From Candidatus Sungiibacteriota bacterium (lineage in GTDB: Bacteria > Patescibacteriota > Minisyncoccia > Sungbacterales > JACQCQ01), in the NCBI GenBank assembly GCA_016201505.1, contig JACQCQ010000012.1, forward strand, positions 10,187-74,186: a stretch of 64,000 nucleotides of DNA. The letters run 5' to 3'. Of the stretch, positions 1 to 64,000 are shown in pieces. How positions within the stretch are numbered: the first letter of the stretch is position 1; each line of letters opens with the position of its first letter. The position numbers and the translations under genes were made by a program. The notes beneath the pieces were generated by a model. That model was not told the origin of the DNA and did not search any database. It was given only the letters and a program-made list of their open reading frames with translations.

Positions 1-590
1 ATCGGATACTGGAGTGCTACGGCATTCGGCGTTAAGCGATCAAGAATTGAGCCAAGTGAACGCTCAAACGAAGCGCCCGTGCGGTCAAGCTTGTTAATAA
101 AACAAATGCGCGGCACGCGATAATCATCGGCGTACCTCCAGTTGGTTTCGGACTGCGGCTCGACCCCGGCGACGCCGTCAAAAATCACGACTGCGCCGTC
201 TAAAACCCGGAGGGACCGTTTTACTTCAACGGTAAAATCAATGTGGCCCGGCGTGTCGATGATGTTGATGCGGTATTCGCCAGTTTTCTTCAAATTTTTA
301 ATTTGATCAGAAAACTGAGCGTCCGCCAAAGCACTATGCGAGGGCGGACTTCCACTGGGATAAAGATAACTTGGTGTCCAAAAGGTGTTCGTCGCGGCCG
401 AGGTAATCGTAATACCGCGTTCCCGTTCTTGCTCCATCCAGTCCATTACCGTATCGCCCTCATGCACTTCGCCGATTTTATGCGAAACGCCGGTATAGAA
501 CAGAATGCGCTCGGACACGGTCGTTTTACCCGCGTCAATGTGGGCAATGATCCCGATATTCCGCGTGCGTTCAAGTGGGTATTCTCTCAT
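1..590 (-). CDS. fusA: elongation factor G (N-terminal GTPase part; gene continues beyond window start)
   Basis: rc translation from ATG at 590-588 gives [35 protein letters not shown]...[12 protein letters not shown], the G1/G3 GTPase motifs of EF-G. Position downstream of rpsG in the str-operon order. Confidence 0.85.
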
Positions 591-632
591 ATATCAACGA
601 ATAACGAATTCTGTACGAATAAACGAATCTAC

Positions 633-1031
633 TCAACCTTCGAAATTGATAATTCTTTTAAACTTCACTCCGGATTTCGCAAAATTAGCTAAAATCGCCA
701 ATTTTAGATTTGTACTTTTTAAATATTGTAATACTTGATCAATATGTCGCTTCGAAAAATTATCTCCCTTCTTCAATTCCAAAACAATCTTTTCATCAAC
801 TAGAAAATCAAGCTGATATCGGCCGATAAGCGCTGTTCTAAATTTTAAAGGAAAAGATACTTGCTCTTTAAATGGGAGTTTAATTTCTCGCAAAGCTTGA
901 GCTACGCTTCTTTGGTAATATCGCTCATGATGTCCCGGCCCCAGCTCATTGTATACAGAAAATAGGATACCGATGATTTGATAACTTAATTGAGGAAAAA
1001 TTAGATCAGGCCTCCGTACGCTGTTAACCAT
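633..1031 (-). CDS. GxxExxY family protein (PDDEXK-like), inserted between fusA and rpsG
   Basis: 132-aa ORF with ...GPGHHERYYQ... matching the GxxExxY signature. Confidence 0.55.
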   Translation of the reverse strand: MVNSVRRPDLIFPQLSYQIIGILFSVYNELGPGHHERYYQRSVAQALREIKLPFKEQVSFPLKFRTALIGRYQLDFLVDEKIVLELKKGDNFSKRHIDQVLQYLKSTNLKLAILANFAKSGVKFKRIINFEG

Positions 1032-1068
1032 TCGTTTATTCCTTTAAGATTCGATATTCGTTGATGAA

Positions 1069-1536
1069 TCACCAAGCGAAATGAGCAAAAGCTTTATTGG
1101 CCTCGGCCATTCTGTGCGTATCCATTTTTTTCTTGACGGCGTTGCCTTCATTTTTGGTGGCCAGCAGGAGCTCTTCCGCCAATTTTTTGGACATGGATCT
1201 GCCCTTGCCTTTTCTAGCCGCATCTAAGACCCAGCGAAAGGCCAGTGCGACGCGCCGCTCGCCTCTTACTTCACGCGGCACTTGGTAGTTGGCGCCGCCG
1301 ATACGCCGCGATTTAACCTCCACCACCGGCTGAATATTTCGCATGGCTTCTTCGAAAATTTCGATGGCTGGCTTCTTTTCTCTTTTCTCTAAAATATCAA
1401 ATGCGTCATAAACAATCTTCCGGGCAATTGATTTTTTCCCCTCCTTCATGACGTAGTTAATTAATTTCTCAACGGTTACATTTTGAAACTTCACGTCGGG
1501 CGCAATATCTCGTTTTACATTTCGCTTTCGCCGCAT
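1069..1536 (-). CDS. rpsG: 30S ribosomal protein S7
   Basis: 155-aa ORF: MRRKRNVKRDIAPD...GGANYQVPREVRGERRVALAFRWVLDAARKGKGRSM, classic S7. Confidence 0.95.
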   Translation of the reverse strand: MRRKRNVKRDIAPDVKFQNVTVEKLINYVMKEGKKSIARKIVYDAFDILEKREKKPAIEIFEEAMRNIQPVVEVKSRRIGGANYQVPREVRGERRVALAFRWVLDAARKGKGRSMSKKLAEELLLATKNEGNAVKKKMDTHRMAEANKAFAHFAW

Positions 1537-1671
1537 GCCAAATTCTAAATTCTAAATTCTAATATCGAAATCATAAACAAATTCAAAACTCTAAATTCCA
1601 ATGTTCGAAAAGCGTGTTTTGATTTTTGAATTTTTGTCATTTGGATTTTTTTCGGATTTAGGATTTCGTGC

Positions 1672-2085
1672 TTAGGATTTAGGCCTTTTAGCTCCATATT
1701 TCGACCTCTGCTGTTTTCGGTTGGTGACACCGGTTGTATCCAGAACGCCGCGCACGATGTGGTATCTAACGCCTGGCAGGTCTTTGACGCGGCCGCCGCG
1801 GATCATGACGACCGAATGCTCCTGCAGAGTGTGCCCCTCGCCGCCGATATAGGCGGTAACCTCCATGCCGTTGGTGAGCCGCACCCGAGCCACCTTACGC
1901 AACGCCGAGTTTGGCTTTTTGGGCGTCATCGTGGTTACTTTGATGCAGACTCCGCGCTTAAACGGCGAAGGATAATAAGCCGGCCGATTTTTCAAGACGT
2001 TAAAACCCCGCTGCAGAGCGGGCGATTTGGACTTCGTTTTTCCGGGATGCCTGCCGTATTTTGTCAGCTGATGGATTGTGGGCAG
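1672..2085 (-). CDS. rpsL: 30S ribosomal protein S12 (roughly 13-aa insertion after the SPAL motif; start uncertain)
   Basis: Track ORF 1672..1995 (TTG start) matches the S12 core: [52 protein letters not shown]. In-frame upstream sequence to about 2085 encodes [25 protein letters not shown], the canonical S12 N-terminus. The only candidate start there is CTG, with a stop at 2098-2100. Confidence 0.8.
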
Positions 2086-2266
2086 AGTTTTCTCGCCTCA
2101 AATTTTTCTGCGCCTTAATTGTATATAGCCCTACGGGCTGGAAATGATCCCACCGCGAGCCCGACAGAAAAACTTTTAGGCTTCGTTTTTAAACTTTTTT
2201 AAAGCCAGCCCTTCCGGGCTTTTAGGAGAACCTAAAAAGTATACCTATACGGGCTTAGGCAGTCAA

Positions 2267-2869
2267 TTAACGAAAGATTCTGCCCGCCAGAGTCCAAATA
2301 AAGAATATAAAAGCCATCAAGATCAAAAACCCGTATCGCTCCAGAAAGATTTGCGCCTTGATAAGCCGGCCGCCGAGCAAGGCAAAGAGTATCTTTGATC
2401 CGTCCAGCGGCGGGATAGGGAAGAGATTAAATACACCGAGCACTATATTAATTTGAACAATCGTGCCGAGGATGGCTAAAAATCGCTGGAGCATTAAGGG
2501 GGCAAGCAACGGCCCGAGCCCTAAAAGGTGCGTCGCGAGCACCAAGCCGAAAATCAGGGCCATGAGAAAATTGGCGCCGACGCCGGCAATGGCCACGAAA
2601 AACGTGCCCTGCCGAATATTTTTAAAATACATCGGGTTGAAGGGAACAGGCTTGGCCATGCCAACCAGCGGCCCGCCGACAAGATACATAAAGAACGGCA
2701 GCAAAATACTGCCGAAGGGATCGATGTGAGACAGTGGGTTCAAGGTGAGCCTGCCCGCATCTTTGGCCGTCGGGTCTCCCAGTGAATAGGCAACCAGTCC
2801 ATGCGCGACCTCATGGACAATAACCGAAAACAAAAGAATTAACGCAAAAAATATTATATCAATGGCCAT
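2267..2869 (-). CDS. peptidase M50 / site-2 protease family membrane metalloprotease
   Basis: 200-aa multi-TM ORF with HEVAHG (HExxH) in TM1 and a downstream LDG motif. Confidence 0.75.
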   Translation of the reverse strand: MAIDIIFFALILLFSVIVHEVAHGLVAYSLGDPTAKDAGRLTLNPLSHIDPFGSILLPFFMYLVGGPLVGMAKPVPFNPMYFKNIRQGTFFVAIAGVGANFLMALIFGLVLATHLLGLGPLLAPLMLQRFLAILGTIVQINIVLGVFNLFPIPPLDGSKILFALLGGRLIKAQIFLERYGFLILMAFIFFIWTLAGRIFR

Positions 2870-2953
2870 AGGTTTGCGGGAGGTATATTTCTATGCTAGG
2901 GTACAAAATGCATTTTACCTCTATACGAGAAAAACGCTAGCAAATAAATACTC

Positions 2954-3145
2954 ATGAAAGCCTGTGCCATTTGCGGCAAAACTTCGTCACAAAAGGGCGT
3001 GCGCGCCCTGCTACGCGGCCACTATAATCCGACAACGACTGTTCGTGTCTACCCTAATTTGCAATGGGTAAGACTGCCAAACTCGCCTTCGCGCGTCAAA
3101 GCCTGCGCGAAGTGCATCAAGGCGCTCGCGAAGCAGAAAAAGTAA
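2954..3145 (+). CDS. rpmB: 50S ribosomal protein L28
   Basis: 63-aa ORF: MKACAICGKT..., C-x2-C...C-x2-C and basic; matches L28. Confidence 0.85.
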   Translation: MKACAICGKTSSQKGVRALLRGHYNPTTTVRVYPNLQWVRLPNSPSRVKACAKCIKALAKQKK

Positions 3146-3160
3146 CTCGGGAATTTCCTA

Positions 3161-3204
3161 AAACTCAAAAGCTCCCGCAGGCGGGAGCTTTTGAGTTTTA
3201 GTCG
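3161..3204 (+). terminator. rho-independent terminator after rpmB
   Basis: Perfect hairpin aaaactcaaaagctcccgc agg cgggagcttttgagtttt followed by T-rich sequence. Confidence 0.7.
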
Positions 3205-3509
3205 CGTATTCTGAATTTAGCGCGAACCCATTTTGAACGAAATTGCTGATGCAATTTCGCAAACCTTTCCCAAATCGGGAATGGATAAAATCAAGCAGTG
3301 AAGCCGAAATTAACCAAAAACTCCAAAATTATCACGAGCTAAAACAAGTTGCGGAAAAAATTGGAACGAACCGCCTCATCCTCAACCGGAAAGTCCAAAT
3401 GGATTTTTCCGAACCGTGGGGATTTGCCGCTTTGCGCCTTGCGCAAAGCGGAGACGCCGAGGGGCGAAGCCCCGAGGCAACCTCTTCCGAAAATTTGACT
3501 TGTCTTGAA

Positions 3510-3583
3510 TGGTCGGGGCGCGGGGAATCGAACCCCGTCTACAAGACCCCCAGCCTTGCGTACTGCCGTTATACGACGCCCCG
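3510..3583 (-). tRNA. tRNA-Pro (anticodon GGG)
   Basis: rc gives CGGGGCG..TCGTATAACGGCAGTAC..CAAGGCTGGGGGTCTTG..CGGGGTTCGATTCCCCG CGCCCCG ACCA. It has a 7-bp acceptor, a GTTCGATTCC T-arm and a CU-GGG-GG anticodon loop, and the CCA is encoded. A TATAAT box lies about 10 nt upstream on the minus strand (3593-3598). Confidence 0.85.
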
Positions 3584-3628
3584 GATGGGGTCATTATACG
3601 AGCAAAAGTAAAACGGGGCTATACCTAT

Positions 3629-3910
3629 TTAATCTTTTATCATCCACTTGCGAAAACGCCGGCGCTCAACGTATAAAACTTGCCACCAATACTTCCCCTC
3701 GAAAAAACCAAAAATCGCGCCGATAACCACCGCGCCAATAAATCCATAAGAGCCAACGAGAATCCAGGCATCCCAAGAAAAGCCCAGACTATAACGGACA
3801 AAATCTAACGTGAGAAAATATGAATACCAAATTTCCGCCAGGCCGAATATCATCGAAACTAAAAGCGTGCCGAGGAGACTAAATAACAAGATGTAAATTT
3901 TTTGTTTCAT
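3629..3910 (-). CDS. small hydrophobic membrane protein (93 aa), hypothetical
   Basis: ORF with 2-3 predicted TM segments and no recognisable SD. It sits immediately downstream (on the minus strand) of a terminator-like hairpin and a long structured leader. Confidence 0.45.
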   Translation of the reverse strand: MKQKIYILLFSLLGTLLVSMIFGLAEIWYSYFLTLDFVRYSLGFSWDAWILVGSYGFIGAVVIGAIFGFFEGKYWWQVLYVERRRFRKWMIKD

Positions 3911-3924
3911 CTTATTCTAGTATA

Positions 3925-3958
3925 CCAAAACACCCTGCCGTATGGCGGGGTGTTTTGG
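3925..3958. terminator. symmetric hairpin flanked by A-run/T-run (bidirectional terminator or attenuator)
   Basis: ccaaaacaccctgcc gtat ggcggggtgttttgg. On the minus strand it reads hairpin plus UUUUGG, followed 17 nt later by the ATG of the 3629..3910 gene. Confidence 0.6.
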
Positions 3959-3959
3959 T

Positions 3960-4719
3960 ATTAGGAATTGATGGAACCTGAGGACCGCTACGAAGCCCGG
4001 CGAGGGACTTTTAGTCCTCAAGCGGAGGGAGCTGGAGTGTTTCGCAAATATCCAAGTGGGTGACGAGATGTCGTGTAAAGCGACATTTGGGCTGTCCCCT
4101 CGTAAAATGTGATTCAGTCGAAACTAGCCATATCTCCCCCCGCTTGAGGGCTAAAATTGTTGAAAGCGCAGTGGAGAACTTTTTCAGTTCTCATATAGAG
4201 GGGATGGTGCGTTTCGCAAGAATCCAAGGTGGGTGACGTGAATGCCGGCAAGCGGCATCTGCTGTCCCCTAGTAAAGTGATTTGGGAAAGCCCAAGCCCC
4301 TCTATATAAAAACTAAAAAGAACTTTAAAAAGTAACGCATGAGCGGGAAAAAGGAACCAAGGGAACCAAAAGCCGCCGGATCATGCCCACTCTTTCAGTC
4401 TCCCGTATCTGATTGTACCTACCGCGAGTCGCGGGCTTGATCTCTCTAGGCGATGAGAATCTCGGTCATGCAGTGAGCCGCTAGCTGACAGTCATTCACC
4501 CAACTCTGCAACTCCATTATACAGGCAGAGGGCCAGTCGCTGGGGATACGATGTGGACAGGCCGTGAATGAAGCCTAGGAAAAGTGTCGAGCAAAAATGC
4601 CTTTTGGCTTTATAGTAACGAGGCGAGCCGGTTAGTCACACTTGCCCCTTGACAAATTTATTTGGCAGCGAAACTGATACTCAAAAAGATTTTAAAAGCG
4701 CGAAAAAATTCGCCAAATT
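3960..4719. ncRNA. unclassified structured noncoding region containing two tandem paralogous RNA domains (4016-4150 and 4194-4308)
   Basis: About 800 nt with no credible ORF. The two domains share gtttcgcaa(a/g)(t/a)atccaag(g)tgggtgacg...gctgtcccct(c/a)gtaaa. Each is closed by its own 11-15 bp long-range stem (cctcaagcggaggg/ccccccgcttgaggg, and tatagagggg/cccctctata). The inner hairpin shows compensatory changes: atgtcg..cgacat in copy A versus atgccg..cggcat in copy B. Confidence 0.35.
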
Positions 4720-5202
4720 CTAGAGGAGTTTAGCGACTTGGGCGAGCTCTTCGTAAATTCCTTCGATCAAATCATAGGACCGGGCTGCCTCGAGCGTCAC
4801 CCAGGCGGAATCAACAATATCCGGATCATGCAATACCACCTCACCGGATTGATATCGCGCCCAAAACGAGAGTCCGTGTACCCAAACGTTGTGCACCGGG
4901 TGACGGAAGACGTAACTAGTAAGATAGCGCAGCGTGTCGATTGCAAGACCCGTCTCCTCCATGACTTCACGCTGGATGGCTGGCTCCAGGGCGCCGTACC
5001 AGCACTGGTAGGATTTTGTGGTTGGCGGCTTTTTTACAAAATCATCTTCTTCAAACTTCCCGCCGGGAACTGTCCAAAGACCAGGGAACGCGCCTGCAGT
5101 TTCCGATCGCTTCACGATCAGCATTCTCCCATCCTCGCGCACGATAATTGCGGTCACGGGATTGATGAACAGTCGTTTTACAAGCTTATCCGAGATTTCC
5201 AT
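4720..5202 (-). CDS. NUDIX hydrolase
   Basis: Nudix box GGKFEEDDF...REVMEETGL (Gx5Ex7REUxEExGU). Start taken at the internal Met MEISDKL (5202), which leaves an 18-nt gap to ndk. Confidence 0.8.
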   Translation of the reverse strand: MEISDKLVKRLFINPVTAIIVREDGRMLIVKRSETAGAFPGLWTVPGGKFEEDDFVKKPPTTKSYQCWYGALEPAIQREVMEETGLAIDTLRYLTSYVFRHPVHNVWVHGLSFWARYQSGEVVLHDPDIVDSAWVTLEAARSYDLIEGIYEELAQVAKLL

Positions 5203-5219
5203 GAAAGAGCCCCCTCTGG

Positions 5220-5816
5220 TTAAAACATAACATCCTCTTCTGATCGGGTATATGCATGAATCTGGTTCCGGCGAAACCACATGCGGAGTTCATGCGCGGC
5301 TTCTGCAGAATTACCCGACGCATGAATGATATTTCGGACAGCCCGTTTTCTGCCGTTCGCCAGTGCCGGCGAATCAATCGAGTAGTCCCCGCGGATTGTT
5401 CCCATTTCAGCCAATGCCGGAATTGTGGGACCGACGATTTTTCGCACCATTTTGATTGCGTGTACACCCTGGATCGCCATTTTTACCACTGGTCCGGAAG
5501 TCATAAAATCAACTAGCCACTTACGGACCCGCAAGCCGATTTTATACGGATCAGCCGAGCCGTATTCTTTTTTGAAATTAACCGGAATTTTAAATTCGGT
5601 GTAGCCGCGGATGGTGTTTGTCCCGAGTCCTGTAATCCAAGCCTTATCTTTCGGATAATGCAGATCCATTTCTTTGGCGGTCGCCCAAATCATTTCAAGT
5701 GCTACAATTTTAAGTCCGCGCTGTTCAATGCGGCGAATAATCTCACCGGAGAGGCCGCGCTTTACGCCGTCTGGTTTTACAATGACGAATGTCGTCTCTT
5801 CGTGAAGTTTTGGCAT
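5220..5816 (-). CDS. ndk: nucleoside diphosphate kinase with roughly 35-40 aa internal insertion
   Basis: TFVIVKPDGVKRGL..., ...DFMTSGPVV..., NIIHASGNSAEAAHELRMWF with the catalytic His. Start taken at MPKLHEE (5816). Confidence 0.85.
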   Translation of the reverse strand: MPKLHEETTFVIVKPDGVKRGLSGEIIRRIEQRGLKIVALEMIWATAKEMDLHYPKDKAWITGLGTNTIRGYTEFKIPVNFKKEYGSADPYKIGLRVRKWLVDFMTSGPVVKMAIQGVHAIKMVRKIVGPTIPALAEMGTIRGDYSIDSPALANGRKRAVRNIIHASGNSAEAAHELRMWFRRNQIHAYTRSEEDVMF

Positions 5817-5859
5817 ATAAGACTTCAAAATCGTACCAAGGAAAATGGTCCTCGGCAAA

Positions 5860-6300
5860 TGAAAAGTCCTCGGGCGCGCGAGCGCCCAAGGACCGAAGAA
5901 GCGGCACTGCTCACTTCTTCTTTTTCGGCGGAGGGTGGAGGACGTGCCGCCCGTTCGCTGAAACGCGGACGTCGTCCGGCCGCCTGACCAATCGGTTATC
6001 CCGGCTGCACCGCTGGGGTAGTAAAGACCAGTCGCGGCCGGGCAATTCCCGGTTGGACTTCATGTCACTGCGCCTGCCTGTCGGCATGTTCACCTCGATT
6101 CTCGATGTGCACTTCACACCTTATGAAACTATCTACGGAGTCGGGCAGAACTTCTTGGCCTTAGGTAACAAGGCTGAAGTCTGGGCAGTTATGGTGGCCA
6201 GCCGTGGCGAACCCCGCATCTCCGTAGAACGAAAGCTGGCCTCTTAAGAGGTCAGCGGAAAGTTCGAACGTGTGTCTAGACTGCTTTCTCACCCCTCTCA
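5860..6300 (+). ncRNA. GC-rich structured noncoding block; candidate housekeeping ncRNA (possibly RNase P RNA-like), unverified
   Basis: About 60% GC against about 49% locally, with many local hairpins and only low-complexity ORFs (none credible). It contains GNRA-capped gggcgc gcga gcgccc, gaagaagcggcactgctcacttcttc, ggccgc...gcggcc and ccgggcaattcccgg. It also contains GGCGGAGGGUGGAGGA, close to the conserved P2/P4 junction GGCGGAGGGGAGGAAAG of bacterial RNase P RNA, plus GAAAAGUCC and GGGCAGAAC...GGCCUUA islands in the right 5'-to-3' order. I could not build a convincing P4 pairing by eye. Confidence 0.3.
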
Positions 6301-6416
6301 TTCTTGGTTCGCCAAAATCTCAAGACCAATCAGTCCGAGGAGGACGACGAGGAGATTTGTTAGTAACATCGCCTGCATGCTTATCAATATGGTAGCCGAC
6401 CGATTTAGGTCGGTCA

Positions 6417-6521
6417 ATCCCGTTAGAAATTAAACTAAAGTTTGAAAGGGCACAGAAGATAGTACATAGAATATGCTTATAAGCCGAGCAAAAATTAAAT
6501 TAACCAATTTTCTAACGGGAT
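6417..6521. repeat. TIR-bounded element (13-nt terminal inverted repeat atcccgttagaa / ttctaacgggat), copy 1, abutting the comEC stop
   Basis: Perfect 13-bp terminal inverted repeats enclose about 80 nt of AT-rich sequence. The same TIR bounds two elements at 24014-24382. The 3' TIR overlaps the comEC stop codon (tca at 6521-6523). Confidence 0.55.
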
Positions 6522-7960
6522 CACTTAGGCCAATGTCGAGAAACGAGCCGCTGATAAAAATAAACGGAGGCGAATAAAAATGGAACCAGGCCGAAAGCCA
6601 GGGCATATGGCCCGGAAAGATTGAGCGAGGCGAAAGGAATTTTAGCGGTCAATGTAATCACACCGAGTTCATACGAAATCAGGACACGCGCCGCGAGGCC
6701 AACCAGAAACCCAAGCCAGGGGATGAGAATACCGACGGCCGCGGCGATAAAGCCAAACAACATGGTGAGCGGGATCAGGGGCAGAACGAGCAGATTCGTA
6801 ATGGGACTAATTAGTGAGACCACGCCGAAGTGCCAGGAGATGAGCGGCAAGACAAAAATTTCGGCCGAAAGCGTGGCGGCGACTGTACCACGCAAATCAA
6901 ATCCTGCGGGGATCCAGGCTAAGTATGGCTGAAGGATGGGAGTCATAATGACCAGTCCCAGTGTGGCTAAAAATGAAAGTTGAAAGGATAAATTAAAAAT
7001 GAGGAGCGAGGGATCAAGCGCCAGCATGCAAACCGCGGCGAATAAAAGCGCGTTCGTCATCTCGAAAATCCGGCCTCGGCTTTTGGCAAGGAGTCCCAGA
7101 AATCCCATGATGGCGGCGCGAACGCCGGAAGCACCGCCGGAGGCGATGAAAATAAATATTAAAATACCAAGTACCCCGCCGAGAAATCGTACCCGCGGAG
7201 AGGCGTGGAACCATAACAGGAGCCATGAAATTGAAATGGCCACAATCGTAATGTTGTAGCCGGAGAGGGCCACAATATGCGCGGTGCCGGTTTTTGAAAG
7301 CGCACCTTTCAGCGACGTCGGAAGAGAAGTTTTTTCACCGAGCAAAAGGCCGGCCATATACGCGGCAGCGGGTTCAGCAAAAATCGCATGCAGCGAACGC
7401 GTGAAGCGCTGACGGATCAAATCGGCGAGTCGAACAAATGACCAGCCGACGGATTTAACTTCAATAGTTTTAGGAAAATAAATTTCCGCTTGAGGACCGC
7501 CCGGCGAAGTATATTTTGCGGGAATATCTTTTAGTGTGCCACTCACCAAAATCTCATCGCCGCGCTGCAGTTCGGGAGCCGGAGACGAAACCAACAGAAT
7601 TTGAGCCGGTAACGATTCATCACGAACTGAAATGAGCGTTCGCTGTGCGGTGGCGGTTTTAGAGAGCGTATCCTGCACGGTCGCAAAAACGTGCACCGAC
7701 TTTGCCTCGATGCGAGCCGCCGGCAAAAAGGCAAAGTCGGCGCGCAGCGCTCCGAGAGAAAGCGCCAAAAGAAAAAATCCCAGCAGGATCAAACGGCGGC
7801 GGCGCAAAAATCCATCTATCAGTAAAAAGGCCGAAAGAACGAATGCGGCAAAGACTATGCTAAGAGAAATAAACCCAACTGACCCGATGCCAATGCCGCC
7901 AATAATCCCCGCAAATGTTGCGAGTCCGAGTCGCGAGGGAGAGATAATCAGACTATTCAT
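6521..7960 (-). CDS. comEC: ComEC/Rec2 family DNA internalisation channel (competence domain only; no beta-lactamase domain)
   Basis: Poly-TM protein with ...TAHIVALSGYNITIV..., similar to the ComEC THLLAVSGLH motif. The track ORF extends to 8065; start taken at the internal Met MNSLIISP. Confidence 0.75.
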   Translation of the reverse strand: MNSLIISPSRLGLATFAGIIGGIGIGSVGFISLSIVFAAFVLSAFLLIDGFLRRRRLILLGFFLLALSLGALRADFAFLPAARIEAKSVHVFATVQDTLSKTATAQRTLISVRDESLPAQILLVSSPAPELQRGDEILVSGTLKDIPAKYTSPGGPQAEIYFPKTIEVKSVGWSFVRLADLIRQRFTRSLHAIFAEPAAAYMAGLLLGEKTSLPTSLKGALSKTGTAHIVALSGYNITIVAISISWLLLWFHASPRVRFLGGVLGILIFIFIASGGASGVRAAIMGFLGLLAKSRGRIFEMTNALLFAAVCMLALDPSLLIFNLSFQLSFLATLGLVIMTPILQPYLAWIPAGFDLRGTVAATLSAEIFVLPLISWHFGVVSLISPITNLLVLPLIPLTMLFGFIAAAVGILIPWLGFLVGLAARVLISYELGVITLTAKIPFASLNLSGPYALAFGLVPFLFASVYFYQRLVSRHWPK

Positions 7961-8141
7961 AAAAACGGACAGAAGCGCAAAGCGCCACCTCAAGTAAGCC
8001 CCAAGCGAAGATACCTTTTCTCGAAACGCTCGTCCGACAAGCTGGCATGGTATTTGTCGAAGCAAATCAGCGAGGAGGACGGCGAGTATAAAAATCTCGC
8101 CGAGATTTTTATACGCTTTCGAAAAAGGTATCGAGCGTCTT

Positions 8142-8660
8142 TCAGTATTCTATCCCCCGCTTGCCTTTAATGCCCGCTTGATACGGATGCTTCACCTCTT
8201 TCATTTCAGTAATTAAATCGGCGCGTCGTATCACTTCTTTGTCTGCATCCCTGCCGGTCAAAACTAAATGCTTGTCTTTAGGGAACGCGTCAATAAATCG
8301 AAGCACACTCTCAAGCGAAATTAAATTAAGAGCGAGGGCATTGTTGATTTCATCTAAAATGAGCATATCCCAATTGGCTTCCTTTGTTTCTTTCTCCGCC
8401 ATGAGAAGAGCCTCACGAGCGGCAGTTTCATGCGCTTCTCGCGGCAGCGAGTCACCCAGGATGCCGACAAATCCCCTGCCCATTTTGCGCAACAGAAAAT
8501 TAGGCGCGAGTAATTTAGCTGACTCATCCTCGCCCGATTTCCAGGGGCCTTTGATAAACTGAATCATCAAAACTTTTTTCCCCTCACCGACCGCCCGCAA
8601 GGCTTGACCCAAGGCGGCGGTGGTTTTTCCTTTGCCGTTTCCAGTGTTTACGATGATCAT
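8142..8660 (-). CDS. btuR: cob(I)yrinic acid a,c-diamide / corrinoid adenosyltransferase (CobA/BtuR/CobO family)
   Basis: MIIVNTGNGKGKTTAALG P-loop and a 172-aa length typical of the CobA family. Confidence 0.85.
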   Translation of the reverse strand: MIIVNTGNGKGKTTAALGQALRAVGEGKKVLMIQFIKGPWKSGEDESAKLLAPNFLLRKMGRGFVGILGDSLPREAHETAAREALLMAEKETKEANWDMLILDEINNALALNLISLESVLRFIDAFPKDKHLVLTGRDADKEVIRRADLITEMKEVKHPYQAGIKGKRGIEY

Positions 8661-8908
8661 AATTTTAAACTAAAGGCGCGATCTGTATGAGATCACGCCC
8701 CTCCCAAGCCCGCCTAAATCTTTACCAAAAAAACTTAGGCGGACCAAGGAAATTTTTTATTTAAACAAAGCACAGAGCGTCACCTTGAGAAAGCCTCAAG
8801 CGAAGGATAGATTTTTCTTCATCGGGCTGGCGGCGGGATCATATGCCTAGCTCGCCTTGGCGAGCATCTAGCAATATAGGCGTGAAGAAAAATTTGTCCG
8901 AGCGTCCT

Positions 8909-11647
8909 TCAGCAGCCGCCGGAGGCCATCCCGCATTGCAGACACGTCTTGCAACTTCCGGTCTGCACCATCATGCCGCCGCACATCCGGCAGACCGTAT
9001 CGGAGAACACAATACGCACGTGAGATTTTTCAGCGGCGTGAATTTCATCCCTTATTTTCGTAATGGGTGCGAGCGTCGCCAGCGGTTCGCTCGCCGCCGC
9101 CTGGTGCTCTTCGGCTGTTCGAGTATCAATACCCAGTTCAAACCAACTCTCTTTCGGCAGAAATCGATAGGCCAGATAACGGAAAATATAATCGGTGATT
9201 GACAAAGCCACGGGAATATCGGGATTTTCGGTGACACCCGCCGGCTCATAGCGGCCGTAAATATATTTCGAAGCCAGCTCTTTTAATGGCACGCCATATC
9301 TCAGCGCAATCGAAATCGAGAGCGCGAATACGTCAAGCAGTCCGGCGAGCGTCGAGCCCTGCTTGGCAATGCGGATAAAAATTTCAGCCAGCGTCCCGTC
9401 TTCGAACATCGAATAGGTTAAATACCCATCGTGCCCGGCGATCGAGAACTTATGCGTTTCGGATTGCCTCGTCGTCGGGAGCGCCCTTTTTTGCGGCTCG
9501 AGTTTCAAGGTCTGCTGGCCGCCTTTACCCGAGATAGTGGCGAGAGGTTGAGCGCCTTTTGACCCGTCACGGTAGATGGCGAAGGCTTTAATCCCCATCT
9601 TCCAAGCCATGACATATGAGTCCATGATTTCTTCCGGTGTCGTTTCATACGGCATGTTAAATGTTTTGGAAATGGCGCCGGAAATAAATGACTGGGCAGC
9701 GGCCACGACGCGAACATGTCCTGGCCAGGCAATGGAACGCTTGCCGTTACCCGGAGCGACGGCCGCGTCAAAAATCGGGAGATGCGAATCTTTCAAATGC
9801 GGCGCGCCCTCAATCGTTCCTTTTTCTTCCACCCAATGAAGCATGTCTTCAATTTCGCCCGCCGAGTATCCCAGAGTTTTTAAGGCCCGCGGCACCACAC
9901 GATTTACAATCTTCATATACCCGCCGCCGACTAATTGCTTCATGGCGATATGGGCGAATACCGGTTCGATGCCCGTCGTGTCGCAGTCCATCATAAATGA
10001 AATCGTGCCGGTCGGCGCAATCACCGTCGCCTGCGCATTGCGAACGCCATACTGCTTCCCCAGTTTTACGGCCTCGTCCCAGACTTCTTTCGCCGCGCGA
10101 AAGACGTTCTGGTCATGGATTTTTTCTTTTTTAACTTTGGCCAGTTCCGCGCGATGCTTCTCAAGCACCCGCAGCATCGGTTTTTTGTTTATCTCAAATC
10201 CGGCGAACGGCCCCACCCGCGAGGCGAGCACCGCCGACTGCCGATAGGCTTCACCCGTCATAATGGCGGTTAATGCGCCTGTCCAGGCAACGGATTCTTC
10301 CGAATCATAGGCGTATCCCATCGACATCAGGAGTGCGCCGAGATTGGCATAGCCGAGGCCGAGTTGTCTAAAATCGTGCGTATTTTTAGCAATCGCTTCG
10401 GTCGGGTACGACGAGCCGTCCACCAGAATTTCTTGCGCCGAAATCATGATGCGAATGGTGTGGCGGTAGAGATCCGCATTAAAAGTGTTATCGTCGCGCA
10501 AATATTTCAGCAGATTAATCGAAGCCAAATTGCAGGCCGAATTATCAATGTGCTGATACTCGGCGCAGGGGTTGGTGGCGTTAATCCGGGCGGTATTGGC
10601 GGCGGTATTCCAGTCGTTGGCCGTATCGTCAAACATCATGCCGGGATCCCCCGAGCCCCAAGCGGCTTCGGCAATCAGCTGCATTAAGTCACGGGCGCGA
10701 TGGGTATCGGCAATTTCGCCCGTGGTGCGGTATTTCGTATGGAATTCGCCGTCAACTTCAAAAGCCCGCATGAATTCATCCGTGACACGCACCGAGTTAT
10801 TGGCATTCTGGTACTGAATCGAATTCCAGGCCTCATGATTTAAGTCAGCCATATCGTAACCCGCAGCCGACAGCGCCCGGACTTTCTTTTCTTCCTCGGC
10901 TTTGCTTTTTATAAATTCAACGATATCCGGATGATCAATATTTAAAATCACCATTTTGGCAGCCCTACGTGTGGTACCGCCCGACTTAATCATGCCGGCC
11001 ACCGAGTCCGCGCCGCGCATAAATGACATCGGCCCTGAACTGCGTCCGCCCTTGGATAAAGGCTCGCGGGATGATCGCAATTGAGATAGGTTCACGCCTG
11101 ACCCGGAACCCATTTTAAAAATCATGCCCTCGGTTCTAATCCACTCCAGAATGGATTCCATCGAGTCATCCACTTTCAAAATGAAACAGGCCGAACATTG
11201 CGGTTTTTCATAAATGCCGAGGTTAAACCAAACCGGCGAATTAAATGCGGCGTGCTGATGCAATAAAATGTAGGTCAGCTCATCGCCAAAAATTTTGGCT
11301 TCCTCTTTGCTTTTAAAATGTCCGAAAGACTGGCCCCAGCCGACAATGGTACGCACCACGCGATCAATTAATTGTTTTAAAGATTTTTCGCGGGTTGCCG
11401 TATCGGCTTTGCCTTTAAAATATTTTGTGACTGCAATTTGGACCGCGTTGTCCGACCAAAAATCAGGAAATTCATTTTCCGTTTCGACTGTGGTGCCATC
11501 GGCTTTCTTCATCGTCACTTTTTTCCAGACCCAACCGACTTCATCGTAGGGATGCGCGCCCTCTTTGGTATACACACGCAAAAAGCGCGCGGCGGGCAGG
11601 TCGAGTGAAGACCGATTTTCATCGGTGCGGACTTTAGTTTGGGGCAT
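8909..11647 (-). CDS. nrdJ: ribonucleoside-diphosphate/triphosphate reductase, class II (adenosylcobalamin-dependent)
   Basis: 912 aa with ...NPCAEYQHIDNSACNLASINL... active-site cysteine region and a C-terminal CxxC...CxxC tail. Long RNR alpha chain with no NrdAB/EF partner. Confidence 0.9.
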   Translation of the reverse strand: MPQTKVRTDENRSSLDLPAARFLRVYTKEGAHPYDEVGWVWKKVTMKKADGTTVETENEFPDFWSDNAVQIAVTKYFKGKADTATREKSLKQLIDRVVRTIVGWGQSFGHFKSKEEAKIFGDELTYILLHQHAAFNSPVWFNLGIYEKPQCSACFILKVDDSMESILEWIRTEGMIFKMGSGSGVNLSQLRSSREPLSKGGRSSGPMSFMRGADSVAGMIKSGGTTRRAAKMVILNIDHPDIVEFIKSKAEEEKKVRALSAAGYDMADLNHEAWNSIQYQNANNSVRVTDEFMRAFEVDGEFHTKYRTTGEIADTHRARDLMQLIAEAAWGSGDPGMMFDDTANDWNTAANTARINATNPCAEYQHIDNSACNLASINLLKYLRDDNTFNADLYRHTIRIMISAQEILVDGSSYPTEAIAKNTHDFRQLGLGYANLGALLMSMGYAYDSEESVAWTGALTAIMTGEAYRQSAVLASRVGPFAGFEINKKPMLRVLEKHRAELAKVKKEKIHDQNVFRAAKEVWDEAVKLGKQYGVRNAQATVIAPTGTISFMMDCDTTGIEPVFAHIAMKQLVGGGYMKIVNRVVPRALKTLGYSAGEIEDMLHWVEEKGTIEGAPHLKDSHLPIFDAAVAPGNGKRSIAWPGHVRVVAAAQSFISGAISKTFNMPYETTPEEIMDSYVMAWKMGIKAFAIYRDGSKGAQPLATISGKGGQQTLKLEPQKRALPTTRQSETHKFSIAGHDGYLTYSMFEDGTLAEIFIRIAKQGSTLAGLLDVFALSISIALRYGVPLKELASKYIYGRYEPAGVTENPDIPVALSITDYIFRYLAYRFLPKESWFELGIDTRTAEEHQAAASEPLATLAPITKIRDEIHAAEKSHVRIVFSDTVCRMCGGMMVQTGSCKTCLQCGMASGGC

Positions 11648-11943
11648 AGGTTAAAAATTCTGCAGTGGATACGATCCGGCGGGTATTTTTTAGATAAAAA
11701 AACACCATCAGGCGATGAGTCTTGATCTTCATCGAACAAAATTGGTGTGTCTCCATCATAATCGTGAATCTTTTTTCTTGAATCCGACCTTCCAAAAAAT
11801 TTGCGACTCGCCGAACCTACGACACGAACGCTTCACTGCCAACTGTAAAAGAATAATGAAAAGGTATAGGTATGATACGCCGATGACCCCGGCCGGCAAT
11901 CGGCCTTATCCACAGAAAAATTCATACAAGTATGAAAAATCTA

Positions 11944-11983
11944 GCTCCAAAACAAAAATACCCCGCCGCGGCGGGGTATTTTT
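11944..11983. terminator. rho-independent terminator downstream of ftsZ
   Basis: caaaaataccccgccgc ggcggggtatttttg, a perfect GC stem flanked by A-run and T-run. Confidence 0.75.
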
Positions 11984-11989
11984 GTTAAA

Positions 11990-13090
11990 TCACTTCTTTC
12001 TCCGCAAGAATGCCGGCACGGCGTCCCACTCGTCTTGTTTTTCTTCAGTCGCCTCTTGGCGCACCTCGCGTTTTTGCAAATCGGTGGCAAACATCGGCAT
12101 GCGGCGCATCTCGGCCTTCTCTTCGCGACGCGCCTCAGACGGAAAACCGGTGGCGATCACCGTAATCTTCACTTCTCCCTTCTTTAATCTCTCATCATGC
12201 ACCGCACCAAAGATGATTTTTGCCTCTTTGTCTACATTTTCTGTAATGACTTTGGCGGCGTCGTTAATTTCCCACATCGTAAGGTCCTGATTTCCCGCAA
12301 TATTGAATACCACACCCCGCGCACCATCAATTGACATATCGAGTAGGGGCGAATTGATGGCATTTTTGGCGGCCTCAACCGCGCGATCGTCTCCCGAGGC
12401 CGTCCCCACACCCATCAACGCCGAACCGGCGTCATGCAGTACTGCGCGAATGTCGGCAAAATCAAGATTTACAATTCCCGGCAACGTAATCAAATCCGAA
12501 ATTCCCTGAACGGCCTGTCGCAAAACTTCATCGCACATATCGAAGGCGGTCAGCAGCGAAGTCTCCCGCGTAATAATTTTTAACAAATTATCGTTCTTGA
12601 TGGTGATTAAGGCATCCACACGCTCTTTTAATTGAGCAATGCCTTCTTCCGCCACGCGCATTCTTTGCGCTCCTTCAAAAGCAAAGGGTGTCGTTGTCAC
12701 TCCAATCGTCAGTGCGCCCGACTGCTTGGCCACATCGGCGATGACCGGACCGCATCCGGTGAATGTTCCGCCGCCCATGCCGCCGACGACAAAAACCATG
12801 TCGGCTCCCTTCATGACTTCGTGAATCTCATCGCGATTTTCTTCTGCGGCTTGGCGGCCGCGATCCGGATCCATGCCGGTGCCAAGACCTCTGGTTAAAT
12901 TTTTTCCGATGTGGATTTTTTTATTGGCTTTGGTGTGATGCAAATCCTGCGCATCAGTATTAATCGCAATAAACTGAACGCCCTGCAGCTTATGCTCCAC
13001 CATGCGAGTCACGGCCTTGCCGCCGGAGCCTCCAGCTCCCACCACTTTAATACGGGCGGACGTCTCTAAATCTGGTTTTGTTTGTGGCAT
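11990..13090 (-). CDS. ftsZ: cell division GTPase FtsZ
   Basis: IKVVGAGGSGGKAV, FIAINTDAQDL, GGMGGGTFTG tubulin signature. Confidence 0.95.
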   Translation of the reverse strand: MPQTKPDLETSARIKVVGAGGSGGKAVTRMVEHKLQGVQFIAINTDAQDLHHTKANKKIHIGKNLTRGLGTGMDPDRGRQAAEENRDEIHEVMKGADMVFVVGGMGGGTFTGCGPVIADVAKQSGALTIGVTTTPFAFEGAQRMRVAEEGIAQLKERVDALITIKNDNLLKIITRETSLLTAFDMCDEVLRQAVQGISDLITLPGIVNLDFADIRAVLHDAGSALMGVGTASGDDRAVEAAKNAINSPLLDMSIDGARGVVFNIAGNQDLTMWEINDAAKVITENVDKEAKIIFGAVHDERLKKGEVKITVIATGFPSEARREEKAEMRRMPMFATDLQKREVRQEATEEKQDEWDAVPAFLRRKK

Positions 13091-13284
13091 ATAAAAAATA
13101 AAAGCCCCTTGACAGAGCCTGATAGAAGTTATCTGATATCGGCTCCGAAAGCCCTTTTCTCTGAATGCTAAAGATACCCCACCTTAGCACACCCGGCTTT
13201 ATGTCTGCAACGATCTCGGCGGTCATGCTCTATCTCTATATGAAGCCAAATCAAGCCGTTATCCACAAAAAAGTAACAGCCCAG

Positions 13285-14517
13285 CTAGGGAAATAACAGG
13301 CTGTAGAGCTTCTTTAACCATGAGGGAGCCCCGCCACCTTCCACGTCGGCCAGCGATAGGAGAGATTCACTGCTTTTTGTGCGTCTCCATTCGAGTAGTC
13401 CAATGGCGGTGGCCAGTTGTGCACGGTCTCGCTCATGGACATATTCGGAAAAACTCTTTAAATCGCCAAGCTCGCAGGGTAGATGCAACTCGCGTTTGGC
13501 AATCTGCAAAACACCAGGGATGCGCGACCCTCCGCCAATTAACACCGCGCCCGCCGGCAATAACTGTGTTTTATTTATTTTTTTAATTTCTTTATTGACT
13601 AATTCAAAAATATCGGAAAATCTGGCCTCAATAATTTCCGCAATCTCGCGGCGCGGAAATACGGCGTCATCTTCTGCGACGAATTCAGATAAGTGAATCG
13701 ATTCCTTTTTTGAAATTTCTTCGGGGATAGCGTGGCCGTATTTTAATTTAATCAATTCGGCAACATCCACGCGCGTCTGCAGGACGATGGCAATGTCATT
13801 GGTAATGTGCGCCGTGCCGTAGGGAAATCCGCCGGCATGCACCAACCTGCCTTCTTCAAAGACAGCGAAGTTTGTCGTCCCCCCGCCGATGTCAATTAAA
13901 ATGACGCCAAGTTCCTTCTGCCGTTTTGAGAGCACCGCGGCTGCCGAGGCGAGAGGAGAGAAAACAAATTCCGTAATTTTACATCCCGCCGCCTCGATGC
14001 ATTTTGATAAATTACGAATGGCAGAAACGGACGCATCAACAATCAAGGCGTCGACCTCAAGCCGCACGCCGTTCATGCCCACTGGATCTTTAATTCCGCC
14101 CTCATTATCAACCCGGAATTCTCTAGGGATAATATGCAAAATTTCTCGATTGGGATTTTTCGGAATAAAGGTCTCGGCGGCCGAAAGCACGCGCCGTACA
14201 TCTTCCTCCGAGACGTCGCCATCAGCCCGCGAAACAGCCACCACTCCGCGAGAAGAGGAAACCAAGAGATGCGGCCCGCCGATGGAAACAAAGCAAGACT
14301 TGGGGGACAGGCCAGCTTCTTTGGCAGCCTCATAGAGGGCCACTTTAATCGAGTGTCCGGCTTCATCTAGGTCAATCACCGCTCCCTTTCTGATACCGGC
14401 TGCCGGCGCAATGCCGATGCCTAAAATGCGCGGCGTCTCATCCGGCTTACATTCAGCAATCAGGGCATGCACCATCGACGTACCCACATCGAGGGCGAGA
14501 ACTATATCCCGTGGCAT
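13285..14517 (-). CDS. ftsA: cell division protein FtsA
   Basis: Actin-like ATPase: DVGTSMVHALIAE..., DIGGGTTNFAVF, LIGGGSRIPG. It lies upstream of ftsZ and ends with a TAG stop. Confidence 0.9.
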   Translation of the reverse strand: MPRDIVLALDVGTSMVHALIAECKPDETPRILGIGIAPAAGIRKGAVIDLDEAGHSIKVALYEAAKEAGLSPKSCFVSIGGPHLLVSSSRGVVAVSRADGDVSEEDVRRVLSAAETFIPKNPNREILHIIPREFRVDNEGGIKDPVGMNGVRLEVDALIVDASVSAIRNLSKCIEAAGCKITEFVFSPLASAAAVLSKRQKELGVILIDIGGGTTNFAVFEEGRLVHAGGFPYGTAHITNDIAIVLQTRVDVAELIKLKYGHAIPEEISKKESIHLSEFVAEDDAVFPRREIAEIIEARFSDIFELVNKEIKKINKTQLLPAGAVLIGGGSRIPGVLQIAKRELHLPCELGDLKSFSEYVHERDRAQLATAIGLLEWRRTKSSESLLSLADVEGGGAPSWLKKLYSLLFP

Positions 14518-14526
14518 AGCAGAAGT

Positions 14527-15015
14527 CTACGTCCGGCGGGCGAGAATCCGGTTTTCCAGCGCCTCCATCTGCTTTTTTCCCCGCGCCCCTCGCTCGTGGT
14601 CGTAGCCTAATGTATGCAGAATACCATGGAGCGTAGTCCAGAAGAACTGTTGATAAAAGCTATTTTTAAACTTTTCGGCGTCTGTTTTCACGACCGCGGG
14701 AGCAATCACCATATCTCCTAAGTCGATGGTGCTCGGTGATGACGCGATGGCTTTTTGATCTTTATATTCAGCAAAAGATAAAACGTTGGTTGGTTTTTTT
14801 ATACGGCGGTATGTTTTATTTAATTGTTGAATTTCTGAATTTTTAACGAGTGAAATGCTGATCAGAATCTTCTTTTTTTTATGTAAAAAATGGAACTCCG
14901 GTTCATGCGCCAGTTCGCGAAAAATTGATCGAGCCATGCGGCGCGCAGTACGCGCGAGTCCGGGATTTCGGCACCGGTCAAAAATAGCAGCCGAAATGAT
15001 CATGCTATATGCCAA
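14527..15015 (-). CDS. ybeY: rRNA maturation endoribonuclease YbeY
   Basis: HGILHTLGYDHE metal-binding motif. Confidence 0.85.
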   Translation of the reverse strand: MAYSMIISAAIFDRCRNPGLARTARRMARSIFRELAHEPEFHFLHKKKKILISISLVKNSEIQQLNKTYRRIKKPTNVLSFAEYKDQKAIASSPSTIDLGDMVIAPAVVKTDAEKFKNSFYQQFFWTTLHGILHTLGYDHERGARGKKQMEALENRILARRT

Positions 15016-15481
15016 GCGCTGATTTCACGGCTTTTTGCACATGGTCGCCGGATGCGCGCCCGGCAAGCTTTTTCATCACGAGTCCCATGACTTTCCCAAA
15101 TTGTTTTTGGTCCGCGCCAATTTCATGAATCACTTCGCGGACATATTGTTCTACTTCGGCATCATCGGCTTCTTTCGGAAGATACGCCCGCAGGAGCTCT
15201 GCCTCCTCTAACTCTTTTTGGGCGAGCTCTGGGCGCGCGCCTTTTTCATATGCTTCGGCCGACTCTTTTCGTTTTTTGACTTCGGTGCGCAACGCAGTCA
15301 CCACTTCCTCATCAGAAAGCGCGGCGTCTTCGGCCGGACCGCCGGCTTTGACCTGGGCGGCGCGTTTTTTGAGCGCTTTATTTTTGAGCACCGACTGGGC
15401 GAGACGCAATGTCGAGAGTAAAAACGCATTCCTGGCTTTCAGCGCCGCCTTTATATCGAGACTAATTTTTTCTTCAAGCAT
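15005..15481 (-). CDS. GatB/YqeY domain protein
   Basis: MLEEKISLDIKAALKARNAFLLSTLRL...QVKAGG..., typical YqeY. Start taken at the internal Met. Confidence 0.7.
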   Translation of the reverse strand: MLEEKISLDIKAALKARNAFLLSTLRLAQSVLKNKALKKRAAQVKAGGPAEDAALSDEEVVTALRTEVKKRKESAEAYEKGARPELAQKELEEAELLRAYLPKEADDAEVEQYVREVIHEIGADQKQFGKVMGLVMKKLAGRASGDHVQKAVKSALGI

Positions 15482-15500
15482 GGAAAACCAAAAATCGGAA

Positions 15501-15737
15501 TTACCTCCCGACTTTCTTTTCATCCTTTAATTTTCCCAATTTTTCTAATTTCGAGCGTTCTTTTCTCTTTTGCAGACGGCGCAGAGCGCTGTCGCGTTTT
15601 TTAATTTTCGTCGGGGGCTTGGCGTAAAATCGAGTCTTGCGGGCATCTTTTAAAACACCGGACATCTGCACCCGGCGGGTAAATCGGCGCAGCAGCGCGC
15701 CAAACGTTTCCTTTTCTTTTCTGCGTACCTCTACCAT
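15501..15737 (-). CDS. rpsU: 30S ribosomal protein S21
   Basis: MVEVRRKEKETFGALLRRFTRRVQMSGVL...RFYAKPPTKIKK aligns to S21. The track ORF extends further upstream, but homology begins at MVEV. Confidence 0.85.
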   Translation of the reverse strand: MVEVRRKEKETFGALLRRFTRRVQMSGVLKDARKTRFYAKPPTKIKKRDSALRRLQKRKERSKLEKLGKLKDEKKVGR

Positions 15738-15765
15738 GAGTATTTTGTTCTTTGTATGCTGGTTT

Positions 15766-16122
15766 TTATTCTTTAAACGGAGCAACGGCATCAGGCGAAC
15801 CGCCCTCCCAGCCGCCGAGTAAATGCAGATGCAAATGATCAACGACTTGGCCGCCTTCGCGGCCGACATTAAATAGAAGTTTATAGCCCTTTAAGCGCTC
15901 GGAGGTTGCGATGTCTTTGGCCGTATAAACGAGCTTTGAGATGAGCGAGGCTTCGGCGGATTCAATATGATGGATCGAGTCTATGTGCTTTTTCGGGATA
16001 ATCAGCACATGCACCGGGGCCTTGGGGTGTATATCGCGAAAGGCCAAAACTTCGTTATCGGCGAATACCGTGTCCGATGGTAGCTCACTTTTTGAAATTT
16101 TGCAAAAGATGCAATCGGTCAT
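15766..16122 (-). CDS. HIT family (histidine triad) protein
   Basis: HxHxHxx motif: VDHLHLHLLGG. Confidence 0.85.
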   Translation of the reverse strand: MTDCIFCKISKSELPSDTVFADNEVLAFRDIHPKAPVHVLIIPKKHIDSIHHIESAEASLISKLVYTAKDIATSERLKGYKLLFNVGREGGQVVDHLHLHLLGGWEGGSPDAVAPFKE

Positions 16123-16217
16123 GCGTACATCATCGAATAACTAATCTTTTGCGAATATGCGAATTCGTTTATTCGTTTGAGATTCGAGATTCGCTGATAC
16201 TTATCACTAATAGCGTA

Positions 16218-17534
16218 TCACTTCTTCAATCTCTTTTTAAGTAAATCGATCAACTTATCCTGCGGAATAATTTCCTGAATGCCCGAATCCATTTCACGCA
16301 CCATCACCGTCCCGTCGATGGCTTCTTTTTGGCCGATAATCAGTCCAATCTCGGCCGAAACTTTTTGCGACAGGTGCAGCTGGGATTTAATACTATCTTT
16401 CCCGAGCGATTCATAAACCAGAATACCGGCTTTCCTAAGCTCTTCCATCAAAGATAAACTTTTTCTTTTCGCCAAGTCACCTAACTGAATTAAAATCACT
16501 TTCGGCTTGCTCGTATTAATCACCCGAATGCCCCGCTCGCGGATAACCTGCATGACGCGCTGAATGCCGATGGTCCCGCCGACTGCTGGCGTCGGAACGC
16601 CGCCCAATGTCTCAATTAAATCATCATACCGGCCGCCCGAGCCGATGGCCAAAACTTCTGAATCTTTGCGCGGCTCTTGGGCGTTCGGATCTTCAGCCAC
16701 AAATATTTCAAACAGCGTCCGGGTGTAATAATCAACGCCCTTTACCAAATATGGATTTAAAATATAGGGAATCTTGGACTCATCCAGAAATTCAAGTACC
16801 TGTTTAAAATGCGATTTACAGGGTTGGCATAAGTGATCAATGATGTTGGGTGCCTGTTCCTTTAAAATCGCGCACTTTTCATCGCGGCATTCGAGTACTT
16901 TTAACGGATTGTCTTTTAACTTGACACGACAGGAGCGGCAGATTTTAGCGACTTTGGGCCGATAATAATTGCCGAGCTGCGCTCGGATGATGCCCCGGCA
17001 TTCGCGGCATCCCAGACTGTTGATATGGATGAAAATATCGCGGATGCCGATTTCGGCCAGCAAAACAAACAGCACCTGCATGATGGTCGCATCTCCCACT
17101 GGCGATCCTTCGCCCAGCATTTCAAGCCCCCATTGATGAAATTCACGAAACCAGCCGCGCTCGATGACATCGTGCCGGAACATGGAACCTTGATAGGTCA
17201 ATTTCACCGGCTGCGGCAAATGGGCGAAATCATTTTGAATATACGATCGCGCCGCCGAAATACGCGCATCGGGTCGCAACGATAAGGTTTCGCCGTCTTT
17301 GGTCTTTAAAATGTAGAGCTGTTTTTTGGCGAGATCGCTTCTCTTGCCTAAGCCGGTAAGAAACAGCGCCGGATCTTCGATATGGGGAAACTCGACATGC
17401 TCAAAACCATAGAATTGAGAAATGGCTCTCGCCATCGACATAATACGATCCCACAGCCGCACGTCATCACCGTAAAAATCTTTGGTCCCGCGAAGCGCCA
17501 GAAATTCCTTTTGTTTTTTTGCGGATTGCGCCAT
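16218..17534 (-). CDS. hisS: histidyl-tRNA synthetase
   Basis: Class II aaRS with the HisRS N-terminus (LRGTKDFYGDD, GFEHVEFPHIE, RYDDL...) and a C-terminal anticodon-binding domain. Confidence 0.95.
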   Translation of the reverse strand: MAQSAKKQKEFLALRGTKDFYGDDVRLWDRIMSMARAISQFYGFEHVEFPHIEDPALFLTGLGKRSDLAKKQLYILKTKDGETLSLRPDARISAARSYIQNDFAHLPQPVKLTYQGSMFRHDVIERGWFREFHQWGLEMLGEGSPVGDATIMQVLFVLLAEIGIRDIFIHINSLGCRECRGIIRAQLGNYYRPKVAKICRSCRVKLKDNPLKVLECRDEKCAILKEQAPNIIDHLCQPCKSHFKQVLEFLDESKIPYILNPYLVKGVDYYTRTLFEIFVAEDPNAQEPRKDSEVLAIGSGGRYDDLIETLGGVPTPAVGGTIGIQRVMQVIRERGIRVINTSKPKVILIQLGDLAKRKSLSLMEELRKAGILVYESLGKDSIKSQLHLSQKVSAEIGLIIGQKEAIDGTVMVREMDSGIQEIIPQDKLIDLLKKRLKK

Positions 17535-17537
17535 AAA

Positions 17538-18125
17538 TTAATAAGCAGGCGTATGCACCAGGCCGGCTTCAGAAACAGGCCAGGCGCGAAGCGCCGCGCG
17601 GCCGGTAATTAAATCTCCGGGTAACACGCCCCATTTTCGCGAATCGAGTGAAAATGTTCGATTATCGCCCATCACGAAATATTGATCTGGGCCAAGCGTT
17701 ATTGAAGTCAAATCGCTGATGGTCGAAAGCCCCTTCGGCAAATACGGCTCACCCAACTCTTTGGGCACCCTGGATCCCGGCTCGGTAATAAAAACTTTCC
17801 CGCCGGCAATCGTTACGGTTTCCCCGGGCAGACCAATCACGCGTTTAATAAAATACTGCGACTCATCAAGCGGGAATTTAAACACAACCACATCGCCTCG
17901 CGCGGGCGCGTGCAGATGATAGCTCAACTCATCAATGATCAAGTAATTGCTCTCCTGAAAATTCGGCTCCATCGAGGCACCTTTTACAATAAACGGCTGG
18001 GCAACGAAATAGCGAATGGGAATCACAATCACCACCGCCACAATCAAAATTTTTACAAAATCCCAGGCTTCGCGAACTACACTTTTCCCATTCGAGGCCG
18101 CTTCTTCAGGCTCTTTTTCATCCAT
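17538..18125 (-). CDS. lepB: signal peptidase I
   Basis: GASMEPNF (Ser box), FIKRVIGLPGETV, GDNRTFSLDSR. Confidence 0.85.
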   Translation of the reverse strand: MDEKEPEEAASNGKSVVREAWDFVKILIVAVVIVIPIRYFVAQPFIVKGASMEPNFQESNYLIIDELSYHLHAPARGDVVVFKFPLDESQYFIKRVIGLPGETVTIAGGKVFITEPGSRVPKELGEPYLPKGLSTISDLTSITLGPDQYFVMGDNRTFSLDSRKWGVLPGDLITGRAALRAWPVSEAGLVHTPAY

Positions 18126-18435
18126 ACCCGGTCAGTGAAACCCAGCAGTAGAGCATATGCTCACCACTGGGCAAGCTTCAAATTATGATTAAATAAGTAT
18201 TTACACCCCGGCGTGAGAAGCGAAGCCCAGTATGATACGAAGTATTCGTGCTGGGGTTTCCCTGCCGGGCATAAAATCTAAAGGATAAGCTATAGTAACC
18301 CGAAAATGGCCTCATTTCAAGCCCCAGGGCAGAAATAAGAAGCAGGAATGAGGCATTAAGACGGCGGCACGAAACGCGTATTTTCTATTATTTGTTCTTC
18401 CTTGTTTCTTATACTTTATTCTTTATTCTTAATTC

Positions 18436-19047
18436 ATGATTCTTTTAATTGGCCTAGGGAATCCCGGCAAGGCTTACGAAGGAACACGGCATAATGTGGG
18501 CCGCGAAATTGTTTTGGCCTTCGCTAAAAAGCATGAGGTCAACGCCTTCGCCCCGCATAAAAAAATAAAGGGACTTGTGACTGAATGCAAGATTCAAAAA
18601 GAAAATTACGCTTTGGTTCTGCCGGAAACGTTTATGAACAAATCCGGCCAAGCCGCTAAAGAGGCCAAGCTGGTTTTTAAAACGGAACCCGAAAAAATTT
18701 TTGTGGTGCATGATGATGCCGATATTGAGTTGGGGCGCACCAAACTCCTATTCGGCCGCGATTCGGCGGGACATAAAGGTGTTGAATCCGTGATGCGGGC
18801 GCTCGCCACCAAAGACTTTTGGCGCTTTCGCATCGGTATTGGCGGGGAAAGACCAAGACTGGAACTGGACCTTAGGCGAAGATCAGGTAAAAAAATAAAA
18901 CACGTCGCCGCCGAGTCCCTTGTCTTAAAAAAATTCTCGCCGGCCGAAGAAGCGCTGATGAAAAAAGTCCGCGCTAAAACCATCGGGGCGCTTGGCGATC
19001 TTGCCAATACCCCGCCCGAGCATGTAATGAATCACTATAACAAGTGA
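18436..19047 (+). CDS. pth: peptidyl-tRNA hydrolase
   Basis: MILLIGLGNPGKAYEGTRHNVG..., the Pth N-terminal signature. Confidence 0.9.
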   Translation: MILLIGLGNPGKAYEGTRHNVGREIVLAFAKKHEVNAFAPHKKIKGLVTECKIQKENYALVLPETFMNKSGQAAKEAKLVFKTEPEKIFVVHDDADIELGRTKLLFGRDSAGHKGVESVMRALATKDFWRFRIGIGGERPRLELDLRRRSGKKIKHVAAESLVLKKFSPAEEALMKKVRAKTIGALGDLANTPPEHVMNHYNK

Positions 19048-19243
19048 GGTTGTAAAAGATTTAATATATGAAACAGAATTCTAAATCCTTAGCATGTAAC
19101 CCTTTCGAAGCTTCGAGCGTAGGAGGGTCATGAACCACTATAATAAGTAAGAGCCACCTCCTGCCACCTGATCCGCGACTGTTGGTCAGTCTTCGATGAA
19201 ATAATGGGAAGAAAGCTTCTACTAAGTTAAATAAGTTAAAAAC

Positions 19244-19279
19244 ATACCCTATCCCACGCTATAGCGTGGGATAGGGTAT
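19244..19279. repeat. 16-bp perfect palindrome ataccctatcccacgc tata gcgtgggatagggtat (core cgctatagcg)
   Basis: Perfect inverted repeat in the pth-mfd spacer. On the minus strand it is followed by TTTTT, giving terminator geometry. A related palindrome, tctacgctatagcgtaga, occurs at 61323-61340. Confidence 0.5.
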
Positions 19280-19440
19280 GCCGTCTCGATTTGGTAAATC
19301 ACGCCCGCTTATCCCCGCCACCGATTAAGAGATCGCTGGCTTCTGATCTTTTGAGAAAGTGACGTGAGTAAAAAGACTCTCACTACTTGCCTAATCGGTT
19401 TGCCATGGGCTAATGTATTAAGGCGGCCGAATGATGGTCA

Positions 19441-21441
19441 ATGAACGAAATTAAGGAGTTACAAACAGTTCTGATCGCGGCAGTCACCCCCACTTTTTTA
19501 GAACGGGGGGGTTTGTGGTTCGCTGAAAACGAAGAAAAGATTCTACGTGCCGCCAAATCTCAAGCCTGGTGGGGCGATCACATTTTGGTCCTCGAAAAAG
19601 ATCGCGAGATGAAACTCTCTAGGCTCGCTCGCCGGCTCACCGATCTGGGATATCAAAAAACACATGCCATCGTCTCGCCGGGCGAATTCTCGCAACTCGG
19701 CGACACGCTCCGCATTGCCGCAATCAACTACGAAACCATTGTCCGCATCGAATTCTTGGGAAACAAGATTGAGCGCATTGAAAGAGAAGCGTTCCGCGTC
19801 GAACCGCAACCCTTAAAACCAAAAGACAAACGACATCAATTTCGCGAGGGCGACTACGTGGTTCATTTAGACCACGGCATCGGCATCTACAAAGGTGAAA
19901 TCCGAAATCCTAAATCCGAAGCACGAAATAAATCTGAAGCACAAAATTCAGAAAATCTAGAATTTGGGGATTTGAATTTAGAGCTTTACCACGTAGTGGA
20001 ATACGCGCCGCCGCGAAAAGGAGGCGCTCCCGATCGACTGCTGGTTCCACTTGATCAGGAGAAAAAATTATCACTGTATATCGGATTTGATCGCCCGACT
20101 ATTCACCGACTTGGCGGGACAGTGTGGTTTACCACAAAAAGAAAACTGCGCGAATCAGCCGAGAATTTCGCGCGTGAATTGCTCAAAATTTATGCCGCGC
20201 GCGAAGGGGTAACGCGTCCGCCGTTTTACGGCGACCCGACAATCGAACAAGCCTTTGCTGACGCCTTCCCCTTTGTCGAGACTCTCTCGCAGTCGCGCGC
20301 CATTGATGAAATTTTGCGTGATCTCGAAAAACCGACCCCCATGGACCGCGTCCTCGTCGGCGATGTCGGATTTGGCAAGACTGAAGTCGCGATGCGGGCG
20401 GCACTCCGTGTTGTGCTCTCCGGCAAACAGGTGGCACTTCTTGCCCCCACCACCATTCTCGCCGATCAGCACGAGCGCACGTTTAAAGAGCGATTCAAGG
20501 ATCTTCCTATCACTATCAACTCGCTCTCACGACTAACACCCAAAAACGAGGCAAAGCATATCGTTGAAAAAGTAAATCAGGGAGCCGTTGATATTTTTAT
20601 CGGTACGCATCGCATCTTATCAAAAGATATCGTCTTACTGAAACTCGGGATGCTGATCATCGATGAGGAACAGAAATTTGGTGTCTTACATAAAGAACAC
20701 TTTAAAAAGTTGCGCTCGGAAATTGATATTCTATCGATTTCGGCAACCCCGATTCCCCGGACGCTTTCGCTCACCATGGCGAATCTGCGATCCATCTCTG
20801 AAGTGAACGACCCGCCGCCCGAGCGTGTGGCCGTTAAAAATTTCGTCCTGCCCTACCGCGACTCGATTGTAAAAGAAGCCATCGAAGCAGAATTAAAACG
20901 AAAGGGCCAAGTCTATCTACTCCACAATCGAGTCGAGACGATTGGCTCGGCTGCGCGATTGCTGCAAGCATTAATTCCCCAGGTTTCGATCGGCGTGATC
21001 CACGGCCGTATGGATGAGCCTGCGCTGATTAAAACGCTGGCCGAATTCAGAAATAAGAAAATTGATATTTTGGTGGCCACAACCATCATCGAAAACGGAC
21101 TCGATTTTTCAAACGTAAATACATTGGTGGTGGAAAACGCCACGCGGCTCGGGCTTGCCCAAAGCTATCAAATCCGCGGCCGCATTGGGAGAAGCGACCG
21201 TGCGGCCTACGCCTACTTTTTGTACCCTGCCCAACATCTAACGCCGGAGGCGCGTGAGCGACTCGAAACACTTGAATCATTTGAAGCGCTCGGCTCGGGC
21301 TACCAAATCGCGCTCCGCGATCTCGAGATGCGCGGCGCCGGCGCAATCCTTGGTAAAGATCAATCCGGCGCCATTCAAAAAGGCGGACTTAATTTATACT
21401 GTCAGCTCTTGGCTGAAGCATTGGAGGTACTGAAATCATAA
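19441..21441 (+). CDS. mfd: Mfd-like transcription-repair coupling factor, short form (RNAP-interacting plus SF2 translocase modules only)
   Basis: DEAD/RecG-like helicase motifs (VGDVGFGKTEVAMRAA; LIIDEEQKFGV; SATPIPRTL), then the TRCF C-terminal domain. At 666 aa it lacks the UvrB-homology N-terminal domains, and it carries a low-complexity insert (KSEARNKSEAQNSENLEFGD). Confidence 0.75.
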   Translation: MNEIKELQTVLIAAVTPTFLERGGLWFAENEEKILRAAKSQAWWGDHILVLEKDREMKLSRLARRLTDLGYQKTHAIVSPGEFSQLGDTLRIAAINYETIVRIEFLGNKIERIEREAFRVEPQPLKPKDKRHQFREGDYVVHLDHGIGIYKGEIRNPKSEARNKSEAQNSENLEFGDLNLELYHVVEYAPPRKGGAPDRLLVPLDQEKKLSLYIGFDRPTIHRLGGTVWFTTKRKLRESAENFARELLKIYAAREGVTRPPFYGDPTIEQAFADAFPFVETLSQSRAIDEILRDLEKPTPMDRVLVGDVGFGKTEVAMRAALRVVLSGKQVALLAPTTILADQHERTFKERFKDLPITINSLSRLTPKNEAKHIVEKVNQGAVDIFIGTHRILSKDIVLLKLGMLIIDEEQKFGVLHKEHFKKLRSEIDILSISATPIPRTLSLTMANLRSISEVNDPPPERVAVKNFVLPYRDSIVKEAIEAELKRKGQVYLLHNRVETIGSAARLLQALIPQVSIGVIHGRMDEPALIKTLAEFRNKKIDILVATTIIENGLDFSNVNTLVVENATRLGLAQSYQIRGRIGRSDRAAYAYFLYPAQHLTPEARERLETLESFEALGSGYQIALRDLEMRGAGAILGKDQSGAIQKGGLNLYCQLLAEALEVLKS

Positions 21442-21508
21442 TTGACGCCCGCGGAATCATACGGTACTAATATCCCAGGCGGTTCACTAACAACAGAGGA
21501 GGATCATC

Positions 21509-22285
21509 ATGCTACATTCGCCGATCTTTATAGCCCAGGATAACATGGAACTCTCGGCCTCTGTGGATCTCGTTTCCAAGCTCAAAGGTCATCATGCGGC
21601 CGGTTTCAAGGTCAACGACTTCTGGGACAACTACGGCCGCGCAGGCCTGGAAAAGCTTCGTGAAGCAGGAGCATACGAGCTTTGGGTCGATGTCAAAGTA
21701 AAAGATACCCCGAACACCGTCGCAAACCGCATCGCGAGCATTTCGCAAGCTGGCGTCAGCTACATCACCGTCATGGCGGATGGTGAAGTTGACATGATGA
21801 TGGGGGCCGTCAAAGCAAGAACTGACTTTCTGAAGAAAGAAGCTATATCGCTCGACATCGACGGGGATGGCATACCAGCCATAGGCCCGGGCATCATTGC
21901 TGTGACAGTCCTCACCTCACTCACCGAAGAGCAGACTCACCTGACATACGGGCAGCCGGTGAAAGCCGCGGCTCTCTATCTCGCGCGGCTCGCAAAACTG
22001 TCAGGCATCGATATCATTGTCTGCTCCCCCCAGGAAGTCAGCTTGCTTTCGAAGCGTCCCGAACTGTCTGGCATGAGTTTCTTCACCCCTGGCATTCGTC
22101 CAACTTGGAAAAAACCAACCGACCAGAAGCGAATCGATACGCCGCGCGCCGCTATATTGGCGGGAGTCACAAGCATCGTTGTCGGCCGAGCTATCACCGA
22201 GGCCCAAGATCCGGTAGCGGCATTCGATGTCATCTACAAAGAGGTGGGACTTGCGCTTCGCGAGCGGCAAAGAGGTAGGTCATGA
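21509..22285 (+). CDS. pyrF: orotidine 5'-phosphate decarboxylase
   Basis: VDVKVKDTPNTV and VGRAI motifs, with the catalytic K/D pattern of OMPdecase. Confidence 0.85.
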   Translation: MLHSPIFIAQDNMELSASVDLVSKLKGHHAAGFKVNDFWDNYGRAGLEKLREAGAYELWVDVKVKDTPNTVANRIASISQAGVSYITVMADGEVDMMMGAVKARTDFLKKEAISLDIDGDGIPAIGPGIIAVTVLTSLTEEQTHLTYGQPVKAAALYLARLAKLSGIDIIVCSPQEVSLLSKRPELSGMSFFTPGIRPTWKKPTDQKRIDTPRAAILAGVTSIVVGRAITEAQDPVAAFDVIYKEVGLALRERQRGRS

Positions 22286-22917
22286 GCCAAATGACTGAAT
22301 CAGAGGTGCTCAAGCTCTACAAGTCGAAAGATGCGGTCTAGTTCTTCAACTACGATGGAGACCAAGCGGCGCCTCACGCGCTTCTCACATCGGGGAAGCA
22401 TTCCGACGGATACATCAACTCGACTCCGGTGCTACAGGACCCGCAGTCGGTCTTAATGCTGGCGGATGCACTTTCGTACAAAGTGAAAGCAGTCGTCGCG
22501 TATGCCGACTGGATCGTTGGCTCGCCGATGGCGGCGATCACGCTCTCCTTCAAGCTCGCCGAGATCATGGAAACATCTCACGGTTTCGCCGAAAAAGACG
22601 GCGAGCGGATGAAGTTCAAGCGCTTCGTCATCCCGCGGCACTCGACAGTTCTGCGTTGTGAAGAGCTCATCACCACCTCGAAGACAACCGAACAGGTGGC
22701 GGAGGCGATCGAGCGCGACAACCCCCATCGCGTGACGATTCTCGGCCAGGTGGCAACGGCCATCTGGAGACCGGAAATGAATGACAAAAGACGCTGGGAG
22801 CCGATTTACCTGGCCAGATGGATCGTCCGAAACTGGGATGCCGCAGACTGCGCGCTCTGCAAACAGGGGTCATCGGCTTTGAAGCCGAAGGAGCATTGGA
22901 GAGAGTTCGCACGATGA
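22282..22917 (+). pseudogene. pyrE: orotate phosphoribosyltransferase-like gene interrupted by an in-frame TAG at 22339-22341
   Basis: ATG at 22282 (ATGA overlap with the pyrF stop) encodes MSQMTESEVLKLYKSKDAV, then TAG. The same frame continues as FFNYDGDQAAPHALLTSGKHSDGYINSTPVLQD...ML ADALSYKV..., which aligns with the OPRTase N-terminus on both sides of the stop. Confidence 0.55.
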
Positions 22918-22986
22918 CCGGCATAGCCCGCGGAGTTTTAAGAAAACTCCGCGGGCTGTATTTTTTTCATGCTAGAGTAAACCTTA

Positions 22987-24009
22987 ATGGACAAATCGAT
23001 CACGTATCTTCACGCCTTGCATCTCGCCGGAAAAGGAGAACCGAAAACGCTTTTAAAAAATTTGGGGCAGTATGATTCGCCCGAAGCCGCCTGGGAACAT
23101 TTAAAAGTTGCGACAATTAATCCAGACGATGAATTTAAAAAATTGGAACGGCTCGACATTTGGGCGATATCCAAAGACTCGCTGCACTATCCCCCGCTAC
23201 TTAGAGAAACCCATGACGCACCGGTAATTTTATACGGCCGCGGCGTGATAGATCCCGATCAATTTTTCCTGGCCATGGTGGGAACGAGAAAACCGACCGA
23301 ATACGGCAAAACCGTGGCCAAAAATTTTGCCGCGGATTTTGCGCAAGCCGGTATTAGCATCGTCTCCGGCGGGGCTTACGGCATCGATAAGGAGTCGCAC
23401 GCTGGAGCCTTACGATCCGGCGGCAAAACGATCATGGTCATCGGCTCGGGACTGGACAGGGCATCGTTTTATCCCGGCGCCCATTGGAACTTAGCCGAGG
23501 AGATTGTACAAAACGGCGGCGCCGTTATTTCCGAGTACCCGCCTGGCACAAAAGTTTTGCAGCATCACTTTCCCGAACGAAACCGCATCATCGCCGGCAT
23601 GTCACGCGGTCTCATCGTGGTCGAAGCCCAGATGAAAAGCGGGGCTTCGATTACCGCGCGGCTCGCAGTATCGGAAAATCGCGACGTGTTTGTCGTCCCA
23701 GGGTCAATTTACTCACCAACTTCAGACCTTCCCAACTCGCTATTAAAGGAGGGTGCTGCGCCTCTCCTAGCGCCTAGCGACTTGCTTGAGGCTTATGGCT
23801 TTAAGTTGCTGGCCGAAGCCAAAGGCGAGACGTTCGGCGAGTTTGAGACTGTTATAATAGAAGCGCTGCGAAATCCCTGTACGCTGGATGATCTTTCCAG
23901 AGAAGTTAAGGGCGGAATTCATGCGCTCCAGTCTTCATTAACGGCACTCGAACTGGCCGGGAAAATTATGGAAATCGAGCCTGGAAGGTACCAAGTAATA
24001 GGATCATAA
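22987..24009 (+). CDS. dprA: DNA processing protein DprA (Smf)
   Basis: Rossmann-like DprA core: MVGTRKPTEYG...GISIVSGGAYGIDKESHAGAL...GSGLD...ERNRIIAG. Confidence 0.85.
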   Translation: MDKSITYLHALHLAGKGEPKTLLKNLGQYDSPEAAWEHLKVATINPDDEFKKLERLDIWAISKDSLHYPPLLRETHDAPVILYGRGVIDPDQFFLAMVGTRKPTEYGKTVAKNFAADFAQAGISIVSGGAYGIDKESHAGALRSGGKTIMVIGSGLDRASFYPGAHWNLAEEIVQNGGAVISEYPPGTKVLQHHFPERNRIIAGMSRGLIVVEAQMKSGASITARLAVSENRDVFVVPGSIYSPTSDLPNSLLKEGAAPLLAPSDLLEAYGFKLLAEAKGETFGEFETVIIEALRNPCTLDDLSREVKGGIHALQSSLTALELAGKIMEIEPGRYQVIGS

Positions 24010-24013
24010 TTTG

Positions 24014-24177
24014 ATCCCGTTAGAGGCAGACCTGCCTGCCGGTCGCATGTCGCCAAAGGCTATGGCCGACGGAGCGCAGGCAGGATCGCGATCGAGCATG
24101 AATTCATATATGATTCGTACTTATAAATATCTTCACATCTTTTCGCACAATTTCGCGATCGCGGCCTCTAACGGGAT
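24014..24177. repeat. TIR-bounded element, copy 2 (164 bp)
   Basis: Bounded by atcccgttagagg ... cctctaacgggat. The 5' 80 nt form a GC-rich hairpin module, and the 3' half is AT-rich. Confidence 0.55.
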
Positions 24178-24211
24178 TGACAATGTATTGTATCCTGTGA
24201 TTAGTAGTATT

Positions 24212-24382
24212 GTCCCGTTAGAAGCAGACCCGCCTGCCGGTCGCACGTCGCCAAAGGCTATGGCCGACGGAGCGCAGGCAGGATCGCGATCATTCGCGTT
24301 TTCTTTGAAATTAATCTATTCATTTTTAAAAACCTCGTAACATTGAAAATCTCGTACTTGCGATCGCGGCTTCTAACGGGAT
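24212..24382. repeat. TIR-bounded element, copy 3 (171 bp), ending 5 nt before the topA ATG
   Basis: Bounded by gtcccgttagaag ... cttctaacgggat. Its first 80 nt are about 95% identical to copy 2, and its 3' half differs. Confidence 0.55.
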
Positions 24383-24387
24383 GAATT

Positions 24388-26490
24388 ATGAACGAAACGA
24401 CGACCGAATCGAAGAAAAAATCAAAAGGCAAACAACTGGTCATTGTTGAAAGCCCAACCAAGGCCCGCACGATCGCTGGATTTCTCGGGCGCGATTTTGT
24501 GATTGAATCCAGCTACGGACACGTGCGGGACTTGCCCAAATCCAAAATCGGCATTGACTTCGAAAACAACTTTGAGCCGCACTATATCGTGCCGCTGAAG
24601 GCCAAACCAAATGTAAAAAAATTAAAGGAGATTGCCAAACGGGCCAAAAAAATAATCTTAGCCACTGACGAGGACCGCGAGGGCGAGGCCATCGCCTGGC
24701 ATTTAATTTCAGCACTCGGTCTTGAAAATAAACCAGGCGATCAGATTGAGCGCATTGTATTTCATGAAATTACCGAGTCGGCCATTAAGGACGCTCTCGC
24801 CAACCCTCGGGCTCTTGATCTAAAACGCGTCAACGCCCAACAAGCCCGGCGCATCTTGGACCGCATCGTGGGTTATAAGCTTTCGCCATTTTTATGGAAG
24901 AAAGTTGCGCGAGGGTTATCTGCCGGCCGTGTGCAGTCAGTCACTGTGCGGCTCGTGGTCGAGCGCGAACGTGAGATTGAAAAATTCAAGCCCGAAGAGT
25001 ATTGGACGATCGAAGCCGATGTGGAAACGAAGAAAAAAGCAAGGTTCCGCGTATTCCTTTCTAAAAATGAAGGGAGGTCTGTCGGCAAGTTTGATATTAA
25101 AAATGAAACTGGCGCCAAAAAATTAGTCGAGGCCGTAAGAGATAAAACCTGGATTGTCGAATCGGTTGAAAAAAAAGCGTCTGCAAAATCCCCGCTTCCG
25201 CCATTTACGACTTCAACGCTCCAGCAAGAGGCCTCGAGCCGCCTCGGGTTTTCAGCCAAGCAAACGATGGTTTTGGCGCAACAGCTCTATGAAGGTATCC
25301 GTATTGACCTGGGCCAAGTCGGGTTGATTACGTATATGCGCACCGACTCGGTGAATCTTGCGGCCTCTTCGGTCGCAGCAGCCGCCAAAACCATCGGCGA
25401 TTTGTTTGGCGCTGCATACGTATTGTCAAAACCGCGATTTTTCAAAACGAAATCAAAGGGCGCCCAAGAAGCGCATGAAGCCATTCGGCCGGCAAACTCC
25501 GCGGTCACGCCTGACTCAATCAAACAGTATTTGGATCGGCGCCAATTAAAACTCTATGATTTGATTTGGCGCCGGTTCATGGCCACTCAAATGCCCCAGG
25601 CGATTTTTGATGCCACGACCATTGATGTAGCCGCCGGTGAGGCCCTCTTTCGGGCGAACGGCCAGATTTTAAAATTCGACGGATTCTTAAAAGTCTATCA
25701 AGCCAAAACCGAAGATGTCTTACTGCCTGACGTTCTCCCCAAAGAGGAAGTCAAACCAATTTCGATCGATCCGCTCCAGCATTTTACCGAGCCGCCGCCG
25801 CGATATACCGATGCCTCACTGATTAAGACGCTCGAAAAAGCTGGCGTGGGCCGACCTTCCACTTATGCGCCGACTCTCACGACGATTCAAAACCGCGGCT
25901 ATGTCGAAAAAGATGAGCGCAAGAGATATAAGCCGACCGATATGGGCATGATGGTAAATGATCTCTTGGTTCGACACTTCCCCGAAGTCGTCGACATGGA
26001 GTTTACCGCGCGTATGGAAGGGGAATTAGATGAAGTGGCCGAAGGCACCAAAGAATGGCAGCAGCCGATTCGCGAATTTTACGAACCGTTTGCCAAGCAC
26101 TTAGAGACGAAGTACGACGAAGTCGAAAAGCAAACCACCGATGAAGCCACATCTGAAATCTGCGAGAAGTGCGCGAAGCCTATGGTGATTAAATTCGGCC
26201 GCTTTGGCCGCTTCATGGCCTGCTCTGGTTTCCCCGAGTGCAAAAATACCAAGAACATCCAAAAAGAAGTCATTTCAACTGGCGTCCAATGTCCCAAGTG
26301 CAACCAGGCCGAACTAGTCCAGCGATTTACCAGGAAAAAGCGGCTCTTTTTTGGTTGCGCACGATACCCCGACTGCGACTTTGCCACTTGGACCAATCCG
26401 AGAGTAAAAGCGCCGGTCTATGATCCCGCGGCCGAAGCCGAATTTAAAGCCGCCGAAGAAAAAAAACGAAGCGCCACGGCAAAGCCGTGA
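24388..26490 (+). CDS. topA: DNA topoisomerase I
   Basis: TOPRIM start (LVIVESPTKARTIAGFLG), catalytic Tyr region, and C-terminal zinc ribbons (CEKCAKPM..., CPKCNQ...). Confidence 0.95.
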   Translation: MNETTTESKKKSKGKQLVIVESPTKARTIAGFLGRDFVIESSYGHVRDLPKSKIGIDFENNFEPHYIVPLKAKPNVKKLKEIAKRAKKIILATDEDREGEAIAWHLISALGLENKPGDQIERIVFHEITESAIKDALANPRALDLKRVNAQQARRILDRIVGYKLSPFLWKKVARGLSAGRVQSVTVRLVVEREREIEKFKPEEYWTIEADVETKKKARFRVFLSKNEGRSVGKFDIKNETGAKKLVEAVRDKTWIVESVEKKASAKSPLPPFTTSTLQQEASSRLGFSAKQTMVLAQQLYEGIRIDLGQVGLITYMRTDSVNLAASSVAAAAKTIGDLFGAAYVLSKPRFFKTKSKGAQEAHEAIRPANSAVTPDSIKQYLDRRQLKLYDLIWRRFMATQMPQAIFDATTIDVAAGEALFRANGQILKFDGFLKVYQAKTEDVLLPDVLPKEEVKPISIDPLQHFTEPPPRYTDASLIKTLEKAGVGRPSTYAPTLTTIQNRGYVEKDERKRYKPTDMGMMVNDLLVRHFPEVVDMEFTARMEGELDEVAEGTKEWQQPIREFYEPFAKHLETKYDEVEKQTTDEATSEICEKCAKPMVIKFGRFGRFMACSGFPECKNTKNIQKEVISTGVQCPKCNQAELVQRFTRKKRLFFGCARYPDCDFATWTNPRVKAPVYDPAAEAEFKAAEEKKRSATAKP

Positions 26491-26729
26491 ACATCTCGCA
26501 TTTTTCTGATAGGCAAACTCTTGCGAGATGCCACGAAGTCCGCCAAAGCATCCCTGTGAAGAAGTTGGGATTGAGATTTCTAACCTTTTCAATAGAGCGG
26601 AGAAGCTATCAATGAGTCTCTGCGTCGGCGGAAAAACAAAAACAGTCGCCTGACGCGCTCTTTTTATTACGTGACAAACGTTTCAATCTCTGGTAAAAAT
26701 CCCTTGGATCTTTAAGGCAAGGAGACTTG

Positions 26730-26966
26730 ATGACTCGCGAACAACATCGCGCAGAATTCGAGAAACGACACGGCGCAGGGTCTGTTGAACGATTCATCGC
26801 TCGCGGACGAGAAGTTGCTTTTGAGGCTCTCGCAAAAGAATTCAATTTCCCATCGCGCGGTCTCGCAGCCTATTACTGGTATAAGTTTTCTCGAACACTG
26901 CGATTTCCCATCGTTCGAAAACCGGCGAGAAAAATGGGACCAAAACGCCGCTACCTTGGCAGGTAG
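26730..26966 (+). CDS. hypothetical small protein (78 aa)
   Basis: ATG preceded by a strong SD (aaggagacttg). I could not assign a family. Confidence 0.4.
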   Translation: MTREQHRAEFEKRHGAGSVERFIARGREVAFEALAKEFNFPSRGLAAYYWYKFSRTLRFPIVRKPARKMGPKRRYLGR

Positions 26967-27018
26967 CCGGCGTTTTTAATCACTTGCGGTCAATTACTGG
27001 ATGTATTATGACTAGCGC

Positions 27019-28740
27019 ATGTCATTTGCCGATCTGAAACAAAAAATTGAGCCGCTGTTTGGAGCTGACCAAATCTCGCTGGTTGAGCGCGCCTATCAAT
27101 TCGCCGAAAAGGCGCATGCGGGGCAAACACGGAAATCCGGCGAACCCTACCTCGTGCATCCACTTTTCATCGCCTTAAAACTGGCGGAATTAAAAATGGA
27201 CCAGGCGACGATCGCGGCCGCCTTACTGCATGACGTGGTCGAGGATTCAGGCGTGCTGCTTTCTACGATTGAGGCGGAATTCGGCAGTGATGTCGCCTTT
27301 CTCGTCGACGGGGTAACGAAACTCGGCAAACTGAAATACCGCGGCATCGAACGCATGGCCGAGTCTCTTCGTAAAATGGTGCTGGCCACCGCCGAGGATG
27401 TCCGCGTCGTCTTGATTAAATTAAATGATCGGCTCCACAACATGGAGACCTTAAAAGCTCTACCGGAAGAAAAACACCGGCGTATTGCTTTGGAGACACT
27501 TGAAATTTACGCGCCGCTCGCCGATCGCTTGGGTCTTGGAAGCTTAAAGGCTAGGCTTGAGGATCTGGCATTTCCCTACGTCTATCCGGAAGAACACTCC
27601 TGGCTTTCAAGAAATGTGCGAGACGCATTTGAAGAACGATCAGAATACTTGAAGCAGTTGGCGCCCGAAATCGAAAAAGTACTGCGCGAAGAGGCAGTGC
27701 CAATCATCGCCATGGACGCGCGGGCCAAACACCAATACAGCCTCTGGCGGAAGCTCATGAAGTTCGACATGGATATTGCTAAAATCCATGACCTGATTGC
27801 GCTCCGGGTTATTGTGCCGACGGTGGCCGACTGCTACCAGGCGCTCGGGGTGATTCATGCGCACTGGCGGCCGCTCCCCGGAAAAATCAAAGATTACATC
27901 GCACTGCCAAAACCCAACGGTTATAAGTCGCTGCATACGACGGTCTTCGGGCCCGATGGCAAAATTGCTGAAATTCAGATCCGCACAATCGCCATGCATG
28001 AAGAAGCTGAACACGGCATTGCGGCGCACTGGAAATACAGCCAGACAAAACAAACAAAGCTCTATCATGAGAATGTCGCCTCCAAAGCCGACAAAAAAGA
28101 AATCAGCTGGGTAAAAGATCTGCGCGACTGGCAAAAGGATGTTTCGGATTCGGATGAATTTCTGCAAACGCTCAAAATCGATTTTTTCAAAAATCGGATC
28201 TTCGCGCTGACGCCGAAAGGTGACGCGGTTGATTTGCCCGAAGGCGCAACGGCGCTTGACTTTGCCTATCACGTACACTCGCAAATCGGGAACAGCGCCT
28301 CCGGCGCCCGGGTCAACGGCAAAATGGTGCCGCTGGATCACGAGATTAGCAACTTCGATGTGGTTGAAATCATTACGCAGAAAAATAAAAAACCGGCTGC
28401 TGATTGGCTGGAATTTGTAAAAACCTCGATGGCGCGAAAACACATCACTTCAAGACTGCGCCGTGACGCAGAACAAAAACGTTTCGGGACAAAGCCGGGC
28501 GGCCTTTTAGTTGAGCTCCGTGTCACCGCGCGCGACCGCATTGGCCTTTTAAACGATCTGACCTCGGCCATTCGGGCATTTCGCATCAATATCCGCGATC
28601 ATAAAACGGAAACCGCCCACCGTTCTCACCCACTCATCATTTTGACATGCGCCATAAAATCAAGCGACGAACTGCGAAAACTCCTTATGAAATTAAAGAG
28701 CGTAAAAGGTGTCGAAGAAGTCAACTACAAGATTTTGTAA
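27019..28740 (+). CDS. rel: bifunctional (p)ppGpp synthetase/hydrolase, RelA/SpoT homologue (short form)
   Basis: HD hydrolase motif (HDVVEDS), a RelA_SpoT synthetase region (RVIVPTVADCYQALGVIH...KDYIALPKPNGYKSLHT), then TGS and ACT-like tails. Confidence 0.9.
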   Translation: MSFADLKQKIEPLFGADQISLVERAYQFAEKAHAGQTRKSGEPYLVHPLFIALKLAELKMDQATIAAALLHDVVEDSGVLLSTIEAEFGSDVAFLVDGVTKLGKLKYRGIERMAESLRKMVLATAEDVRVVLIKLNDRLHNMETLKALPEEKHRRIALETLEIYAPLADRLGLGSLKARLEDLAFPYVYPEEHSWLSRNVRDAFEERSEYLKQLAPEIEKVLREEAVPIIAMDARAKHQYSLWRKLMKFDMDIAKIHDLIALRVIVPTVADCYQALGVIHAHWRPLPGKIKDYIALPKPNGYKSLHTTVFGPDGKIAEIQIRTIAMHEEAEHGIAAHWKYSQTKQTKLYHENVASKADKKEISWVKDLRDWQKDVSDSDEFLQTLKIDFFKNRIFALTPKGDAVDLPEGATALDFAYHVHSQIGNSASGARVNGKMVPLDHEISNFDVVEIITQKNKKPAADWLEFVKTSMARKHITSRLRRDAEQKRFGTKPGGLLVELRVTARDRIGLLNDLTSAIRAFRINIRDHKTETAHRSHPLIILTCAIKSSDELRKLLMKLKSVKGVEEVNYKIL

Positions 28741-28799
28741 AAATTCCGTAGGTAAACGAACCTTAATTTTGTACTCCCCTGCTCTATGTATCCGATTTG

Positions 28800-28835
28800 C
28801 TTTATTCTCATATTCTTGAGAATATGAGAATAAAG
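28800..28835. promoter_or_regulatory. 16-bp palindromic operator-like site upstream of the ArsR-family gene
   Basis: ctttattctcatattc ttga gaatatgagaataaag, a perfect inverted repeat 35 nt upstream of the regulator's ATG. Confidence 0.55.
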
Positions 28836-28869
28836 CGCATGATCGTCTGTCGCAAATCATTTTTTAGCC

Positions 28870-29139
28870 ATGAGGTCATTTAAGCAACTTGAGAAAATCG
28901 CAAAGGGATTCTCAAATCATCGAAGAATCCAGATTTTAGATCTTCTGCAAAAATACCCCGAGCTATCCGTCGCCGATATCGCGGAAGCCCTCGGAGTAAA
29001 CTTCAAGACCATATCGGAGCATATTCGCCGCCTGGCCGAAGCCGGACTGGTCCTCAAACGTTATGAGGCACAAACCGTGAGACATAAGCTGACACCACGG
29101 GGAATAGGTATTCTTAAATTCTTGAGAATATTAGAATAA
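28870..29139 (+). CDS. ArsR/SmtB-family winged-helix transcriptional regulator
   Basis: 89 aa: ...RRIQILDLLQKYPELSVADIAEALGVNFKTISEHIRRLAEAGLV..., an HTH_5-type motif. Confidence 0.8.
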   Translation: MRSFKQLEKIAKGFSNHRRIQILDLLQKYPELSVADIAEALGVNFKTISEHIRRLAEAGLVLKRYEAQTVRHKLTPRGIGILKFLRILE

Positions 29140-29140
29140 A
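29109..29140. promoter_or_regulatory. second copy of the operator-like repeat (overlaps the regulator's last codons); a third partial copy lies at 29170-29185
   Basis: tattcttaaattcttgagaatattagaataaa is a 22/24 match to aattcttgagaatatgagaataaa upstream; tattcttgagatag recurs at 29170. Confidence 0.5.
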
Positions 29141-29598
29141 CGTCGATAAAACTAAATTCTTTTTGTGCAGTATTCTTGAGATAGTTCGAACCCTCGTTCG
29201 CTAAAGCTATAGACGGGCAAAGCGCATTTCGCCGCCGCAGGCGGCGAGAAACCCCCCGCGAATCCGCCAGCTGGCGGACGGAAAGGCGGCGGCTCGTACT
29301 GAGCGAAGTCGAAGTGAGCCGCACCGACTTGTCCGCCGAAGTTTTACTGTGTCCTGCCGAAGCCATAGGCGAAGGAGGAACGAAGGCGGATGACAATTTC
29401 AAGTTTTTGAATGATTTAAGCATAAATCATTCCAGTAAATTTTTCAATGAAAAATGATTGAAAAATTTACTGCTTTGGCGGCAAATTCTTTTATGAAAAT
29501 ACAATCTCAAAATTTAATAAAAAAGAAAGGAGCCGTACCCGTAGGTCGTGCTCCTGATGGCTGGGGCTCGTCGCTTGGCCGACGGAACTGGTGGGGCG

Positions 29599-29820
29599 TT
29601 ACCCCTCGTCTTCGTTGTCATCCTTCACCGTAGCAACGAACTCATGATCGCACTTCGGGCACTTGGCATTGATGGTCGAAGGTCTCGTATAGAACAGAAA
29701 CAAGAGACCCAGAAATGCCCACAGGCTGTGAGTGAACCAAAGGGCGAACCCAACGAGTGCGACGATACCCAGGTTCATCAGGGCCCACGGCCAGTTACTA
29801 CCATGTGTTTTGTCTGCCAT
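29599..29820 (-). CDS. small membrane protein with C-terminal CPKC...H zinc-ribbon-like tail (73 aa), hypothetical
   Basis: Strong SD (aaaggagggag) 6 nt upstream of the ATG; one or two TM helices. Confidence 0.5.
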   Translation of the reverse strand: MADKTHGSNWPWALMNLGIVALVGFALWFTHSLWAFLGLLFLFYTRPSTINAKCPKCDHEFVATVKDDNEDEG

Positions 29821-30054
29821 TGTTTCTCCCTCCTTTCAAGTTACGGTTTGCTTCCATCCAAAGCGATTCATTCAAAGATAGCATTTTATGCCATAAAAGT
29901 CAAGAGGCGGCAAGCTCCGCCTCTTGGGAGTGTTCGAAAAATTTTTCTTTTCTGCTTTTAACGGAATCGGGAATTTCTTTTTGCCCCGAAAAATCCATAC
30001 GATTTGGTCGCCGAGCGCGGGCTTTGCCCGCGCGAGGCATTGACTTTTCCAACG

Positions 30055-30139
30055 TGGTGCCGGGAGAGGGAGTCGAACCCTCATGAGCTTGCGCTCGCAG
30101 GATTTTGAGTCCTGTGTGTCTGCCAGTTCCACCACCCCG
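30055..30139 (-). tRNA. tRNA-Leu (anticodon CAA), type II with long variable arm
   Basis: rc gives GCCGGGG TGGTGGAACTGGCAGACAC..CAGGACTCAAAATCCTG..(long variable arm)..GGGTTCGACTCCCTC..CCCGGC ACCA. Confidence 0.85.
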
Positions 30140-30321
30140 GCAAAATGATACGGGGCAAATCTGCCAGCCCGCCCCGCACTAATTCCCACAAATTACTTGC
30201 AAACTATATCAAAAGCTAGCTCTAGATGCTACTCGGCATATGAGAATTACATAATCGGAATTTAGTGCGGAGTTCCGCCACCGCGGCATTACAACGCGCA
30301 TACTATTTATACAATCCTCGT

Positions 30322-30356
30322 TTGTCAACGAAAAAAGCCTGCGGTATTCTAATGAC
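30322..30356 (+). promoter_or_regulatory. sigma70-like promoter placing the TSS at the parB ATG (candidate leaderless mRNA)
   Basis: TTGTCA, a 17-nt spacer, TATTCT, then 6 nt, then ATG at 30357. There is no SD. Confidence 0.35.
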
Positions 30357-31331
30357 ATGGATGAACCAACTCCGAACCAGAATGGAGAAAACGACGCCGA
30401 AATAAAACCAAGAGCAGAAGCCTCCCCCATCGCCCCCCCCATCGGATTTACGAGACCCGAGGATGAAAAGCCCTTAGCCGTTCCTTTAACCGAACGGCGC
30501 GCACATGAGAGCATTTTTTGGATTGAGCGAGTCCTGATTGAGCCCAATCCCTATCAGCCGCGGCGGGAGTTTGACCCAAAGGCCCTCGAAGATTTAGCCG
30601 AATCGTTAAAAACGCACGGTATGCTCCAGCCGATTTTGGTCTCTCGCGTCGAGATAGAAACGCCGCGGGGCTGGGAAACAAGATATCAATTGATCGCCGG
30701 TGAGAGGAGGTGGCGAGCCGCGGGGCTTGCTAATATGGAGCAGATTCCGGTGATCATCAAGAAAGAGCCGACGAATCGGATGAAGTTGGAGCTGGCACTG
30801 ATTGAAAATGTCCAGCGCGAGGATTTAAATGCGATTGACCGCGCCAAAGCCTTCCGCCAATTGATTGATGATTTTAAATTAATGCAGCGGGAAGTTGCCG
30901 AACGCATCGGGAAATCGCGTGAAATGGTGGCAAACTCATTGCGGCTGCTCTCACTTCCGCCCGATATGCAGGAGGCGCTTTCCAGAGGCGAAATCGCCGA
31001 AGGGCATGCGCGGGCAATTTTAATGGCGGGCGATAATCCGGAACTGCAGCGTCAACTTTTTAATGAAATCGTAACCTACAAATTAAATGTCCGCGAAGCG
31101 GAAAACGCAGCGCGCCGCATCTCCGGTAAAACTTTAACGCCGCGGCGCCGCTTGGGATCATCGGGTGATCCGGAGACTCAAGACTGGCAAACAAGGCTTC
31201 AGGAGATGTTTGGCACCAAAGTTCAGGTTCAGAAAGTCGGTGACCGAGGAAAAATCGTCATCGAATTCTACTCCGACGAAGAGCTTCGTGGGATCATCGA
31301 TAAAGTCCTCCGCGACCGTGGTGCGCTTTAG
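30357..31331 (+). CDS. parB: chromosome partitioning protein ParB/Spo0J
   Basis: ParB box: IEPNPYQPRREFDPKALEDLAESLKTHGMLQPILV...GERRWRAA, with an HTH following. Confidence 0.85.
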   Translation: MDEPTPNQNGENDAEIKPRAEASPIAPPIGFTRPEDEKPLAVPLTERRAHESIFWIERVLIEPNPYQPRREFDPKALEDLAESLKTHGMLQPILVSRVEIETPRGWETRYQLIAGERRWRAAGLANMEQIPVIIKKEPTNRMKLELALIENVQREDLNAIDRAKAFRQLIDDFKLMQREVAERIGKSREMVANSLRLLSLPPDMQEALSRGEIAEGHARAILMAGDNPELQRQLFNEIVTYKLNVREAENAARRISGKTLTPRRRLGSSGDPETQDWQTRLQEMFGTKVQVQKVGDRGKIVIEFYSDEELRGIIDKVLRDRGAL

Positions 31332-31365
31332 GTATTTTTGAAACTGGACACTGTAGTAACTGAGA

Positions 31366-31791
31366 CTATTTTTTCTTAAATGGCGGGATTTGGATCACTT
31401 CGAACTCATGTTGATTTAGATTAAAGACAACTTTATAAAATTCAAAAAACCCATTCTGGCCTAGTAAAGCAGTCGTCTTAAGGTCAGGGATTATAAATGC
31501 TTTTATGTTGAATTCTAAATTATCCTGCGCAAGCTTCAAGATTAAATCGCAACGATATGTTTTTGTCTTAGGGCCTACGATTCCCTGTGTCAAGTCTTCT
31601 TCGCAATCCTCTAATTTTATTCCGAGGGCATCTGCAATCTGACCATTGATATAAGTATCGGTCGCGCCAGAATCTACTAGCGCTTTGATTTTTAGTGATA
31701 GTTGATTTTCGGGATTTTTGAAGACAACATCAATCAGGGGATAATGATTATACTTGTCTTTCCCCATAGCACTGGCATATTGAAACTTCAT
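31366..31791 (-). CDS. retropepsin-like (clan AA) aspartic peptidase
   Basis: VDSGATDTYI (D-S/T-G-A motif) in a 141-aa protein. Local GC is about 36%. Confidence 0.55.
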   Translation of the reverse strand: MKFQYASAMGKDKYNHYPLIDVVFKNPENQLSLKIKALVDSGATDTYINGQIADALGIKLEDCEEDLTQGIVGPKTKTYRCDLILKLAQDNLEFNIKAFIIPDLKTTALLGQNGFFEFYKVVFNLNQHEFEVIQIPPFKKK

Positions 31792-31798
31792 TTATCAA

Positions 31799-31987
31799 TT
31801 ACGACAGAGGCGCTAAACCAACATTTTCTTCAGGCACAAGGAACAAAGAGTAATCTCTACTTTTTTTATCAGCAATTTCTTTTACTTCTTTCACAGAATT
31901 TCCAACAGCAATTACATCATCATCTTCCAGCGCAACCCATTTCTTTTGATGATTCTTAACTAGAGTGGTGATGTCTCCAATATTCAT
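31799..31987 (-). CDS. small DUF-type protein (62 aa) co-oriented 7 nt upstream of the aspartic peptidase
   Basis: KKWVALEDDDVIAVGNSVKEVKEIA pattern. It resembles the small partner protein often found next to retropepsin-like genes in prokaryotes (DUF5678-like; recalled from memory, not verified). Confidence 0.4.
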   Translation of the reverse strand: MNIGDITTLVKNHQKKWVALEDDDVIAVGNSVKEVKEIADKKSRDYSLFLVPEENVGLAPLS

Positions 31988-32258
31988 GGTTTTAGTATAA
32001 CCCGTAACTCTATATTAGTTACATTTCTGCAAATGAATGTCAACATGACAAGTCATTAAGCCTAAAATTTTACTTAGTTCCAGATTCTCTAGTTTCCACT
32101 ATGAAAGCACCCTTCCTGAACTCACCCGCGTAATTTGACTACAGCGTAAATCCAAGCGACCGCGGCGCGGTTTAGATTTTCTTAAACTAATTTAATTATA
32201 TTAATTTTTTTGTTGGGTAGGGCATATCTATTTTACTTTTGTCTTTTCCAAAGACGGT

Positions 32259-32816
32259 TTAACTTTCATTTTTAGATTTCTTTGAGATTCTTTTCCTTAA
32301 GAACTCTATTCCAATTGAAGTGAGAATGCCGATGATGGCGCCGCCTGCAATGTCGGAGGGCCAGTGGACGCCGGCCGAGACGCGGGCGAGACAGATGATG
32401 GCAGTGAGGCCAAACAAATACCAGCCGAATTTTTTGTTATAAAACCAAATGGACATGGCGAGCGCAAAGAAAAAAACGGCGTGGCCCGAAGGAAAACTGC
32501 CCGAGGTTTCGTGGGGGATTAAGGGATTAAAATGAAGCGCCATAAAGGGTCGCGGGCGGTAGTATACAAAGCGAATGATCTCGGTAATACCAAAGCGGGC
32601 GATAACTCCTGAAAAAAAAGCGTAGAAAATGACCCCCATCTTGGACAACCGCTGTTTGCCGTCTATATCAATTAAGATAAACGGCAAAATGAGAACGGCG
32701 GCGGCAACAAGATACGGCAGAGTAGATCCTATAAAAACAATCAAAAAATCGAGAAGACGATTGACCCCAGCAAGTGAATGAAAAAAATAAAGTAGAGCTA
32801 AATCAAAACCCATCAC
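32259..32816 (-). CDS. PAP2 family membrane phosphatase (undecaprenyl-diphosphatase-like)
   Basis: KxxxxxxRP...PSGH...SRxxxxxHxxxD pattern: YRPRP, SFPSGHA, ARVSAGVHWPSD. Confidence 0.8.
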   Translation of the reverse strand: MMGFDLALLYFFHSLAGVNRLLDFLIVFIGSTLPYLVAAAVLILPFILIDIDGKQRLSKMGVIFYAFFSGVIARFGITEIIRFVYYRPRPFMALHFNPLIPHETSGSFPSGHAVFFFALAMSIWFYNKKFGWYLFGLTAIICLARVSAGVHWPSDIAGGAIIGILTSIGIEFLRKRISKKSKNES

Positions 32817-33631
32817 TGTAGCCCTTTTAGTATAGTCAGATTCTTGAATACATGCATGACCGTAAGCGGCCCTATACCGCCGGGGACGGGAGTCAGCCAG
32901 CCGTCTTTGCCTTCCATACTCTTTCGGTCTACATCCCCCGACAGATTCCCTTCTTCAATTGATATGCCGCAGTCGAATAGTATTGTGCCGTCTTTCACCA
33001 TCTCGGCATGAATCAAATTCGGTCGTCCCGTGCCCGTAAAAATAATATCCGCATCTTTTAAATTCAGTGCTTGTTCGCTTGAGTGATAGGTATAGACGGA
33101 AAATGGCAGATCTGAATTGGTAAGCCAGTGAATAATGGGGCGTCCCACGAGCCGCCCGGCACCAACAACGGCAATCTCCTTTCCCTCGAGCTCTATCTGG
33201 CGGCTCTTTAAAATCGTATCAATCGCGGCAATAACCGGCGGGAGAATGGGTGATCTCCCGACGGCAAAAGCCCCGACATTCTTTTGATTTAAGCAGTCAA
33301 CGTCTTTCATTTCCGGGATTGAATTTAAAATGTATTGTGTGTTTAATCCTTCGGGCAATGGCAACTGGATGATGTACCCATCGCGGTCAGTCTTTTTTAT
33401 GAGATCCGTGATGGCGCGGCGCACATGTTTTGAAGTGCCCTCTGGAATTTGATAGGTTCGTACCTCAATCCCCAATTCCTGGCCCTTTTTCTTTTTTTGT
33501 TCGATAAATTTTTGCGAGACCAGATCCTGGCCAATCGAAATTATGCCAAGCGAAAGATTGTGGCCAGCCACGCGTGTCTTAACCTCTTCGCCAATTTTCT
33601 CGGCCAACGCCTTGCCGTCAATTAAGTTCAC
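32813..33631 (-). CDS. folD: bifunctional methylene-THF dehydrogenase/cyclohydrolase
   Basis: Typical FolD N-terminus and Rossmann motif: MNLIDGKALAEKIGEEV...GRSPILPPVIAAI...VVGAGRLVGRPI. Confidence 0.9.
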   Translation of the reverse strand: MNLIDGKALAEKIGEEVKTRVAGHNLSLGIISIGQDLVSQKFIEQKKKKGQELGIEVRTYQIPEGTSKHVRRAITDLIKKTDRDGYIIQLPLPEGLNTQYILNSIPEMKDVDCLNQKNVGAFAVGRSPILPPVIAAIDTILKSRQIELEGKEIAVVGAGRLVGRPIIHWLTNSDLPFSVYTYHSSEQALNLKDADIIFTGTGRPNLIHAEMVKDGTILFDCGISIEEGNLSGDVDRKSMEGKDGWLTPVPGGIGPLTVMHVFKNLTILKGLQ

Positions 33632-34842
33632 ACCGGAAACTTTTTTAAGAATGACTTAATCTCTCGACTGATCGAAGCCGGATTTTCTTTATCAATCACC
33701 GCCCTTCGTATCCATTCGGCTACTTGCCTCATGTCTCGAACTCCCATGCCCCGCGTGGTGACAGCTGGAGTCCCCATGCGAATGCCTGATGGATTGAAGG
33801 CTTTTTCGTCTCCCGGAACGGTGTTGCGATTCGCGATAATGCTTGACTTTTCAAGTCTCGTCTCGGCATCTTTCCCTGTCATTCCCAGCGGCGAGAGATC
33901 AATCAGCAAAAGATGATTATCTGTCCCGCCAGTGACTAAGCTAAACCCTTCTTTTTTCAGTGCATGGGCGAGGACATTGGCATTGGCTACAACTTTTTTA
34001 GCATACACTTTATACCTTGGTTCGGCTGCGGCCTTTAGTGTATAGGCAATCGCGGCAGTCGTATTATCATGCGGGCCGCCTTGGATTCCCGGAAATACGG
34101 CTCTATTAATTTTTTCGGCCAAGTTTGATTTTGCAAATATAACAGCGCCGCGCGGCCCGCGCAAAATTTTATGCGTCGTCATCGTTACCACATCGGCATA
34201 GGGAAACGGCGAGACGTGAAGACCGGCAGCCACGAGCCCGGCAATATGCGAGATATCGGCAAGATGCAAGGCTCTGACATCCGCCGCAATCTCGCCAAAT
34301 TTTTTAAAATCAATCGTCCGCGGGTAGGCCGTAAGTCCCGAGATAATAATTTTTGGCTTTACGCGGCGCGCGATTTTTAAAATTTCATTATAATCGAGCA
34401 AATCTGTTTTGGAATCCACTCCGTACGAAACGCTTTTATACGCCATACCCGAAAAATTCACCTTATGCCCATGGGTTAAATGGCCGCCGGCCGATAACTG
34501 CATACCCAAAATAGTATCACCGAAATTTAAGAGGCCAAGATAGACCGCCATATTGGCGGGAGAGCCGGAATACGGCTGAACGTTTACATGCCAAGCACCA
34601 CGTAATTTAAATAATTTCTTGGCTCGATTTTGTGCGAGCAACTCGATTTGATCGATGATTGCGTTCCCCGGATAATAGCGCCTCCCGGGATAGCCCTCGG
34701 AGTATTTATTCATTAAAACGGAGCTAACAATTTCACGGACCGCCAACGGCGCCAGATTTTCCGATGGGATAAGATCAATCGTCGTCGCTTGGCGATATTT
34801 TTCGGCAGCAATTAACTTTTCGAGCTCCTTGTCGTGTTTCAT
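33628..34842 (-). CDS. glyA: serine hydroxymethyltransferase
   Basis: PLP lysine region TTHKILRGPRGAVIF; whole-length SHMT similarity. Confidence 0.95.
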   Translation of the reverse strand: MKHDKELEKLIAAEKYRQATTIDLIPSENLAPLAVREIVSSVLMNKYSEGYPGRRYYPGNAIIDQIELLAQNRAKKLFKLRGAWHVNVQPYSGSPANMAVYLGLLNFGDTILGMQLSAGGHLTHGHKVNFSGMAYKSVSYGVDSKTDLLDYNEILKIARRVKPKIIISGLTAYPRTIDFKKFGEIAADVRALHLADISHIAGLVAAGLHVSPFPYADVVTMTTHKILRGPRGAVIFAKSNLAEKINRAVFPGIQGGPHDNTTAAIAYTLKAAAEPRYKVYAKKVVANANVLAHALKKEGFSLVTGGTDNHLLLIDLSPLGMTGKDAETRLEKSSIIANRNTVPGDEKAFNPSGIRMGTPAVTTRGMGVRDMRQVAEWIRRAVIDKENPASISREIKSFLKKFPV

Positions 34843-35483
34843 AGCGGTCGCTCCAGTAATTCTTCTAACTGTGATTTAGTCACAACGCCTTTTCGCAGAA
34901 TGACGGGGTTCTTTCGATTGGTTACATCCAGAATGGTTGAGGGTTCGGTGTCTTGCAATTCGCCGGCGTTGATGATTAAATCCGGTTTTTCGTTTCTGTC
35001 TCTTAAATCTTTTAAAAATTCGTCGAGCGACTTGGGGTGTGCGGCCCCAGAACGGTTGGCTGATGTGCCAATCAAAGGAAAATCTATTTGGCGAAACAAT
35101 TCGGCCATAAACGGATGGGCCGAGACGCGGATGGCAATGGTATCGCGTCCGCCCGAAATTATATCCGGGACAACATCTTTTTTATGCAGAATGACCGAGA
35201 CCGCGCCCGGCCAGATTTGGCCGAGCAGTTCCTCCGTCCACATGTCGATATAGGCATATTTACGCGCCATTTTGACGTCGCGCACCAAAATCGGCATGCC
35301 TTTTTCTTTAAGGCGCGCTTTAATCCTTATAACGCGCTTGGCCACACCCGCGAGCTCGGCATTTCCGCCGATACCGTAAATCGTATCGGTCGGAAAAACA
35401 ATCACCCCGCCCCTTTTTACGATCTGAACAGCCGCAAAAAGTGCCCCAGGAAGCGAGTCTTTTGTAAGCGTGATGATTTCCAT
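34839..35483 (-). CDS. tsaC: L-threonylcarbamoyladenylate synthase (YrdC/Sua5 family)
   Basis: VIVFPTDTIYGIGGNA and the rest of the YrdC fold. Confidence 0.85.
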   Translation of the reverse strand: MEIITLTKDSLPGALFAAVQIVKRGGVIVFPTDTIYGIGGNAELAGVAKRVIRIKARLKEKGMPILVRDVKMARKYAYIDMWTEELLGQIWPGAVSVILHKKDVVPDIISGGRDTIAIRVSAHPFMAELFRQIDFPLIGTSANRSGAAHPKSLDEFLKDLRDRNEKPDLIINAGELQDTEPSTILDVTNRKNPVILRKGVVTKSQLEELLERPL

Positions 35484-35484
35484 G

Positions 35485-38211
35485 TTATATCACAAAGTTA
35501 ATCAATCTGCCCGGGATGAAGACCACTTTTTTGGGCGGGGCAATAAAGAATTTGGCGAGCGCATTGTTTTTCGCGAGACTGGCGCTGATTCCGGCCTCGG
35601 AAATATTTCTGGGGAACTCAAGTATCGCGCGGGTTTTGCCGTTTATCTGAATGATAAATTCTGCCGTGTCGCTTGCTTTTTCAACCCTTGCCTCCGGCCA
35701 GCGGCTGTGATGAATCGTTCCCTTTTGTTTCCAGATACTCCAAAGCTCCTCGGTTATAAACGGTGCGAGCGGGCTAAGCAACTTGAGAAACTGCATTCGG
35801 TCTTCTTTGGAGACATTTTCTGGGGATTTCTCAAATCCGCTCATTGCAATCATGAGCGCCGAAATTGCCGTATTGTATTGCAGATTTTGAATGTCGCGAC
35901 TGACTTTTTGAATCGTCTGACTGACCAGTTTTTGGATCTTCTCGTCCGAAACACGCGCCAGTTTTATTTTTGGATCCTGGTAGAAATTCCAAACACGCAT
36001 CAGAAATCGAGTAATGCCGCGAATGCCCGAATCGCGAAAATCGCCGCCTTCGGTAAGGGGTGCCAAAAAAGCCAGATACAGGCGAATCGCGTCTACACCA
36101 TAGGCTTTCATATAACTATCCGGACTTACAATGTTACCCTTTGATTTTGACATCTTGGCGCCGTTTTTCGTGATCAGGCCGTGGGCGCGGAAGGTCGCAA
36201 AAGGTTCCTCAAAGTGGACCAGGCCCCAATCATGCAAAGCCATCGTCATAAATCGCGAATAGAGAAGATGAAGCACCGAGTGCTCGGCGCCGCCGATATA
36301 CATATCAACTGGCAGCCAGCGCCGTGTAATCTCCTGATCCCACGGAATTTCTAATTTCGAAATTTTGGCATGGACCGATGGATATCTCAAGAAATACCAA
36401 GCGGAATCAAAAAATGTATCCGAGACATCGGTTTCGCGCCGCGCCCGGCCTTGGCACTTGGGGCATTTAACTTGATGGAAAGATTTAACCGAGGCCAGCG
36501 GCGAAGCGCCCGTCCCCGTCGGCCGAAATTCCCTTATAAAAGGCAGCTTGACCGGCAGATCTTTATCCGGCACCGGTTGCCACCCACAGTCATTACAAAA
36601 AATCATGGGAATCGGCGGCCCCCAATAGCGCTGGCGCGAAATCAGCCAGTCGCGCAGCCGATACTGAACTTTTTTCTCTCCACCCACGGCCTTCGTGATC
36701 GCCCATTTGGCCTCTTCTGATTTCAGGCCGTTGAATTTCCCAGAGTTTATCAAAACGCCTTCCCCAATATAAGCTGCGTAAACATCACTAAAATCTAATT
36801 GTTCTTTTTTTATCTCAATTTTAATCCCAAACTCGTAGGCTTTTCTAAATTCGTCTTTGTTACCCCAATCAAATCGTTCGTTTTTCCCGTCAGCTGCATG
36901 TAACAAGATTTTCTTAACAGGACCTTCACTATGGATATACCACGGTCCGCTAGTAAAATTTTTTTCTGCAATATCAAAAACTTTTCCTACCTCTTCTGTA
37001 TAGATAAGATTAAGACCATTCCACGTTCCAGTACCTGGCGTAACTTTTGCAAATTTCTGAATCTGTTCGTAGAAATTCTTGTTGAGAGACCGACTAATTA
37101 CAACTATAAAACTCGAGTTTGGCTCTATGACCTGCAAAATTGGCAATTTAAATTTCTTGGCGAATTCAAAGTCGCGTTCATCGTGCGCCGGCACGGCCAT
37201 GATGGCGCCCGTTCCATACGTCGCAAGAACATAATCCGAAATCCAGATCGGAATTGCCTCTTGGTTTGCGGGGTTGACGGCACTCACCCCTTTTACCTCA
37301 ATGCCGGTTTTTTCTTTTCCTGCGGCTGTTCTTTCAATCTCCGATTTTTGTGCTGCAGCTTGAATGTACTTCTCTACTGCCTCCCTATTTGCCATTTGCA
37401 ATGTGCTATTTGCAAGCAACGGATGTTCCGGCGCCAGAACCATATAGGTCGCGCCAAACAAGGTGTCTGGCCGCGTCGTAAACACTTTTATGCTTGATTC
37501 ATGATTCTTGATTCTAAATTCCAGCTCGGCTCCTTCTGATTTTCCGATCCAATTACGCTGTGCAGTTTTGATAGGGTCTGACCAATCGAGTTTCTCAATA
37601 TTGGCAAGCAACCGCTCGGCATAGTCCGTGATTTTGAAAAACCACTGCTCGAGATCTTTTTTGACGACCGGCGTTCCGCAGCGCTCGCACTTGCCGGCAA
37701 TCACCTGTTCATCGGCGAGCACGGTCAGGCACGACGGGCACCAATTGACTTTGGCTTTTTTTCGATAGGCGAGGTTGTGCTTAAACATCTGGATAAACAG
37801 CCATTGGGTGTGTTGGTAGTATGCGGGGTCGTAGGTTTCGAGCCGCTCACGCCAGGCAAACGCGTTTCCAATTTCGGAGAGCTGGCGATAGAAATTTTTT
37901 TCGGTAACCTTGGCTAATTTCATCGGATGCTGATTAATTCTTAAGGCGTAGTTTTCCGAGTGAATGCCGAAGCCATCCAGTCCAATCGGCTCGAAGACGT
38001 CGTGGCCCTGCATACGCTTGAAACGGCCGTAAATATCAACACCAGTGAATGTCCTGACACTCCCGATATGCAGGCCCTCCGCCGAGGGATAGGGAAACAT
38101 CATCAGGTTGTAGTAGGGATTTTTGGCCCGCACCAAATCTGGCTCGTAGGTTTTCTCTTTAAACCACTTTTTACGCCATTTTTTCTCGATTTTGGCCGGG
38201 TTATAGCGCAT
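35485..38211 (-). CDS. leuS: leucyl-tRNA synthetase
   Basis: Class I aaRS with a HIGH-like region, a CP1 editing domain, KMSKS and the LeuRS C-terminus. Confidence 0.95.
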   Translation of the reverse strand: MRYNPAKIEKKWRKKWFKEKTYEPDLVRAKNPYYNLMMFPYPSAEGLHIGSVRTFTGVDIYGRFKRMQGHDVFEPIGLDGFGIHSENYALRINQHPMKLAKVTEKNFYRQLSEIGNAFAWRERLETYDPAYYQHTQWLFIQMFKHNLAYRKKAKVNWCPSCLTVLADEQVIAGKCERCGTPVVKKDLEQWFFKITDYAERLLANIEKLDWSDPIKTAQRNWIGKSEGAELEFRIKNHESSIKVFTTRPDTLFGATYMVLAPEHPLLANSTLQMANREAVEKYIQAAAQKSEIERTAAGKEKTGIEVKGVSAVNPANQEAIPIWISDYVLATYGTGAIMAVPAHDERDFEFAKKFKLPILQVIEPNSSFIVVISRSLNKNFYEQIQKFAKVTPGTGTWNGLNLIYTEEVGKVFDIAEKNFTSGPWYIHSEGPVKKILLHAADGKNERFDWGNKDEFRKAYEFGIKIEIKKEQLDFSDVYAAYIGEGVLINSGKFNGLKSEEAKWAITKAVGGEKKVQYRLRDWLISRQRYWGPPIPMIFCNDCGWQPVPDKDLPVKLPFIREFRPTGTGASPLASVKSFHQVKCPKCQGRARRETDVSDTFFDSAWYFLRYPSVHAKISKLEIPWDQEITRRWLPVDMYIGGAEHSVLHLLYSRFMTMALHDWGLVHFEEPFATFRAHGLITKNGAKMSKSKGNIVSPDSYMKAYGVDAIRLYLAFLAPLTEGGDFRDSGIRGITRFLMRVWNFYQDPKIKLARVSDEKIQKLVSQTIQKVSRDIQNLQYNTAISALMIAMSGFEKSPENVSKEDRMQFLKLLSPLAPFITEELWSIWKQKGTIHHSRWPEARVEKASDTAEFIIQINGKTRAILEFPRNISEAGISASLAKNNALAKFFIAPPKKVVFIPGRLINFVI

Positions 38212-38266
38212 GTATACTTAAGTACTATACAGACGGTTTTGACCCGCTACAAGCTTATAAATAAAT

Positions 38267-38298
38267 TTACGCCGCACAGCAGATGCTGTGCGGCGTAA
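38267..38298 (-). terminator. terminator for the GC-rich hypothetical gene
   Basis: ttacgccgcacagc agat gctgtgcggcgtaa, a 14-bp stem. On the minus strand it is followed by AAUUUAUUUAU. Confidence 0.65.
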
Positions 38299-38323
38299 GT
38301 GAAAAAGAACGAAGGTTGAAGGG

Positions 38324-39058
38324 TTACGAAACTGCTTGACGGGAACGGAGAAGCGAAAGCGAGTCCCCGGGAGGCGTCCAGTAGACCCGCATGCACCCCC
38401 CGCGCCAGTGCACCCGCGGGACGTCACCGCCCGGTCCCCGTGAACCGGAGCAGAGGGTTACGTTATCGATGTCGAGGTGTCCCCCCGTCTTCCAGTGGTA
38501 CCAGAGTTCGAGGATGAGCCGCTCGAGGAGTGTGACGCCGGAGATCTTCTCGCGAGTGAGATCGTTCGCCGACTTCGAATTCAACTCGTTGTCGGCCTCG
38601 ACGCGATCGCGGAGACGGACGGCGTAGGTTTTCGTCGGCTCGCGGTCGTTCCGGCCGCGGGTCGCTTCATCAAGGTCCTCGGCGTGGCACCAGCAGGAAA
38701 ATCTCTTCTCGCACTCGGCGTAGGCGCGATTGGGCGTCAGGCCTGCGGCGACGACGATGAGCCAGTTGAAGCCCTTCGGCTTTTGGGGCAGGACGAGACC
38801 GGCGAGATCGAGCTCAAGCGAGAAGACCTCGCGGTAGAAGCGAGTCCACTCGCTCGTCTCGTCCTCCGACTGCTTCGTGCCCTTCGGCTTTTTGGGCAGG
38901 ACGAGCGCAACGATCTCGCGGAAACGCTCCTCGTCGTGGGCGAGGATCGCCCAGAATTCCTCTCCGGCGCCGACTTTGCGGCCGGTGATGACGGCTTCGT
39001 GAATCAGCCCGTGGTCTTTTCCGAACTCGATCGCGGGACGCACCATGGATTCGTCCAT
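38324..39058 (-). CDS. hypothetical protein, compositionally foreign (about 63% GC), with an internal LVLP(K/Q)KPKG tandem repeat
   Basis: Excellent SD (aaggagggtgtgtc ATG), its own terminator, and GC far above its neighbours. Motifs AHDEER, CWCHAEDLDE and HWKTGGHLDIDN are present. I could not assign a family. Confidence 0.6.
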   Translation of the reverse strand: MDESMVRPAIEFGKDHGLIHEAVITGRKVGAGEEFWAILAHDEERFREIVALVLPKKPKGTKQSEDETSEWTRFYREVFSLELDLAGLVLPQKPKGFNWLIVVAAGLTPNRAYAECEKRFSCWCHAEDLDEATRGRNDREPTKTYAVRLRDRVEADNELNSKSANDLTREKISGVTLLERLILELWYHWKTGGHLDIDNVTLCSGSRGPGGDVPRVHWRGGCMRVYWTPPGDSLSLLRSRQAVS

Positions 39059-39141
39059 GACACACCCTCCTTCTTGTAAATTAGCTCTATTTCAGGCAAA
39101 CAAAGTGTAGCATCAATAGTCTTTACTGTCAAATCCAGTTG

Positions 39142-39969
39142 CTAAATTTGAAAGAGTCTTCGGCAGTTTTGAGTTGTTGCTTCGGCCACTGCCTCAAGCG
39201 AAACTCCTTGCCACTCGGCCAGTTTTTTGGCTGTGGCTTCGATATAGAAAGGTTCATTCCGTTTGCCGCGATACGGGACGGGTGCGACATACGGCGCGTC
39301 GGTTTCTAAAAGTATCTTTTGAAGCGGAACCTGCGAGACGATGTCATAATAGCTTTTGGCAAATGTAATTACGCCGCCAAAGCCGATATAAAAGCCCAAA
39401 TCCATGAGAGCGCTGGCCTCGGCGGCCGTGCCGCTGAAAAAATGGACCACGCCCATAGGTCTAGAATTAGGAATTAAGAAGTAGGAATTAAGGATTTCGA
39501 TGAGGTCGCCGAACGCTTCCCGACAATGGATGATCAATGGTTTCCCGACTGCTTTTGCAACTTCTATTTGAGACTTAAAAATTCTTTTTTGTTCTGCCTT
39601 AATTCGTAATTCATCACTCTGGATTCTATAATAATCGAGGCCGCACTCGCCTATACTGACGACCTTCGCATGCGAGCCTAATTCGAGAAACGTAGCCGCA
39701 TCAAATACTTCGGCGCTCGCCTGCTCTTTCTCCCATTCGTCGTGATAACTTTTAACCGCGTGCGTCGGATGAAATCCGACTGAAGCATACACACCTTCAG
39801 CATATTTTTCGGCAAGTAAAATTGCCTCCCTCGAAGTTGATGCTTGTGTTCCGATATTTATCATCCAAATGCCGGCCTCGAGAGATCGCTGAATAACAGC
39901 CTCACGATCATCTTTGAACACCGGAAACTGGACGTGCGTATGCGAATCAATCAGTTTGGGGTTCGACAT
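39142..39969 (-). CDS. tatD: TatD family metal-dependent DNase/hydrolase
   Basis: IDSHTHVQF start, with TatD His/Asp/Glu metal ligands throughout. Confidence 0.85.
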   Translation of the reverse strand: MSNPKLIDSHTHVQFPVFKDDREAVIQRSLEAGIWMINIGTQASTSREAILLAEKYAEGVYASVGFHPTHAVKSYHDEWEKEQASAEVFDAATFLELGSHAKVVSIGECGLDYYRIQSDELRIKAEQKRIFKSQIEVAKAVGKPLIIHCREAFGDLIEILNSYFLIPNSRPMGVVHFFSGTAAEASALMDLGFYIGFGGVITFAKSYYDIVSQVPLQKILLETDAPYVAPVPYRGKRNEPFYIEATAKKLAEWQGVSLEAVAEATTQNCRRLFQI

Positions 39970-40009
39970 AGGAGAAAAACTGTGTTAGACAACAAATACG
40001 GAGGAGCCC

Positions 40010-40204
40010 ATGCCCGACATAGCTGTTTTCTACCTGAAGGGTGAGAACGGTGAGTACAAGTTGACGCTCGCGCATCATGGATGCTACACCATTTTCCGGA
40101 TCAAGCACCCGCGCGAAGTAATGGGAACGCCAAAGATCTTTTTGAATTCAGGCAACATCCCCAACTGCCCCATTCACAATGGTGAGCGCACCATGGCGAT
40201 CTAA
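40010..40204 (+). CDS. hypothetical small protein (64 aa)
   Basis: SD (ggaggagcc) before the ATG. Its end overlaps the 3' end of the convergent metG gene. No family assigned. Confidence 0.3.
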   Translation: MPDIAVFYLKGENGEYKLTLAHHGCYTIFRIKHPREVMGTPKIFLNSGNIPNCPIHNGERTMAI

Positions 40205-41640
40205 CCGAGGCGCGGAAATAAATTCGCGCCTCGTTCTATTTTTAACTCGGCCGCACCCCAGGGGTTGGTGCCTTTGGTAAGCCCCAGTGAGCCAAACACC
40301 GTATCCGCCGTTTTCGGCATAAAGGGACCGGCGCAGCCGATGAGAGCGACCGTCATACCGAGACAATTTCTCAAGACTTTTTTCTTTTCACCACCTTCAA
40401 GTGTCCAGGGCTTTTTCTCGTTTAAATACTGATCAAGATGCTTTACCATCTCCTGAATAATTCCCGTGGCCCTGAAAAAGTCGAGCTCTGACATATACGC
40501 GCGATATTTCGTATGCAGTCCGCTAAATACTTTTTCAAATTCCGGATCGGCACCCAAAATGATCCCGTTGACCCCCACCGCCAAGGTGGTAATGCGAGAA
40601 ACCGCATTGCCGATGCCATTTGCCAGATCGGCATTATATTTTTCTGCCATGCGCGACCAGTCAAAATCGCCATCAACGCCAAAGGGAAATGAGGAAAGCA
40701 AGAGATAGCGGGAAGCCTCAACGCCGAATGTTTCGATAAGTTGATGCGGCGTAATGACATTGCCCAAGGTTTTTGACATTTTTTGGCCGCCGATCGTAAA
40801 AAAACCGTGGGCGAATATTTTTTTCGGCAAGTCTTCATCAACGGCAAGCAGCATAGCGGGCCAGACGATGGCATGAAACCAAAGTATGTCTTTCCCGATG
40901 AGATGCAAATCCGCCGGCCAGGCGCCGGTTGGTTGGCCGTAGGTGTAGTAGTTTATTAAAGCCTCAATCCAGACGTAACAGGTGTGCGACGGATCAAAGG
41001 GCAATGGGATGCCCCAGGAAACGCTCTTCCGAGAAATCGAAATGTCCTCGAGCCCTTGGCGCAATTTGCCCACGACTTCATTTTTCCGCTCGAGAGGCCG
41101 AATTTCAAGCTCATTCGATTCAATGACGTTAATTAATTTTTTTTCGAATTGAGAGAGCTTGAAAAAATAATTTTCCTCTTTATAGGGCAGCGCGGGTTTT
41201 GCGTGATCAGGACAGATCCCGTTGACCAGCTCTTCGGGCGACATAAATTTCTCATGCCCTAGGCAATAGAGCCCCTCATAGATGCCTTTCGTAATATAGC
41301 CGCGATCAAATAATTTCTGCAGAAAATCTTTCGCGGTACTTTCATGGTCTGGATCGGTCGTTCTGATAAATCGATCGTACGCAATTTCAAGCTTCTCCCA
41401 GGCATCTTTAAATCCGACTACAATCTCATCAACGTATTCTTTGGGATTTTTGTTGTGAATTGAGGCCGCCTCGGCGATTTTGGCGCCATGTTCGTCAGTA
41501 CCGACCAGCAGAAGGGCCGTCTCGCCAGACTGTCTTTTAAACCGAACCAAAACGTCCGCGGCCACGGTCGTATAAGCATGCCCGATGTGCGGCAGATCAT
41601 TTACGTAATAAATCGGCGTCGTTACAAAAAACGGCTTCAT
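40201..41640 (-). CDS. metG: methionyl-tRNA synthetase (short form)
   Basis: PIYYVNDLPHIGHAYTTV (HIGH) and KMSKTLGN (KMSKS). Confidence 0.95.
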   Translation of the reverse strand: MKPFFVTTPIYYVNDLPHIGHAYTTVAADVLVRFKRQSGETALLLVGTDEHGAKIAEAASIHNKNPKEYVDEIVVGFKDAWEKLEIAYDRFIRTTDPDHESTAKDFLQKLFDRGYITKGIYEGLYCLGHEKFMSPEELVNGICPDHAKPALPYKEENYFFKLSQFEKKLINVIESNELEIRPLERKNEVVGKLRQGLEDISISRKSVSWGIPLPFDPSHTCYVWIEALINYYTYGQPTGAWPADLHLIGKDILWFHAIVWPAMLLAVDEDLPKKIFAHGFFTIGGQKMSKTLGNVITPHQLIETFGVEASRYLLLSSFPFGVDGDFDWSRMAEKYNADLANGIGNAVSRITTLAVGVNGIILGADPEFEKVFSGLHTKYRAYMSELDFFRATGIIQEMVKHLDQYLNEKKPWTLEGGEKKKVLRNCLGMTVALIGCAGPFMPKTADTVFGSLGLTKGTNPWGAAELKIERGANLFPRLG

Positions 41641-41691
41641 ACGGTGTCCCTACTATAGAGAATGTTGGATAAAGAGCAACTGAAATTTAGT

Positions 41692-42726
41692 TTAGCCGCG
41701 ACGCCGCTTCTTGTGGTCCATGTCGTTTAAAAGCTCAACCACAACGGATGCCATGGGAACGGCCAGCAGCAAGCCCACGATGCCGGCAAGTTCGGCGCCA
41801 ACGAGCAGCGATATTACGACCACGATCGGCGGAATGCCGATGGCGGTTCTCATCACCAGCGGAACGATGACGTGCGATTCTAATTGCTGGACGATCACAA
41901 AGAGAATGACCACCATCAGCGCTAAAAACGGACTCTGCAAAAATGCGACCATAACGGCGGGAATGGCCGCCAACACCGGACCAACAATCGGGACTAACTC
42001 CAAAATCGCGGCGATAAAGGCAAAAACCAGAGCGTACTTTACGTGCAGCAGCGTGAGTCCGAGAAATATGAAAGCGCCGATCAACAGTCCCAGTAAAATT
42101 TGCGCCCGCAGCCACTGGCCCATCTTCCGTTGCGACCGGCTCCATAAATCAACGGCGTATTCTTCGTGCTCTAAAGGAATAATGATGCGAATAAAATCTT
42201 CAATCCCTCTTTCACGAGCCGTCAAATAAAATGAAACGACGATAATAATGACACCCGAGAATACGCCGCCGAAAAAATTAGAGGTAAAGGACAAAACCCC
42301 GCCGGTGAATCCTGAGATATAGCGGGCGGGCTGGGAGAGCGCATCGCGCAAATTGGCGGAGAGAAAATCGGCAAAAGGGACATTACCGATATTTTCAATC
42401 TCGCGCAGGACTTGGCGCTCAAATACCGGATAGGACAAGGTGAATCCCTGAAAATCCTGCGAGATTAAAGGTATGATCAGATAGACGGCCAGCGACAAAA
42501 CCCCGATAACCGAAAGAAAAATCAGAATCGTGCCTAAAATTCGCGGGACTTTTCTTTTTTGCAACCAGCGAATCGCCGGCTCCATGGACGAGGCTACAAC
42601 GACGGCAAATAAAATTACGGCGATCGTCTGGCGCAAAACATAGAAGAGCAGAAAGCCAAGCAAGACCGCAAATACCCGGAAAATGGTCCCGGTTGAGATA
42701 TCGATCATCTGTCGTGTTTGGTTCAT
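41692..42726 (-). CDS. AI-2E family transporter (PerM/YhhT-like permease)
   Basis: Eight-TM topology with the conserved AI-2E central loop. Confidence 0.75.
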   Translation of the reverse strand: MNQTRQMIDISTGTIFRVFAVLLGFLLFYVLRQTIAVILFAVVVASSMEPAIRWLQKRKVPRILGTILIFLSVIGVLSLAVYLIIPLISQDFQGFTLSYPVFERQVLREIENIGNVPFADFLSANLRDALSQPARYISGFTGGVLSFTSNFFGGVFSGVIIIVVSFYLTARERGIEDFIRIIIPLEHEEYAVDLWSRSQRKMGQWLRAQILLGLLIGAFIFLGLTLLHVKYALVFAFIAAILELVPIVGPVLAAIPAVMVAFLQSPFLALMVVILFVIVQQLESHVIVPLVMRTAIGIPPIVVVISLLVGAELAGIVGLLLAVPMASVVVELLNDMDHKKRRRG

Positions 42727-43991
42727 TCTAGTTTTAGGAGCCGTCTGAATTTCGCTTCATCCTTATGGGGCCCAATAAGCGCCAGATTCAGTCGTTCCGG
42801 CCGAAATAGACGGCGCGCCACGCGTTGGATGTCGCGAGCGCTGACTTTCTCAATCTTAGCAAAAACTTCATCAATCGTCAGGGGTTTATGCGTTAAAACT
42901 TCTTCCACGCCGATGAAACTCGCGACCGCATTCGAAGCCTCCAAACCAATCAAAGAAATTCCTCTGACATAATCCTTCGTGCGGGCGAGCTCCCGCGCAC
43001 TGACCAAAGACCGCGTGATCCGGCCGTATTCCTGCATGACAGCAGTGATGGCTTTCTCAACATTTCCGTGCGCCACGCCCGCATAGGTTGTCAAATGGCC
43101 GCGATTCGTATAGGCATCGTTGGAGGTGTGAACGGTATAAGCCAGTCCCAGTCGATCTCGCACCCTATCCCAGATCCTAGAGGACCAGCTACCCCCGAGT
43201 ATGGCCGCTAAAAGCTCGGCGGCATAGCGTTCCCGATCTGAAATCGTTAGTCCTTTAAAACCGACCAGGATATGCGATTGGTCAGTTTCTTTAGCATGAA
43301 GCTTTATACCGAGGGCTTTGGGGGATTCCTTAAATAGTCCTTTAGATCTCGGCCGTGAGGCGCGAACACGGCCGAACAACTTTTTAATTTTAGCGATGAC
43401 TTTAGCTTCCGTAAAATTACCTGCTACAATCACCGCCGTGTTTTCGGCAGTGTACTGATTTTTAAAATAGCCGCGAAACTGCTCCGGTGTGAACGTGCGG
43501 ATATTTTTTTCTGTGCCGATGATCTCCCAACCGGCGTTCTGATCGCCGTATAACAGCCTCTCATAGACATCCCAGACATACCGATCCGGCGTGTCGAGAT
43601 ATTTATGCATCTCTTCGATGATCACCTGACGTTCACGATTAATTTCTTTAGGATCTAACAGCGAGTTGGTGTACACATCGGCCAAAAGATCAAGCGCGGG
43701 ATCCAGATACACATGACCGGCTTTAATGAAATACCCAGTGTATTCGTGACTGGTAAACGCGTTTGAAATGCTCCCCATTGAATCTAATTCATGCTTGATG
43801 GTTTGCGGCGTGGGGCGCCGTTTCGTGCCTTTAAAAAACATGTGTTCCAAAAAGTGAGAAATGCCGCTTTCTTTCCCCGTCTCGTTGTCCGAACCCGTTT
43901 CGCACATAACCAAAACGGTCACCGTATTCGTGCCCTGCATGGGGGCGGTGAGAATCCTAAGCTTGTTGGGCAAAATGGTTTTCTTAAACAT
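42723..43991 (-). CDS. M16 family zinc peptidase (insulinase-like)
   Basis: Inverted zinc motif HFLEHMFFKGT (HxxEH). Confidence 0.85.
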   Translation of the reverse strand: MFKKTILPNKLRILTAPMQGTNTVTVLVMCETGSDNETGKESGISHFLEHMFFKGTKRRPTPQTIKHELDSMGSISNAFTSHEYTGYFIKAGHVYLDPALDLLADVYTNSLLDPKEINRERQVIIEEMHKYLDTPDRYVWDVYERLLYGDQNAGWEIIGTEKNIRTFTPEQFRGYFKNQYTAENTAVIVAGNFTEAKVIAKIKKLFGRVRASRPRSKGLFKESPKALGIKLHAKETDQSHILVGFKGLTISDRERYAAELLAAILGGSWSSRIWDRVRDRLGLAYTVHTSNDAYTNRGHLTTYAGVAHGNVEKAITAVMQEYGRITRSLVSARELARTKDYVRGISLIGLEASNAVASFIGVEEVLTHKPLTIDEVFAKIEKVSARDIQRVARRLFRPERLNLALIGPHKDEAKFRRLLKLE

Positions 43992-44030
43992 AAGAAGTGA
44001 GAAGTTGGGGGTTGGAAATGAGAACCATAG

Positions 44031-45338
44031 TTAAGCGATTTTGGTTCTCAAGTATTCGGCGAGTTCTGTTTCATTGACGCGTTCCTGCTGCATCGAGTCG
44101 CGGTCGCGGACGGTTACCGATCCGTCTTCTAGGGTCTCAAAATCGACCGTGATGGCGTAGGGCGTTCCGATTTCATCCTGCCGGCGGTAACGCTTGCCGA
44201 TATTGCCGATATCATCCCAAGCGACTGCGAGTGAAGACTTAAGGCCCTGATAAATTTCTCTCGCGCGTAAGACCAGCTCGGGCTTATTTGAAAGCAAGGG
44301 GAAGACTGCCGCCGTATAGGGAGCGAGGTTCGGCTTTAGCTTGAGCACGGTGCGCGTTCCCTCCTTATCCGGCTCTGTGGCATAGGCAGAAAGTAAAAGG
44401 GCTAAAATCGTGCGATCAACGCCGAAGGTCGGCTCAATCACATGCGGGACGATGCGTTCTTTTGTGGCCTCATCAAAATAATACAGATCCTTGCCGGAAA
44501 ACTTCGTATGGTTTTGCAGATCATAATCCCCTCGATAGGCGAGGCCGTAGAGCTCATCCTGCCCAAAGGGATATGAAAAATTAAAATCGATAGTCCGTTT
44601 TGAATAAAATGCGCGCTCTGGCGCTGGCACCTCGATCTCTTGCAGACGCAGTCCGAGGGCTTCCCCCCAGGCATTGATATTGGTCCGCCATGCTTCAAAA
44701 TATTTTTCCCAATCATGGGGCCTTACGAAATACTCAATTTCCATTTGACTAAACTCGCGCAGGCGAAATAGCATATTGCCGGGTGTAATTTCATTGCGAA
44801 AGGCTTTGCCGATTTGGGCGATCCCAAACGGCAGGGCGGGATGAAACGAGTCAATGACATTTTTAAAATTTAAAAAAATGCCCTGCGCCGTTTCGGGACG
44901 CAAATAGGTCTCCGCGGCCGAGTCTTCGACCGCGCCGACAAATGTTTTAAACATCATGTGAAAGGGACGGACCTCGCTAAAGTCGTGACTGCTGCAATCA
45001 GGACAGCCGAGCGAGACATCAATTTGATCCGCGCGAAAACGCGACTGGCATTTCTTGCAGTCAATCAGCGGATCAGCAAACGAAGCCACATGCCCCGAGG
45101 CTTTCCAGACGTCGGGGTGTGTAATGACGGACGAATCAAGCCCATACATATCTTCCCGATTTTCAACAAACATTCTCCACCACAGTTTTTCGACGTTTTG
45201 TTTTAAGCGCAGGCCGAGCGGACCGTAATCCCACATGCCGGAAATCCCGCCGTAAATTTCGGAGCCAGGATACATAAAACCTCTCTGCTTAGAAAGCGAG
45301 ATGATGGCCTGCATCAGATTTTCCGTCTTTGCTTTCAT
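44031..45338 (-). CDS. glyQS: glycyl-tRNA synthetase (alpha2 dimeric type)
   Basis: Class II motifs and an anticodon-binding C-terminus; 435 aa. Confidence 0.9.
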   Translation of the reverse strand: MKAKTENLMQAIISLSKQRGFMYPGSEIYGGISGMWDYGPLGLRLKQNVEKLWWRMFVENREDMYGLDSSVITHPDVWKASGHVASFADPLIDCKKCQSRFRADQIDVSLGCPDCSSHDFSEVRPFHMMFKTFVGAVEDSAAETYLRPETAQGIFLNFKNVIDSFHPALPFGIAQIGKAFRNEITPGNMLFRLREFSQMEIEYFVRPHDWEKYFEAWRTNINAWGEALGLRLQEIEVPAPERAFYSKRTIDFNFSYPFGQDELYGLAYRGDYDLQNHTKFSGKDLYYFDEATKERIVPHVIEPTFGVDRTILALLLSAYATEPDKEGTRTVLKLKPNLAPYTAAVFPLLSNKPELVLRAREIYQGLKSSLAVAWDDIGNIGKRYRRQDEIGTPYAITVDFETLEDGSVTVRDRDSMQQERVNETELAEYLRTKIA

Positions 45339-47225
45339 TTAGCGAACGACATGCCAGTCTTTATCGCTCGTCAGCGCGTCACTTTTTAATTCCGTGGTGA
45401 GATCTTCAGAAGTTACTGTAAGCAGTTCGCCCGTAAACATATCGTTCGCACTGACGTTAACCCCGCTTGCGAGAGTTACCGCCCTCGATACGGCATTCTC
45501 TCCCGGTGTTAAAGTCACCCGAAACGCCGCGTACGGCGATGGTTTGGATATACCTGCGCCTGCTTGAACTTTCCCGACTGGCCAGATAATGGCGCCCGAA
45601 GCGCTGTCATAGGAGAGCGAATTTCCCGCCGGAGACGTGGCGTTCTCCCAGGAAACACCCGGGGCTAACCTAGCACGAACGACTACCCCGGACAAATCAT
45701 TCGTCGTATTGGCAAGCTGCCAGACGATGACATAGCTTGTCGTTTGTCCGACCCGCGGCGGTAGTGGGCCGGCAGTTTCTAGATACGAGTTGTGATAGAG
45801 TGAGCGCGCAGAAAGCACGAGACGAGAAGAAACTTTGGCAGTTGAGACATCTTCAGCCGACAAGTCAACGCCTTCAAAACCGACTGGCGTGTCGGCGGCT
45901 TTTATTCTGGCGTCTACCTGAAAGCTCACCTGACGCGTGTCAGAGGTAAAATTGGGCAGCGTTTTTATGCTGAATGAGAGATTGCCTTCAGCATGCGCGG
46001 GAAGTGAATTAAACTGCGGGAATGACCCCGGGTTCCAGATCACTTGACCGGAACTGCCGTCATAGGCGCCGCTTTCTACTAGAAGAGAGCTTTTATCAAT
46101 CCCTTCGCTTGGTAAGGACGCGAGCACCGAAATATTTTTTAGGGGCAGATCCAAATTATTTTTAAAATGGAGCACGGCATGCAGATCGTCTCCGGCGTGA
46201 ATAACCCCGTCATGCGCGCCGTTTAGACTGGCTTCAATGGAAAGCAGCGGGACAAGGATATGGGCATTTTTAGTTGTCGCTTGATACGGAGTCCACTCTT
46301 TGGCGAAAACATTGTATAAACCGACTTTGGCCGTAAAGGGTTTCGATTCAGCTGGAGAACCCTGGATAATGCCTTTAATTGAAATTTTTCCTGAATCTCC
46401 GGGCGAGAGCGTCCCGATTGACCAGATGTTCGTGTCAATCGAAGGCTTGGGATCGGCCGATGCAAATTGGAACCCGGCCGGATACTCTACGCCGAGGTAT
46501 TGATTTTCAAATGGCGCCTCGGCATCCGATGAATATTCGATCGTAAATGCCACCTCTTGGCGCGAAACAAGGTTATCCGGCACGTTCAGCGTGACGACAA
46601 GCGGCACGCGCACAATCGTTACATTTACGCGAGCCTTGTCGACAAAGCGAGCCGAGGAGGATGCGGGACGGTAGAGTATCGAAGCCTCGGCGGTTTTTAT
46701 GTCATTCTCGGCGCCGAAAATTCGGGCATCAATTTCAATTGAGGCTTTCTGCCCCGGCGCTAGATCAACCAGCGTAATCCGCGTATGCGGCGGATTGCCG
46801 CCTGCTCCCTCTTCGCGGAGCGGCGAGGCGCCCACGGGATAGGTAAAATCAAGTTGCATATCTTTTAACGTTTCGCGGCTGCCGTTTTGATAAGACAGCG
46901 TGTAGGTCACGCGCTCGCCCGATTCAATGCGGTCTTTGACGATGAGCGCCATCGAGAGGTCGTGGCGCGCAAATCCGTAGAAAAACAAGAGCACAACCGC
47001 CAGCACCCCGATGGCAAATATCAGCGTGGCCAGTACCGAAAGACGCAGAAATCGCCGACGTTTTTCCCTCGCGGGTGCTTCTATCTTCTCCGCCTCTTCC
47101 ACCTCGCCCCAGGCTGTTTTTATCTCTTCGGGCTTTGATTTGATGACCTCAAAAAAACGCGGGTCTTTGGCTCGCTCCGGTTCATTTTTATAGAGATCGC
47201 GCCGAATATCATCGAGTTTCCCCAT
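45339..47225 (-). CDS. membrane-anchored surface protein with repeated beta-rich (DUF11/CARDB-like) domains, hypothetical
   Basis: N-terminal cytoplasmic segment plus one TM (LSVLATLIFAIGVLAVVLLFF), then about 550 aa of Ser/Thr/Asn-rich repeats. Confidence 0.5.
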   Translation of the reverse strand: MGKLDDIRRDLYKNEPERAKDPRFFEVIKSKPEEIKTAWGEVEEAEKIEAPAREKRRRFLRLSVLATLIFAIGVLAVVLLFFYGFARHDLSMALIVKDRIESGERVTYTLSYQNGSRETLKDMQLDFTYPVGASPLREEGAGGNPPHTRITLVDLAPGQKASIEIDARIFGAENDIKTAEASILYRPASSSARFVDKARVNVTIVRVPLVVTLNVPDNLVSRQEVAFTIEYSSDAEAPFENQYLGVEYPAGFQFASADPKPSIDTNIWSIGTLSPGDSGKISIKGIIQGSPAESKPFTAKVGLYNVFAKEWTPYQATTKNAHILVPLLSIEASLNGAHDGVIHAGDDLHAVLHFKNNLDLPLKNISVLASLPSEGIDKSSLLVESGAYDGSSGQVIWNPGSFPQFNSLPAHAEGNLSFSIKTLPNFTSDTRQVSFQVDARIKAADTPVGFEGVDLSAEDVSTAKVSSRLVLSARSLYHNSYLETAGPLPPRVGQTTSYVIVWQLANTTNDLSGVVVRARLAPGVSWENATSPAGNSLSYDSASGAIIWPVGKVQAGAGISKPSPYAAFRVTLTPGENAVSRAVTLASGVNVSANDMFTGELLTVTSEDLTTELKSDALTSDKDWHVVR

Positions 47226-47240
47226 ACTCTTCCAAGTATA

Positions 47241-47909
47241 TCACGCGGCACTTGGTGGTTTTATCGCCCAACGTCTTAAAAAATTATTGGTTAAAAAAAG
47301 AAAACGCAGTGAAAAATGCATTTCAAATGAGCGGGCAATGGCGGCAAAGGCAGAGGCAATGATCTGGGTTTTAGAGTCTTTTCTGATGTCATTCCATTCG
47401 CGCTCTTCCCAATGCAAAAAGAGATCACGCAGTTCGCGGGTCTTTACAATTTCTTCGTCGGCGGAAAGCCGATAGCCGGAATGGTTTAAAAAGCGGACCA
47501 AAGCCCAGAGCAAAATTCTCGGGGGTTCGTCAGAATCCTGCGCATCCTTAAGCAAGGTAAAAAAAGAAAAAGAGAGATCCCAAAGGCCTGAATCTTCTGC
47601 CTCAAAAGCCGTGTTTCGTATAACCGAGACGAAGGCTTCGGCGGCTTTCAGTTTTTCCTCCGAGCCAATAATCGAGGCCGGCCAGGAGATGAGGCTCGCA
47701 ACTGTTAAACGGTAGCCGTGTCGTGCTTCCACCAATACGAGGTCGGCCAGAGAATATGGCTCCAGATGCCCCTTTAATTTTGCGCCCGGTTTTCTGACTC
47801 CTTGGGCGGTCGCGTGAACCAGACCGAGGTGCTCGGTAAAAATAGTGAACACCAAATCAGCCTCATTTCGTTCCTGCCGCGCCAAAACGAATCCGCGCGT
47901 TCGTGGCAT
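47241..47909 (-). CDS. recO: DNA repair protein RecO
   Basis: OB-fold N-terminus (RGFVLARQERNEADLVFTIFTEHLGLV) followed by a helical C-terminus. Start taken at MPRTRG (47909), 1 nt from the ileS stop. Confidence 0.7.
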   Translation of the reverse strand: MPRTRGFVLARQERNEADLVFTIFTEHLGLVHATAQGVRKPGAKLKGHLEPYSLADLVLVEARHGYRLTVASLISWPASIIGSEEKLKAAEAFVSVIRNTAFEAEDSGLWDLSFSFFTLLKDAQDSDEPPRILLWALVRFLNHSGYRLSADEEIVKTRELRDLFLHWEEREWNDIRKDSKTQIIASAFAAIARSFEMHFSLRFLFLTNNFLRRWAIKPPSAA

Positions 47910-47910
47910 A

Positions 47911-50900
47911 TCAGCGAATACCAATCCAGAGACGCTCGCTTCCGCCAACTGGAATTTCACGCTCGATTTTAAAATTCTTTTTGCCGCCAAGAATGACTTT
48001 TTTGGCGCCGACGTCTCGTTTAATCTGCCCCTGCCATTCTTTTAAGATGCGCTTCGATTTTTCTCCGGCCAGAAACTGAAGGTTAATGGCATCTTGCGGC
48101 AAAAGGCCGAGATCGCGTCGCAATTCCTGGATGTTGCGGACAATTTCCCGAGCCAGCCCCTCGCGCCGCAGCCCCTCTGTCAATGTCGTATCGAGAATAA
48201 TTTTCGGTCCTTTGGCTACCTGCGGTAAAATAATAATCTTTTTGACATTGACCTCGTCTTCCAAGAGACGCTGCATTTCCTTTTTGCGGGAAAACTCCTT
48301 ATGCCGTATGGCAAGAGCAGCCAGCGGCTGGCGAACTTTAATGCCCGCCGCCGCGCGGGCTTTTAGGGCCTCGGCGGCAATCAGCCGAAGTGTTTCCATT
48401 TTTTTCTCGAGCACCGGTCGCATACGCGCGCGCGAGGCAATGGGCCAGTCTCTTAAATGAACGCTTTCTTCCTTGAAGACAAACTTTTTTGAAAGTTCGC
48501 GGTAGATGGCGTCCGCGATATAGGGGGTAAAGGGAGCCACCAATGCCAAGAGAGTCAGAAGAACTTCGCGCGTGGTGCCGGCAACTTCAGCTTTTTCTTT
48601 TTTTGAGCTGGGGCGCTGAAATCTCCTGCGCGATCGGCGCAAATACCAATTGGAAAAATCTTCGACCGTAAACGTCTCGACAAGACGGGCTGCCGAGACC
48701 ACGTCATAGGCTTCCAGATGGCGCGTTACGTCTTGAATCAGATTTTGCAGGCGCGATAGAATCCAGCGATCAAGCAGGGAACCAGATTTCCTCGCGAGAG
48801 AAACTTTGCCCTGCGTATAGGTGTCGAATAACACCCACGAGTTCCAGAGTGTCCCCAAGAATCCGCGCAGTTTCGCCGCCAGATCCTTCTCGTCAAATTT
48901 TTTGGGATCTCCCGGGGCGTTGACCGTATAAAAATACCAGCGAATGGCGTCAACCCCGTAGGTATCAATCATGGCCCAGGGATTTACGATGTTGCCGCGG
49001 GATTTGGACATTTTATGTCCATGCTTATCCAAGACATGGCCCAGCGAAATGACATTTTTATAGGGCGCGCCTTTGGCCAGTAAGGTCGATTCGGCCAGCA
49101 AGGTATAAAACCAGCCTCGTGTCTGATCAACCGCTTCGCAAATATAATCCGCCGGAAAATTTTTGCGCTTTTCAATCAGATCGACGTTTTCAAATGGATA
49201 ATGGATCGCAGCGAACGGCATGGCGCCTGAATCAAACCAGACATCGGCCACTTCCGGGATGCGAGCTTTAACCCCGCCGCAGGAACATCGCATTTTAATT
49301 TCATCAACGTACGGTCGATGCAGATCGATTTCGCCTTCAACGTTTCGCGGCAGGGGTTTTGGTTCAAAAATTTCAAATTCACCCGGCGCAATATACTCGC
49401 CCTGCTTCGGCCAAAGAGCAGCAGACTCTTTCCAAGACTCGCCTTTGATGGTGGCTACTAACATCCAGATCGGGTCGGCGTGCGTAATGATTAAAATAGT
49501 TTTCCCGCGGTATTTTGCCTCAAGCTCCCGAAAGAAAGACAGCATGCGCCGGCGCACGTCTTGTAAGGATTCGCCGTTTGGCGGCTTAGTCTCATATTTT
49601 TCGAGCCGATTTTTAAAAAAGGCGCGGTAGTTTCCGGCGGGGCCCCCATTAAAGTCCCCCGTATCGATTTCGCGCAATCGTTCATCAAAGATAATCTCTT
49701 TGTCGCCTAACATATTTTTTAGAACCTCCAGTGTTTCTTTGGTGCGCACTAAATCGGAGGCCATCACGACGTCAATCCTCTCGGCTACGAGCCGCGGGCC
49801 GGCGCGTTCTACATCGGCGCGCCCTTTTTCGGTGAGATGCGCGGGACTCGTCTCCGGCCACGAAGAAATATAATCTTTGGTTAAATTCTCGGCCTCGCCG
49901 TGCCGCATCAAAATGTAGCGATTGCCTGACGACATCGCGCGCGAGGACAATTCCTCGACCGAAGAAACAGCCGCGACGGCTCCGCAGGCATTGCACTTCC
50001 ACAACGGCAACGTGGTGCCCCAATAACGCTCGCGCGAGAAGGCCCAATCTTTTTCTTCTTTTAGCCATTCCCCGAATCGGCCATGTTTTAAATGCGACGG
50101 AACCCAATGAATGGTCTCGTTATTGCGCATTACGTCTTTGCGCACCGCATTCACCCGGAGCCACCAGGAAGTCCGTGCATAATAGAGTATCGGCGTGTCG
50201 CAGCGCCAGCAAAATGGGTAGTCATGCTCGTAGGCTTCTTCGCGGAATAAGGACCCGATCTTCTGCAGATGCTGTAAAATAAAAAGATCAGTTTCTTTGG
50301 CTTTGACATACTTCCCGCCCAGCCCATTCCCCAGTGCGGCCACAAATTTGCCGTTATCGGAGACGGTGTGAATTGCGGGAAGCCCAACTTTTTTCCCAAG
50401 CCGGTAATCGTCTTCTCCATACATGACTGCCGTATGGACCACACCCGTGCCTTCAGTCCCCAAGACAAAATCGGCAGCGTAAATTTTATATGAATTGTTG
50501 GTCACCAATTCCGGCACATCGAAAAGCGGCTGGTACGTAAGCCCAACGAGTTCTTTCCCAAGAAAGGGCACACTCGCTTTTGAATCTTTCGGCAAGACGC
50601 CGCGTTTTACGAGAATAGAGAAATTATCCTGGCCCACCACAACCCAATTACCTTTTTTTTCAGGATCGGGCACTCGGACATACTGCATGCCTTCCGATAC
50701 CGCGAGCGCCACATTCCCCGGCAATGTCCAGGGCGTTGTGGTCCAGGACAAAATGGCCACGTTCTTCCATTTGGGATCTTGGCTCGTCAATTTAAATCGA
50801 ATGTAAACTGAAGTATCAACAATTGACTTATACCCCAGCGCAATTTCGTGCGATGAAAGACCGGTGCCGCATCTCGTACACCAGGGCAAGACCTTAAAAT

Positions 50901-51516
50901 CCTGATAAAGCAATTTTTTCTTCCAAAATTCAGCAATCATCCACCACAGAGATTCCATATAGGATTTTTCGTAGGTGATGTAAGGACGGGCCATATCCAG
51001 CCAAAAAGCGATGCGTTCAGTAAGATTCTCCCAGTCCTTCACGTACTGCCAAACAGCCTTTCGGCATTGTTCGTTAAAGGCCGCGATGCCGTATTGTTCG
51101 ATGTCTTGTTTTGATTTAAACCCCAACGCTTTTTCTACTTGAATTTCAACCGGCAGCCCATGCGTATCCCAGCCGCCGCGGCGCGGCACATAGTATCCCT
51201 GCATCGATTTAAATCGCGGAATAACGTCTTTAAATGAGCGCGCTTCTATATGATGAAAGCCGGGCGCGGCGTTCGCGGTCGGCGGGCCTTCATAAAAAAT
51301 GAAAGGTTTGCCGCTGGCACGCGCTTTAACCGATTTTTCGAATATTGAATGATCTTTCCAGAATTGAAGAACTTGCTCCTCACGCAAAACTGGCTCTGAT
51401 TTGGGAGTTATTTGGGGCTGGGGTTTTATCATTGGCACGCCCAACTCGACGAGATCTTCGCCCCGTTTTAGCTGGGAGACTGATTTTTTAGCGGTTTTGC
51501 CTTTCTCGGTTGGCAT
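47911..51516 (-). CDS. ileS: isoleucyl-tRNA synthetase with an inserted histidine-phosphatase (PGAM-like) domain (about aa 528-712; nt about 49381-49935)
   Basis: HIGH-like region, CP1 editing domain, WAFSRERYWGTTLP, KMSKSRGN and a C-terminal zinc/junction domain. Between ...SVEELSSRA and ...DLHRPYVDEIK lie about 185 aa carrying RHGEAENL, SDLVRTKET and ILIITHADP, the His-phosphatase branch-1 motifs. Confidence 0.9.
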   Translation of the reverse strand: MPTEKGKTAKKSVSQLKRGEDLVELGVPMIKPQPQITPKSEPVLREEQVLQFWKDHSIFEKSVKARASGKPFIFYEGPPTANAAPGFHHIEARSFKDVIPRFKSMQGYYVPRRGGWDTHGLPVEIQVEKALGFKSKQDIEQYGIAAFNEQCRKAVWQYVKDWENLTERIAFWLDMARPYITYEKSYMESLWWMIAEFWKKKLLYQDFKVLPWCTRCGTGLSSHEIALGYKSIVDTSVYIRFKLTSQDPKWKNVAILSWTTTPWTLPGNVALAVSEGMQYVRVPDPEKKGNWVVVGQDNFSILVKRGVLPKDSKASVPFLGKELVGLTYQPLFDVPELVTNNSYKIYAADFVLGTEGTGVVHTAVMYGEDDYRLGKKVGLPAIHTVSDNGKFVAALGNGLGGKYVKAKETDLFILQHLQKIGSLFREEAYEHDYPFCWRCDTPILYYARTSWWLRVNAVRKDVMRNNETIHWVPSHLKHGRFGEWLKEEKDWAFSRERYWGTTLPLWKCNACGAVAAVSSVEELSSRAMSSGNRYILMRHGEAENLTKDYISSWPETSPAHLTEKGRADVERAGPRLVAERIDVVMASDLVRTKETLEVLKNMLGDKEIIFDERLREIDTGDFNGGPAGNYRAFFKNRLEKYETKPPNGESLQDVRRRMLSFFRELEAKYRGKTILIITHADPIWMLVATIKGESWKESAALWPKQGEYIAPGEFEIFEPKPLPRNVEGEIDLHRPYVDEIKMRCSCGGVKARIPEVADVWFDSGAMPFAAIHYPFENVDLIEKRKNFPADYICEAVDQTRGWFYTLLAESTLLAKGAPYKNVISLGHVLDKHGHKMSKSRGNIVNPWAMIDTYGVDAIRWYFYTVNAPGDPKKFDEKDLAAKLRGFLGTLWNSWVLFDTYTQGKVSLARKSGSLLDRWILSRLQNLIQDVTRHLEAYDVVSAARLVETFTVEDFSNWYLRRSRRRFQRPSSKKEKAEVAGTTREVLLTLLALVAPFTPYIADAIYRELSKKFVFKEESVHLRDWPIASRARMRPVLEKKMETLRLIAAEALKARAAAGIKVRQPLAALAIRHKEFSRKKEMQRLLEDEVNVKKIIILPQVAKGPKIILDTTLTEGLRREGLAREIVRNIQELRRDLGLLPQDAINLQFLAGEKSKRILKEWQGQIKRDVGAKKVILGGKKNFKIEREIPVGGSERLWIGIR

Positions 51517-51590
51517 CTAAAGCTGATTACAGGCTATTGTCTACAGGCTACAGCTGATGCGGTAGTCTGTGGTCGGTAGTCTGTGAGCTT
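51517..51590 (-). promoter_or_regulatory. ileS 5' leader with repeated GGTAGTCTGT / CTGTAG motif family
   Basis: Minus-strand leader reads CACAGACUACCGACCACAGACUACCGCAUCAGCUGUAGCCUGUAGAC...UUUAG AUG, with no SD. A similar motif block lies in the infC-rpmI spacer. Confidence 0.4.
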
Positions 51591-51731
51591 TTTAATAGGT
51601 GTCTCATTCTAGCTGAAAAAATGCCCCCTGCCAAGAGCTTCTTTCACTATCCACTTGTGGAATAAGGCGGGCTCGACTAAGGTGAGAACGGCAAAAATGA
51701 AGGCGCGAAAGTTTTTTGAGGCGAGCGTCCG

Positions 51732-53348
51732 CTACATTTCTTCGGGAGCGGAAATCCCCAAAAGATCCAATGATTTTTTTAAAACAATTTGAGTGGCCCT
51801 CGCTAATTGAAGCCGCGATTTTTTAATATCGGCTGCTGCATCCAAGATGCGTTCTGTCTCATAGAACACATGAAAGTTATGCGCGAGCTCGTAAGCATAG
51901 CGGATGAGTCTCGAAACGCGATAATCCGCGGCAATGTCACGCAGCACATCCGGAAAATCAATTAATTTCCAAATTAAACGATCCTCCGATTCTGAAGCCA
52001 GGAGCGAGACATCGAAATCAGATTTTTCATACGGCTCTTTTATGAAAATCGAACAAAGGCGTGCGTGCGCATACTGAATATAGAAGACCGGATTTTCTTT
52101 GGATCTTTTTTTAGCCAGATCCAAATCAAAATCAATATGCGTCTCGTGATTTTTTTCTAAAAAGAAATACCGCGCCTGATCGAGACCGACTTCATCAATC
52201 AATTCATCAATGGTGACGTATACTCCTGTGCGTTTGGACATCCGCCGCTCAACGCCATTTTCCATCAAACGAACAAGCTGCATTACGATCACTTCAGATT
52301 TCGCCATCCCGATAATTTTCGCTACTGCCTGAATCCTGGAAACGTAACCATGATGATCGGCACCCAAAATATTGATTTTGTGATTAAAACCTCGTTTCTT
52401 GGTTTCTAAATAGTGAGCAGCATCAATAAAAAAGTACGTCGGGAGTCGGTCAGAGGTGACTAGAACTCGATCTTTATCATCTCCATATTTTTTCGTTTTT
52501 AACCATCTGGCACCATCCCTGTCAAAAATAAGATCAGGGGAAATAGATTTCGCAAGCTGTTCAAATTCGATAGTTAAAGGCGGCCGGCTTTGGCGAATAT
52601 CTCGTTGTTCGGATGTCCACCTATCAAAATTGATTTTCATTTTTTTCTCAATTACCGGTCGAATGAGATTTTTAACAAAATCATTTGCAACATATATCCC
52701 GAGAAGCTGAGGATCTTTTAAATAAAGATCCCAGTTCAATGTTTGTTTAGAGTCAAGCCATTCTTTCAAATAATCCCCATGATAATATTTCTCGTCATCT
52801 AGCACCTTGCCCGCTATAGCTAAAATTGAAAGTCCAAGTGTTGTGATCTGGTTCCCGGAATCATTGATATAATATTCACGTTCAACCTCAAAACCCTGCG
52901 AGGCCAGAACGCGAGAAAGCACGTCGCCCAAGAATCCGCCGCGGCCGTTGGCAAGTGTTAAAGGACCGGTTGGATTGGCTGAAATAAACTCGACTTGGAT
53001 TTTTTCGTTGAGGCGACTCTGATTCCCGTAGCGCTCTTTTCCATCTAAGATTCGTGTAAATTCTTTTTTTACTTCAGACTCGGAAATTTGGAAATTCAGG
53101 AATCCCGGAGGAGAAAACGTAATCGTGGCAATGGCCGGATCGATAATTTTTCGCATTAACATCTCGGCCACATCTTGAGGTTGCTTTTTTTCAAGGCCCG
53201 CCAAAACGAGAGGTAAATTGGTGGCATAGTCACCGAGTTCGGCCCTTGGCGGGTGTTCAACCGAAAATGAAACCCCCCCTGGAATCTCCACATTTTTTCG
53301 CAAGATTTCTATAATTCTTTCTCTCATGCCTATGATGTATCTTATCAT
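51732..53348 (-). CDS. argS: arginyl-tRNA synthetase
   Basis: Class I aaRS with N-terminal Add-1, a HIGH region (ANPTGPLTLANGRG), MSKR and a DALR anticodon-binding domain. Confidence 0.9.
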   Translation of the reverse strand: MIRYIIGMRERIIEILRKNVEIPGGVSFSVEHPPRAELGDYATNLPLVLAGLEKKQPQDVAEMLMRKIIDPAIATITFSPPGFLNFQISESEVKKEFTRILDGKERYGNQSRLNEKIQVEFISANPTGPLTLANGRGGFLGDVLSRVLASQGFEVEREYYINDSGNQITTLGLSILAIAGKVLDDEKYYHGDYLKEWLDSKQTLNWDLYLKDPQLLGIYVANDFVKNLIRPVIEKKMKINFDRWTSEQRDIRQSRPPLTIEFEQLAKSISPDLIFDRDGARWLKTKKYGDDKDRVLVTSDRLPTYFFIDAAHYLETKKRGFNHKINILGADHHGYVSRIQAVAKIIGMAKSEVIVMQLVRLMENGVERRMSKRTGVYVTIDELIDEVGLDQARYFFLEKNHETHIDFDLDLAKKRSKENPVFYIQYAHARLCSIFIKEPYEKSDFDVSLLASESEDRLIWKLIDFPDVLRDIAADYRVSRLIRYAYELAHNFHVFYETERILDAAADIKKSRLQLARATQIVLKKSLDLLGISAPEEM

Positions 53349-53608
53349 CTGTCAAAAAACTGGGCGGCGGCGCCCCGTAACGGTGGACGTTTTTCCTGTG
53401 AGTATTGCTAGAACCATCGCCGTATCCAGCGCCATACAGCCGATTATGATGGCTGCCGATTTGCTCTCCGGCGTCTCGAGGGAAATACCTTCGAACAAAG
53501 GCTGACGAAGGCCATAAACCAGATCCACATCGCCCGCCTCCTGTCTCGAAAAAACTGCAGGCTGTGGTACTTTGAACGTAGCACGTGAGTCTTGAAAAGC
53601 AATAACTG

Positions 53609-54052
53609 ATGCCGACCTACGTCGAAAACAAACGAGCGCACTTCGACTATTACATCCTCGAAACCTACGAGGCGGGAATAGAGTTAATTGGTTTTGAGGT
53701 AAAAGCCATTCGTGGCGGGCATATGAATCTAATGGGCGCCTTTGTCGTGCCGCGCGCGAATGAACTCTATTTAACAAACGCCACCGTCAGCCGCTACCAG
53801 CCGCAAAATACGCCGCGCGACTATAACCCTGAAAGGTCCAGGCGACTCTTGCTCCATAGGAACGAGATCGCGACCTTAATCGGCAAATCACGTGAATCAG
53901 GCTTGACCTTGATCCCTATCCGCGTATATAGTAAGCGTCGACATATAAAACTTCTCCTCGGCGTCGCACGGCGCAAGAAAAAACTAGACAAGCGCGAAGC
54001 GATTAAAAAACGCTATAGTGAACGGGAGATCCAGAAGGCCACTAGCCACTAG
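53609..54052 (+). CDS. smpB: SsrA-binding protein
   Basis: AHFDYYILETYEAGIELIGFEVKAIR..., the SmpB fold with a basic C-terminal tail. Confidence 0.9.
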   Translation: MPTYVENKRAHFDYYILETYEAGIELIGFEVKAIRGGHMNLMGAFVVPRANELYLTNATVSRYQPQNTPRDYNPERSRRLLLHRNEIATLIGKSRESGLTLIPIRVYSKRRHIKLLLGVARRKKKLDKREAIKKRYSEREIQKATSH

Positions 54053-54110
54053 AAGTCAGCCATTAGTTTTTTAACTAGTTGCTAGTGGCTAGTTGCTAAG
54101 CAACTAGTTC

Positions 54111-54528
54111 GGGGACGCATTTGATTCGACGGATCATTTACATTTAGGCGAAACGCAGACCGAGAAGTTCGGCCAACTCGCTTGCCCTTCCATAGCCCTT
54201 GGCGAAGGAGGGTAAAAGTTCCGAACAATAATACGTGCAAACGTATTCAAATTTGATGGTGCTTTGGCACCCGCTATGGCGTAAGTTATAGCTGCTTCCT
54301 TGCGAAAGAATCGCAAGCATCGGACCATGATGCCTCTTGGTGGGTTCCCGGTGTTATATCGAGGCTGGACTCTCGCCAACCGGTAACGGGAGCGACGAAT
54401 ACCGGAAACGATCGCTGAGTATGTTGCAGGATGTGAAGCTCGCGATTCGTACATAATCCTGCTATGTCTGTAATCATCGTTTTGTTTAGATGAAGATTCG
54501 GACGAGGAGTCACTCTCCTCCGTCTCCA
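54111..54528 (+). ncRNA. ssrA: tmRNA (transfer-messenger RNA)
   Basis: 5' GGGGACGCAUUUGAUUCGACGG matches the tmRNA 5' consensus. Acceptor GGGGACG/CGUCUCC has a G3:U70 wobble. T-arm GAGGA GUCACUC UCCUC, then discriminator A; CCA is not encoded. An internal reading frame GCA AAC GUA UUC AAA UUU GAU GGU GCU UUG GCA CCC GCU AUG GCG UAA gives tag ANVFKFDGALAPAMA. It lies immediately downstream of smpB. Confidence 0.8.
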
Positions 54529-54633
54529 TTAGAACGAATGCAAAAATTAAAGGGCAAAATGCAAAATTTAGGTATCGCCTCGCGATGATTTTTAAATTGT
54601 CATTTTAATTTTTGATATTTAAACTCTAATTTT

Positions 54634-55143
54634 ATTCAGAAACGCTACCGCACAAACGAATATATCAGATCTCCCGAACTGCGGGTGATTACCGGCGACG
54701 GCAAGAGTCTTGGCGTTTTGACATTGGCGGAAGCTCTCGCAAAAGCACGGGCCATGGGACTCGATCTGATTGAAATCGCGCCAACGGCGAACCCGCCCGT
54801 CGCCAAAATCATGGATTTTGGCAAGTTTAAATATGAGCGTGAGCGCGGCGAACGGGAGCATCGGCCGAAAAAAACCGGTGGCGAAGTAAAAAGCATCCGC
54901 ATCGGATTTAAAACCGGCAAGCATGACCTGGAGGTGAGAGCACTGCAAGCCAAAAAATTTTTAGAGCGCGGCGATATGGTCAACGTGCTGCTGGCGCTTC
55001 GTGGCCGCGAAAAAGCGCACCGGCCTCTCGCCCAAACCAAATTCCAGGAGTTCTTGAAATTAATCCCGATTGATATTACACTCGACGGGTCTCCCAGGAG
55101 CATCCCGCAAGGCATTCTGGGGATGATTCGCAGGGCCTCGTAA
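54634..55143 (+). CDS. infC: translation initiation factor IF-3 (probable AUU start)
   Basis: Track ORF starts at GTG 54685. In-frame upstream codons encode ...RTNEYIRSPELR, which aligns to the IF3 N-domain. ATT at 54634 is the first in-frame candidate after a TGA stop. Confidence 0.8.
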   Translation: MQKRYRTNEYIRSPELRVITGDGKSLGVLTLAEALAKARAMGLDLIEIAPTANPPVAKIMDFGKFKYERERGEREHRPKKTGGEVKSIRIGFKTGKHDLEVRALQAKKFLERGDMVNVLLALRGREKAHRPLAQTKFQEFLKLIPIDITLDGSPRSIPQGILGMIRRAS

Positions 55144-55215
55144 AAGACTACAGTCCACAGTCTACTGACTACCACACGCTGTAGACCGTAGTCGGTAGTC
55201 TGTAGTCATCAAGAA
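55144..55215 (+). promoter_or_regulatory. infC-rpmI spacer with inverted-repeat motif block (gactacag ... ctgtagtc; GGTAGTCTGT family)
   Basis: gactacagtccacagtctactgactacc acacgc tgtagaccgtagtcggtagtctgtagtc, a long-range inverted repeat related to the ileS leader motif. Confidence 0.4.
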
Positions 55216-55407
55216 ATGAAAACCAGAAAATCCATCGCGAAGCGCATCAAAGTGACTTCGACCGGCAAATACTTGCGGCGCACTTCGCGCATCAATCATT
55301 TTAATGCCAAAAAGCGCAGTCGCACCCAACAGCGCGGCAAAGTCTCTCGTCCCATCGGCGTTGTCCATGAGCGCTATATCCGCCAAGCCATCGCGGCTCG
55401 GGCATAA
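55216..55407 (+). CDS. rpmI: 50S ribosomal protein L35
   Basis: 63 aa, highly basic: MKTRKSIAKRIKVTSTGKYLRR... Confidence 0.85.
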   Translation: MKTRKSIAKRIKVTSTGKYLRRTSRINHFNAKKRSRTQQRGKVSRPIGVVHERYIRQAIAARA

Positions 55408-55408
55408 C

Positions 55409-55446
55409 TATTTCCTATTTCCCATTTCCCATTTCCTATTTCCTAA
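55409..55446 (+). repeat. pyrimidine-rich microsatellite (ATTTCCY)n immediately upstream of rplT
   Basis: tatttcctatttcccatttcccatttcctatttcct; there is no purine-rich SD before the rplT ATG at 55450. Confidence 0.6.
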
Positions 55447-55449
55447 ACT

Positions 55450-55800
55450 ATGGTTCGAGTAAAACGCGGCACAATCGCCCATAAGAAACGCGAGAAGCTT
55501 CTTCGGTACGCCAAAGGCTACCGCTGGGGCCGGAAAAATAAAGAGCGGCAAGCGCGCGAGGCTTTGCTGCATGCTTGGACCTATTCATTCCAGCATCGAA
55601 AAAAGAAAAAGGGTGAATTCAGAGCCCTCTGGAACGCCAAAATTTCGGCGGCACTCGACGGCTCCGAGGTATCATACAGCCAATTTATCGGCGCGCTCGG
55701 CAAGAAAAAAATAGGTCTCAATCGCAAGATGCTGGCCACCATCGCCGAACATCATCCCGAGACATTTAAGCAAATCCTGGCTGAAGTCGCCAGAACCTAA
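55450..55800 (+). CDS. rplT: 50S ribosomal protein L20
   Basis: MVRVKRGTIAHKKREKLLRYAKGYRWGRKN..., a clear L20 match. Confidence 0.9.
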   Translation: MVRVKRGTIAHKKREKLLRYAKGYRWGRKNKERQAREALLHAWTYSFQHRKKKKGEFRALWNAKISAALDGSEVSYSQFIGALGKKKIGLNRKMLATIAEHHPETFKQILAEVART

Positions 55801-55802
55801 AA

Positions 55803-55830
55803 AGCCTCTCACGAGGCTTTTTAGGTTCAG
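55803..55830 (+). terminator. rho-independent terminator after rplT
   Basis: aaaagcctc tcac gaggcttttt. Confidence 0.7.
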
Positions 55831-55844
55831 TGCTATAATTAGAT
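55828..55844 (+). promoter_or_regulatory. extended -10 promoter (TGcTATAAT) 5 nt upstream of the guaA ATG (candidate leaderless transcript)
   Basis: gtgcTATAATtagatATG. Confidence 0.35.
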
Positions 55845-57377
55845 ATGATCACAGTACTCAACTTTGGCAGTCAGTTTGCACATCTTATCGCGCGAAGAAT
55901 CAGAAATTTCGGGGTCGCCTCCGAGATTTTGCCTTTCGATGCCCCCGTTGAGACAATTCTTGGCCTCAACCCGAGCGGAATTATATTATCCGGCAGTCCT
56001 GCATCGGTTTTGGAAAGCGGCGGTCCCCTCCCCGCTAAAAGAATCTTTGAACTTGGCATCCCGATTCTCGGCATTTGCTACGGCGAGCAATTGATAGCTC
56101 ATATGTTAAAAGGAAAAGTAGTAAAAGGCGCCCATCGAGAATTTGGCAAAGAAATGTTAATGATCCGAAAGAGAAGTAGCCTTTTTCAAGGTCTCTCGAA
56201 AACCGAAACAGTATGGTTTTCGCATGGCGATCAGGTCGCAAAAATGCCGCCGGGATTTATGAATACAGCAAGCACTAAAGGATGTGCCTACGCGGCATTT
56301 GAAGACCCCGAACGAAAATTATTTGGCATCCAATTCCATCCTGAAGTGACGCACACCAGGCACGGCAATCAAATTTTAGAGAATTTCGTATTCAAAATTT
56401 GCAAGGCAAGAAAAAACTGGAAACTAGAATCAGTAATTAAGGAGATAACTAAGAAAATAAAAGTGGGGGTCGGCACTTCCCACGTCGTTATTGGCATCTC
56501 CGGCGGCGTTGACTCGCTGGTGGCGGCAACACTTCTCTATCGCGCCATCGGAGATCAACTTCATGCGGTATTCGTGGATACAGGACTTCTTCGAAAGAAC
56601 GAAGTTGGTGAGGTCTCAACGACTCTCAAAAATCAGGGATTTAGAAATCTTCATGTCATTGATGCAAGTAAAATATTCCTAAAAAGGTTGTATGGAATCA
56701 AAGACCCAGAACAGAAAAGAAAAATCATTGGGCACACCTTTATCGAGATTTTTGAAAGAACCATTCAAACTAAATTAAAAAAATTCTCCATCAAATACTT
56801 AGCACAGGGAACAATCTACCCGGACCGGATTGAGTCAGCTCAAACTTCAAAATCAGCGGCAAAAATTAAAAGTCATCACAATCTGACGTTGCCGGAAAAA
56901 TTACACGTAAAAATCTTGGAGCCCCTAAAAGACTTATACAAAGATGAGGTGCGGGGAGTTGGACGTGAGATGCGCCTACCGCATGTCCTGTTATGGCGTC
57001 ACCCTTTTCCCGGACCGGGGCTTGGTATCCGCATTGTCGGCGAGATTACAAAAGCACGGCTCGAGATTTTACGCGAAGCCGACGCTATTTTTCTTAAAAT
57101 TTTGCAAGAAACCGGCGAATATCAAAAAATCTGGCAGGCGTTTGCCGTGCTGCTGCCGATAAAAACCGTCGGTGTGATGGGAGACGCCCGAACCTATGAG
57201 TATATGATCGCGCTCCGCGCCGTTGATTCGGTCGATGGCATGAGTGCCGATTGGCATAAAATCCCAAATGAAATTCTGGAGAAAATTTCATCGGCAATTG
57301 TCGGCAAAGTCCGCGGCGTCAACCGCGTGGTCTACGACATCACCCAAAAACCGCCGGCCACGATTGAGTATGAGTAA
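55845..57377 (+). CDS. guaA: GMP synthase (glutamine-hydrolysing)
   Basis: N-terminal GATase domain and C-terminal ATP-PPase with the SGGVDS motif. Confidence 0.95.
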   Translation: MITVLNFGSQFAHLIARRIRNFGVASEILPFDAPVETILGLNPSGIILSGSPASVLESGGPLPAKRIFELGIPILGICYGEQLIAHMLKGKVVKGAHREFGKEMLMIRKRSSLFQGLSKTETVWFSHGDQVAKMPPGFMNTASTKGCAYAAFEDPERKLFGIQFHPEVTHTRHGNQILENFVFKICKARKNWKLESVIKEITKKIKVGVGTSHVVIGISGGVDSLVAATLLYRAIGDQLHAVFVDTGLLRKNEVGEVSTTLKNQGFRNLHVIDASKIFLKRLYGIKDPEQKRKIIGHTFIEIFERTIQTKLKKFSIKYLAQGTIYPDRIESAQTSKSAAKIKSHHNLTLPEKLHVKILEPLKDLYKDEVRGVGREMRLPHVLLWRHPFPGPGLGIRIVGEITKARLEILREADAIFLKILQETGEYQKIWQAFAVLLPIKTVGVMGDARTYEYMIALRAVDSVDGMSADWHKIPNEILEKISSAIVGKVRGVNRVVYDITQKPPATIEYE

Positions 57378-57379
57378 GT

Positions 57380-58165
57380 TTAAATCGGCTTTCGAAAAAT
57401 AAGAGTTAAAAGAAAAATCGCCACACTTGAAAGAATCACCGCCGGGCCGGAGGCGATATGCATAAAATAAACGGCGGCCATGCCGAGCATAACCGAGATG
57501 GCCGCAAATATGACTGAAGCCGCGCCAAATTGCAGCAGGGTCCGCGCGATATTTTTGGCTGACGCCGCGGGAATAATGGTGAGGGTCCCCATTAAAAGTG
57601 TCCCCACAAATCGGATCCCGAGCGCCACAGAGCCCGCGAGCATGATGAGAAAAATCAGATTCGCGGTTTTCATTCTCCGTTCAGATACGTGGCCCAAATC
57701 GGGTGCCACAATTAAGAAAATCAGATTGCGCGAAAGAACAATCGTAACAAGCATCATAACGATTGAGGCGGCGACGATGATCCAGGCCTCAAGGGCGGTA
57801 ATTTGGGTTAGATTTCCGAACAAGGCTTCGAGTAAATCCGGTTCTGGCGTAAGCAATACCCCGGCGGCCAGACTGGCCGAAAACAAAACGCCGACAATGG
57901 CATCAGTCGGCAAATCCGTTCGACGTTCAATGCCGGAAATTAAAAAAGCGGCAAACAACAAAAAGGCGAAGGCCCCGACAAACGGATTAAGGTTAAAGAT
58001 AATGGCCAGCGCGACACCGGGAAGCGCAACATGCGACAGGGCGTCCGAGACGAGCGTCATGCGCCGCATGACCATGAACATCCCAAGAAATCCCGCGGCA
58101 ATGGCTACGGCCAGCCCGGCAATCAAACTATAGAAAAATCCGGAAGTTAAAAATTCAGTGCTCAT
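57380..58165 (-). CDS. metal (Zn/Mn) ABC transporter permease, ABC-3 family
   Basis: Eight-TM ZnuB/MntB-like ORF adjacent to an ABC ATPase. Confidence 0.8.
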   Translation of the reverse strand: MSTEFLTSGFFYSLIAGLAVAIAAGFLGMFMVMRRMTLVSDALSHVALPGVALAIIFNLNPFVGAFAFLLFAAFLISGIERRTDLPTDAIVGVLFSASLAAGVLLTPEPDLLEALFGNLTQITALEAWIIVAASIVMMLVTIVLSRNLIFLIVAPDLGHVSERRMKTANLIFLIMLAGSVALGIRFVGTLLMGTLTIIPAASAKNIARTLLQFGAASVIFAAISVMLGMAAVYFMHIASGPAVILSSVAIFLLTLIFRKPI

Positions 58166-58279
58166 ACCTGTCTAAGTTTTTGTTATTTTTGATCTAGTAT
58201 TTTTTATACGATCGTGAATAGATTACTAGCTGGGAAAAATGATTTGAATAAATACCGCCTAACAAAAATCTTTCGCGGG

Positions 58280-59002
58280 TCATACTTCATTCTCGTGTCC
58301 ATGCAAATGATGGTAATAGGTCGCCTCACCATACAATTTCTCAAGCTGCGCTTGCGTTAGCGTATCATGCGGCGCACCGGCGCAAATTAATTTCCTATTT
58401 AAGCAAAGGACTTTGGTCGCATATTTAAAGACTATATTTAACTCATGCGAAACAAGCAGAATGGTAATGCCCAGTTGATCCTGCAAGGAGTGCAGCAAAT
58501 TATAAATCGTCTGCTCACCGGCAACATCCACCCCGGCGGTTGGTTCATCAAACAGCAAAACATTCGGCCCGTCATAAATCGCCCAGCCAATTAAAGCGCG
58601 CTGCAGCTCGCCCCCGGAAAGTGTCCCAAGCCGCTCATCAATCGTTGACTCGGGCAGCTCCACCATCTTCAAATATTTTTTGATTTCTACATCAGCATTC
58701 GAAAATAAAAAATTGCCTTCATGCAGTTGGAAAAACTCACGGACACTTATCGGCGTCGTCCGATCAATCTGAAATCTCTGCGGCACATAGCCAATCGTTA
58801 CTCCTTTCCGCCAACGAATCTCGCCTTCATAGCGCATGAGACCCAAAAGGCATTTAAACAAAACCGTCTTCCCGGCCCCATTCGGCCCAATAATCGCCGC
58901 CGCGTCTCCTTCCTCAATCGAAAAGGAAATGTCCGAGAGTATCGCCTCTTTTAGAATCGTGACGTTTAAGTTTTTTACTTCCAAAATCGGCTCTTTATCC
59001 AT
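58280..59002 (-). CDS. metal ABC transporter ATP-binding protein (ZnuC-like)
   Basis: Walker A GPNGAGKT, the LSGGE signature and Walker B. Start taken at MDKEPILEV (59002). Confidence 0.8.
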   Translation of the reverse strand: MDKEPILEVKNLNVTILKEAILSDISFSIEEGDAAAIIGPNGAGKTVLFKCLLGLMRYEGEIRWRKGVTIGYVPQRFQIDRTTPISVREFFQLHEGNFLFSNADVEIKKYLKMVELPESTIDERLGTLSGGELQRALIGWAIYDGPNVLLFDEPTAGVDVAGEQTIYNLLHSLQDQLGITILLVSHELNIVFKYATKVLCLNRKLICAGAPHDTLTQAQLEKLYGEATYYHHLHGHENEV

Positions 59003-59501
59003 AGAATCTTGAATCAATCTTATCCTGAATATTCTTTTGAAAATAGCCTCGGTATTTTTCTTGAAGTTCCGGCAATTTCCAGTCGTTGCCGGTGATGACA
59101 CCTCGGCAATTTTTAGCTCCACAAAGGCATTCCATTGAATAATTAGGATCGTCATCAAACGTCCCATAATCAATTGTGACTTCTTCTCCGGGCAATATGT
59201 CTTGTAATGTCACTGACTCGTGGATAGAGAGTAACGAGGCAGTATTTGGATCGCATGAGTGATTTGTTAGCCATTCAGCCGAAGGATGATCGAAATCCTT
59301 CGGACAAAGGCAGTGATTTTCATCTATTTGAAAGCAGAGATCATAGCCGCGCTGGCCGGCGGCTTCAATTTCTTTGTTGGTTCGTATCACACCGTCAGGA
59401 ATATGAAAATGTTCACCTTTCTTAACTAACTCTTTGGCAAATACGCCCTGCCCTTTTTCTCCCGCATTACGAACTTCCATTTTGTAGTTTGAGTATTTCA
59501 T
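58995..59501 (-). CDS. SET domain protein (putative lysine methyltransferase)
   Basis: NHSCDPN and EEVTIDYG motifs, with a post-SET cysteine cluster CLCGAKNCRG. Confidence 0.75.
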   Translation of the reverse strand: MKYSNYKMEVRNAGEKGQGVFAKELVKKGEHFHIPDGVIRTNKEIEAAGQRGYDLCFQIDENHCLCPKDFDHPSAEWLTNHSCDPNTASLLSIHESVTLQDILPGEEVTIDYGTFDDDPNYSMECLCGAKNCRGVITGNDWKLPELQEKYRGYFQKNIQDKIDSRFYG

Positions 59502-61222
59502 TTCAGTATTTTCAGCATCTTCTCATACGGCAGTGTATTAATGATATGCTTTTTCTCGCACCAGCCGCGGCGGGCTTGGGCGATGCCATACTCCAATAGA
59601 CCGAAGTGACTGACAGCATGTGCGTCAGAATCAATCGAAAATAAAACTCCGGCCTCACGGGCTTTCATTATATGCTCGTCTTTTAAATCAAGCCGGTCGG
59701 GATAGCTGTTAATTTCTAAAATTGTTTTAGTTCGTTTAGCCGCTTTTATGATTGCCTCGATATCCAAATCAATCGGCTCGCGTTTTTGAATCAACCGCCC
59801 AGTCGGGTGAAACAATACATCAATATGCGGACTTTCCATGGCACGAATGAGACGTTTTGTTTGCTCAACTCGCGAAAGTTTGAAATGTGAATGAACGGCG
59901 GCCCCGACGCAATCGAGTTTTGCCAAAATTTCGTCTTTAATATCCAATCTTCCATCCGCCAAAATATTCACCTCCGCACCTTTTAAGACTTTGAACTTCA
60001 CGCTGCGACTTTGGAGCTCTTTATTTACCTTATCAATCTCCGCCATTTGTTTTAGAAGCTTCTTTTCATCCGACCCGCCGGTCATGGCGAGCGTTTTTGT
60101 GTGATCGGTAATCGCAATATACTCAAGTCCGCGCGTATGTGCCGCGAGCGCCATATCCAAAATCGAATCTTTGCCATCCGTCCAATCAGTTTGCGTCTGC
60201 AAATCACCCTTCAGGTCACCGTAACCAACGAGTTTTGGAAGTCTATGCCGGATGGCTACATCAATCTCGCCCAAATCCTCGCGCATCTCCGGCTCGACGT
60301 AGTCCATACCGAGTTTTTTATATAAATCCTCTTCTGTTCTGCCTGCGATTTGGTTTTTCGCTTTAAACAAGCCGTATTCGTTTAACTTCCAGCCTTTCTT
60401 GATGGCGATCTGACGCAAATGCACGTTATGGGCTTTCGAGCCCGTAAAATAATTGAGCGCGGCGCCGAATGATTTCTCTGGCACAACGCGAATATCGACT
60501 TGAATCCCGTTTTGCATAACAACTGATGACTTTGTCTCGCCATGGGCTAAAACATTGCGGACTTCAGGCAGGCCGACAACATAATCCATCACTTTCTTTG
60601 GTTCTTTTGAGACCACAAGCATATCCAGGTCGCCAATCGTCTCTTTCCATCTTCGGGCCGAGCCTGCAATCTCGACCCGATCAACTTCTTTTCGCTTCTC
60701 GAGTAAAATTTTAAGTCCCCGCGCATAGGGCAGCATATCACCCAATCGAAAACGTTTGCCCGACCCTTTTAAAAACTCGATGCCCTTTAGAATTTTCTCT
60801 TCCGATTTCTGGCCGAATCTCGGAAGCTTGGCAATTTTTCCGGCCCGCGCGGCTTTTTCCAAATCCGCCACATTTTTAATACGCAACTTCTGCCATAAAA
60901 CTTTGATGGCTTTTGGCCCAACGCCTTCGATCTCCCTCAAGGCCGAAATATCAGCCGGCAGTTTTTTCTTCATCCGTTCGTATTCACGAACGCGCCCCGT
61001 CTTTAAATACTCCTCCAGCTTGTCGGCGATGGCCTGGCCCACGCCGGGGATTTCAAGCAAGGCTTTCCTGCCGCCACGTTTGTATATATCGCTCAAATCC
61101 TCACCAAGCGCATTCACCGACTCATAGGCCCGCATATAGGCGCGCGGCTTAAACGGCACATCATCGGCCTCGAGCAATTCCGCGATCTCATATAAAATCT
61201 TCGACACTTCGCGATTTGCCAT
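59498..61222 (-). CDS. polX: family X DNA polymerase with C-terminal PHP phosphoesterase domain
   Basis: N-terminal HhH/Pol-beta-like region (GVGQAIADKL..., GSARR...GDLD) and a C-terminal PHP domain. Confidence 0.85.
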   Translation of the reverse strand: MANREVSKILYEIAELLEADDVPFKPRAYMRAYESVNALGEDLSDIYKRGGRKALLEIPGVGQAIADKLEEYLKTGRVREYERMKKKLPADISALREIEGVGPKAIKVLWQKLRIKNVADLEKAARAGKIAKLPRFGQKSEEKILKGIEFLKGSGKRFRLGDMLPYARGLKILLEKRKEVDRVEIAGSARRWKETIGDLDMLVVSKEPKKVMDYVVGLPEVRNVLAHGETKSSVVMQNGIQVDIRVVPEKSFGAALNYFTGSKAHNVHLRQIAIKKGWKLNEYGLFKAKNQIAGRTEEDLYKKLGMDYVEPEMREDLGEIDVAIRHRLPKLVGYGDLKGDLQTQTDWTDGKDSILDMALAAHTRGLEYIAITDHTKTLAMTGGSDEKKLLKQMAEIDKVNKELQSRSVKFKVLKGAEVNILADGRLDIKDEILAKLDCVGAAVHSHFKLSRVEQTKRLIRAMESPHIDVLFHPTGRLIQKREPIDLDIEAIIKAAKRTKTILEINSYPDRLDLKDEHIMKAREAGVLFSIDSDAHAVSHFGLLEYGIAQARRGWCEKKHIINTLPYEKMLKILK

Positions 61223-61376
61223 AGCTCTATGGTATCAACTTTTCTCCCCCTAAAAACAGCCGACCCACTGTTGACGGACTTCGCAAACGGCGGGTCGCGG
61301 TCAATTGTCATGTTGTCTCAACTCTACGCTATAGCGTAGAATGCATACAGTCGATCCAAAAAAAACGCGGGGCTCT

Positions 61377-62021
61377 TTAAAACAGCGACTGCATCGGCGG
61401 AGGTTCTTTTTTCTTTTCCGGGATTTTCTCTGGTTCGGCTGTGGCAGAAATTGTCGGTCCGCCAGCTGGCGGATGGCCGGTAATTAAATCCGGCAATCTT
61501 TTGAAACTCTCCTCTAATGTTTTCATAAACGCGCCTTGGCGGAGGGCGGCAGCGGGATGCAGCATAGGAATTACTTTTCGCCCTTGATATATAAAAACTC
61601 TTCCTTGGTCGCGCGAGATTTTGGCCTCGGGTAGAAAATAGTTCATCGAAAACCGGCCAAGCGGCACAATGGCTTTCGGATTTATGATTTCAATTTGGCG
61701 CGCCAGATATGGCTTGTAGGCCGCAATTTCTTCCGGCAGAGGATCGCGATTCTCCGGCGGCCGGCGTTTTACAATATTTGAAATATAAACATCTTTTCTA
61801 TCCCAGCCGACCATCGTAAGTAACTTATCAAGCAGTTTTCCCGCCATGCCGACAAACGGGCGGCCCAGGCGATCTTCATGGAATCCGGGCGCTTCGCCGA
61901 TAAACATGACTTCGGCGTCAGGACTGCCTTCGCCAAACACTAAGTTCGATTCACGAAGCGGCAAATTCCTATCGGCTGCGATTTCGGCCTCTAAATTTTT
62001 TAATTCATCGAGTTTCGCCAT
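61377..62021 (-). CDS. uracil-DNA glycosylase, family 4
   Basis: [23 protein letters not shown] and HPAA motifs. Confidence 0.85.
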
Positions 62022-63151
62022 TATTTTAAAATTAATCCATACATCAGACCGAAAACAAACAAACCTATCAGCGCATCAGACAGAATCGAGTCATAGTGTT
62101 TCGGGATAATCGAGACGTGACGCAGACGTTTCCAGAGATATACGATGAAAATCCCTTCGGCGGCGATGGTAAACGACCCGATAAAACTGACAACCCGGAC
62201 AAAATCCGAGATGCCGATACCGTAGAGTAAAAATGGGGCAACGGCGGCCAAAAGCCAGGCGGATCGTTTTGGCAGGCCAAAATCAAATTGCAAGAGGCCG
62301 CGAAATGAAAGGCCGACGCCGCAATAAGCCGTTGAAGTGGATAAAAATCCAACCAGTGCTCCAAGCATGACGACACCGCTGCCGAACGTTGCGGCCAGAC
62401 CCGAAATCGCATCCCTTGAGACGCCATGCGGTGAAGCGCCGATGATTGAAAGAACAAATAAAAAATAAACGATGGCGGGAATAATGGTCCCGATGATAAG
62501 CACCTGTTTTAAATGAGTTTTATTTCTCCCCAGTGTGCGGGCCACGCGAGGGATGACGGAGACACCCGTCAGGGCAAATAAAATTGGGCCATACGGGGTG
62601 AGAATATTTGAAAGATTGATTTTGGCGATAAAATTAAAATCGGCATGCGTGAGACCGAGAATAATCAGAACCGCCATGAATATCAGGAGTAGAGTTGCCA
62701 GCGCACTGTCAATTTCTGTCGCCACCGCGGAATCATAGAAAAAGACGAAGAGCCCGAGGGTAAAATAAAACAGCAGTGCCGCCACTTCGGCTTGTGCGGG
62801 GAAAAACTGCGAGATCAAAAGGCCTAAGAATTTAGTGCCGAGAATGACGTAGACGACGAGGGCTCCCAACAGATTGAAGGTTGAGATGATAGACCCGAGG
62901 CGCACCCACTTCTTGCCCAAAATCATCTTTGCATAACCGGGCAACTGGTGCGAGCCTTGAACCGCCAGAATGACATCACCATACATGAGACTAATGGCTA
63001 TGACCGCGACAGTTAAAACCAAAAGCTCAATTGAGCCGAGCAAAAAACCCGCTTCAGAAAATACAAACGGCAGCGCAAAAACGCCAACACCGATGATGCT
63101 GCCGATGAATAATGCCAAAGCCTGAATAAATCGGCTCATACCCGGTGCCAC
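62021..63151 (-). CDS. amino acid permease (aromatic/Trp-Tyr permease-like), hypothetical
   Basis: 11-12 TM ORF with a transporter-like N-terminus; family assignment tentative. Confidence 0.55.
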
Positions 63152-63293
63152 AACTTTGAACAGTCGCCAAAAGCGACCGAGCAGGAGTGATCAACAATAA
63201 ACTGCACTAACCTTTTTTCTCGCATAGCCGTTGTTCACGAACGATTACTTTACATTCGAAGTTGCGGCGACCGGGCATGCGAAAAATAAAAAC

Positions 63294-63872
63294 TTACACC
63301 GCAGCCGCCTTGTCTTTTTGAATCAACTCCACCACGCGGCTAAGCAGTCGTTTGGGATCACTGTCGTAGACAATTTTGCCCGGCCCGCGATGCGATTTTT
63401 TAACAATCTCTTCAATTTCATCCGCCGCGCCGCCGGTGCCGGTGAGCACGCCGATGGGCTTATTATCTTCAAAGACGTCGGTAAATTCATTTAGGGTGCC
63501 GATGCGGCCGCAGGAAATTAGGACTGCGTCCGCGGTTCGCGTCATCAACAAGTTGCGTCCGGAGTAGCCGAATCCGGTGTACATAATCAGATCATGGAAC
63601 TCCATCGGCAATTTATATTTTTCTACATGCTCCCGTTCGGTTGAGGCCGGCGAAATGCCGACAACCAGCCCGTCCGCCTCTTTGGCCCCAATGGCGGCCC
63701 AAAAAGGTGCGCCGGTTGTCGCCCCGGTTATTAAAATATAGCCGCGAGAGGCGATCTCGTGACCCAAGCCTTTGGTTTTTTCGAGCGCATCCGGTGCGCA
63801 GTACCCCGTGTCCGCCGCCCCCGAGACAGCAATTTTCAATTTAACTTCCGACCGCGGTTTTGGTTCATCCAT
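63294..63872 (-). CDS. LOG/TIGR00725-like Rossmann-fold protein (SLOG superfamily)
   Basis: KIAVSGAADTG..., ILITGATTG...GR and VLTGTGGAADE patterns. Start taken at MDEPKP. Confidence 0.55.
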   Translation of the reverse strand: MDEPKPRSEVKLKIAVSGAADTGYCAPDALEKTKGLGHEIASRGYILITGATTGAPFWAAIGAKEADGLVVGISPASTEREHVEKYKLPMEFHDLIMYTGFGYSGRNLLMTRTADAVLISCGRIGTLNEFTDVFEDNKPIGVLTGTGGAADEIEEIVKKSHRGPGKIVYDSDPKRLLSRVVELIQKDKAAAV

Positions 63873-64000
63873 ATCGTTCTTACTATACCATACCAAAATG
63901 CTCCTCAACGTCGAACCACTATGCGATAAGATTTCGTTGCTTCAAGCGGGGCAGAACTTCTCCGCCAAAAATTGAGCCGATCTTCAGTTGATCGGGCGGG

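What the first reader, a model, noticed from the sequence alone, without database searches (positions are those of the whole stretch)
49381..49935. Histidine-phosphatase (PGAM-like) domain nested inside isoleucyl-tRNA synthetase
IleRS here is 1201 aa. Between the conserved WxxSRERYWGTxxP...EEL segment and the DLHRPYVDEIK...CxCGG zinc-knuckle/KMSKS-proximal segment, a short linker is normally found. Here about 185 aa are inserted, carrying the diagnostic motifs of branch-1 histidine phosphatases: RHGEAENL (catalytic His in RHG), SDLVRTKET, and a distal ILIITHADP His. The flanking IleRS sequence is intact and in frame, so this is a domain insertion, not an intein: no Cys/Ser...His-Asn splice junctions are present. 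A phosphatase module embedded in an aaRS is highly unusual. It could act on a nucleotide signal such as Ap4A or 2',3'-cNMP, or on (p)ppGpp-like alarmones, or be an editing-related accessory. I know of no described IleRS with this architecture.
Basis: partly seen in the sequence, partly recalled or inferred. Interest (0 to 1): 0.7.

Follow-up and report, generated by a model that had tools for sequence, protein, structure and literature searches.

The report
Phosphatase domain nested inside isoleucyl-tRNA synthetase
The isoleucyl-tRNA synthetase of this Candidatus Sungbacteria genome carries a complete, catalytically intact PhoE-like histidine phosphatase inside one of its zinc-knuckle loops; this undescribed arrangement is the standard IleRS of at least 564 Parcubacteria species, and the phosphatase's substrate is unknown.

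Summary
The minus-strand ORF 47911-51516 is a complete type-2 IleRS (TIGR00392, 836 bits). A whole branch-1 histidine phosphatase domain (PF00300, E = 6.7e-34) is inserted between the CxxC and CxC halves of a zinc knuckle, where Priestia IleRS2 has a 2-residue link. It is not a misassembly or an intein. The protein is 100% identical to a deposited Candidatus Sungbacteria protein. All 120 best full-length homologs carry the insert, and at least 564 species genomes encode a relative (80 of 80 checked are nested). R538, H539, R591, E616, E649 and H679 are conserved. The AlphaFold model (pLDDT 93) matches PhoE. IleRS motifs are intact, so the protein is most likely bifunctional.

New findings:
- Where IleRS lacks the insert, the same phosphatase is a separate gene between argS and ileS, or next to or fused to ArgRS.
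- Tandem arrays of 2-4 copies occur.
- A distant IleRS carries two copies at two other sites.

The substrate is unknown. I found no publication describing this architecture.

The parts
47911..51516 (-). Complete type-2 isoleucyl-tRNA synthetase ORF with nested phosphatase (1201 codons plus stop). The true start is possibly M29 at 51432.
   Evidence: ORF. TIGR00392 scores 836.6 bits against a cutoff of 621.4. Pfam finds tRNA-synt_1, Anticodon_1 and DUF5915. 100% identical to P0121, Candidatus Sungbacteria. Full-length model pLDDT 90.9, pTM 0.84. Best structural matches are PmIleRS2 8C8W and T. thermophilus 1ILE, TM 0.83-0.93 on the target.
49936..51516 (-). IleRS N-terminal part (residues 1-527): first half of the catalytic HUP/Rossmann fold, CP1/editing domain, and the first half of the zinc knuckle.
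   Evidence: Aligns to 1ILE residues 13-481 and 8C8W residues 11-478. The editing motifs WTTTPWTLP, GTGxVHTA and GEDDY are conserved in 118 homologs.
51250..51261 (-). Class I signature motif in the swapped form G-F-H-H (GxHH instead of HxGH), residues 86-89.
   Evidence: Sequence. G is present in 109/118, H in 114/118 and H in 117/118 homologs. GxHH is the natural IleRS2 variant that gives mupirocin hyper-resistance with only mildly affected catalysis (PMC10485003).
49984..49995 (-). First half of the zinc knuckle, C508-N-A-C511.
   Evidence: Both Cys are invariant in 118/118 homologs. Coordinates checked.
49345..49935 (-). The insert (residues 528-724): a complete PhoE-like branch-1 histidine phosphatase domain plus short linkers. 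The folded domain is about 49363-49920 and the Pfam match is 49426-49914.
   Evidence: PF00300 at E = 6.7e-34. Insert boundaries come from the alignment to 8C8W. Insert-only AlphaFold model pLDDT 93.1, pTM 0.90. Foldseek top hit is PhoE/YhfR 1H2E, E = 4.8e-14, TM 0.76. phmmer top hit in the PDB is PhoE 1EBB, E = 7e-15.
49900..49905 (-). R538-H539 of the RHG motif. H539 is the predicted phosphoryl-accepting nucleophile.
   Evidence: H539 is present in 118/118 homologs. R and H are invariant in the 70-sequence alignment and in nested, stand-alone and fused forms. Both align to the RHG of PhoE.
49744..49746 (-). R591 (SDLVRTKET), second arginine of the phosphate pocket.
   Evidence: Invariant. 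Aligns to the conserved Arg of PhoE.
49669..49671 (-). E616 (RLREID), predicted general acid.
   Evidence: E in 112 and D in 6 of 118 homologs. Aligns to ERLREI of PhoE. The assignment as proton donor is by homology with the dPGM/PhoE family (my own knowledge).
49480..49482 (-). H679 (ITHADP), second catalytic histidine.
   Evidence: H in 117/118 homologs. Conserved in all architectural forms.
49279..49287 (-). Second half of the zinc knuckle, C744-S-C746.
   Evidence: Both Cys are invariant in 118/118 homologs. The CxxC...CxC spacing is 226-237 residues in all 118.
47914..49344 (-). IleRS C-terminal part (residues 725-1201): second half of the HUP fold with KMSKS (49000-49014), the anticodon-binding domain, and the type-2 C-terminal domain.
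   Evidence: Aligns to 8C8W residues 481-597 onward. KMSKS is invariant. Anticodon_1 and DUF5915 are found by Pfam.
51732..53348 (-). Arginyl-tRNA synthetase, immediately upstream on the same strand. It is the conserved partner gene of the phosphatase/IleRS pair.
   Evidence: Pfam finds Arg_tRNA_synt_N, tRNA-synt_1d and DALR_1. ArgRS lies upstream on the same strand in 43 of 80 related loci. In relatives the stand-alone phosphatase lies between argS and ileS or is fused to ArgRS.
47241..47990 (-). RecO, immediately downstream. It is part of the conserved gene order.
   Evidence: Pfam finds RecO_N. RecO lies downstream in 39 of 80 related loci and in L006, L009 and L012.

Best explanation
The gene encodes a bifunctional enzyme.

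Shown:
- A complete type-2 IleRS is present, with a GxHH signature motif, an invariant KMSKS and an intact editing site.
- It hosts a complete, independently folding PhoE-like histidine phosphatase of about 190 residues.
- The phosphatase sits in the loop of a four-cysteine zinc knuckle in the connective-peptide region, between the editing domain and the second half of the catalytic fold.
- The nested form is the standard IleRS of Parcubacteria/Paceibacteria.
- The same phosphatase subfamily also occurs as a separate gene wedged between argS and ileS, fused to or overlapping the end of ArgRS, in tandem arrays of 2-4 copies in the same loop, and, in a distant IleRS, at two other surface sites.

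Inferred from family chemistry:
- The phosphatase removes a terminal phosphate through a phospho-His539 intermediate.
- R538, R591 and H679 hold the phosphate, and E616 protonates the leaving group.

Inferred from the comparative pattern:
- The phosphatase is an autonomous module that selection keeps physically or transcriptionally tied to IleRS/ArgRS.
- Because its position in the partner varies, it probably needs proximity or co-expression, not a fixed geometry.
- It therefore probably acts on a diffusible or flexible phosphomonoester linked to tRNA charging.

My ranking of substrates is a small nucleotide-type phosphomonoester (such as AMP or a 2'/3'-phosphonucleotide) first, a terminal phosphate on tRNA second, and a phosphoprotein third.
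For: Domain identity and integrity:
- PF00300 at E = 6.7e-34.
- PhoE is the closest solved relative by sequence and by fold.
- The catalytic residues R538, H539, R591, E616, E649 and H679 are invariant or at least 95% conserved in 118 nested homologs, and in stand-alone, ArgRS-fused, TsaC-fused and tandem copies.
- The rest of the insert drifts: median identity is 41%, against 56% for the IleRS body.

IleRS integrity:
- TIGR00392 scores above its cutoff.
- KMSKS, the zinc cysteines and the editing motifs are invariant.
- GxHH is a documented functional IleRS2 variant.
- The model superposes on 1ILE and 8C8W.

Distribution:
- All 120 top full-length homologs carry PF00300.
- At least 564 species genomes encode a relative.
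- 80 of 80 fetched loci are nested at the same site.

Coupling to IleRS/ArgRS:
- Among the top 150 representatives of the subfamily, 93 of the 97 multi-domain proteins are IleRS, complete or as fragments.
- Stand-alone copies lie directly upstream of an insert-less IleRS in four lineages from two clades, with gaps of 4-10 bp in three of them.
- One stand-alone copy is one gene away from IleRS.
- One overlaps the ArgRS stop codon.
- One is fused to ArgRS on two independent 70-kb contigs.
- P0318 carries two copies at two non-canonical IleRS sites, in 6 cluster members on contigs up to 1.06 Mb.
- Tandem arrays are reproducible.
Against: - No biochemical data exist, and the substrate is entirely inferred.
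- I could not obtain model coordinates, so the position of the phosphatase site relative to the synthetic site, the editing site or the tRNA is unknown.
- Gene order in this region is conserved over more than 10 genes between the window and L012. Adjacency to argS/ileS could therefore be inherited synteny and not selection.
- Patescibacteria fuse unrelated small enzymes freely. TsaC is fused to MGMT-type, TruB, 2H, NUDIX, GNAT and His_Phos domains. This weakens fusion-based inference.
- In two lineages the phosphatase stays with ArgRS and no ileS follows it in the sequence recovered, so the link is not exclusive to IleRS.
- Stand-alone copies show that tethering is not required for function.
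- The domain tree is poorly resolved.
Confidence: 0.55

Rival explanations
1. Neutral passenger. The phosphatase is a general housekeeping enzyme, for example for nucleotide or sugar-phosphate scavenging in a metabolically reduced cell, and its job has nothing to do with IleRS. It began as a neighbour gene in the argS-ileS cluster and became lodged in a tolerant surface loop during genome compaction. It stays there because un-nesting is difficult.
For: - Stand-alone copies are fully conserved and so work in trans.
- Synteny of the whole region is conserved over more than 10 genes.
- Patescibacterial TsaC is fused to at least six unrelated enzyme domains.
- The phosphatase stays with ArgRS in lineages where no ileS follows it in the sequence recovered.
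- PhoE-type enzymes have broad specificity (my own knowledge of PhoE/YhfR).
Against: - A distant IleRS acquired two copies at two different sites.
- Arrays of 2-4 diverged copies occur in the same loop.
- 93 of the 97 multi-domain proteins among the closest 150 representatives are IleRS.
- Such recurrence is not expected from chance hitch-hiking.
Confidence: 0.3
2. Resistance or detoxification module. IleRS is a frequent antibiotic target, and accessory enzyme domains embedded in it (His_Phos here, GNAT in other IleRS proteins) inactivate inhibitors at the target.
For: - The family carries the GxHH motif that confers mupirocin hyper-resistance. This indicates a history of selection by IleRS inhibitors.
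- NCBIfam has a curated family of IleRS with a GNAT domain, NF040702.
- P0376 carries His_Phos and GNAT together.
- GNATs next to aaRS genes detoxify aaRS-inhibitor warheads (bioRxiv 10.64898/2025.12.02.691738).
Against: - I know of no natural IleRS inhibitor with a phosphomonoester.
- Dephosphorylation more often activates than inactivates antibiotics (my own knowledge).
- The ArgRS and TsaC fusions and the stand-alone copies do not fit a target-specific shield.
- I did not test whether the GNAT in NF040702 occupies the same site.
Confidence: 0.07
3. One reading: the domain hydrolyses Ap4A, 2',3'-cyclic NMPs or (p)ppGpp, or assists editing.
For: aaRSs can produce Ap4A, and isoleucine starvation is linked to the stringent response (general knowledge). 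Some histidine phosphatases of branch 2 attack terminal phosphoanhydrides (my own knowledge).
Against: - Branch-1 enzymes transfer a terminal phosphoryl group to histidine. Ap4A and cyclic NMPs have no terminal phosphomonoester.
- The closest relatives are monoesterases: PhoE, PspA, CobC and GpgP.
- The CP1 editing site is intact and needs no helper.
- ArgRS, a partner in two lineages, does not form an aminoacyl-adenylate without tRNA (my own knowledge).
Confidence: 0.05
4. Pseudo-enzyme or structural appendage. The fold is kept only as a tRNA-binding or scaffolding surface, or it is the cell's glycolytic phosphoglycerate mutase.
For: Inserted domains in aaRSs often serve RNA binding. The domain is annotated by similarity to dPGM models.
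Against: - All catalytic residues are conserved in every form, which argues against a dead enzyme.
- All dPGM, CobC, SixA and PspA equivalog models score far below their cutoffs. For example TIGR01258 scores 37.2 against 81.7 and NF038349 scores 72.5 against 225.
- The domain lacks the longer dPGM cap: about 185 residues here against about 230-250 in dPGMs.
Confidence: 0.03
5. Artefact: a chimeric misassembly, an intein, or a mobile element inserted in ileS.
For: None beyond the unusual length of the ORF.
Against: - The same architecture is found at the same site in hundreds of independent assemblies, including a complete genome, CP011215.1.
- There is no composition break across the junctions.
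- There is no intein or Hint domain, and no His-Asn followed by Cys/Ser/Thr at the C-terminal junction (and the sequence itself).
- The insert is a high-confidence phosphatase fold.
Confidence: 0

Closest known systems
PhoE / YhfR broad-specificity phosphatase of Geobacillus stearothermophilus (PDB 1EBB, 1H2E), histidine phosphatase superfamily branch 1
   Same: It is the closest solved relative of the insert by sequence (E = 7e-15) and by fold (TM 0.76, 29% identity). It has the same size, the same short two-helix cap and the same catalytic residues.
   Different: PhoE is a free-standing protein. Here the domain is nested in an aaRS loop, and it belongs to its own subfamily (signature N.Y..RHGEAE.N....SSWPE....LT.KG). 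No NCBIfam equivalog model reaches its cutoff.
Type-2 IleRS (Thermus thermophilus 1ILE; Priestia megaterium IleRS2 8C8U/8C8V/8C8W)
   Same: The host protein matches at E = 6e-239 and TM 0.83-0.93. It has the same domain order, the same zinc knuckles and a type-2 C-terminal domain. Its GxHH motif is the one in the hyper-resistant variant 8C8W.
   Different: The solved enzymes have a 2-residue link (Pm residues 478-481) where this protein has about 197 residues.
NCBIfam NF040702 'ileS_w_GNAT': IleRS containing an N-acetyltransferase domain
   Same: It is a curated precedent for an extra enzymatic domain inside IleRS. One relative (P0376) carries His_Phos and a GNAT together.
   Different: The window protein has no GNAT and scores 280 bits against a cutoff of 1999. 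I did not establish whether the GNAT in that family sits in the same loop.
Rv2228c-type bifunctional RNase H / CobC-like acid phosphatase (NCBIfam NF005567)
   Same: It is also a nucleic-acid enzyme fused to a small branch-1 histidine phosphatase, and it is the best NCBIfam hit for the insert alone (85.5 bits).
   Different: That is an end-to-end fusion and not a nested one, with a different partner. The score is far below the cutoff of 326, so the window protein is not a member.
E. coli CCA-adding enzyme HD domain (2',3'-cyclic phosphodiesterase / phosphatase activities; my own knowledge, not checked here)
   Same: It is a tRNA-handling enzyme that carries a phosphoesterase module thought to clean up tRNA 3' ends. 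It is a functional analogy for the tRNA-end hypothesis.
   Different: The fold is unrelated (HD, metal-dependent) and the fusion is terminal. A search for a link in Patescibacteria found nothing.

Membership tests
Histidine phosphatase superfamily, branch 1 (Pfam PF00300) | Profile match above the curated threshold | tested here: met
   117.7 bits against a cutoff of 21.7, E = 6.7e-34, residues 535-697.
Histidine phosphatase superfamily, branch 1 (Pfam PF00300) | Catalytic core: RHG nucleophile His with its Arg, a second Arg, a second His and an acidic proton donor | tested here: met
   R538, H539, R591, H679 and E616 are present. They align to PhoE and are conserved in 118 homologs.
Histidine phosphatase superfamily, branch 1 (Pfam PF00300) | Alpha/beta PGAM-like fold | tested here: met
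   AlphaFold model pLDDT 93.1. All top 50 Foldseek PDB hits shown are branch-1 phosphatases or mutases, with PhoE first.
Histidine phosphatase superfamily, branch 1 (Pfam PF00300) | Phosphatase or mutase activity through a phospho-histidine intermediate | not testable with these tools
   This needs an enzyme assay with an H539A control.
Isoleucyl-tRNA synthetase, type 2 (TIGR00392; IleRS2) | Equivalog profile above the cutoff | tested here: met
   836.6 bits against a cutoff of 621.4.
Isoleucyl-tRNA synthetase, type 2 (TIGR00392; IleRS2) | Class I signature motifs HIGH and KMSKS | tested here: met
   KMSKS is invariant. HIGH is present as GFHH, the GxHH variant documented as functional only in IleRS2.
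Isoleucyl-tRNA synthetase, type 2 (TIGR00392; IleRS2) | CP1 editing domain with its threonine-rich and GTG.VH/D motifs | tested here: met
   WTTTPWTLP, GTGVVHTA and GEDDY are present and conserved.
Isoleucyl-tRNA synthetase, type 2 (TIGR00392; IleRS2) | Type-2 C-terminal organisation (no C-terminal zinc-binding domain) | tested here: met
   Pfam DUF5915 matches at 1106-1181. The best structural matches are IleRS2 enzymes, and IleRS1 ranks lower.
Cofactor-dependent phosphoglycerate mutase (dPGM; TIGR01258, NF038349 and related equivalogs) | Equivalog profile above the cutoff | tested here: not met
   TIGR01258 scores 37.2 against 81.7, and NF038349 scores 72.5 against 225.
Alpha-ribazole phosphatase CobC (TIGR03162) | Equivalog profile above the cutoff | tested here: not met
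   81.1 bits against a cutoff of 162.9.
Phosphohistidine phosphatase SixA (TIGR00249) | Equivalog profile above the cutoff | tested here: not met
   28.2 bits against a cutoff of 74.5.
IleRS with GNAT domain (NF040702) | Profile above the cutoff, and presence of an acetyltransferase domain | tested here: not met
   280.2 bits against a cutoff of 1999, and no GNAT family in the Pfam scan.
Acquired mupirocin-resistance IleRS MupA / MupB (NF000257, NF000258) | Exception-level profile above the cutoff | tested here: not met
   749 and 764 bits against a cutoff of 1900. This is ordinary IleRS2 homology only.
Intein | Hint/intein domain; Cys/Ser at the N-junction; His-Asn followed by Cys/Ser/Thr at the C-junction | tested here: not met
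   No Hint or intein family appears in the Pfam scan. The insert folds as a phosphatase. The C-junction reads ...PLPRNVEGEIDLHRPY, with no HN[CST].

The most novel reading that the evidence does not exclude
The phosphatase is a dedicated, previously unrecognised accessory activity of tRNA charging in Parcubacteria and some other lineages. It would clear a phosphorylated nucleotide product, or heal phosphorylated tRNA ends, at the synthetase itself. Selection would have attached it to IleRS (and ArgRS) several times independently: at three different insertion sites, in arrays of up to four copies, and as an operon partner. That would add a new enzymatic step to the aminoacylation machinery of a major bacterial radiation.
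Probability: 0.25. Interest if true: 0.8.

Novelty: new variant of a known kind. Interest (0 to 1): 0.6.

Why it matters
Aminoacyl-tRNA synthetases rarely carry catalytic domains other than their own editing modules. Here an apparently active phosphatase is built into the catalytic body of the only IleRS type seen across a whole class of ultra-small bacteria.

The same phosphatase reappears as an operon neighbour, as an ArgRS fusion, in multi-copy arrays, and at other sites in a distant IleRS. If it serves tRNA charging, this points to an unknown requirement of translation in these organisms. If it is a passenger, it is a clear example of how streamlined genomes pack unrelated enzymes into essential proteins.

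There are practical consequences too:
- Metabolic reconstructions that score PF00300 as 'phosphoglycerate mutase' will mis-assign this IleRS domain.
- The family's GxHH motif predicts intrinsic mupirocin hyper-resistance.

The question can be tested directly with recombinant protein.

Tried and rejected
1. 'Split IleRS' idea. About 22 proteins start with His_Phos and continue into the IleRS C-half. Their N-termini begin at arbitrary points, one carries the MCIRDR adapter signature, and P0246 starts 45 nt from a contig end. They are contig-end fragments. P0015/L005 is an IleRS broken into 4 ORFs, probably by frameshifts.

2. TsaC (threonylcarbamoyl-AMP synthase)-His_Phos fusion as evidence for coupling to adenylate-forming enzymes in general. 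The fusion is real (TIGR00057 above its cutoff) and is not near ileS. However, it is confined to about 5 clusters, and TsaC in Patescibacteria is fused to many unrelated domains. I downgraded it.

3. Inorganic pyrophosphatase idea. A literature search for the status of PPase in Patescibacteria gave nothing usable. I could not survey genomes for ppa.

4. CCA-adding enzyme HD-domain complementation idea. The preprint says only that Patescibacteria have canonical CCA2 enzymes. This lead is dead.

5. 'Tiarins' preprint. It is relevant only as a concept, GNAT immunity against aaRS inhibitors. It does not describe nested domains.

6. The first genome scan, with a diverse alignment, failed for lack of a conserved stretch. 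I repeated it with a tighter alignment.

8. The domain phylogeny (NJ, 170 columns) is too poorly resolved to say whether the nested or the stand-alone form came first.

9. P0317 sits on a 965-nt contig and gives no context.

10. Model coordinates are not exposed. I could not measure the distance from the phosphatase site to the synthetic site, the editing site or the tRNA.


Full report
**Observation**

The minus-strand ORF 47911-51516 encodes 1201 residues. Pfam finds tRNA-synt_1 (48-530 plus a second stretch), His_Phos_1 (535-697, E = 6.7e-34), Anticodon_1 and DUF5915. NCBIfam's IleRS equivalog TIGR00392 scores 836.6 bits against a cutoff of 621.4.

The coordinates in the finding (49381-49935) translate to residues 528-712 and contain the three quoted motifs. 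An alignment to Priestia megaterium IleRS2 (8C8W) breaks between its residues 478 and 481. So about 197 residues (528-724; window 49345-49935) replace a 2-residue link. The insert lies between C508-x-x-C511 and C744-x-C746, four cysteines that are invariant in 118 homologs.

By the residue ranges given in PMC10485003 (HUP core 40-168 and 513-632 in PmIleRS2), the site lies in the connective-peptide region after CP1/editing. The exact CP name is my inference. GC content shows no discontinuity across the junctions. The start codon is uncertain: homolog N-termini align at M29 (51432), and neither candidate start has a clear ribosome-binding site.

**Is it real?**

Yes. The protein is 100% identical to an NCBI/UniRef entry from a Candidatus Sungbacteria MAG. 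All 120 best full-length homologs (47-68% identity, 1147-1373 aa) have PF00300 precomputed.

They include Sung-, Yonath-, Vogel-, Nomura-, Wolfe-, Kaiser-, Giovannoni-, Campbell- and Tagabacteria, and the complete genome CP011215.1. All 80 fetched loci have the domain nested at the same place. ArgRS lies upstream in 43 of them and RecO downstream in 39. Misassembly is therefore excluded. There is no intein signature (and the sequence itself).

**What the insert is**

The closest solved protein by sequence is the broad-specificity phosphatase PhoE/YhfR (1EBB/1H2E, E = 7e-15), with all catalytic positions aligned. An AlphaFold model of residues 522-732 has pLDDT 93.1 and pTM 0.90. Foldseek puts PhoE first (TM 0.76), followed by small phosphatases (PspA, CobC, Rv2419c, TIGAR) and dPGMs. 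No NCBIfam equivalog (dPGM, CobC, SixA, PspA, Rv2228c) reaches its cutoff. The insert is therefore a distinct PhoE-like subfamily.

H539 is present in 118 of 118 homologs, H679 in 117, E649 in 118 and E616 in 112 (D in the other 6). R538 and R591 are invariant in the 70-sequence alignment. The insert as a whole is only 41% identical (median), against 56% for the IleRS body. That pattern indicates selection on catalysis.

**The host**

KMSKS, the two zinc knuckles and the editing motifs are invariant. The class I signature is GFHH: the GxHH form is found in 109-117 of 118 relatives. PMC10485003 shows that this natural IleRS2 variant gives mupirocin hyper-resistance with little loss of activity.

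The full-length model (residues 29-1201) has pLDDT 90.9 and pTM 0.84, with the insert at 91-96. It superposes on 1ILE and 8C8W. Both modules look functional, so the protein is most likely bifunctional.

**Comparative pattern (new)**

An exhaustive phmmer search with the insert alone found 1106 representatives at E <= 1e-10. The best 150 sort as follows:

| Class | Number |
|---|---|
| Nested in IleRS | 65 |
| IleRS fragments | 28 |
| Stand-alone, about 190 aa | 53 |
| ArgRS C-terminal fusion | 1 |
| TsaC fusions | 2 |
| Double domain (His_Phos + His_Phos) | 1 |

- **Stand-alone genes next to ileS.** They sit directly upstream of an insert-less, complete IleRS in four lineages from two clades of the domain tree. 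The gaps are 4-10 bp in three of them and 265 bp in the fourth. ArgRS lies further upstream.
- **Other stand-alone contexts.** One copy is one gene away from IleRS. One overlaps the ArgRS stop codon with no IleRS following on that short contig.
- **ArgRS fusion.** It occurs on two independent 70-kb contigs whose gene order matches the window gene for gene, except that ileS is absent.
- **Tandem copies.** Within IleRS, 2, 3 or 4 tandem copies occur, each keeping RHG and, where the copy is complete, the distal His. The two-copy form recurs in three cluster members.
- **Other insertion sites.** A distant IleRS (P0318, 34-38% identity, six cluster members, contigs up to 1.06 Mb) has an ordinary short zinc knuckle. 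It carries two phosphatase domains at two other sites: one after WFESGSMPYA, and one at the start of the anticodon-binding domain.

Catalytic residues are conserved in every form.

**Interpretation**

The phosphatase is an autonomous, active module that stays tied to IleRS and ArgRS in changing physical arrangements. Because its position varies, precise channelling is unlikely. Proximity or co-expression seems to be what is kept.

The family chemistry is transfer of a terminal phosphoryl group to histidine. The PhoE-like short cap points to a small phosphomonoester. I rank a nucleotide-type substrate first, a tRNA terminal phosphate second and a phosphoprotein third. All three rankings are inference.

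(p)ppGpp carries terminal phosphates and is not excluded by the chemistry. Nothing here supports any of the three, or an editing role.

**Main rival**

The phosphatase may be a housekeeping enzyme riding in an essential gene. In favour:
- Stand-alone copies work in trans.
- Regional synteny is conserved over more than 10 genes.
- Patescibacterial TsaC is fused to MGMT-type, TruB, 2H, NUDIX, GNAT and His_Phos domains alike.

Against: independent insertions at other IleRS sites, multi-copy arrays, and the fact that 93 of 97 multi-domain occurrences are IleRS. I put functional coupling at about 0.55 and the passenger model at about 0.3.

A resistance-module idea is a weak third. It rests on the GxHH motif, the curated 'ileS_w_GNAT' family, a relative with both His_Phos and GNAT, and GNAT immunity to aaRS inhibitors.

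**Prior knowledge**

Five full-text searches found no description. Two recent IleRS structure and evolution papers, one of which annotates about 96,000 IleRS sequences, do not mention a phosphatase or Patescibacteria. The sequences themselves have been public for years, annotated only as IleRS or 'class I tRNA ligase family protein'. I therefore class this as a new, undescribed variant of a known kind, not a new kind of system.

**Limits**

There are no coordinates for the models, no biochemistry and no whole-genome presence/absence analysis. The domain tree is poorly resolved. The taxon of the P0318 lineage is unknown.

Noticed in passing
window 51250-51261 (-): The IleRS class I signature motif is GFHH (GxHH) and not HxGH, and 109-117 of 118 relatives share this form. 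In IleRS2 this swap is reported to confer mupirocin hyper-resistance (PMC10485003). The Parcubacteria IleRS is therefore predicted to be intrinsically hyper-resistant.
   Followed up: partly
P0376 (1066 aa, JGI metagenome; not in the window): This IleRS fragment carries three foreign domains. A REP-associated tyrosine transposase / IS200-like domain sits at residues 326-472 inside the N-terminal part (NF047646, 81.3 bits against a cutoff of 80). His_Phos follows at 680-854 and a GNAT at 935-1063. It is either a remarkable multi-insert IleRS or a chimeric gene call.
   Followed up: no
P0390-P0502: In Patescibacteria the t6A enzyme TsaC (YrdC domain) is fused to many different partners. The commonest is the MGMT-type DNA-binding domain PF01035. 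Others are TruB, 2H/cyclic phosphodiesterase (PF13563/PF07823), NUDIX, GNAT, methylpurine glycosylase and His_Phos. Gene fusion of small housekeeping enzymes seems pervasive in these genomes.
   Followed up: no
L001 6571-6834: A 265-bp intergenic spacer lies between the stand-alone phosphatase and ileS in an otherwise AT-rich genome. It reads as conspicuously GC-rich and repeat-like by eye. Its nature is unknown. I did not scan it for RNA families.
   Followed up: no
L001 10654-12063: A reverse transcriptase (RVT_1) lies next to a bAvd / 23S_rRNA_IVP-family gene, just downstream of ileS. This looks like a diversity-generating retroelement.
   Followed up: no
window 53609-54531 (+): SmpB (53609-54052) is followed directly by tmRNA (54111-54531; Rfam RF00023, 62 bits). 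The pair is divergent from the argS-ileS-recO cluster. ARAGORN did not report the tmRNA, although Rfam did.
   Followed up: no
window 40201-53348 (-): Four aaRS genes lie in 13 kb on one strand: ArgRS, IleRS, a class II tRNA-synt_2b/HGTP enzyme (44031-45338) and MetRS (40201-41640). They are interleaved with RecO, a 628-aa DUF11 surface-type protein, an M16 peptidase and an AI-2E transporter. From ArgRS through the AI-2E transporter the order is the same as in L012, apart from ileS.
   Followed up: partly
window 47911-47990: The longest RecO ORF (TTG start at 47990) overlaps the 3' end of ileS by 80 nt. The real RecO start is probably further downstream.
   Followed up: no
L011 2102-2422: In one relative a 106-aa tRNA_bind (PF01588, Trbp111/EMAP-like) gene overlaps the stop of the phosphatase-containing ileS.
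   Followed up: no
L010 3838-6600: In one lineage a radical-SAM gene and a PALP (PLP-dependent, threonine-synthase/cysteine-synthase-like) gene flank the stand-alone phosphatase, between argS and ileS. This is a single occurrence and its meaning is unknown.
   Followed up: no

Follow-up and report, generated by a model that had tools for sequence, protein, structure and literature searches.

Palindromic heptamer-repeat elements in front of ileS and rpmI in a Candidatus Sungbacteria genome

Results

Two inverted heptamer arrays

The window, that is, the whole 64-kb stretch of DNA analysed here, derives from a metagenome-assembled genome of "Candidatus Sungbacteria" (CPR), which is small, and was compared with about 240 kb of sequence from relatives. 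Both the leader of ileS on the minus strand and the infC-rpmI spacer on the plus strand contain an element with four heptamer units in each of two arms (Table 1). A preceding sequence-only reading had quoted both leaders correctly, at the positions where we find them, but missed that they consist of 7-nt tandem units (TRF period 7). In the infC-rpmI spacer the 5' arm begins 3 nt past the infC stop codon, and the two arms (27 nt each, 78% complementary in an inverted-repeat search) form an imperfect hairpin, in agreement with the earlier observation that the ends of this spacer are reverse complements; the arms could also pair in other registers, offset by 7 nt. The 5' arm of the ileS element is a 14-nt double unit in two copies, its 3' arm is followed by CAGCTTTAG-ATG, and AAAGCT/AGCTTT flanks could lengthen the stem up to 3 nt from the ATG. 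The sense RNAs have predicted folds of -24.0 kcal/mol (z = -3.2) at infC-rpmI and -20.2 kcal/mol (z = -3.3) at ileS, where the antisense fold is far stronger (-42.4 kcal/mol). A promoter-like site lies upstream of the ileS element, so that the hairpin would be placed in the 5' UTR; the -10 region and the adjoining GAGACACC are conserved in relatives with or without the hairpin.

The two leaders are similar, as had been claimed, with an alignment of about 64 nt at about 72% identity. Their local alignment score of 39 compares with 12.6±2.3 (maximum 23) for shuffled sequences, the ileS leader is the best match of the rpmI element across the 64 kb (the next tile scores 22), and the two are mutual best matches within the window. 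The motif CTGTAGWC occurs five times in the window against 0.81 expected, and four of the five occurrences lie within these two elements. At infC-rpmI and at ileS the same palindromic heptanucleotide-repeat element is present, once each, and since the copies stand 3.6 kb apart, a shared origin or gene conversion would explain their likeness most economically.

Further features are common to both. Stop codons occur in all three frames on both strands, and the 3' end of the hairpin keeps within a narrow distance of the ATG (8-11 nt in the five copies). Neither ileS nor rpmI has a Shine-Dalgarno (SD) sequence, as previously stated; this is not a special feature of the two genes, since SD-like motifs are rare before genes throughout the window, where many genes look leaderless. 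No U-run indicative of an intrinsic terminator follows either hairpin in sense orientation and a terminator scan lists neither element, TTTTT following the ileS element only on the antisense side.

Table 1. Positions of the two elements, their parts and further period-7 arrays in the window
Feature	Position	Strand	Description
rpsL-rpsG spacer	1537-1671		inverted arrays: AAATTCT units (x3 and more) opposite AGGATTT-type units
hisS-HIT spacer	16163-16193		CGAAT/ATTCG-type heptamers: GAGATTC x2, ATTCGTTT x2
TTATTCT array at pth	18409-18445	+	5.3 copies, running into pth start codon (18436)
ileS ATG	51516-51514	-
ileS leader element, whole	51523-51585	-	about 4 G(A/T)CTACN units, short loop, about 4 NGTAG(A/T)C units
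ileS 3' arm (mRNA sense)	51523-51553	-	CTGTAGC CTGTAGA CAATAGC CTGTAAT CAG; TRF period 7 at 51528-51553
ileS hairpin loop	51554-51559	-	CATCAG
ileS 5' arm (mRNA sense)	51560-51585	-	CACAGAC TACCGAC CACAGAC TACCG; direct repeat
ileS promoter-like site	51606-51634	-	TTGGCA-N17-TAGAAT
smpB-ssrA spacer	54036-54105	+	inverted arrays GCCACTA / CTAGTGG / CTAGTTG
ssrA-infC spacer	54540-54634	+	AT-rich period-7/13 arrays (GCAAAAT ... ATTTTNA)
infC stop TAA	55141-55143	+
infC-rpmI element, whole	55146-55207	+	about 4 G(A/T)CTACN units, short loop (unit-wise: GACTACC / acacgct / GTAGACC), about 4 NGTAG(A/T)C units
infC-rpmI 5' arm	55146-55172	+	GACTACA GTCCACA GTCTACT GACTAC; four heptamer units, inverted repeat
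infC-rpmI hairpin loop	55173-55180	+	CACACGCT, full palindromic register
infC-rpmI 3' arm	55181-55207	+	GTAGACC GTAGTCG GTAGTCT GTAGTC; TRF period 7 at 55188-55207
rpmI ATG	55216	+
rpmI-rplT spacer	55408-55445	+	CTATTTC direct array, 5.4 copies

Structure tests and RNA families

When the copies were aligned, 70.9% of cells paired in the palindromic register, against 19-45% for slid partners. Pairing was not above that of column shuffles (in 478 of 500 shuffles it was equal or higher), and thus the covariation expected of a structured regulatory RNA was not found; the column pairs 29/96 and 36/89, one in each heptamer, are unpaired throughout. Rfam 15 gave no match at either element, whether at gathering thresholds or at E <= 10, to any family including L20_leader and T-box, which agrees with the earlier statement that the element is not a T-box. 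Neither the sense nor the antisense fold is consistently the more stable. The loops differ between copies and show no mimic of the tRNA-Ile anticodon on the sense strand, GAU being found in the ileS loop on the antisense strand only. The window contains no 23S rRNA, whose H40-41 is the primary site of L20.

A class of period-7 arrays in intergenic spacers

The two elements belong to a class of period-7 arrays that fills many intergenic spacers of this lineage. In the window TRF detected 14 arrays of period 7 and at most six of any other period; 8-9 of the 14 are intergenic, while non-coding DNA makes up only about 11-15% of the window. Autocorrelation of non-coding DNA from the window and close relatives peaks at lags 7, 14 and 21, while coding DNA shows period 3 only. 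At lag 7, five of 41 spacers reach 16/21 matches (at most one spacer at any other lag), compared with only three of 445 coding tiles. In-frame arrays are found inside LeuS, Mfd and TatD, in variable regions.

The arrays are short (3-9 units) and degenerate, they represent at least six unit families, and inverted, hairpin-forming arrangements are also found elsewhere in the window. Units recur from a small common pool (GACTAC, CTAGTGG, CGAAT, AAATTCT/AGGATTT, AAAATGC, CTATNCC). Gaps between array and ATG measure 8 nt at rpmI and at ileS (here from the final heptamer unit), 4 nt at rplT, and 3 nt at rpsG, where the units read AGAAUUU. The smpB stop codon falls within the smpB-ssrA array, whose CTAG-type units also occupy this spacer in four other species. 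The family of the ssrA-infC array also fills that spacer in L007, L132, L135, L139 and L144, the rpmI-rplT spacer of L132 has CTATCCC x4 at the position of the CTATTTC array, and the CGAAT/ATTCG-type family of the hisS-HIT spacer recurs between infC and rpmI in L001, L134 and L150. Since the unit differs from spacer to spacer, other translation genes (rpsG, rplT, ssrA, infC, pth) carry other units.

Orthologous spacers in related species

Eleven related species, all about equally distant from the window, were compared. Conservation, which the sequence-only reading had named as a criterion, proved partial: in the species of L007 (L007 and L135-L138) GACTAC hairpins are present at both ileS and infC-rpmI, and L134 has the GACTAC type at ileS, but in most of the eleven species the element is absent or replaced. 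At infC-rpmI it is absent in L133, the species of L139 and of L144, and L006, whose spacers comprise only a few nucleotides; at ileS it is absent in L001, L132, L133 and L152. Spacers without the element are 5-13 nt long, and in L152 the promoter of the window, GCTAGAATGAGACACC, is directly followed by AACTC-ATG. Replacement was seen in L009, where CTAG-type units common to both loci take the place of GACTAC, and at infC-rpmI in L134, L150 and L001 (CGAAT units, TACGAA-type in L134) and in L132 (AACCAG units). In these five genomes the heptamers differ although IF3 and L20 are 68-88% identical, a pattern that does not fit a protein-specific operator. The unit family is thus common to both loci in the window and the L007 species (GACTAC) and in L009 (CTAG-type), which hints at a link between ileS and infC-rpmI, although L134 departs from this.

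The elements are recognisable across species whose IleS proteins are only 65-72% identical, a retention of sequence that suggests some maintenance. Unit families persist at given positions, the CTAG type at smpB-ssrA in five species, the AAAATGC type at ssrA-infC in six, and GACTAC at ileS in three. Furthermore, the elements are identical in five assemblies of one species and in a second, independent assembly of the window's own strain. No 7-nt indels were found in arrays among five assemblies of each of three related species (99.6-99.99% identity), indicating that the arrays are not hypermutable, and a phase-variable simple sequence repeat was rejected given that these 15 assemblies lack copy-number polymorphism.

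Occurrence in metagenomes

The motif search that had been proposed gave a divided answer. A covariance model built from five copies found no match beyond the known loci in 305 kb (window and relatives), but GTAGTC arrays stand before unrelated genes in metagenomes. They were detected on more than 120 contigs (GC 34-70%); of 123 clusters, 45 have an inverted arrangement and no more than 13 fall within long ORFs. The adjoining genes are diverse, metabolic and unrelated. The closest metagenome match of the model, on an unrelated contig, precedes sufB with near-identical architecture. The commonest unit of the matches is CTACTGA (= GACTACT), and the unit beside the start codon reads, in mRNA sense, GACUAC 32 times versus GUAGUC 7 times. 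PF05635 ORFs are found within the inverted arrays of L001, L105 and L116, and their position suggests cassette-like elements.

Discussion

Our analysis favours a generic palindromic heptamer-repeat hairpin over the gene-specific operator that had been proposed for these leaders. From the earlier interpretation as a common cis-regulatory RNA, the shared hairpin-forming motif in two UTRs before ileS and rpmI stands, while the dedicated operator does not. On that reading a shared trans-acting factor, be it IleRS, IF3, a ribosomal protein or a small RNA, would co-regulate ileS and rpmI(-rplT). This is consistent with the two elements being mutual best matches in the window, with the L007 species having the GACTAC family, and L009 a different shared family, at both loci, with the confinement of covariance-model matches to these loci in 305 kb, and with the placement of the hairpin end 8-11 nt from the ATG in five of five copies. 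The infC-rpmI element also occupies the position of the E. coli L20 operator, which lies upstream of rpmI, at the infC end. Position is, however, the extent of the likeness to L20_leader (RF00558): there is no covariance-model match at E <= 10, the element is unconserved among relatives whose L20 is 74-81% identical, and ileS, for which no regulation by L20 is known, carries it as well. An autoregulatory leader of the L20 or aminoacyl-tRNA synthetase type was rejected given the lack of a match to curated models, the absence or replacement of the element in relatives and the lack of covariation. Co-regulation through any other dedicated factor is likewise improbable, because equally related genomes manage with spacers of 5-13 nt, unrelated heptamers stand instead in L134, L150, L001 and L132, and L134 even combines the GACTAC type at ileS with the TACGAA type at infC-rpmI. 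It is further opposed by the missing Rfam match at E <= 10 (L20_leader and T-box included), the other units before rpsG, rplT, ssrA, infC and pth, the near-identical architecture before sufB in an unrelated contig, and loops that vary and offer no sense-strand anticodon mimic.

A different alternative takes the arrays as a functionless by-product, generated by replication slippage of 7-nt units together with palindrome-promoting template switching or gene conversion, or derived in miniature form from a mobile cassette, and persisting only where stop-rich sequence is tolerated, as in tiny spacers and in-frame inserts in protein loops. The concern voiced with the sequence-only reading, that the motif might be a generic repeat scattered also through genes, applies in part, as the class is pervasive and varied in its units; a few arrays lie inside genes, and most are intergenic. 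The patchy distribution among equidistant relatives, the in-frame arrays in variable regions of LeuS, Mfd and TatD, the lack of covariation, the stop codons in all six frames of both elements and the PF05635 ORFs inside inverted arrays (L001, L105, L116) all accord with a by-product. Since neither strand is consistently favoured in folding, an origin at the DNA level without RNA function is fully possible. Heptamers are also the commonest class of long simple sequence repeats of 5-11 nt in prokaryotes and are ascribed to polymerase slippage (Mrazek et al. 2007, as summarised in PMC4679880). Nevertheless, unit families stay at given spacers of streamlined CPR genomes despite saturated synonymous divergence, 15 assemblies of three species show no 7-nt indel polymorphism, and the orientation bias at metagenome start codons (GACUAC 32, GUAGUC 7) would be difficult to account for unless some constraint acts on one strand. 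We consider a functionless by-product rather unlikely.

Having at least three tandem 7-nt units, a dispersed and mostly non-coding distribution and an inverted hairpin arrangement, the generic hairpin elements fall into the heptanucleotide STRR/LSSR class. Their nearest described counterparts are the STRR hairpins of cyanobacteria and the TAACTGA repeats of Beggiatoaceae. In cyanobacteria, STRR heptamers form hairpins upstream of hoxW and in the hupS-hupL spacer; their function is unknown, and transcript stability or translational coupling has been proposed (PMC2670836). STRR are also cited as occurring inside RNase P RNA (Vioque 1997, as cited in PMC2858038). The arrays described here resemble them in having 7-nt tandem units, several families per genome, a mostly intergenic location and frequent hairpins in intercistronic or leader regions, but they are short (3-9 units), degenerate and of other unit sequences, and the host is a small-genome CPR/Patescibacteria lineage instead of a heterocystous cyanobacterium. 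The classical STRR units CCCCAGT, TTGGTCA and CAACAGT never occur in tandem within the window. A strict cyanobacterial STRR was rejected on this ground and because the host is "Candidatus Sungbacteria". REP/BIME sequences of enterobacteria are likewise imperfect palindromes in transcribed intergenic regions of operons, dispersed and singly dispensable, and their action is generic, protection of mRNA 3' ends being one example. However, REPs are not tandem heptamers; a single consensus recurs in hundreds of REP copies, which are associated with RAYT transposases, whereas here the GACTAC family has two copies in 64 kb.

TAACTGA direct repeats (MacGregor 2015, PMC4679880), known from marine Beggiatoaceae, some Cyanobacteria and Bacteroidetes, precede start codons by a few nucleotides in SD-poor regions, including ribosomal-protein operons; they are of a single unit and form 169 direct sets versus one indirect set (PMC4679880). 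Similarities to our arrays include the location a few nucleotides before start codons lacking an SD, stops in all frames and no pattern in downstream gene functions, and CTACTGA differs from TAACTGA at two positions only. In contrast to these almost exclusively direct repeats of one unit, our elements are inverted and of many families. As TAACTGA is present in the window in three isolated copies but never as a tandem repeat, TAACTGA repeats proper were rejected. Long simple sequence repeats (LSSR, 5-11 nt) of prokaryotes, in which heptamers dominate, were proposed to originate by slippage, and units that are not a multiple of three were described as excluded from coding regions (Mrazek et al. 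2007, as cited in PMC4679880). They share the heptanucleotide unit with our arrays but are direct runs longer than expected, while here inverted arrays are paired and families persist by position across species.

Taken together, we assign a probability of roughly two in three to the reading that the elements are palindromic heptamer-repeat elements of the period-7 class which, if functional, likely act as a sequence-nonspecific mRNA hairpin. By comparison with related genomes, such an element would have arisen by insertion or expansion of about 60-75 nt in a spacer otherwise 5-13 nt long. Its position between promoter and ATG at ileS, and between the cistrons infC and rpmI, implies that it is probably transcribed. 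The mRNA would fold into a long imperfect hairpin of 6-bp blocks with a mismatch at every seventh position, predicted to end 8-11 nt before the start codon and carrying stop codons in each of the three frames. A single generic role may not extend to every array of the class, since direct-only arrays such as CTATTTC x5 before rplT cannot form hairpins, and the element might serve no purpose and merely be tolerated. By analogy with the cyanobacterial STRR hairpins, its likeliest role in Candidatus Sungbacteria would be that of a sequence-nonspecific structure which stabilises or punctuates the transcript or couples adjacent cistrons.

Results

The leader sequences quoted for ileS and rpmI in the sequence-only reading were found at their places, and the resemblance seen between them is confirmed to go beyond chance: in the window, the best match of each is the other one, with a local score of 39 compared to 12.6±2.3 for shuffled sequences and 22 for the next tile. 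A third CTGTAGTC site, at 32137, was rejected as an isolated chance match. Both elements are built of 7-nt tandem units, a point absent from that reading. The infC-rpmI spacer is composed of the units GACTACA, GTCCACA, GTCTACT and GACTACC, the loop acacgct, and GTAGACC, GTAGTCG, GTAGTCT and GTAGTC, giving 27-nt arms with 78% complementarity. The ileS leader, in mRNA sense, consists of CACAGAC, TACCGAC, CACAGAC and TACCG, the loop catcag, and CTGTAGC, CTGTAGA, CAATAGC and CTGTAAT, followed by CAGCTTTAG and the ATG. Both elements fold more stably than shuffled sequences, at -24.0 kcal/mol (z -3.2) for the infC-rpmI element and -20.2 kcal/mol (z -3.3) for the ileS element, and both carry stops in every frame. 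The antisense strand of the ileS element folds at -42.4 kcal/mol, against the -20.2 of the sense strand, with 6 G·U pairs. This stable fold and the TTTTT that comes after it give it the look of an intrinsic terminator pointing into ileS; this likeness is treated as chance because the orthologous element of the L007 species, a relative, has the opposite asymmetry, its sense strand folding better than the antisense.

Coordinates of the elements, genes and arrays discussed (positions in the window unless a contig is named; L001, L149 and L152 are contigs of relatives, L105 and L116 metagenome loci)
Feature	Coordinates	Strand	Remarks
infC-rpmI element	55146-55207	+	
ileS leader element	51523-51585	-	
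Antisense of ileS element	51517-51598	+	
recO		-	NCBIfam; 3' of ileS
ileS	47911-51516	-	NCBIfam; after argS, before recO
argS	51732-53348	-	NCBIfam
smpB	53609-54052	+	NCBIfam
tmRNA (ssrA)	54111-54531	+	Rfam
infC	end 55143	+	NCBIfam
rpmI	55216-55407	+	NCBIfam
rplT	55450-55800	+	NCBIfam
guaA		+	NCBIfam; 3' of rplT
AAATTCT/AGGATTT array			rpsL-rpsG spacer (S12, S7 identified)
GAGATTC/ATTCG array			between hisS and HIT gene
TTATTCT array			pth start
GCCACTA/CTAGTGG array			between smpB and ssrA
AT-rich unit arrays			between ssrA and infC
CTATTTC x5 array			between rpmI and rplT
Short period-7 (and 14/18) arrays	19897-19947, 37387-37521, 39464-39490		intragenic: Mfd/TRCF, LeuS, TatD
TATAAT-like boxes	55828-55847 (guaA), 3911-3930, 38212-38235 (leuS)		examples
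PF05635 ORF between arrays	L001 4690-5125		rpmI-rplT spacer; CCTAGTT/AACTAGG
PF05635 ORF between arrays	L105 ~5180-5690		GTAGTC/GACTAC
PF05635 ORF between arrays	L116 ~650-1130		GTAGTC/GACTAC
Non-heptamer inserts	L149 1400-1530, L152 4440-4575		infC-rpmI spacer; GC-rich palindrome GCCTGCCGGCAGGCAGGC

Both leaders had also been said to lack an SD, which is true, yet is the norm for this genome, since SD-like motifs are scarce window-wide (about 8 of 62 ORF starts) and in many genes a -10 (TATAAT-like) box ends 5-12 nt 5' of an ATG without SD. This arrangement suggests that leaderless or very short-leader mRNAs are widespread in the window. The start of infC is very probably ATT at 54634 and not the GTG at 54685 of the ORF listing: after a stop at 54613 the frame runs on uninterrupted, encoding IQKRYRTNEYIRSPELRVI, a typical IF3 N-terminus, without ATG, GTG or TTG, and the corresponding codon in relatives is ATC or ATT. 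Autoregulation of infC through an AUU start is known in E. coli, and the ATT start is consistent with it. IleRS (1201 aa) carries an inserted histidine-phosphatase domain (PF00300/phosphoglycerate-mutase-like) at residues ~525-708, which splits the catalytic domain into its two halves; this architecture is also on record for three relatives (L132, L133 and L134).

The two elements belong to a wider population of repeats. The window holds 14 period-7 arrays and at most 6 of any other period (TRF), and 8-9 of the 14 are intergenic, the non-coding fraction of the window being just 11-15%. In the window and close relatives, autocorrelation of non-coding DNA peaks at lags 7, 14 and 21, compared with period 3 only in coding DNA, and at least 16 matches in 21 at lag 7 were reached by 5 of 41 spacers versus 3 of 445 coding tiles (at most 1 at every other lag). 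The few short intragenic arrays are inserted in frame, in loops of LeuS, Mfd and TatD that are variable, and the repeat-generating process therefore acts inside genes too. The encoded peptides are EIRNPKSEARNKSEAQNSE in Mfd/TRCF, RIKNHESSIK and LANSTLQMANRE in LeuS, and NSYFLIPNS in TatD. The smpB stop codon falls inside a heptamer array, with the tmRNA gene directly 3'; this gene was detected by Rfam (62 bits) and missed by ARAGORN.

The IF3 of the window is identical to a protein recorded for a "Candidatus Sungbacteria bacterium" MAG, and the IleS relatives are CPR/Parcubacteria MAGs. The syntenic region was compared across 11 related species, all at roughly equal distance from the window (65-72% identity in IleS, 68-88% in IF3 and 69-81% in L20). 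In an independent Logan assembly (L131) the infC-rplT region is identical to that of the window.

Elements at the two loci in the window and relatives (L-numbers are contigs of relatives; families are named by their units)
Locus	Element	Genomes
infC-rpmI spacer	GACTAC-type hairpin	window; L007 species (five assemblies identical)
infC-rpmI spacer	CGAAT-type	L001, L134, L150
infC-rpmI spacer	CTAG/CCAG-type	L009
infC-rpmI spacer	AACCAG-type	L132
infC-rpmI spacer	non-heptamer inserts	L149, L152
infC-rpmI spacer	none	L133, L139 species, L144 species, L006
ileS leader	GACTAC-type hairpin	window; L007 species; L134
ileS leader	CTAG-type	L009
ileS leader	none	L001, L132, L133, L152

The ileS promoter region is kept in all relatives compared. 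Since L152 has the same GCTAGAATGAGACACC as the window, followed directly by AACTC-ATG, the ileS hairpin of the window is, judged from this comparison, a ~75-nt insertion into a short leader. Other families are kept in place across species, the CTAG-type at smpB-ssrA in five, the AAAATGC-type at ssrA-infC in six and the CTAT(T/C)CC family at rplT in two. Repeat-number polymorphism was absent from the arrays of 15 assemblies of three related species, and phase variation is thus not supported.

Neither element matched T-box, L20_leader or any other Rfam family, whether gathering thresholds or a cutoff of E <= 10 were applied, which bears out the earlier statement that they are not T-boxes. An intrinsic terminator was rejected as the sense strand has no U-run and neither element appeared in the terminator scan, and tRNA-Ile mimicry is not favoured, as the loops are unconserved and GAU is confined to the antisense strand. 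The five GACTAC copies align well, with a layout of A-rich flank, four units, loop, GCTGTAG, four units and a gap of 8-11 nt before the ATG. The covariance model made from the five recovers just these copies in 305 kb (window and relatives), so that the family is confined there to the ileS and infC-rpmI loci; other translation-gene spacers carry other heptamers. Covariation was not found in the five-copy alignment: 70.9% of cells pair in the palindromic register (19-45% with the partners slid), column shuffles reach at least as much pairing in 478 of 500 cases, one position per heptamer never pairs, and RNAalifold chooses a register shifted by 7 nt. The stems therefore reflect the same unit in both arms and not compensatory change. 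Across elements, even between orthologues, neither the sense nor the antisense strand was consistently the better-folding one, and G·U asymmetry was uninformative as a marker of the functional strand.

Scanning of JGI metagenome contigs for GTAGTCNGTAGTCNGTAG yielded at least 120 contigs with a GC content of 34-70%, and none of those listed is closely related to the window. Among the matches listed, 45 of 123 array clusters are inverted and 13 of 123 lie within long ORFs; 41 of the 45 inverted clusters are ordered GTAGTC-loop-GACTAC, the reverse of the window elements. The unit adjoining the start codon, in mRNA sense, is GACUAC in 32 and GUAGUC in 7 of 39 cases among these matches. Array-to-start distances were not used as evidence, being skewed by ORF calling because arrays contain stops. 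The adjoining genes in this set are diverse and metabolic (including hydantoinase, pantoate ligase, SufB, CarA/B, AcrB and MoeA), with no enrichment of ribosomal-protein or aaRS genes in the top families, and an array precedes rplT in one listed contig (L109). The best covariance-model match among those listed lies upstream of sufB and ends in ...CTGTAGTCATTATCAAAAATG.

On three unrelated contigs (L001, L105 and L116) an ORF for PF05635, "23S rRNA intervening-sequence protein", occupies the loop that inverted heptamer arrays enclose; in L007 the spacer orthologous to that of L001 has arrays without this ORF. The stem-plus-ORF layout is that of rRNA intervening sequences and may hint that the heptamer hairpins arose from cassette-like elements or undergo RNase III-type processing. 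No paper was found that connects PF05635 with heptamer repeats.

Discussion

The feature is real and represents a known, functionally unexplained kind of repeat in a new lineage. Cyanobacterial STRRs are hairpin-forming 7-bp repeats in intercistronic or leader positions (hupS-hupL, hoxW), of unknown function there, the proposed roles being transcript stability or translational coupling (PMC2670836). In Beggiatoaceae, Cyanobacteria and Bacteroidetes, TAACTGA heptamers stand directly 5' of start codons at sites without an SD, some of them in ribosomal-protein operons (PMC4679880). Among the long SSRs of prokaryotes, heptanucleotides form the most frequent class (Mrazek et al. 2007, as summarised in PMC4679880). 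The present elements are similar to these repeats in unit length, dispersal, non-coding location, hairpin potential and position 5' of start codons, but differ in their CPR host, their own unit sequences and their mostly palindromic form. A report of such heptamer repeats in CPR genomes was not found in the open-access literature.

Because a conserved promoter lies 5' of the ileS element and the rpmI element is intercistronic, both are probably transcribed. In the mRNA they would form long, regularly mismatched hairpins 8-11 nt from the ATG, with stops in all frames. A generic, sequence-nonspecific role in stability, punctuation or coupling, or else mere tolerance, is the most likely reading (probability about 0.65). 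Within it, an origin of the elements as by-products without any function is a serious competitor, though of appreciably lower probability. The proposal that the elements are a cis-regulatory RNA common to ileS and rpmI, bound by a ribosomal protein, an aaRS or another translational autoregulator, finds its best argument in the unit family common to both loci in three genomes, but gene conversion between the two elements, which lie 3.6 kb from each other, would also account for this. Many relatives have other heptamers or no element, and with neither covariation nor an Rfam match a dedicated regulator is possible but unlikely; on present evidence the elements are not a new translation-gene riboregulator.

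Equally improbable, in our estimate, is that the hairpins constitute a lineage-wide RNA punctuation. Their stems would be IVS-like, as the architecture of the PF05635-flanking arrays might suggest, and would be cut by a double-strand-specific RNase; polycistronic transcripts, or those with a leader, would thereby be severed and each ATG would keep a short 5' leader (~8-11 nt or less), in an SD-poor, leaderless-rich CPR genome. If so, a unit family common to several transcripts, as GACTAC is to those of ileS and rpmI, would label them for joint handling.

Had regulation of translation genes held, the elements would have counted as a novel RNA family, but the evidence does not support this. What they provide is a clear CPR example of heptanucleotide-repeat hairpins, a poorly understood kind of repeat described in cyanobacteria and Beggiatoaceae, and, for motif hunting, the lesson that in such lineages two similar leaders may be copies of a repeat family and not a regulon. 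As the host genomes are tiny, SD-poor and leaderless-rich, with spacers otherwise of few nucleotides, they offer a clean setting in which to ask whether such arrays function, in mRNA stability, processing or SD-independent initiation, or are tolerated, and natural pairs with and without an array are at hand, for instance the ileS leaders of the window and L152.
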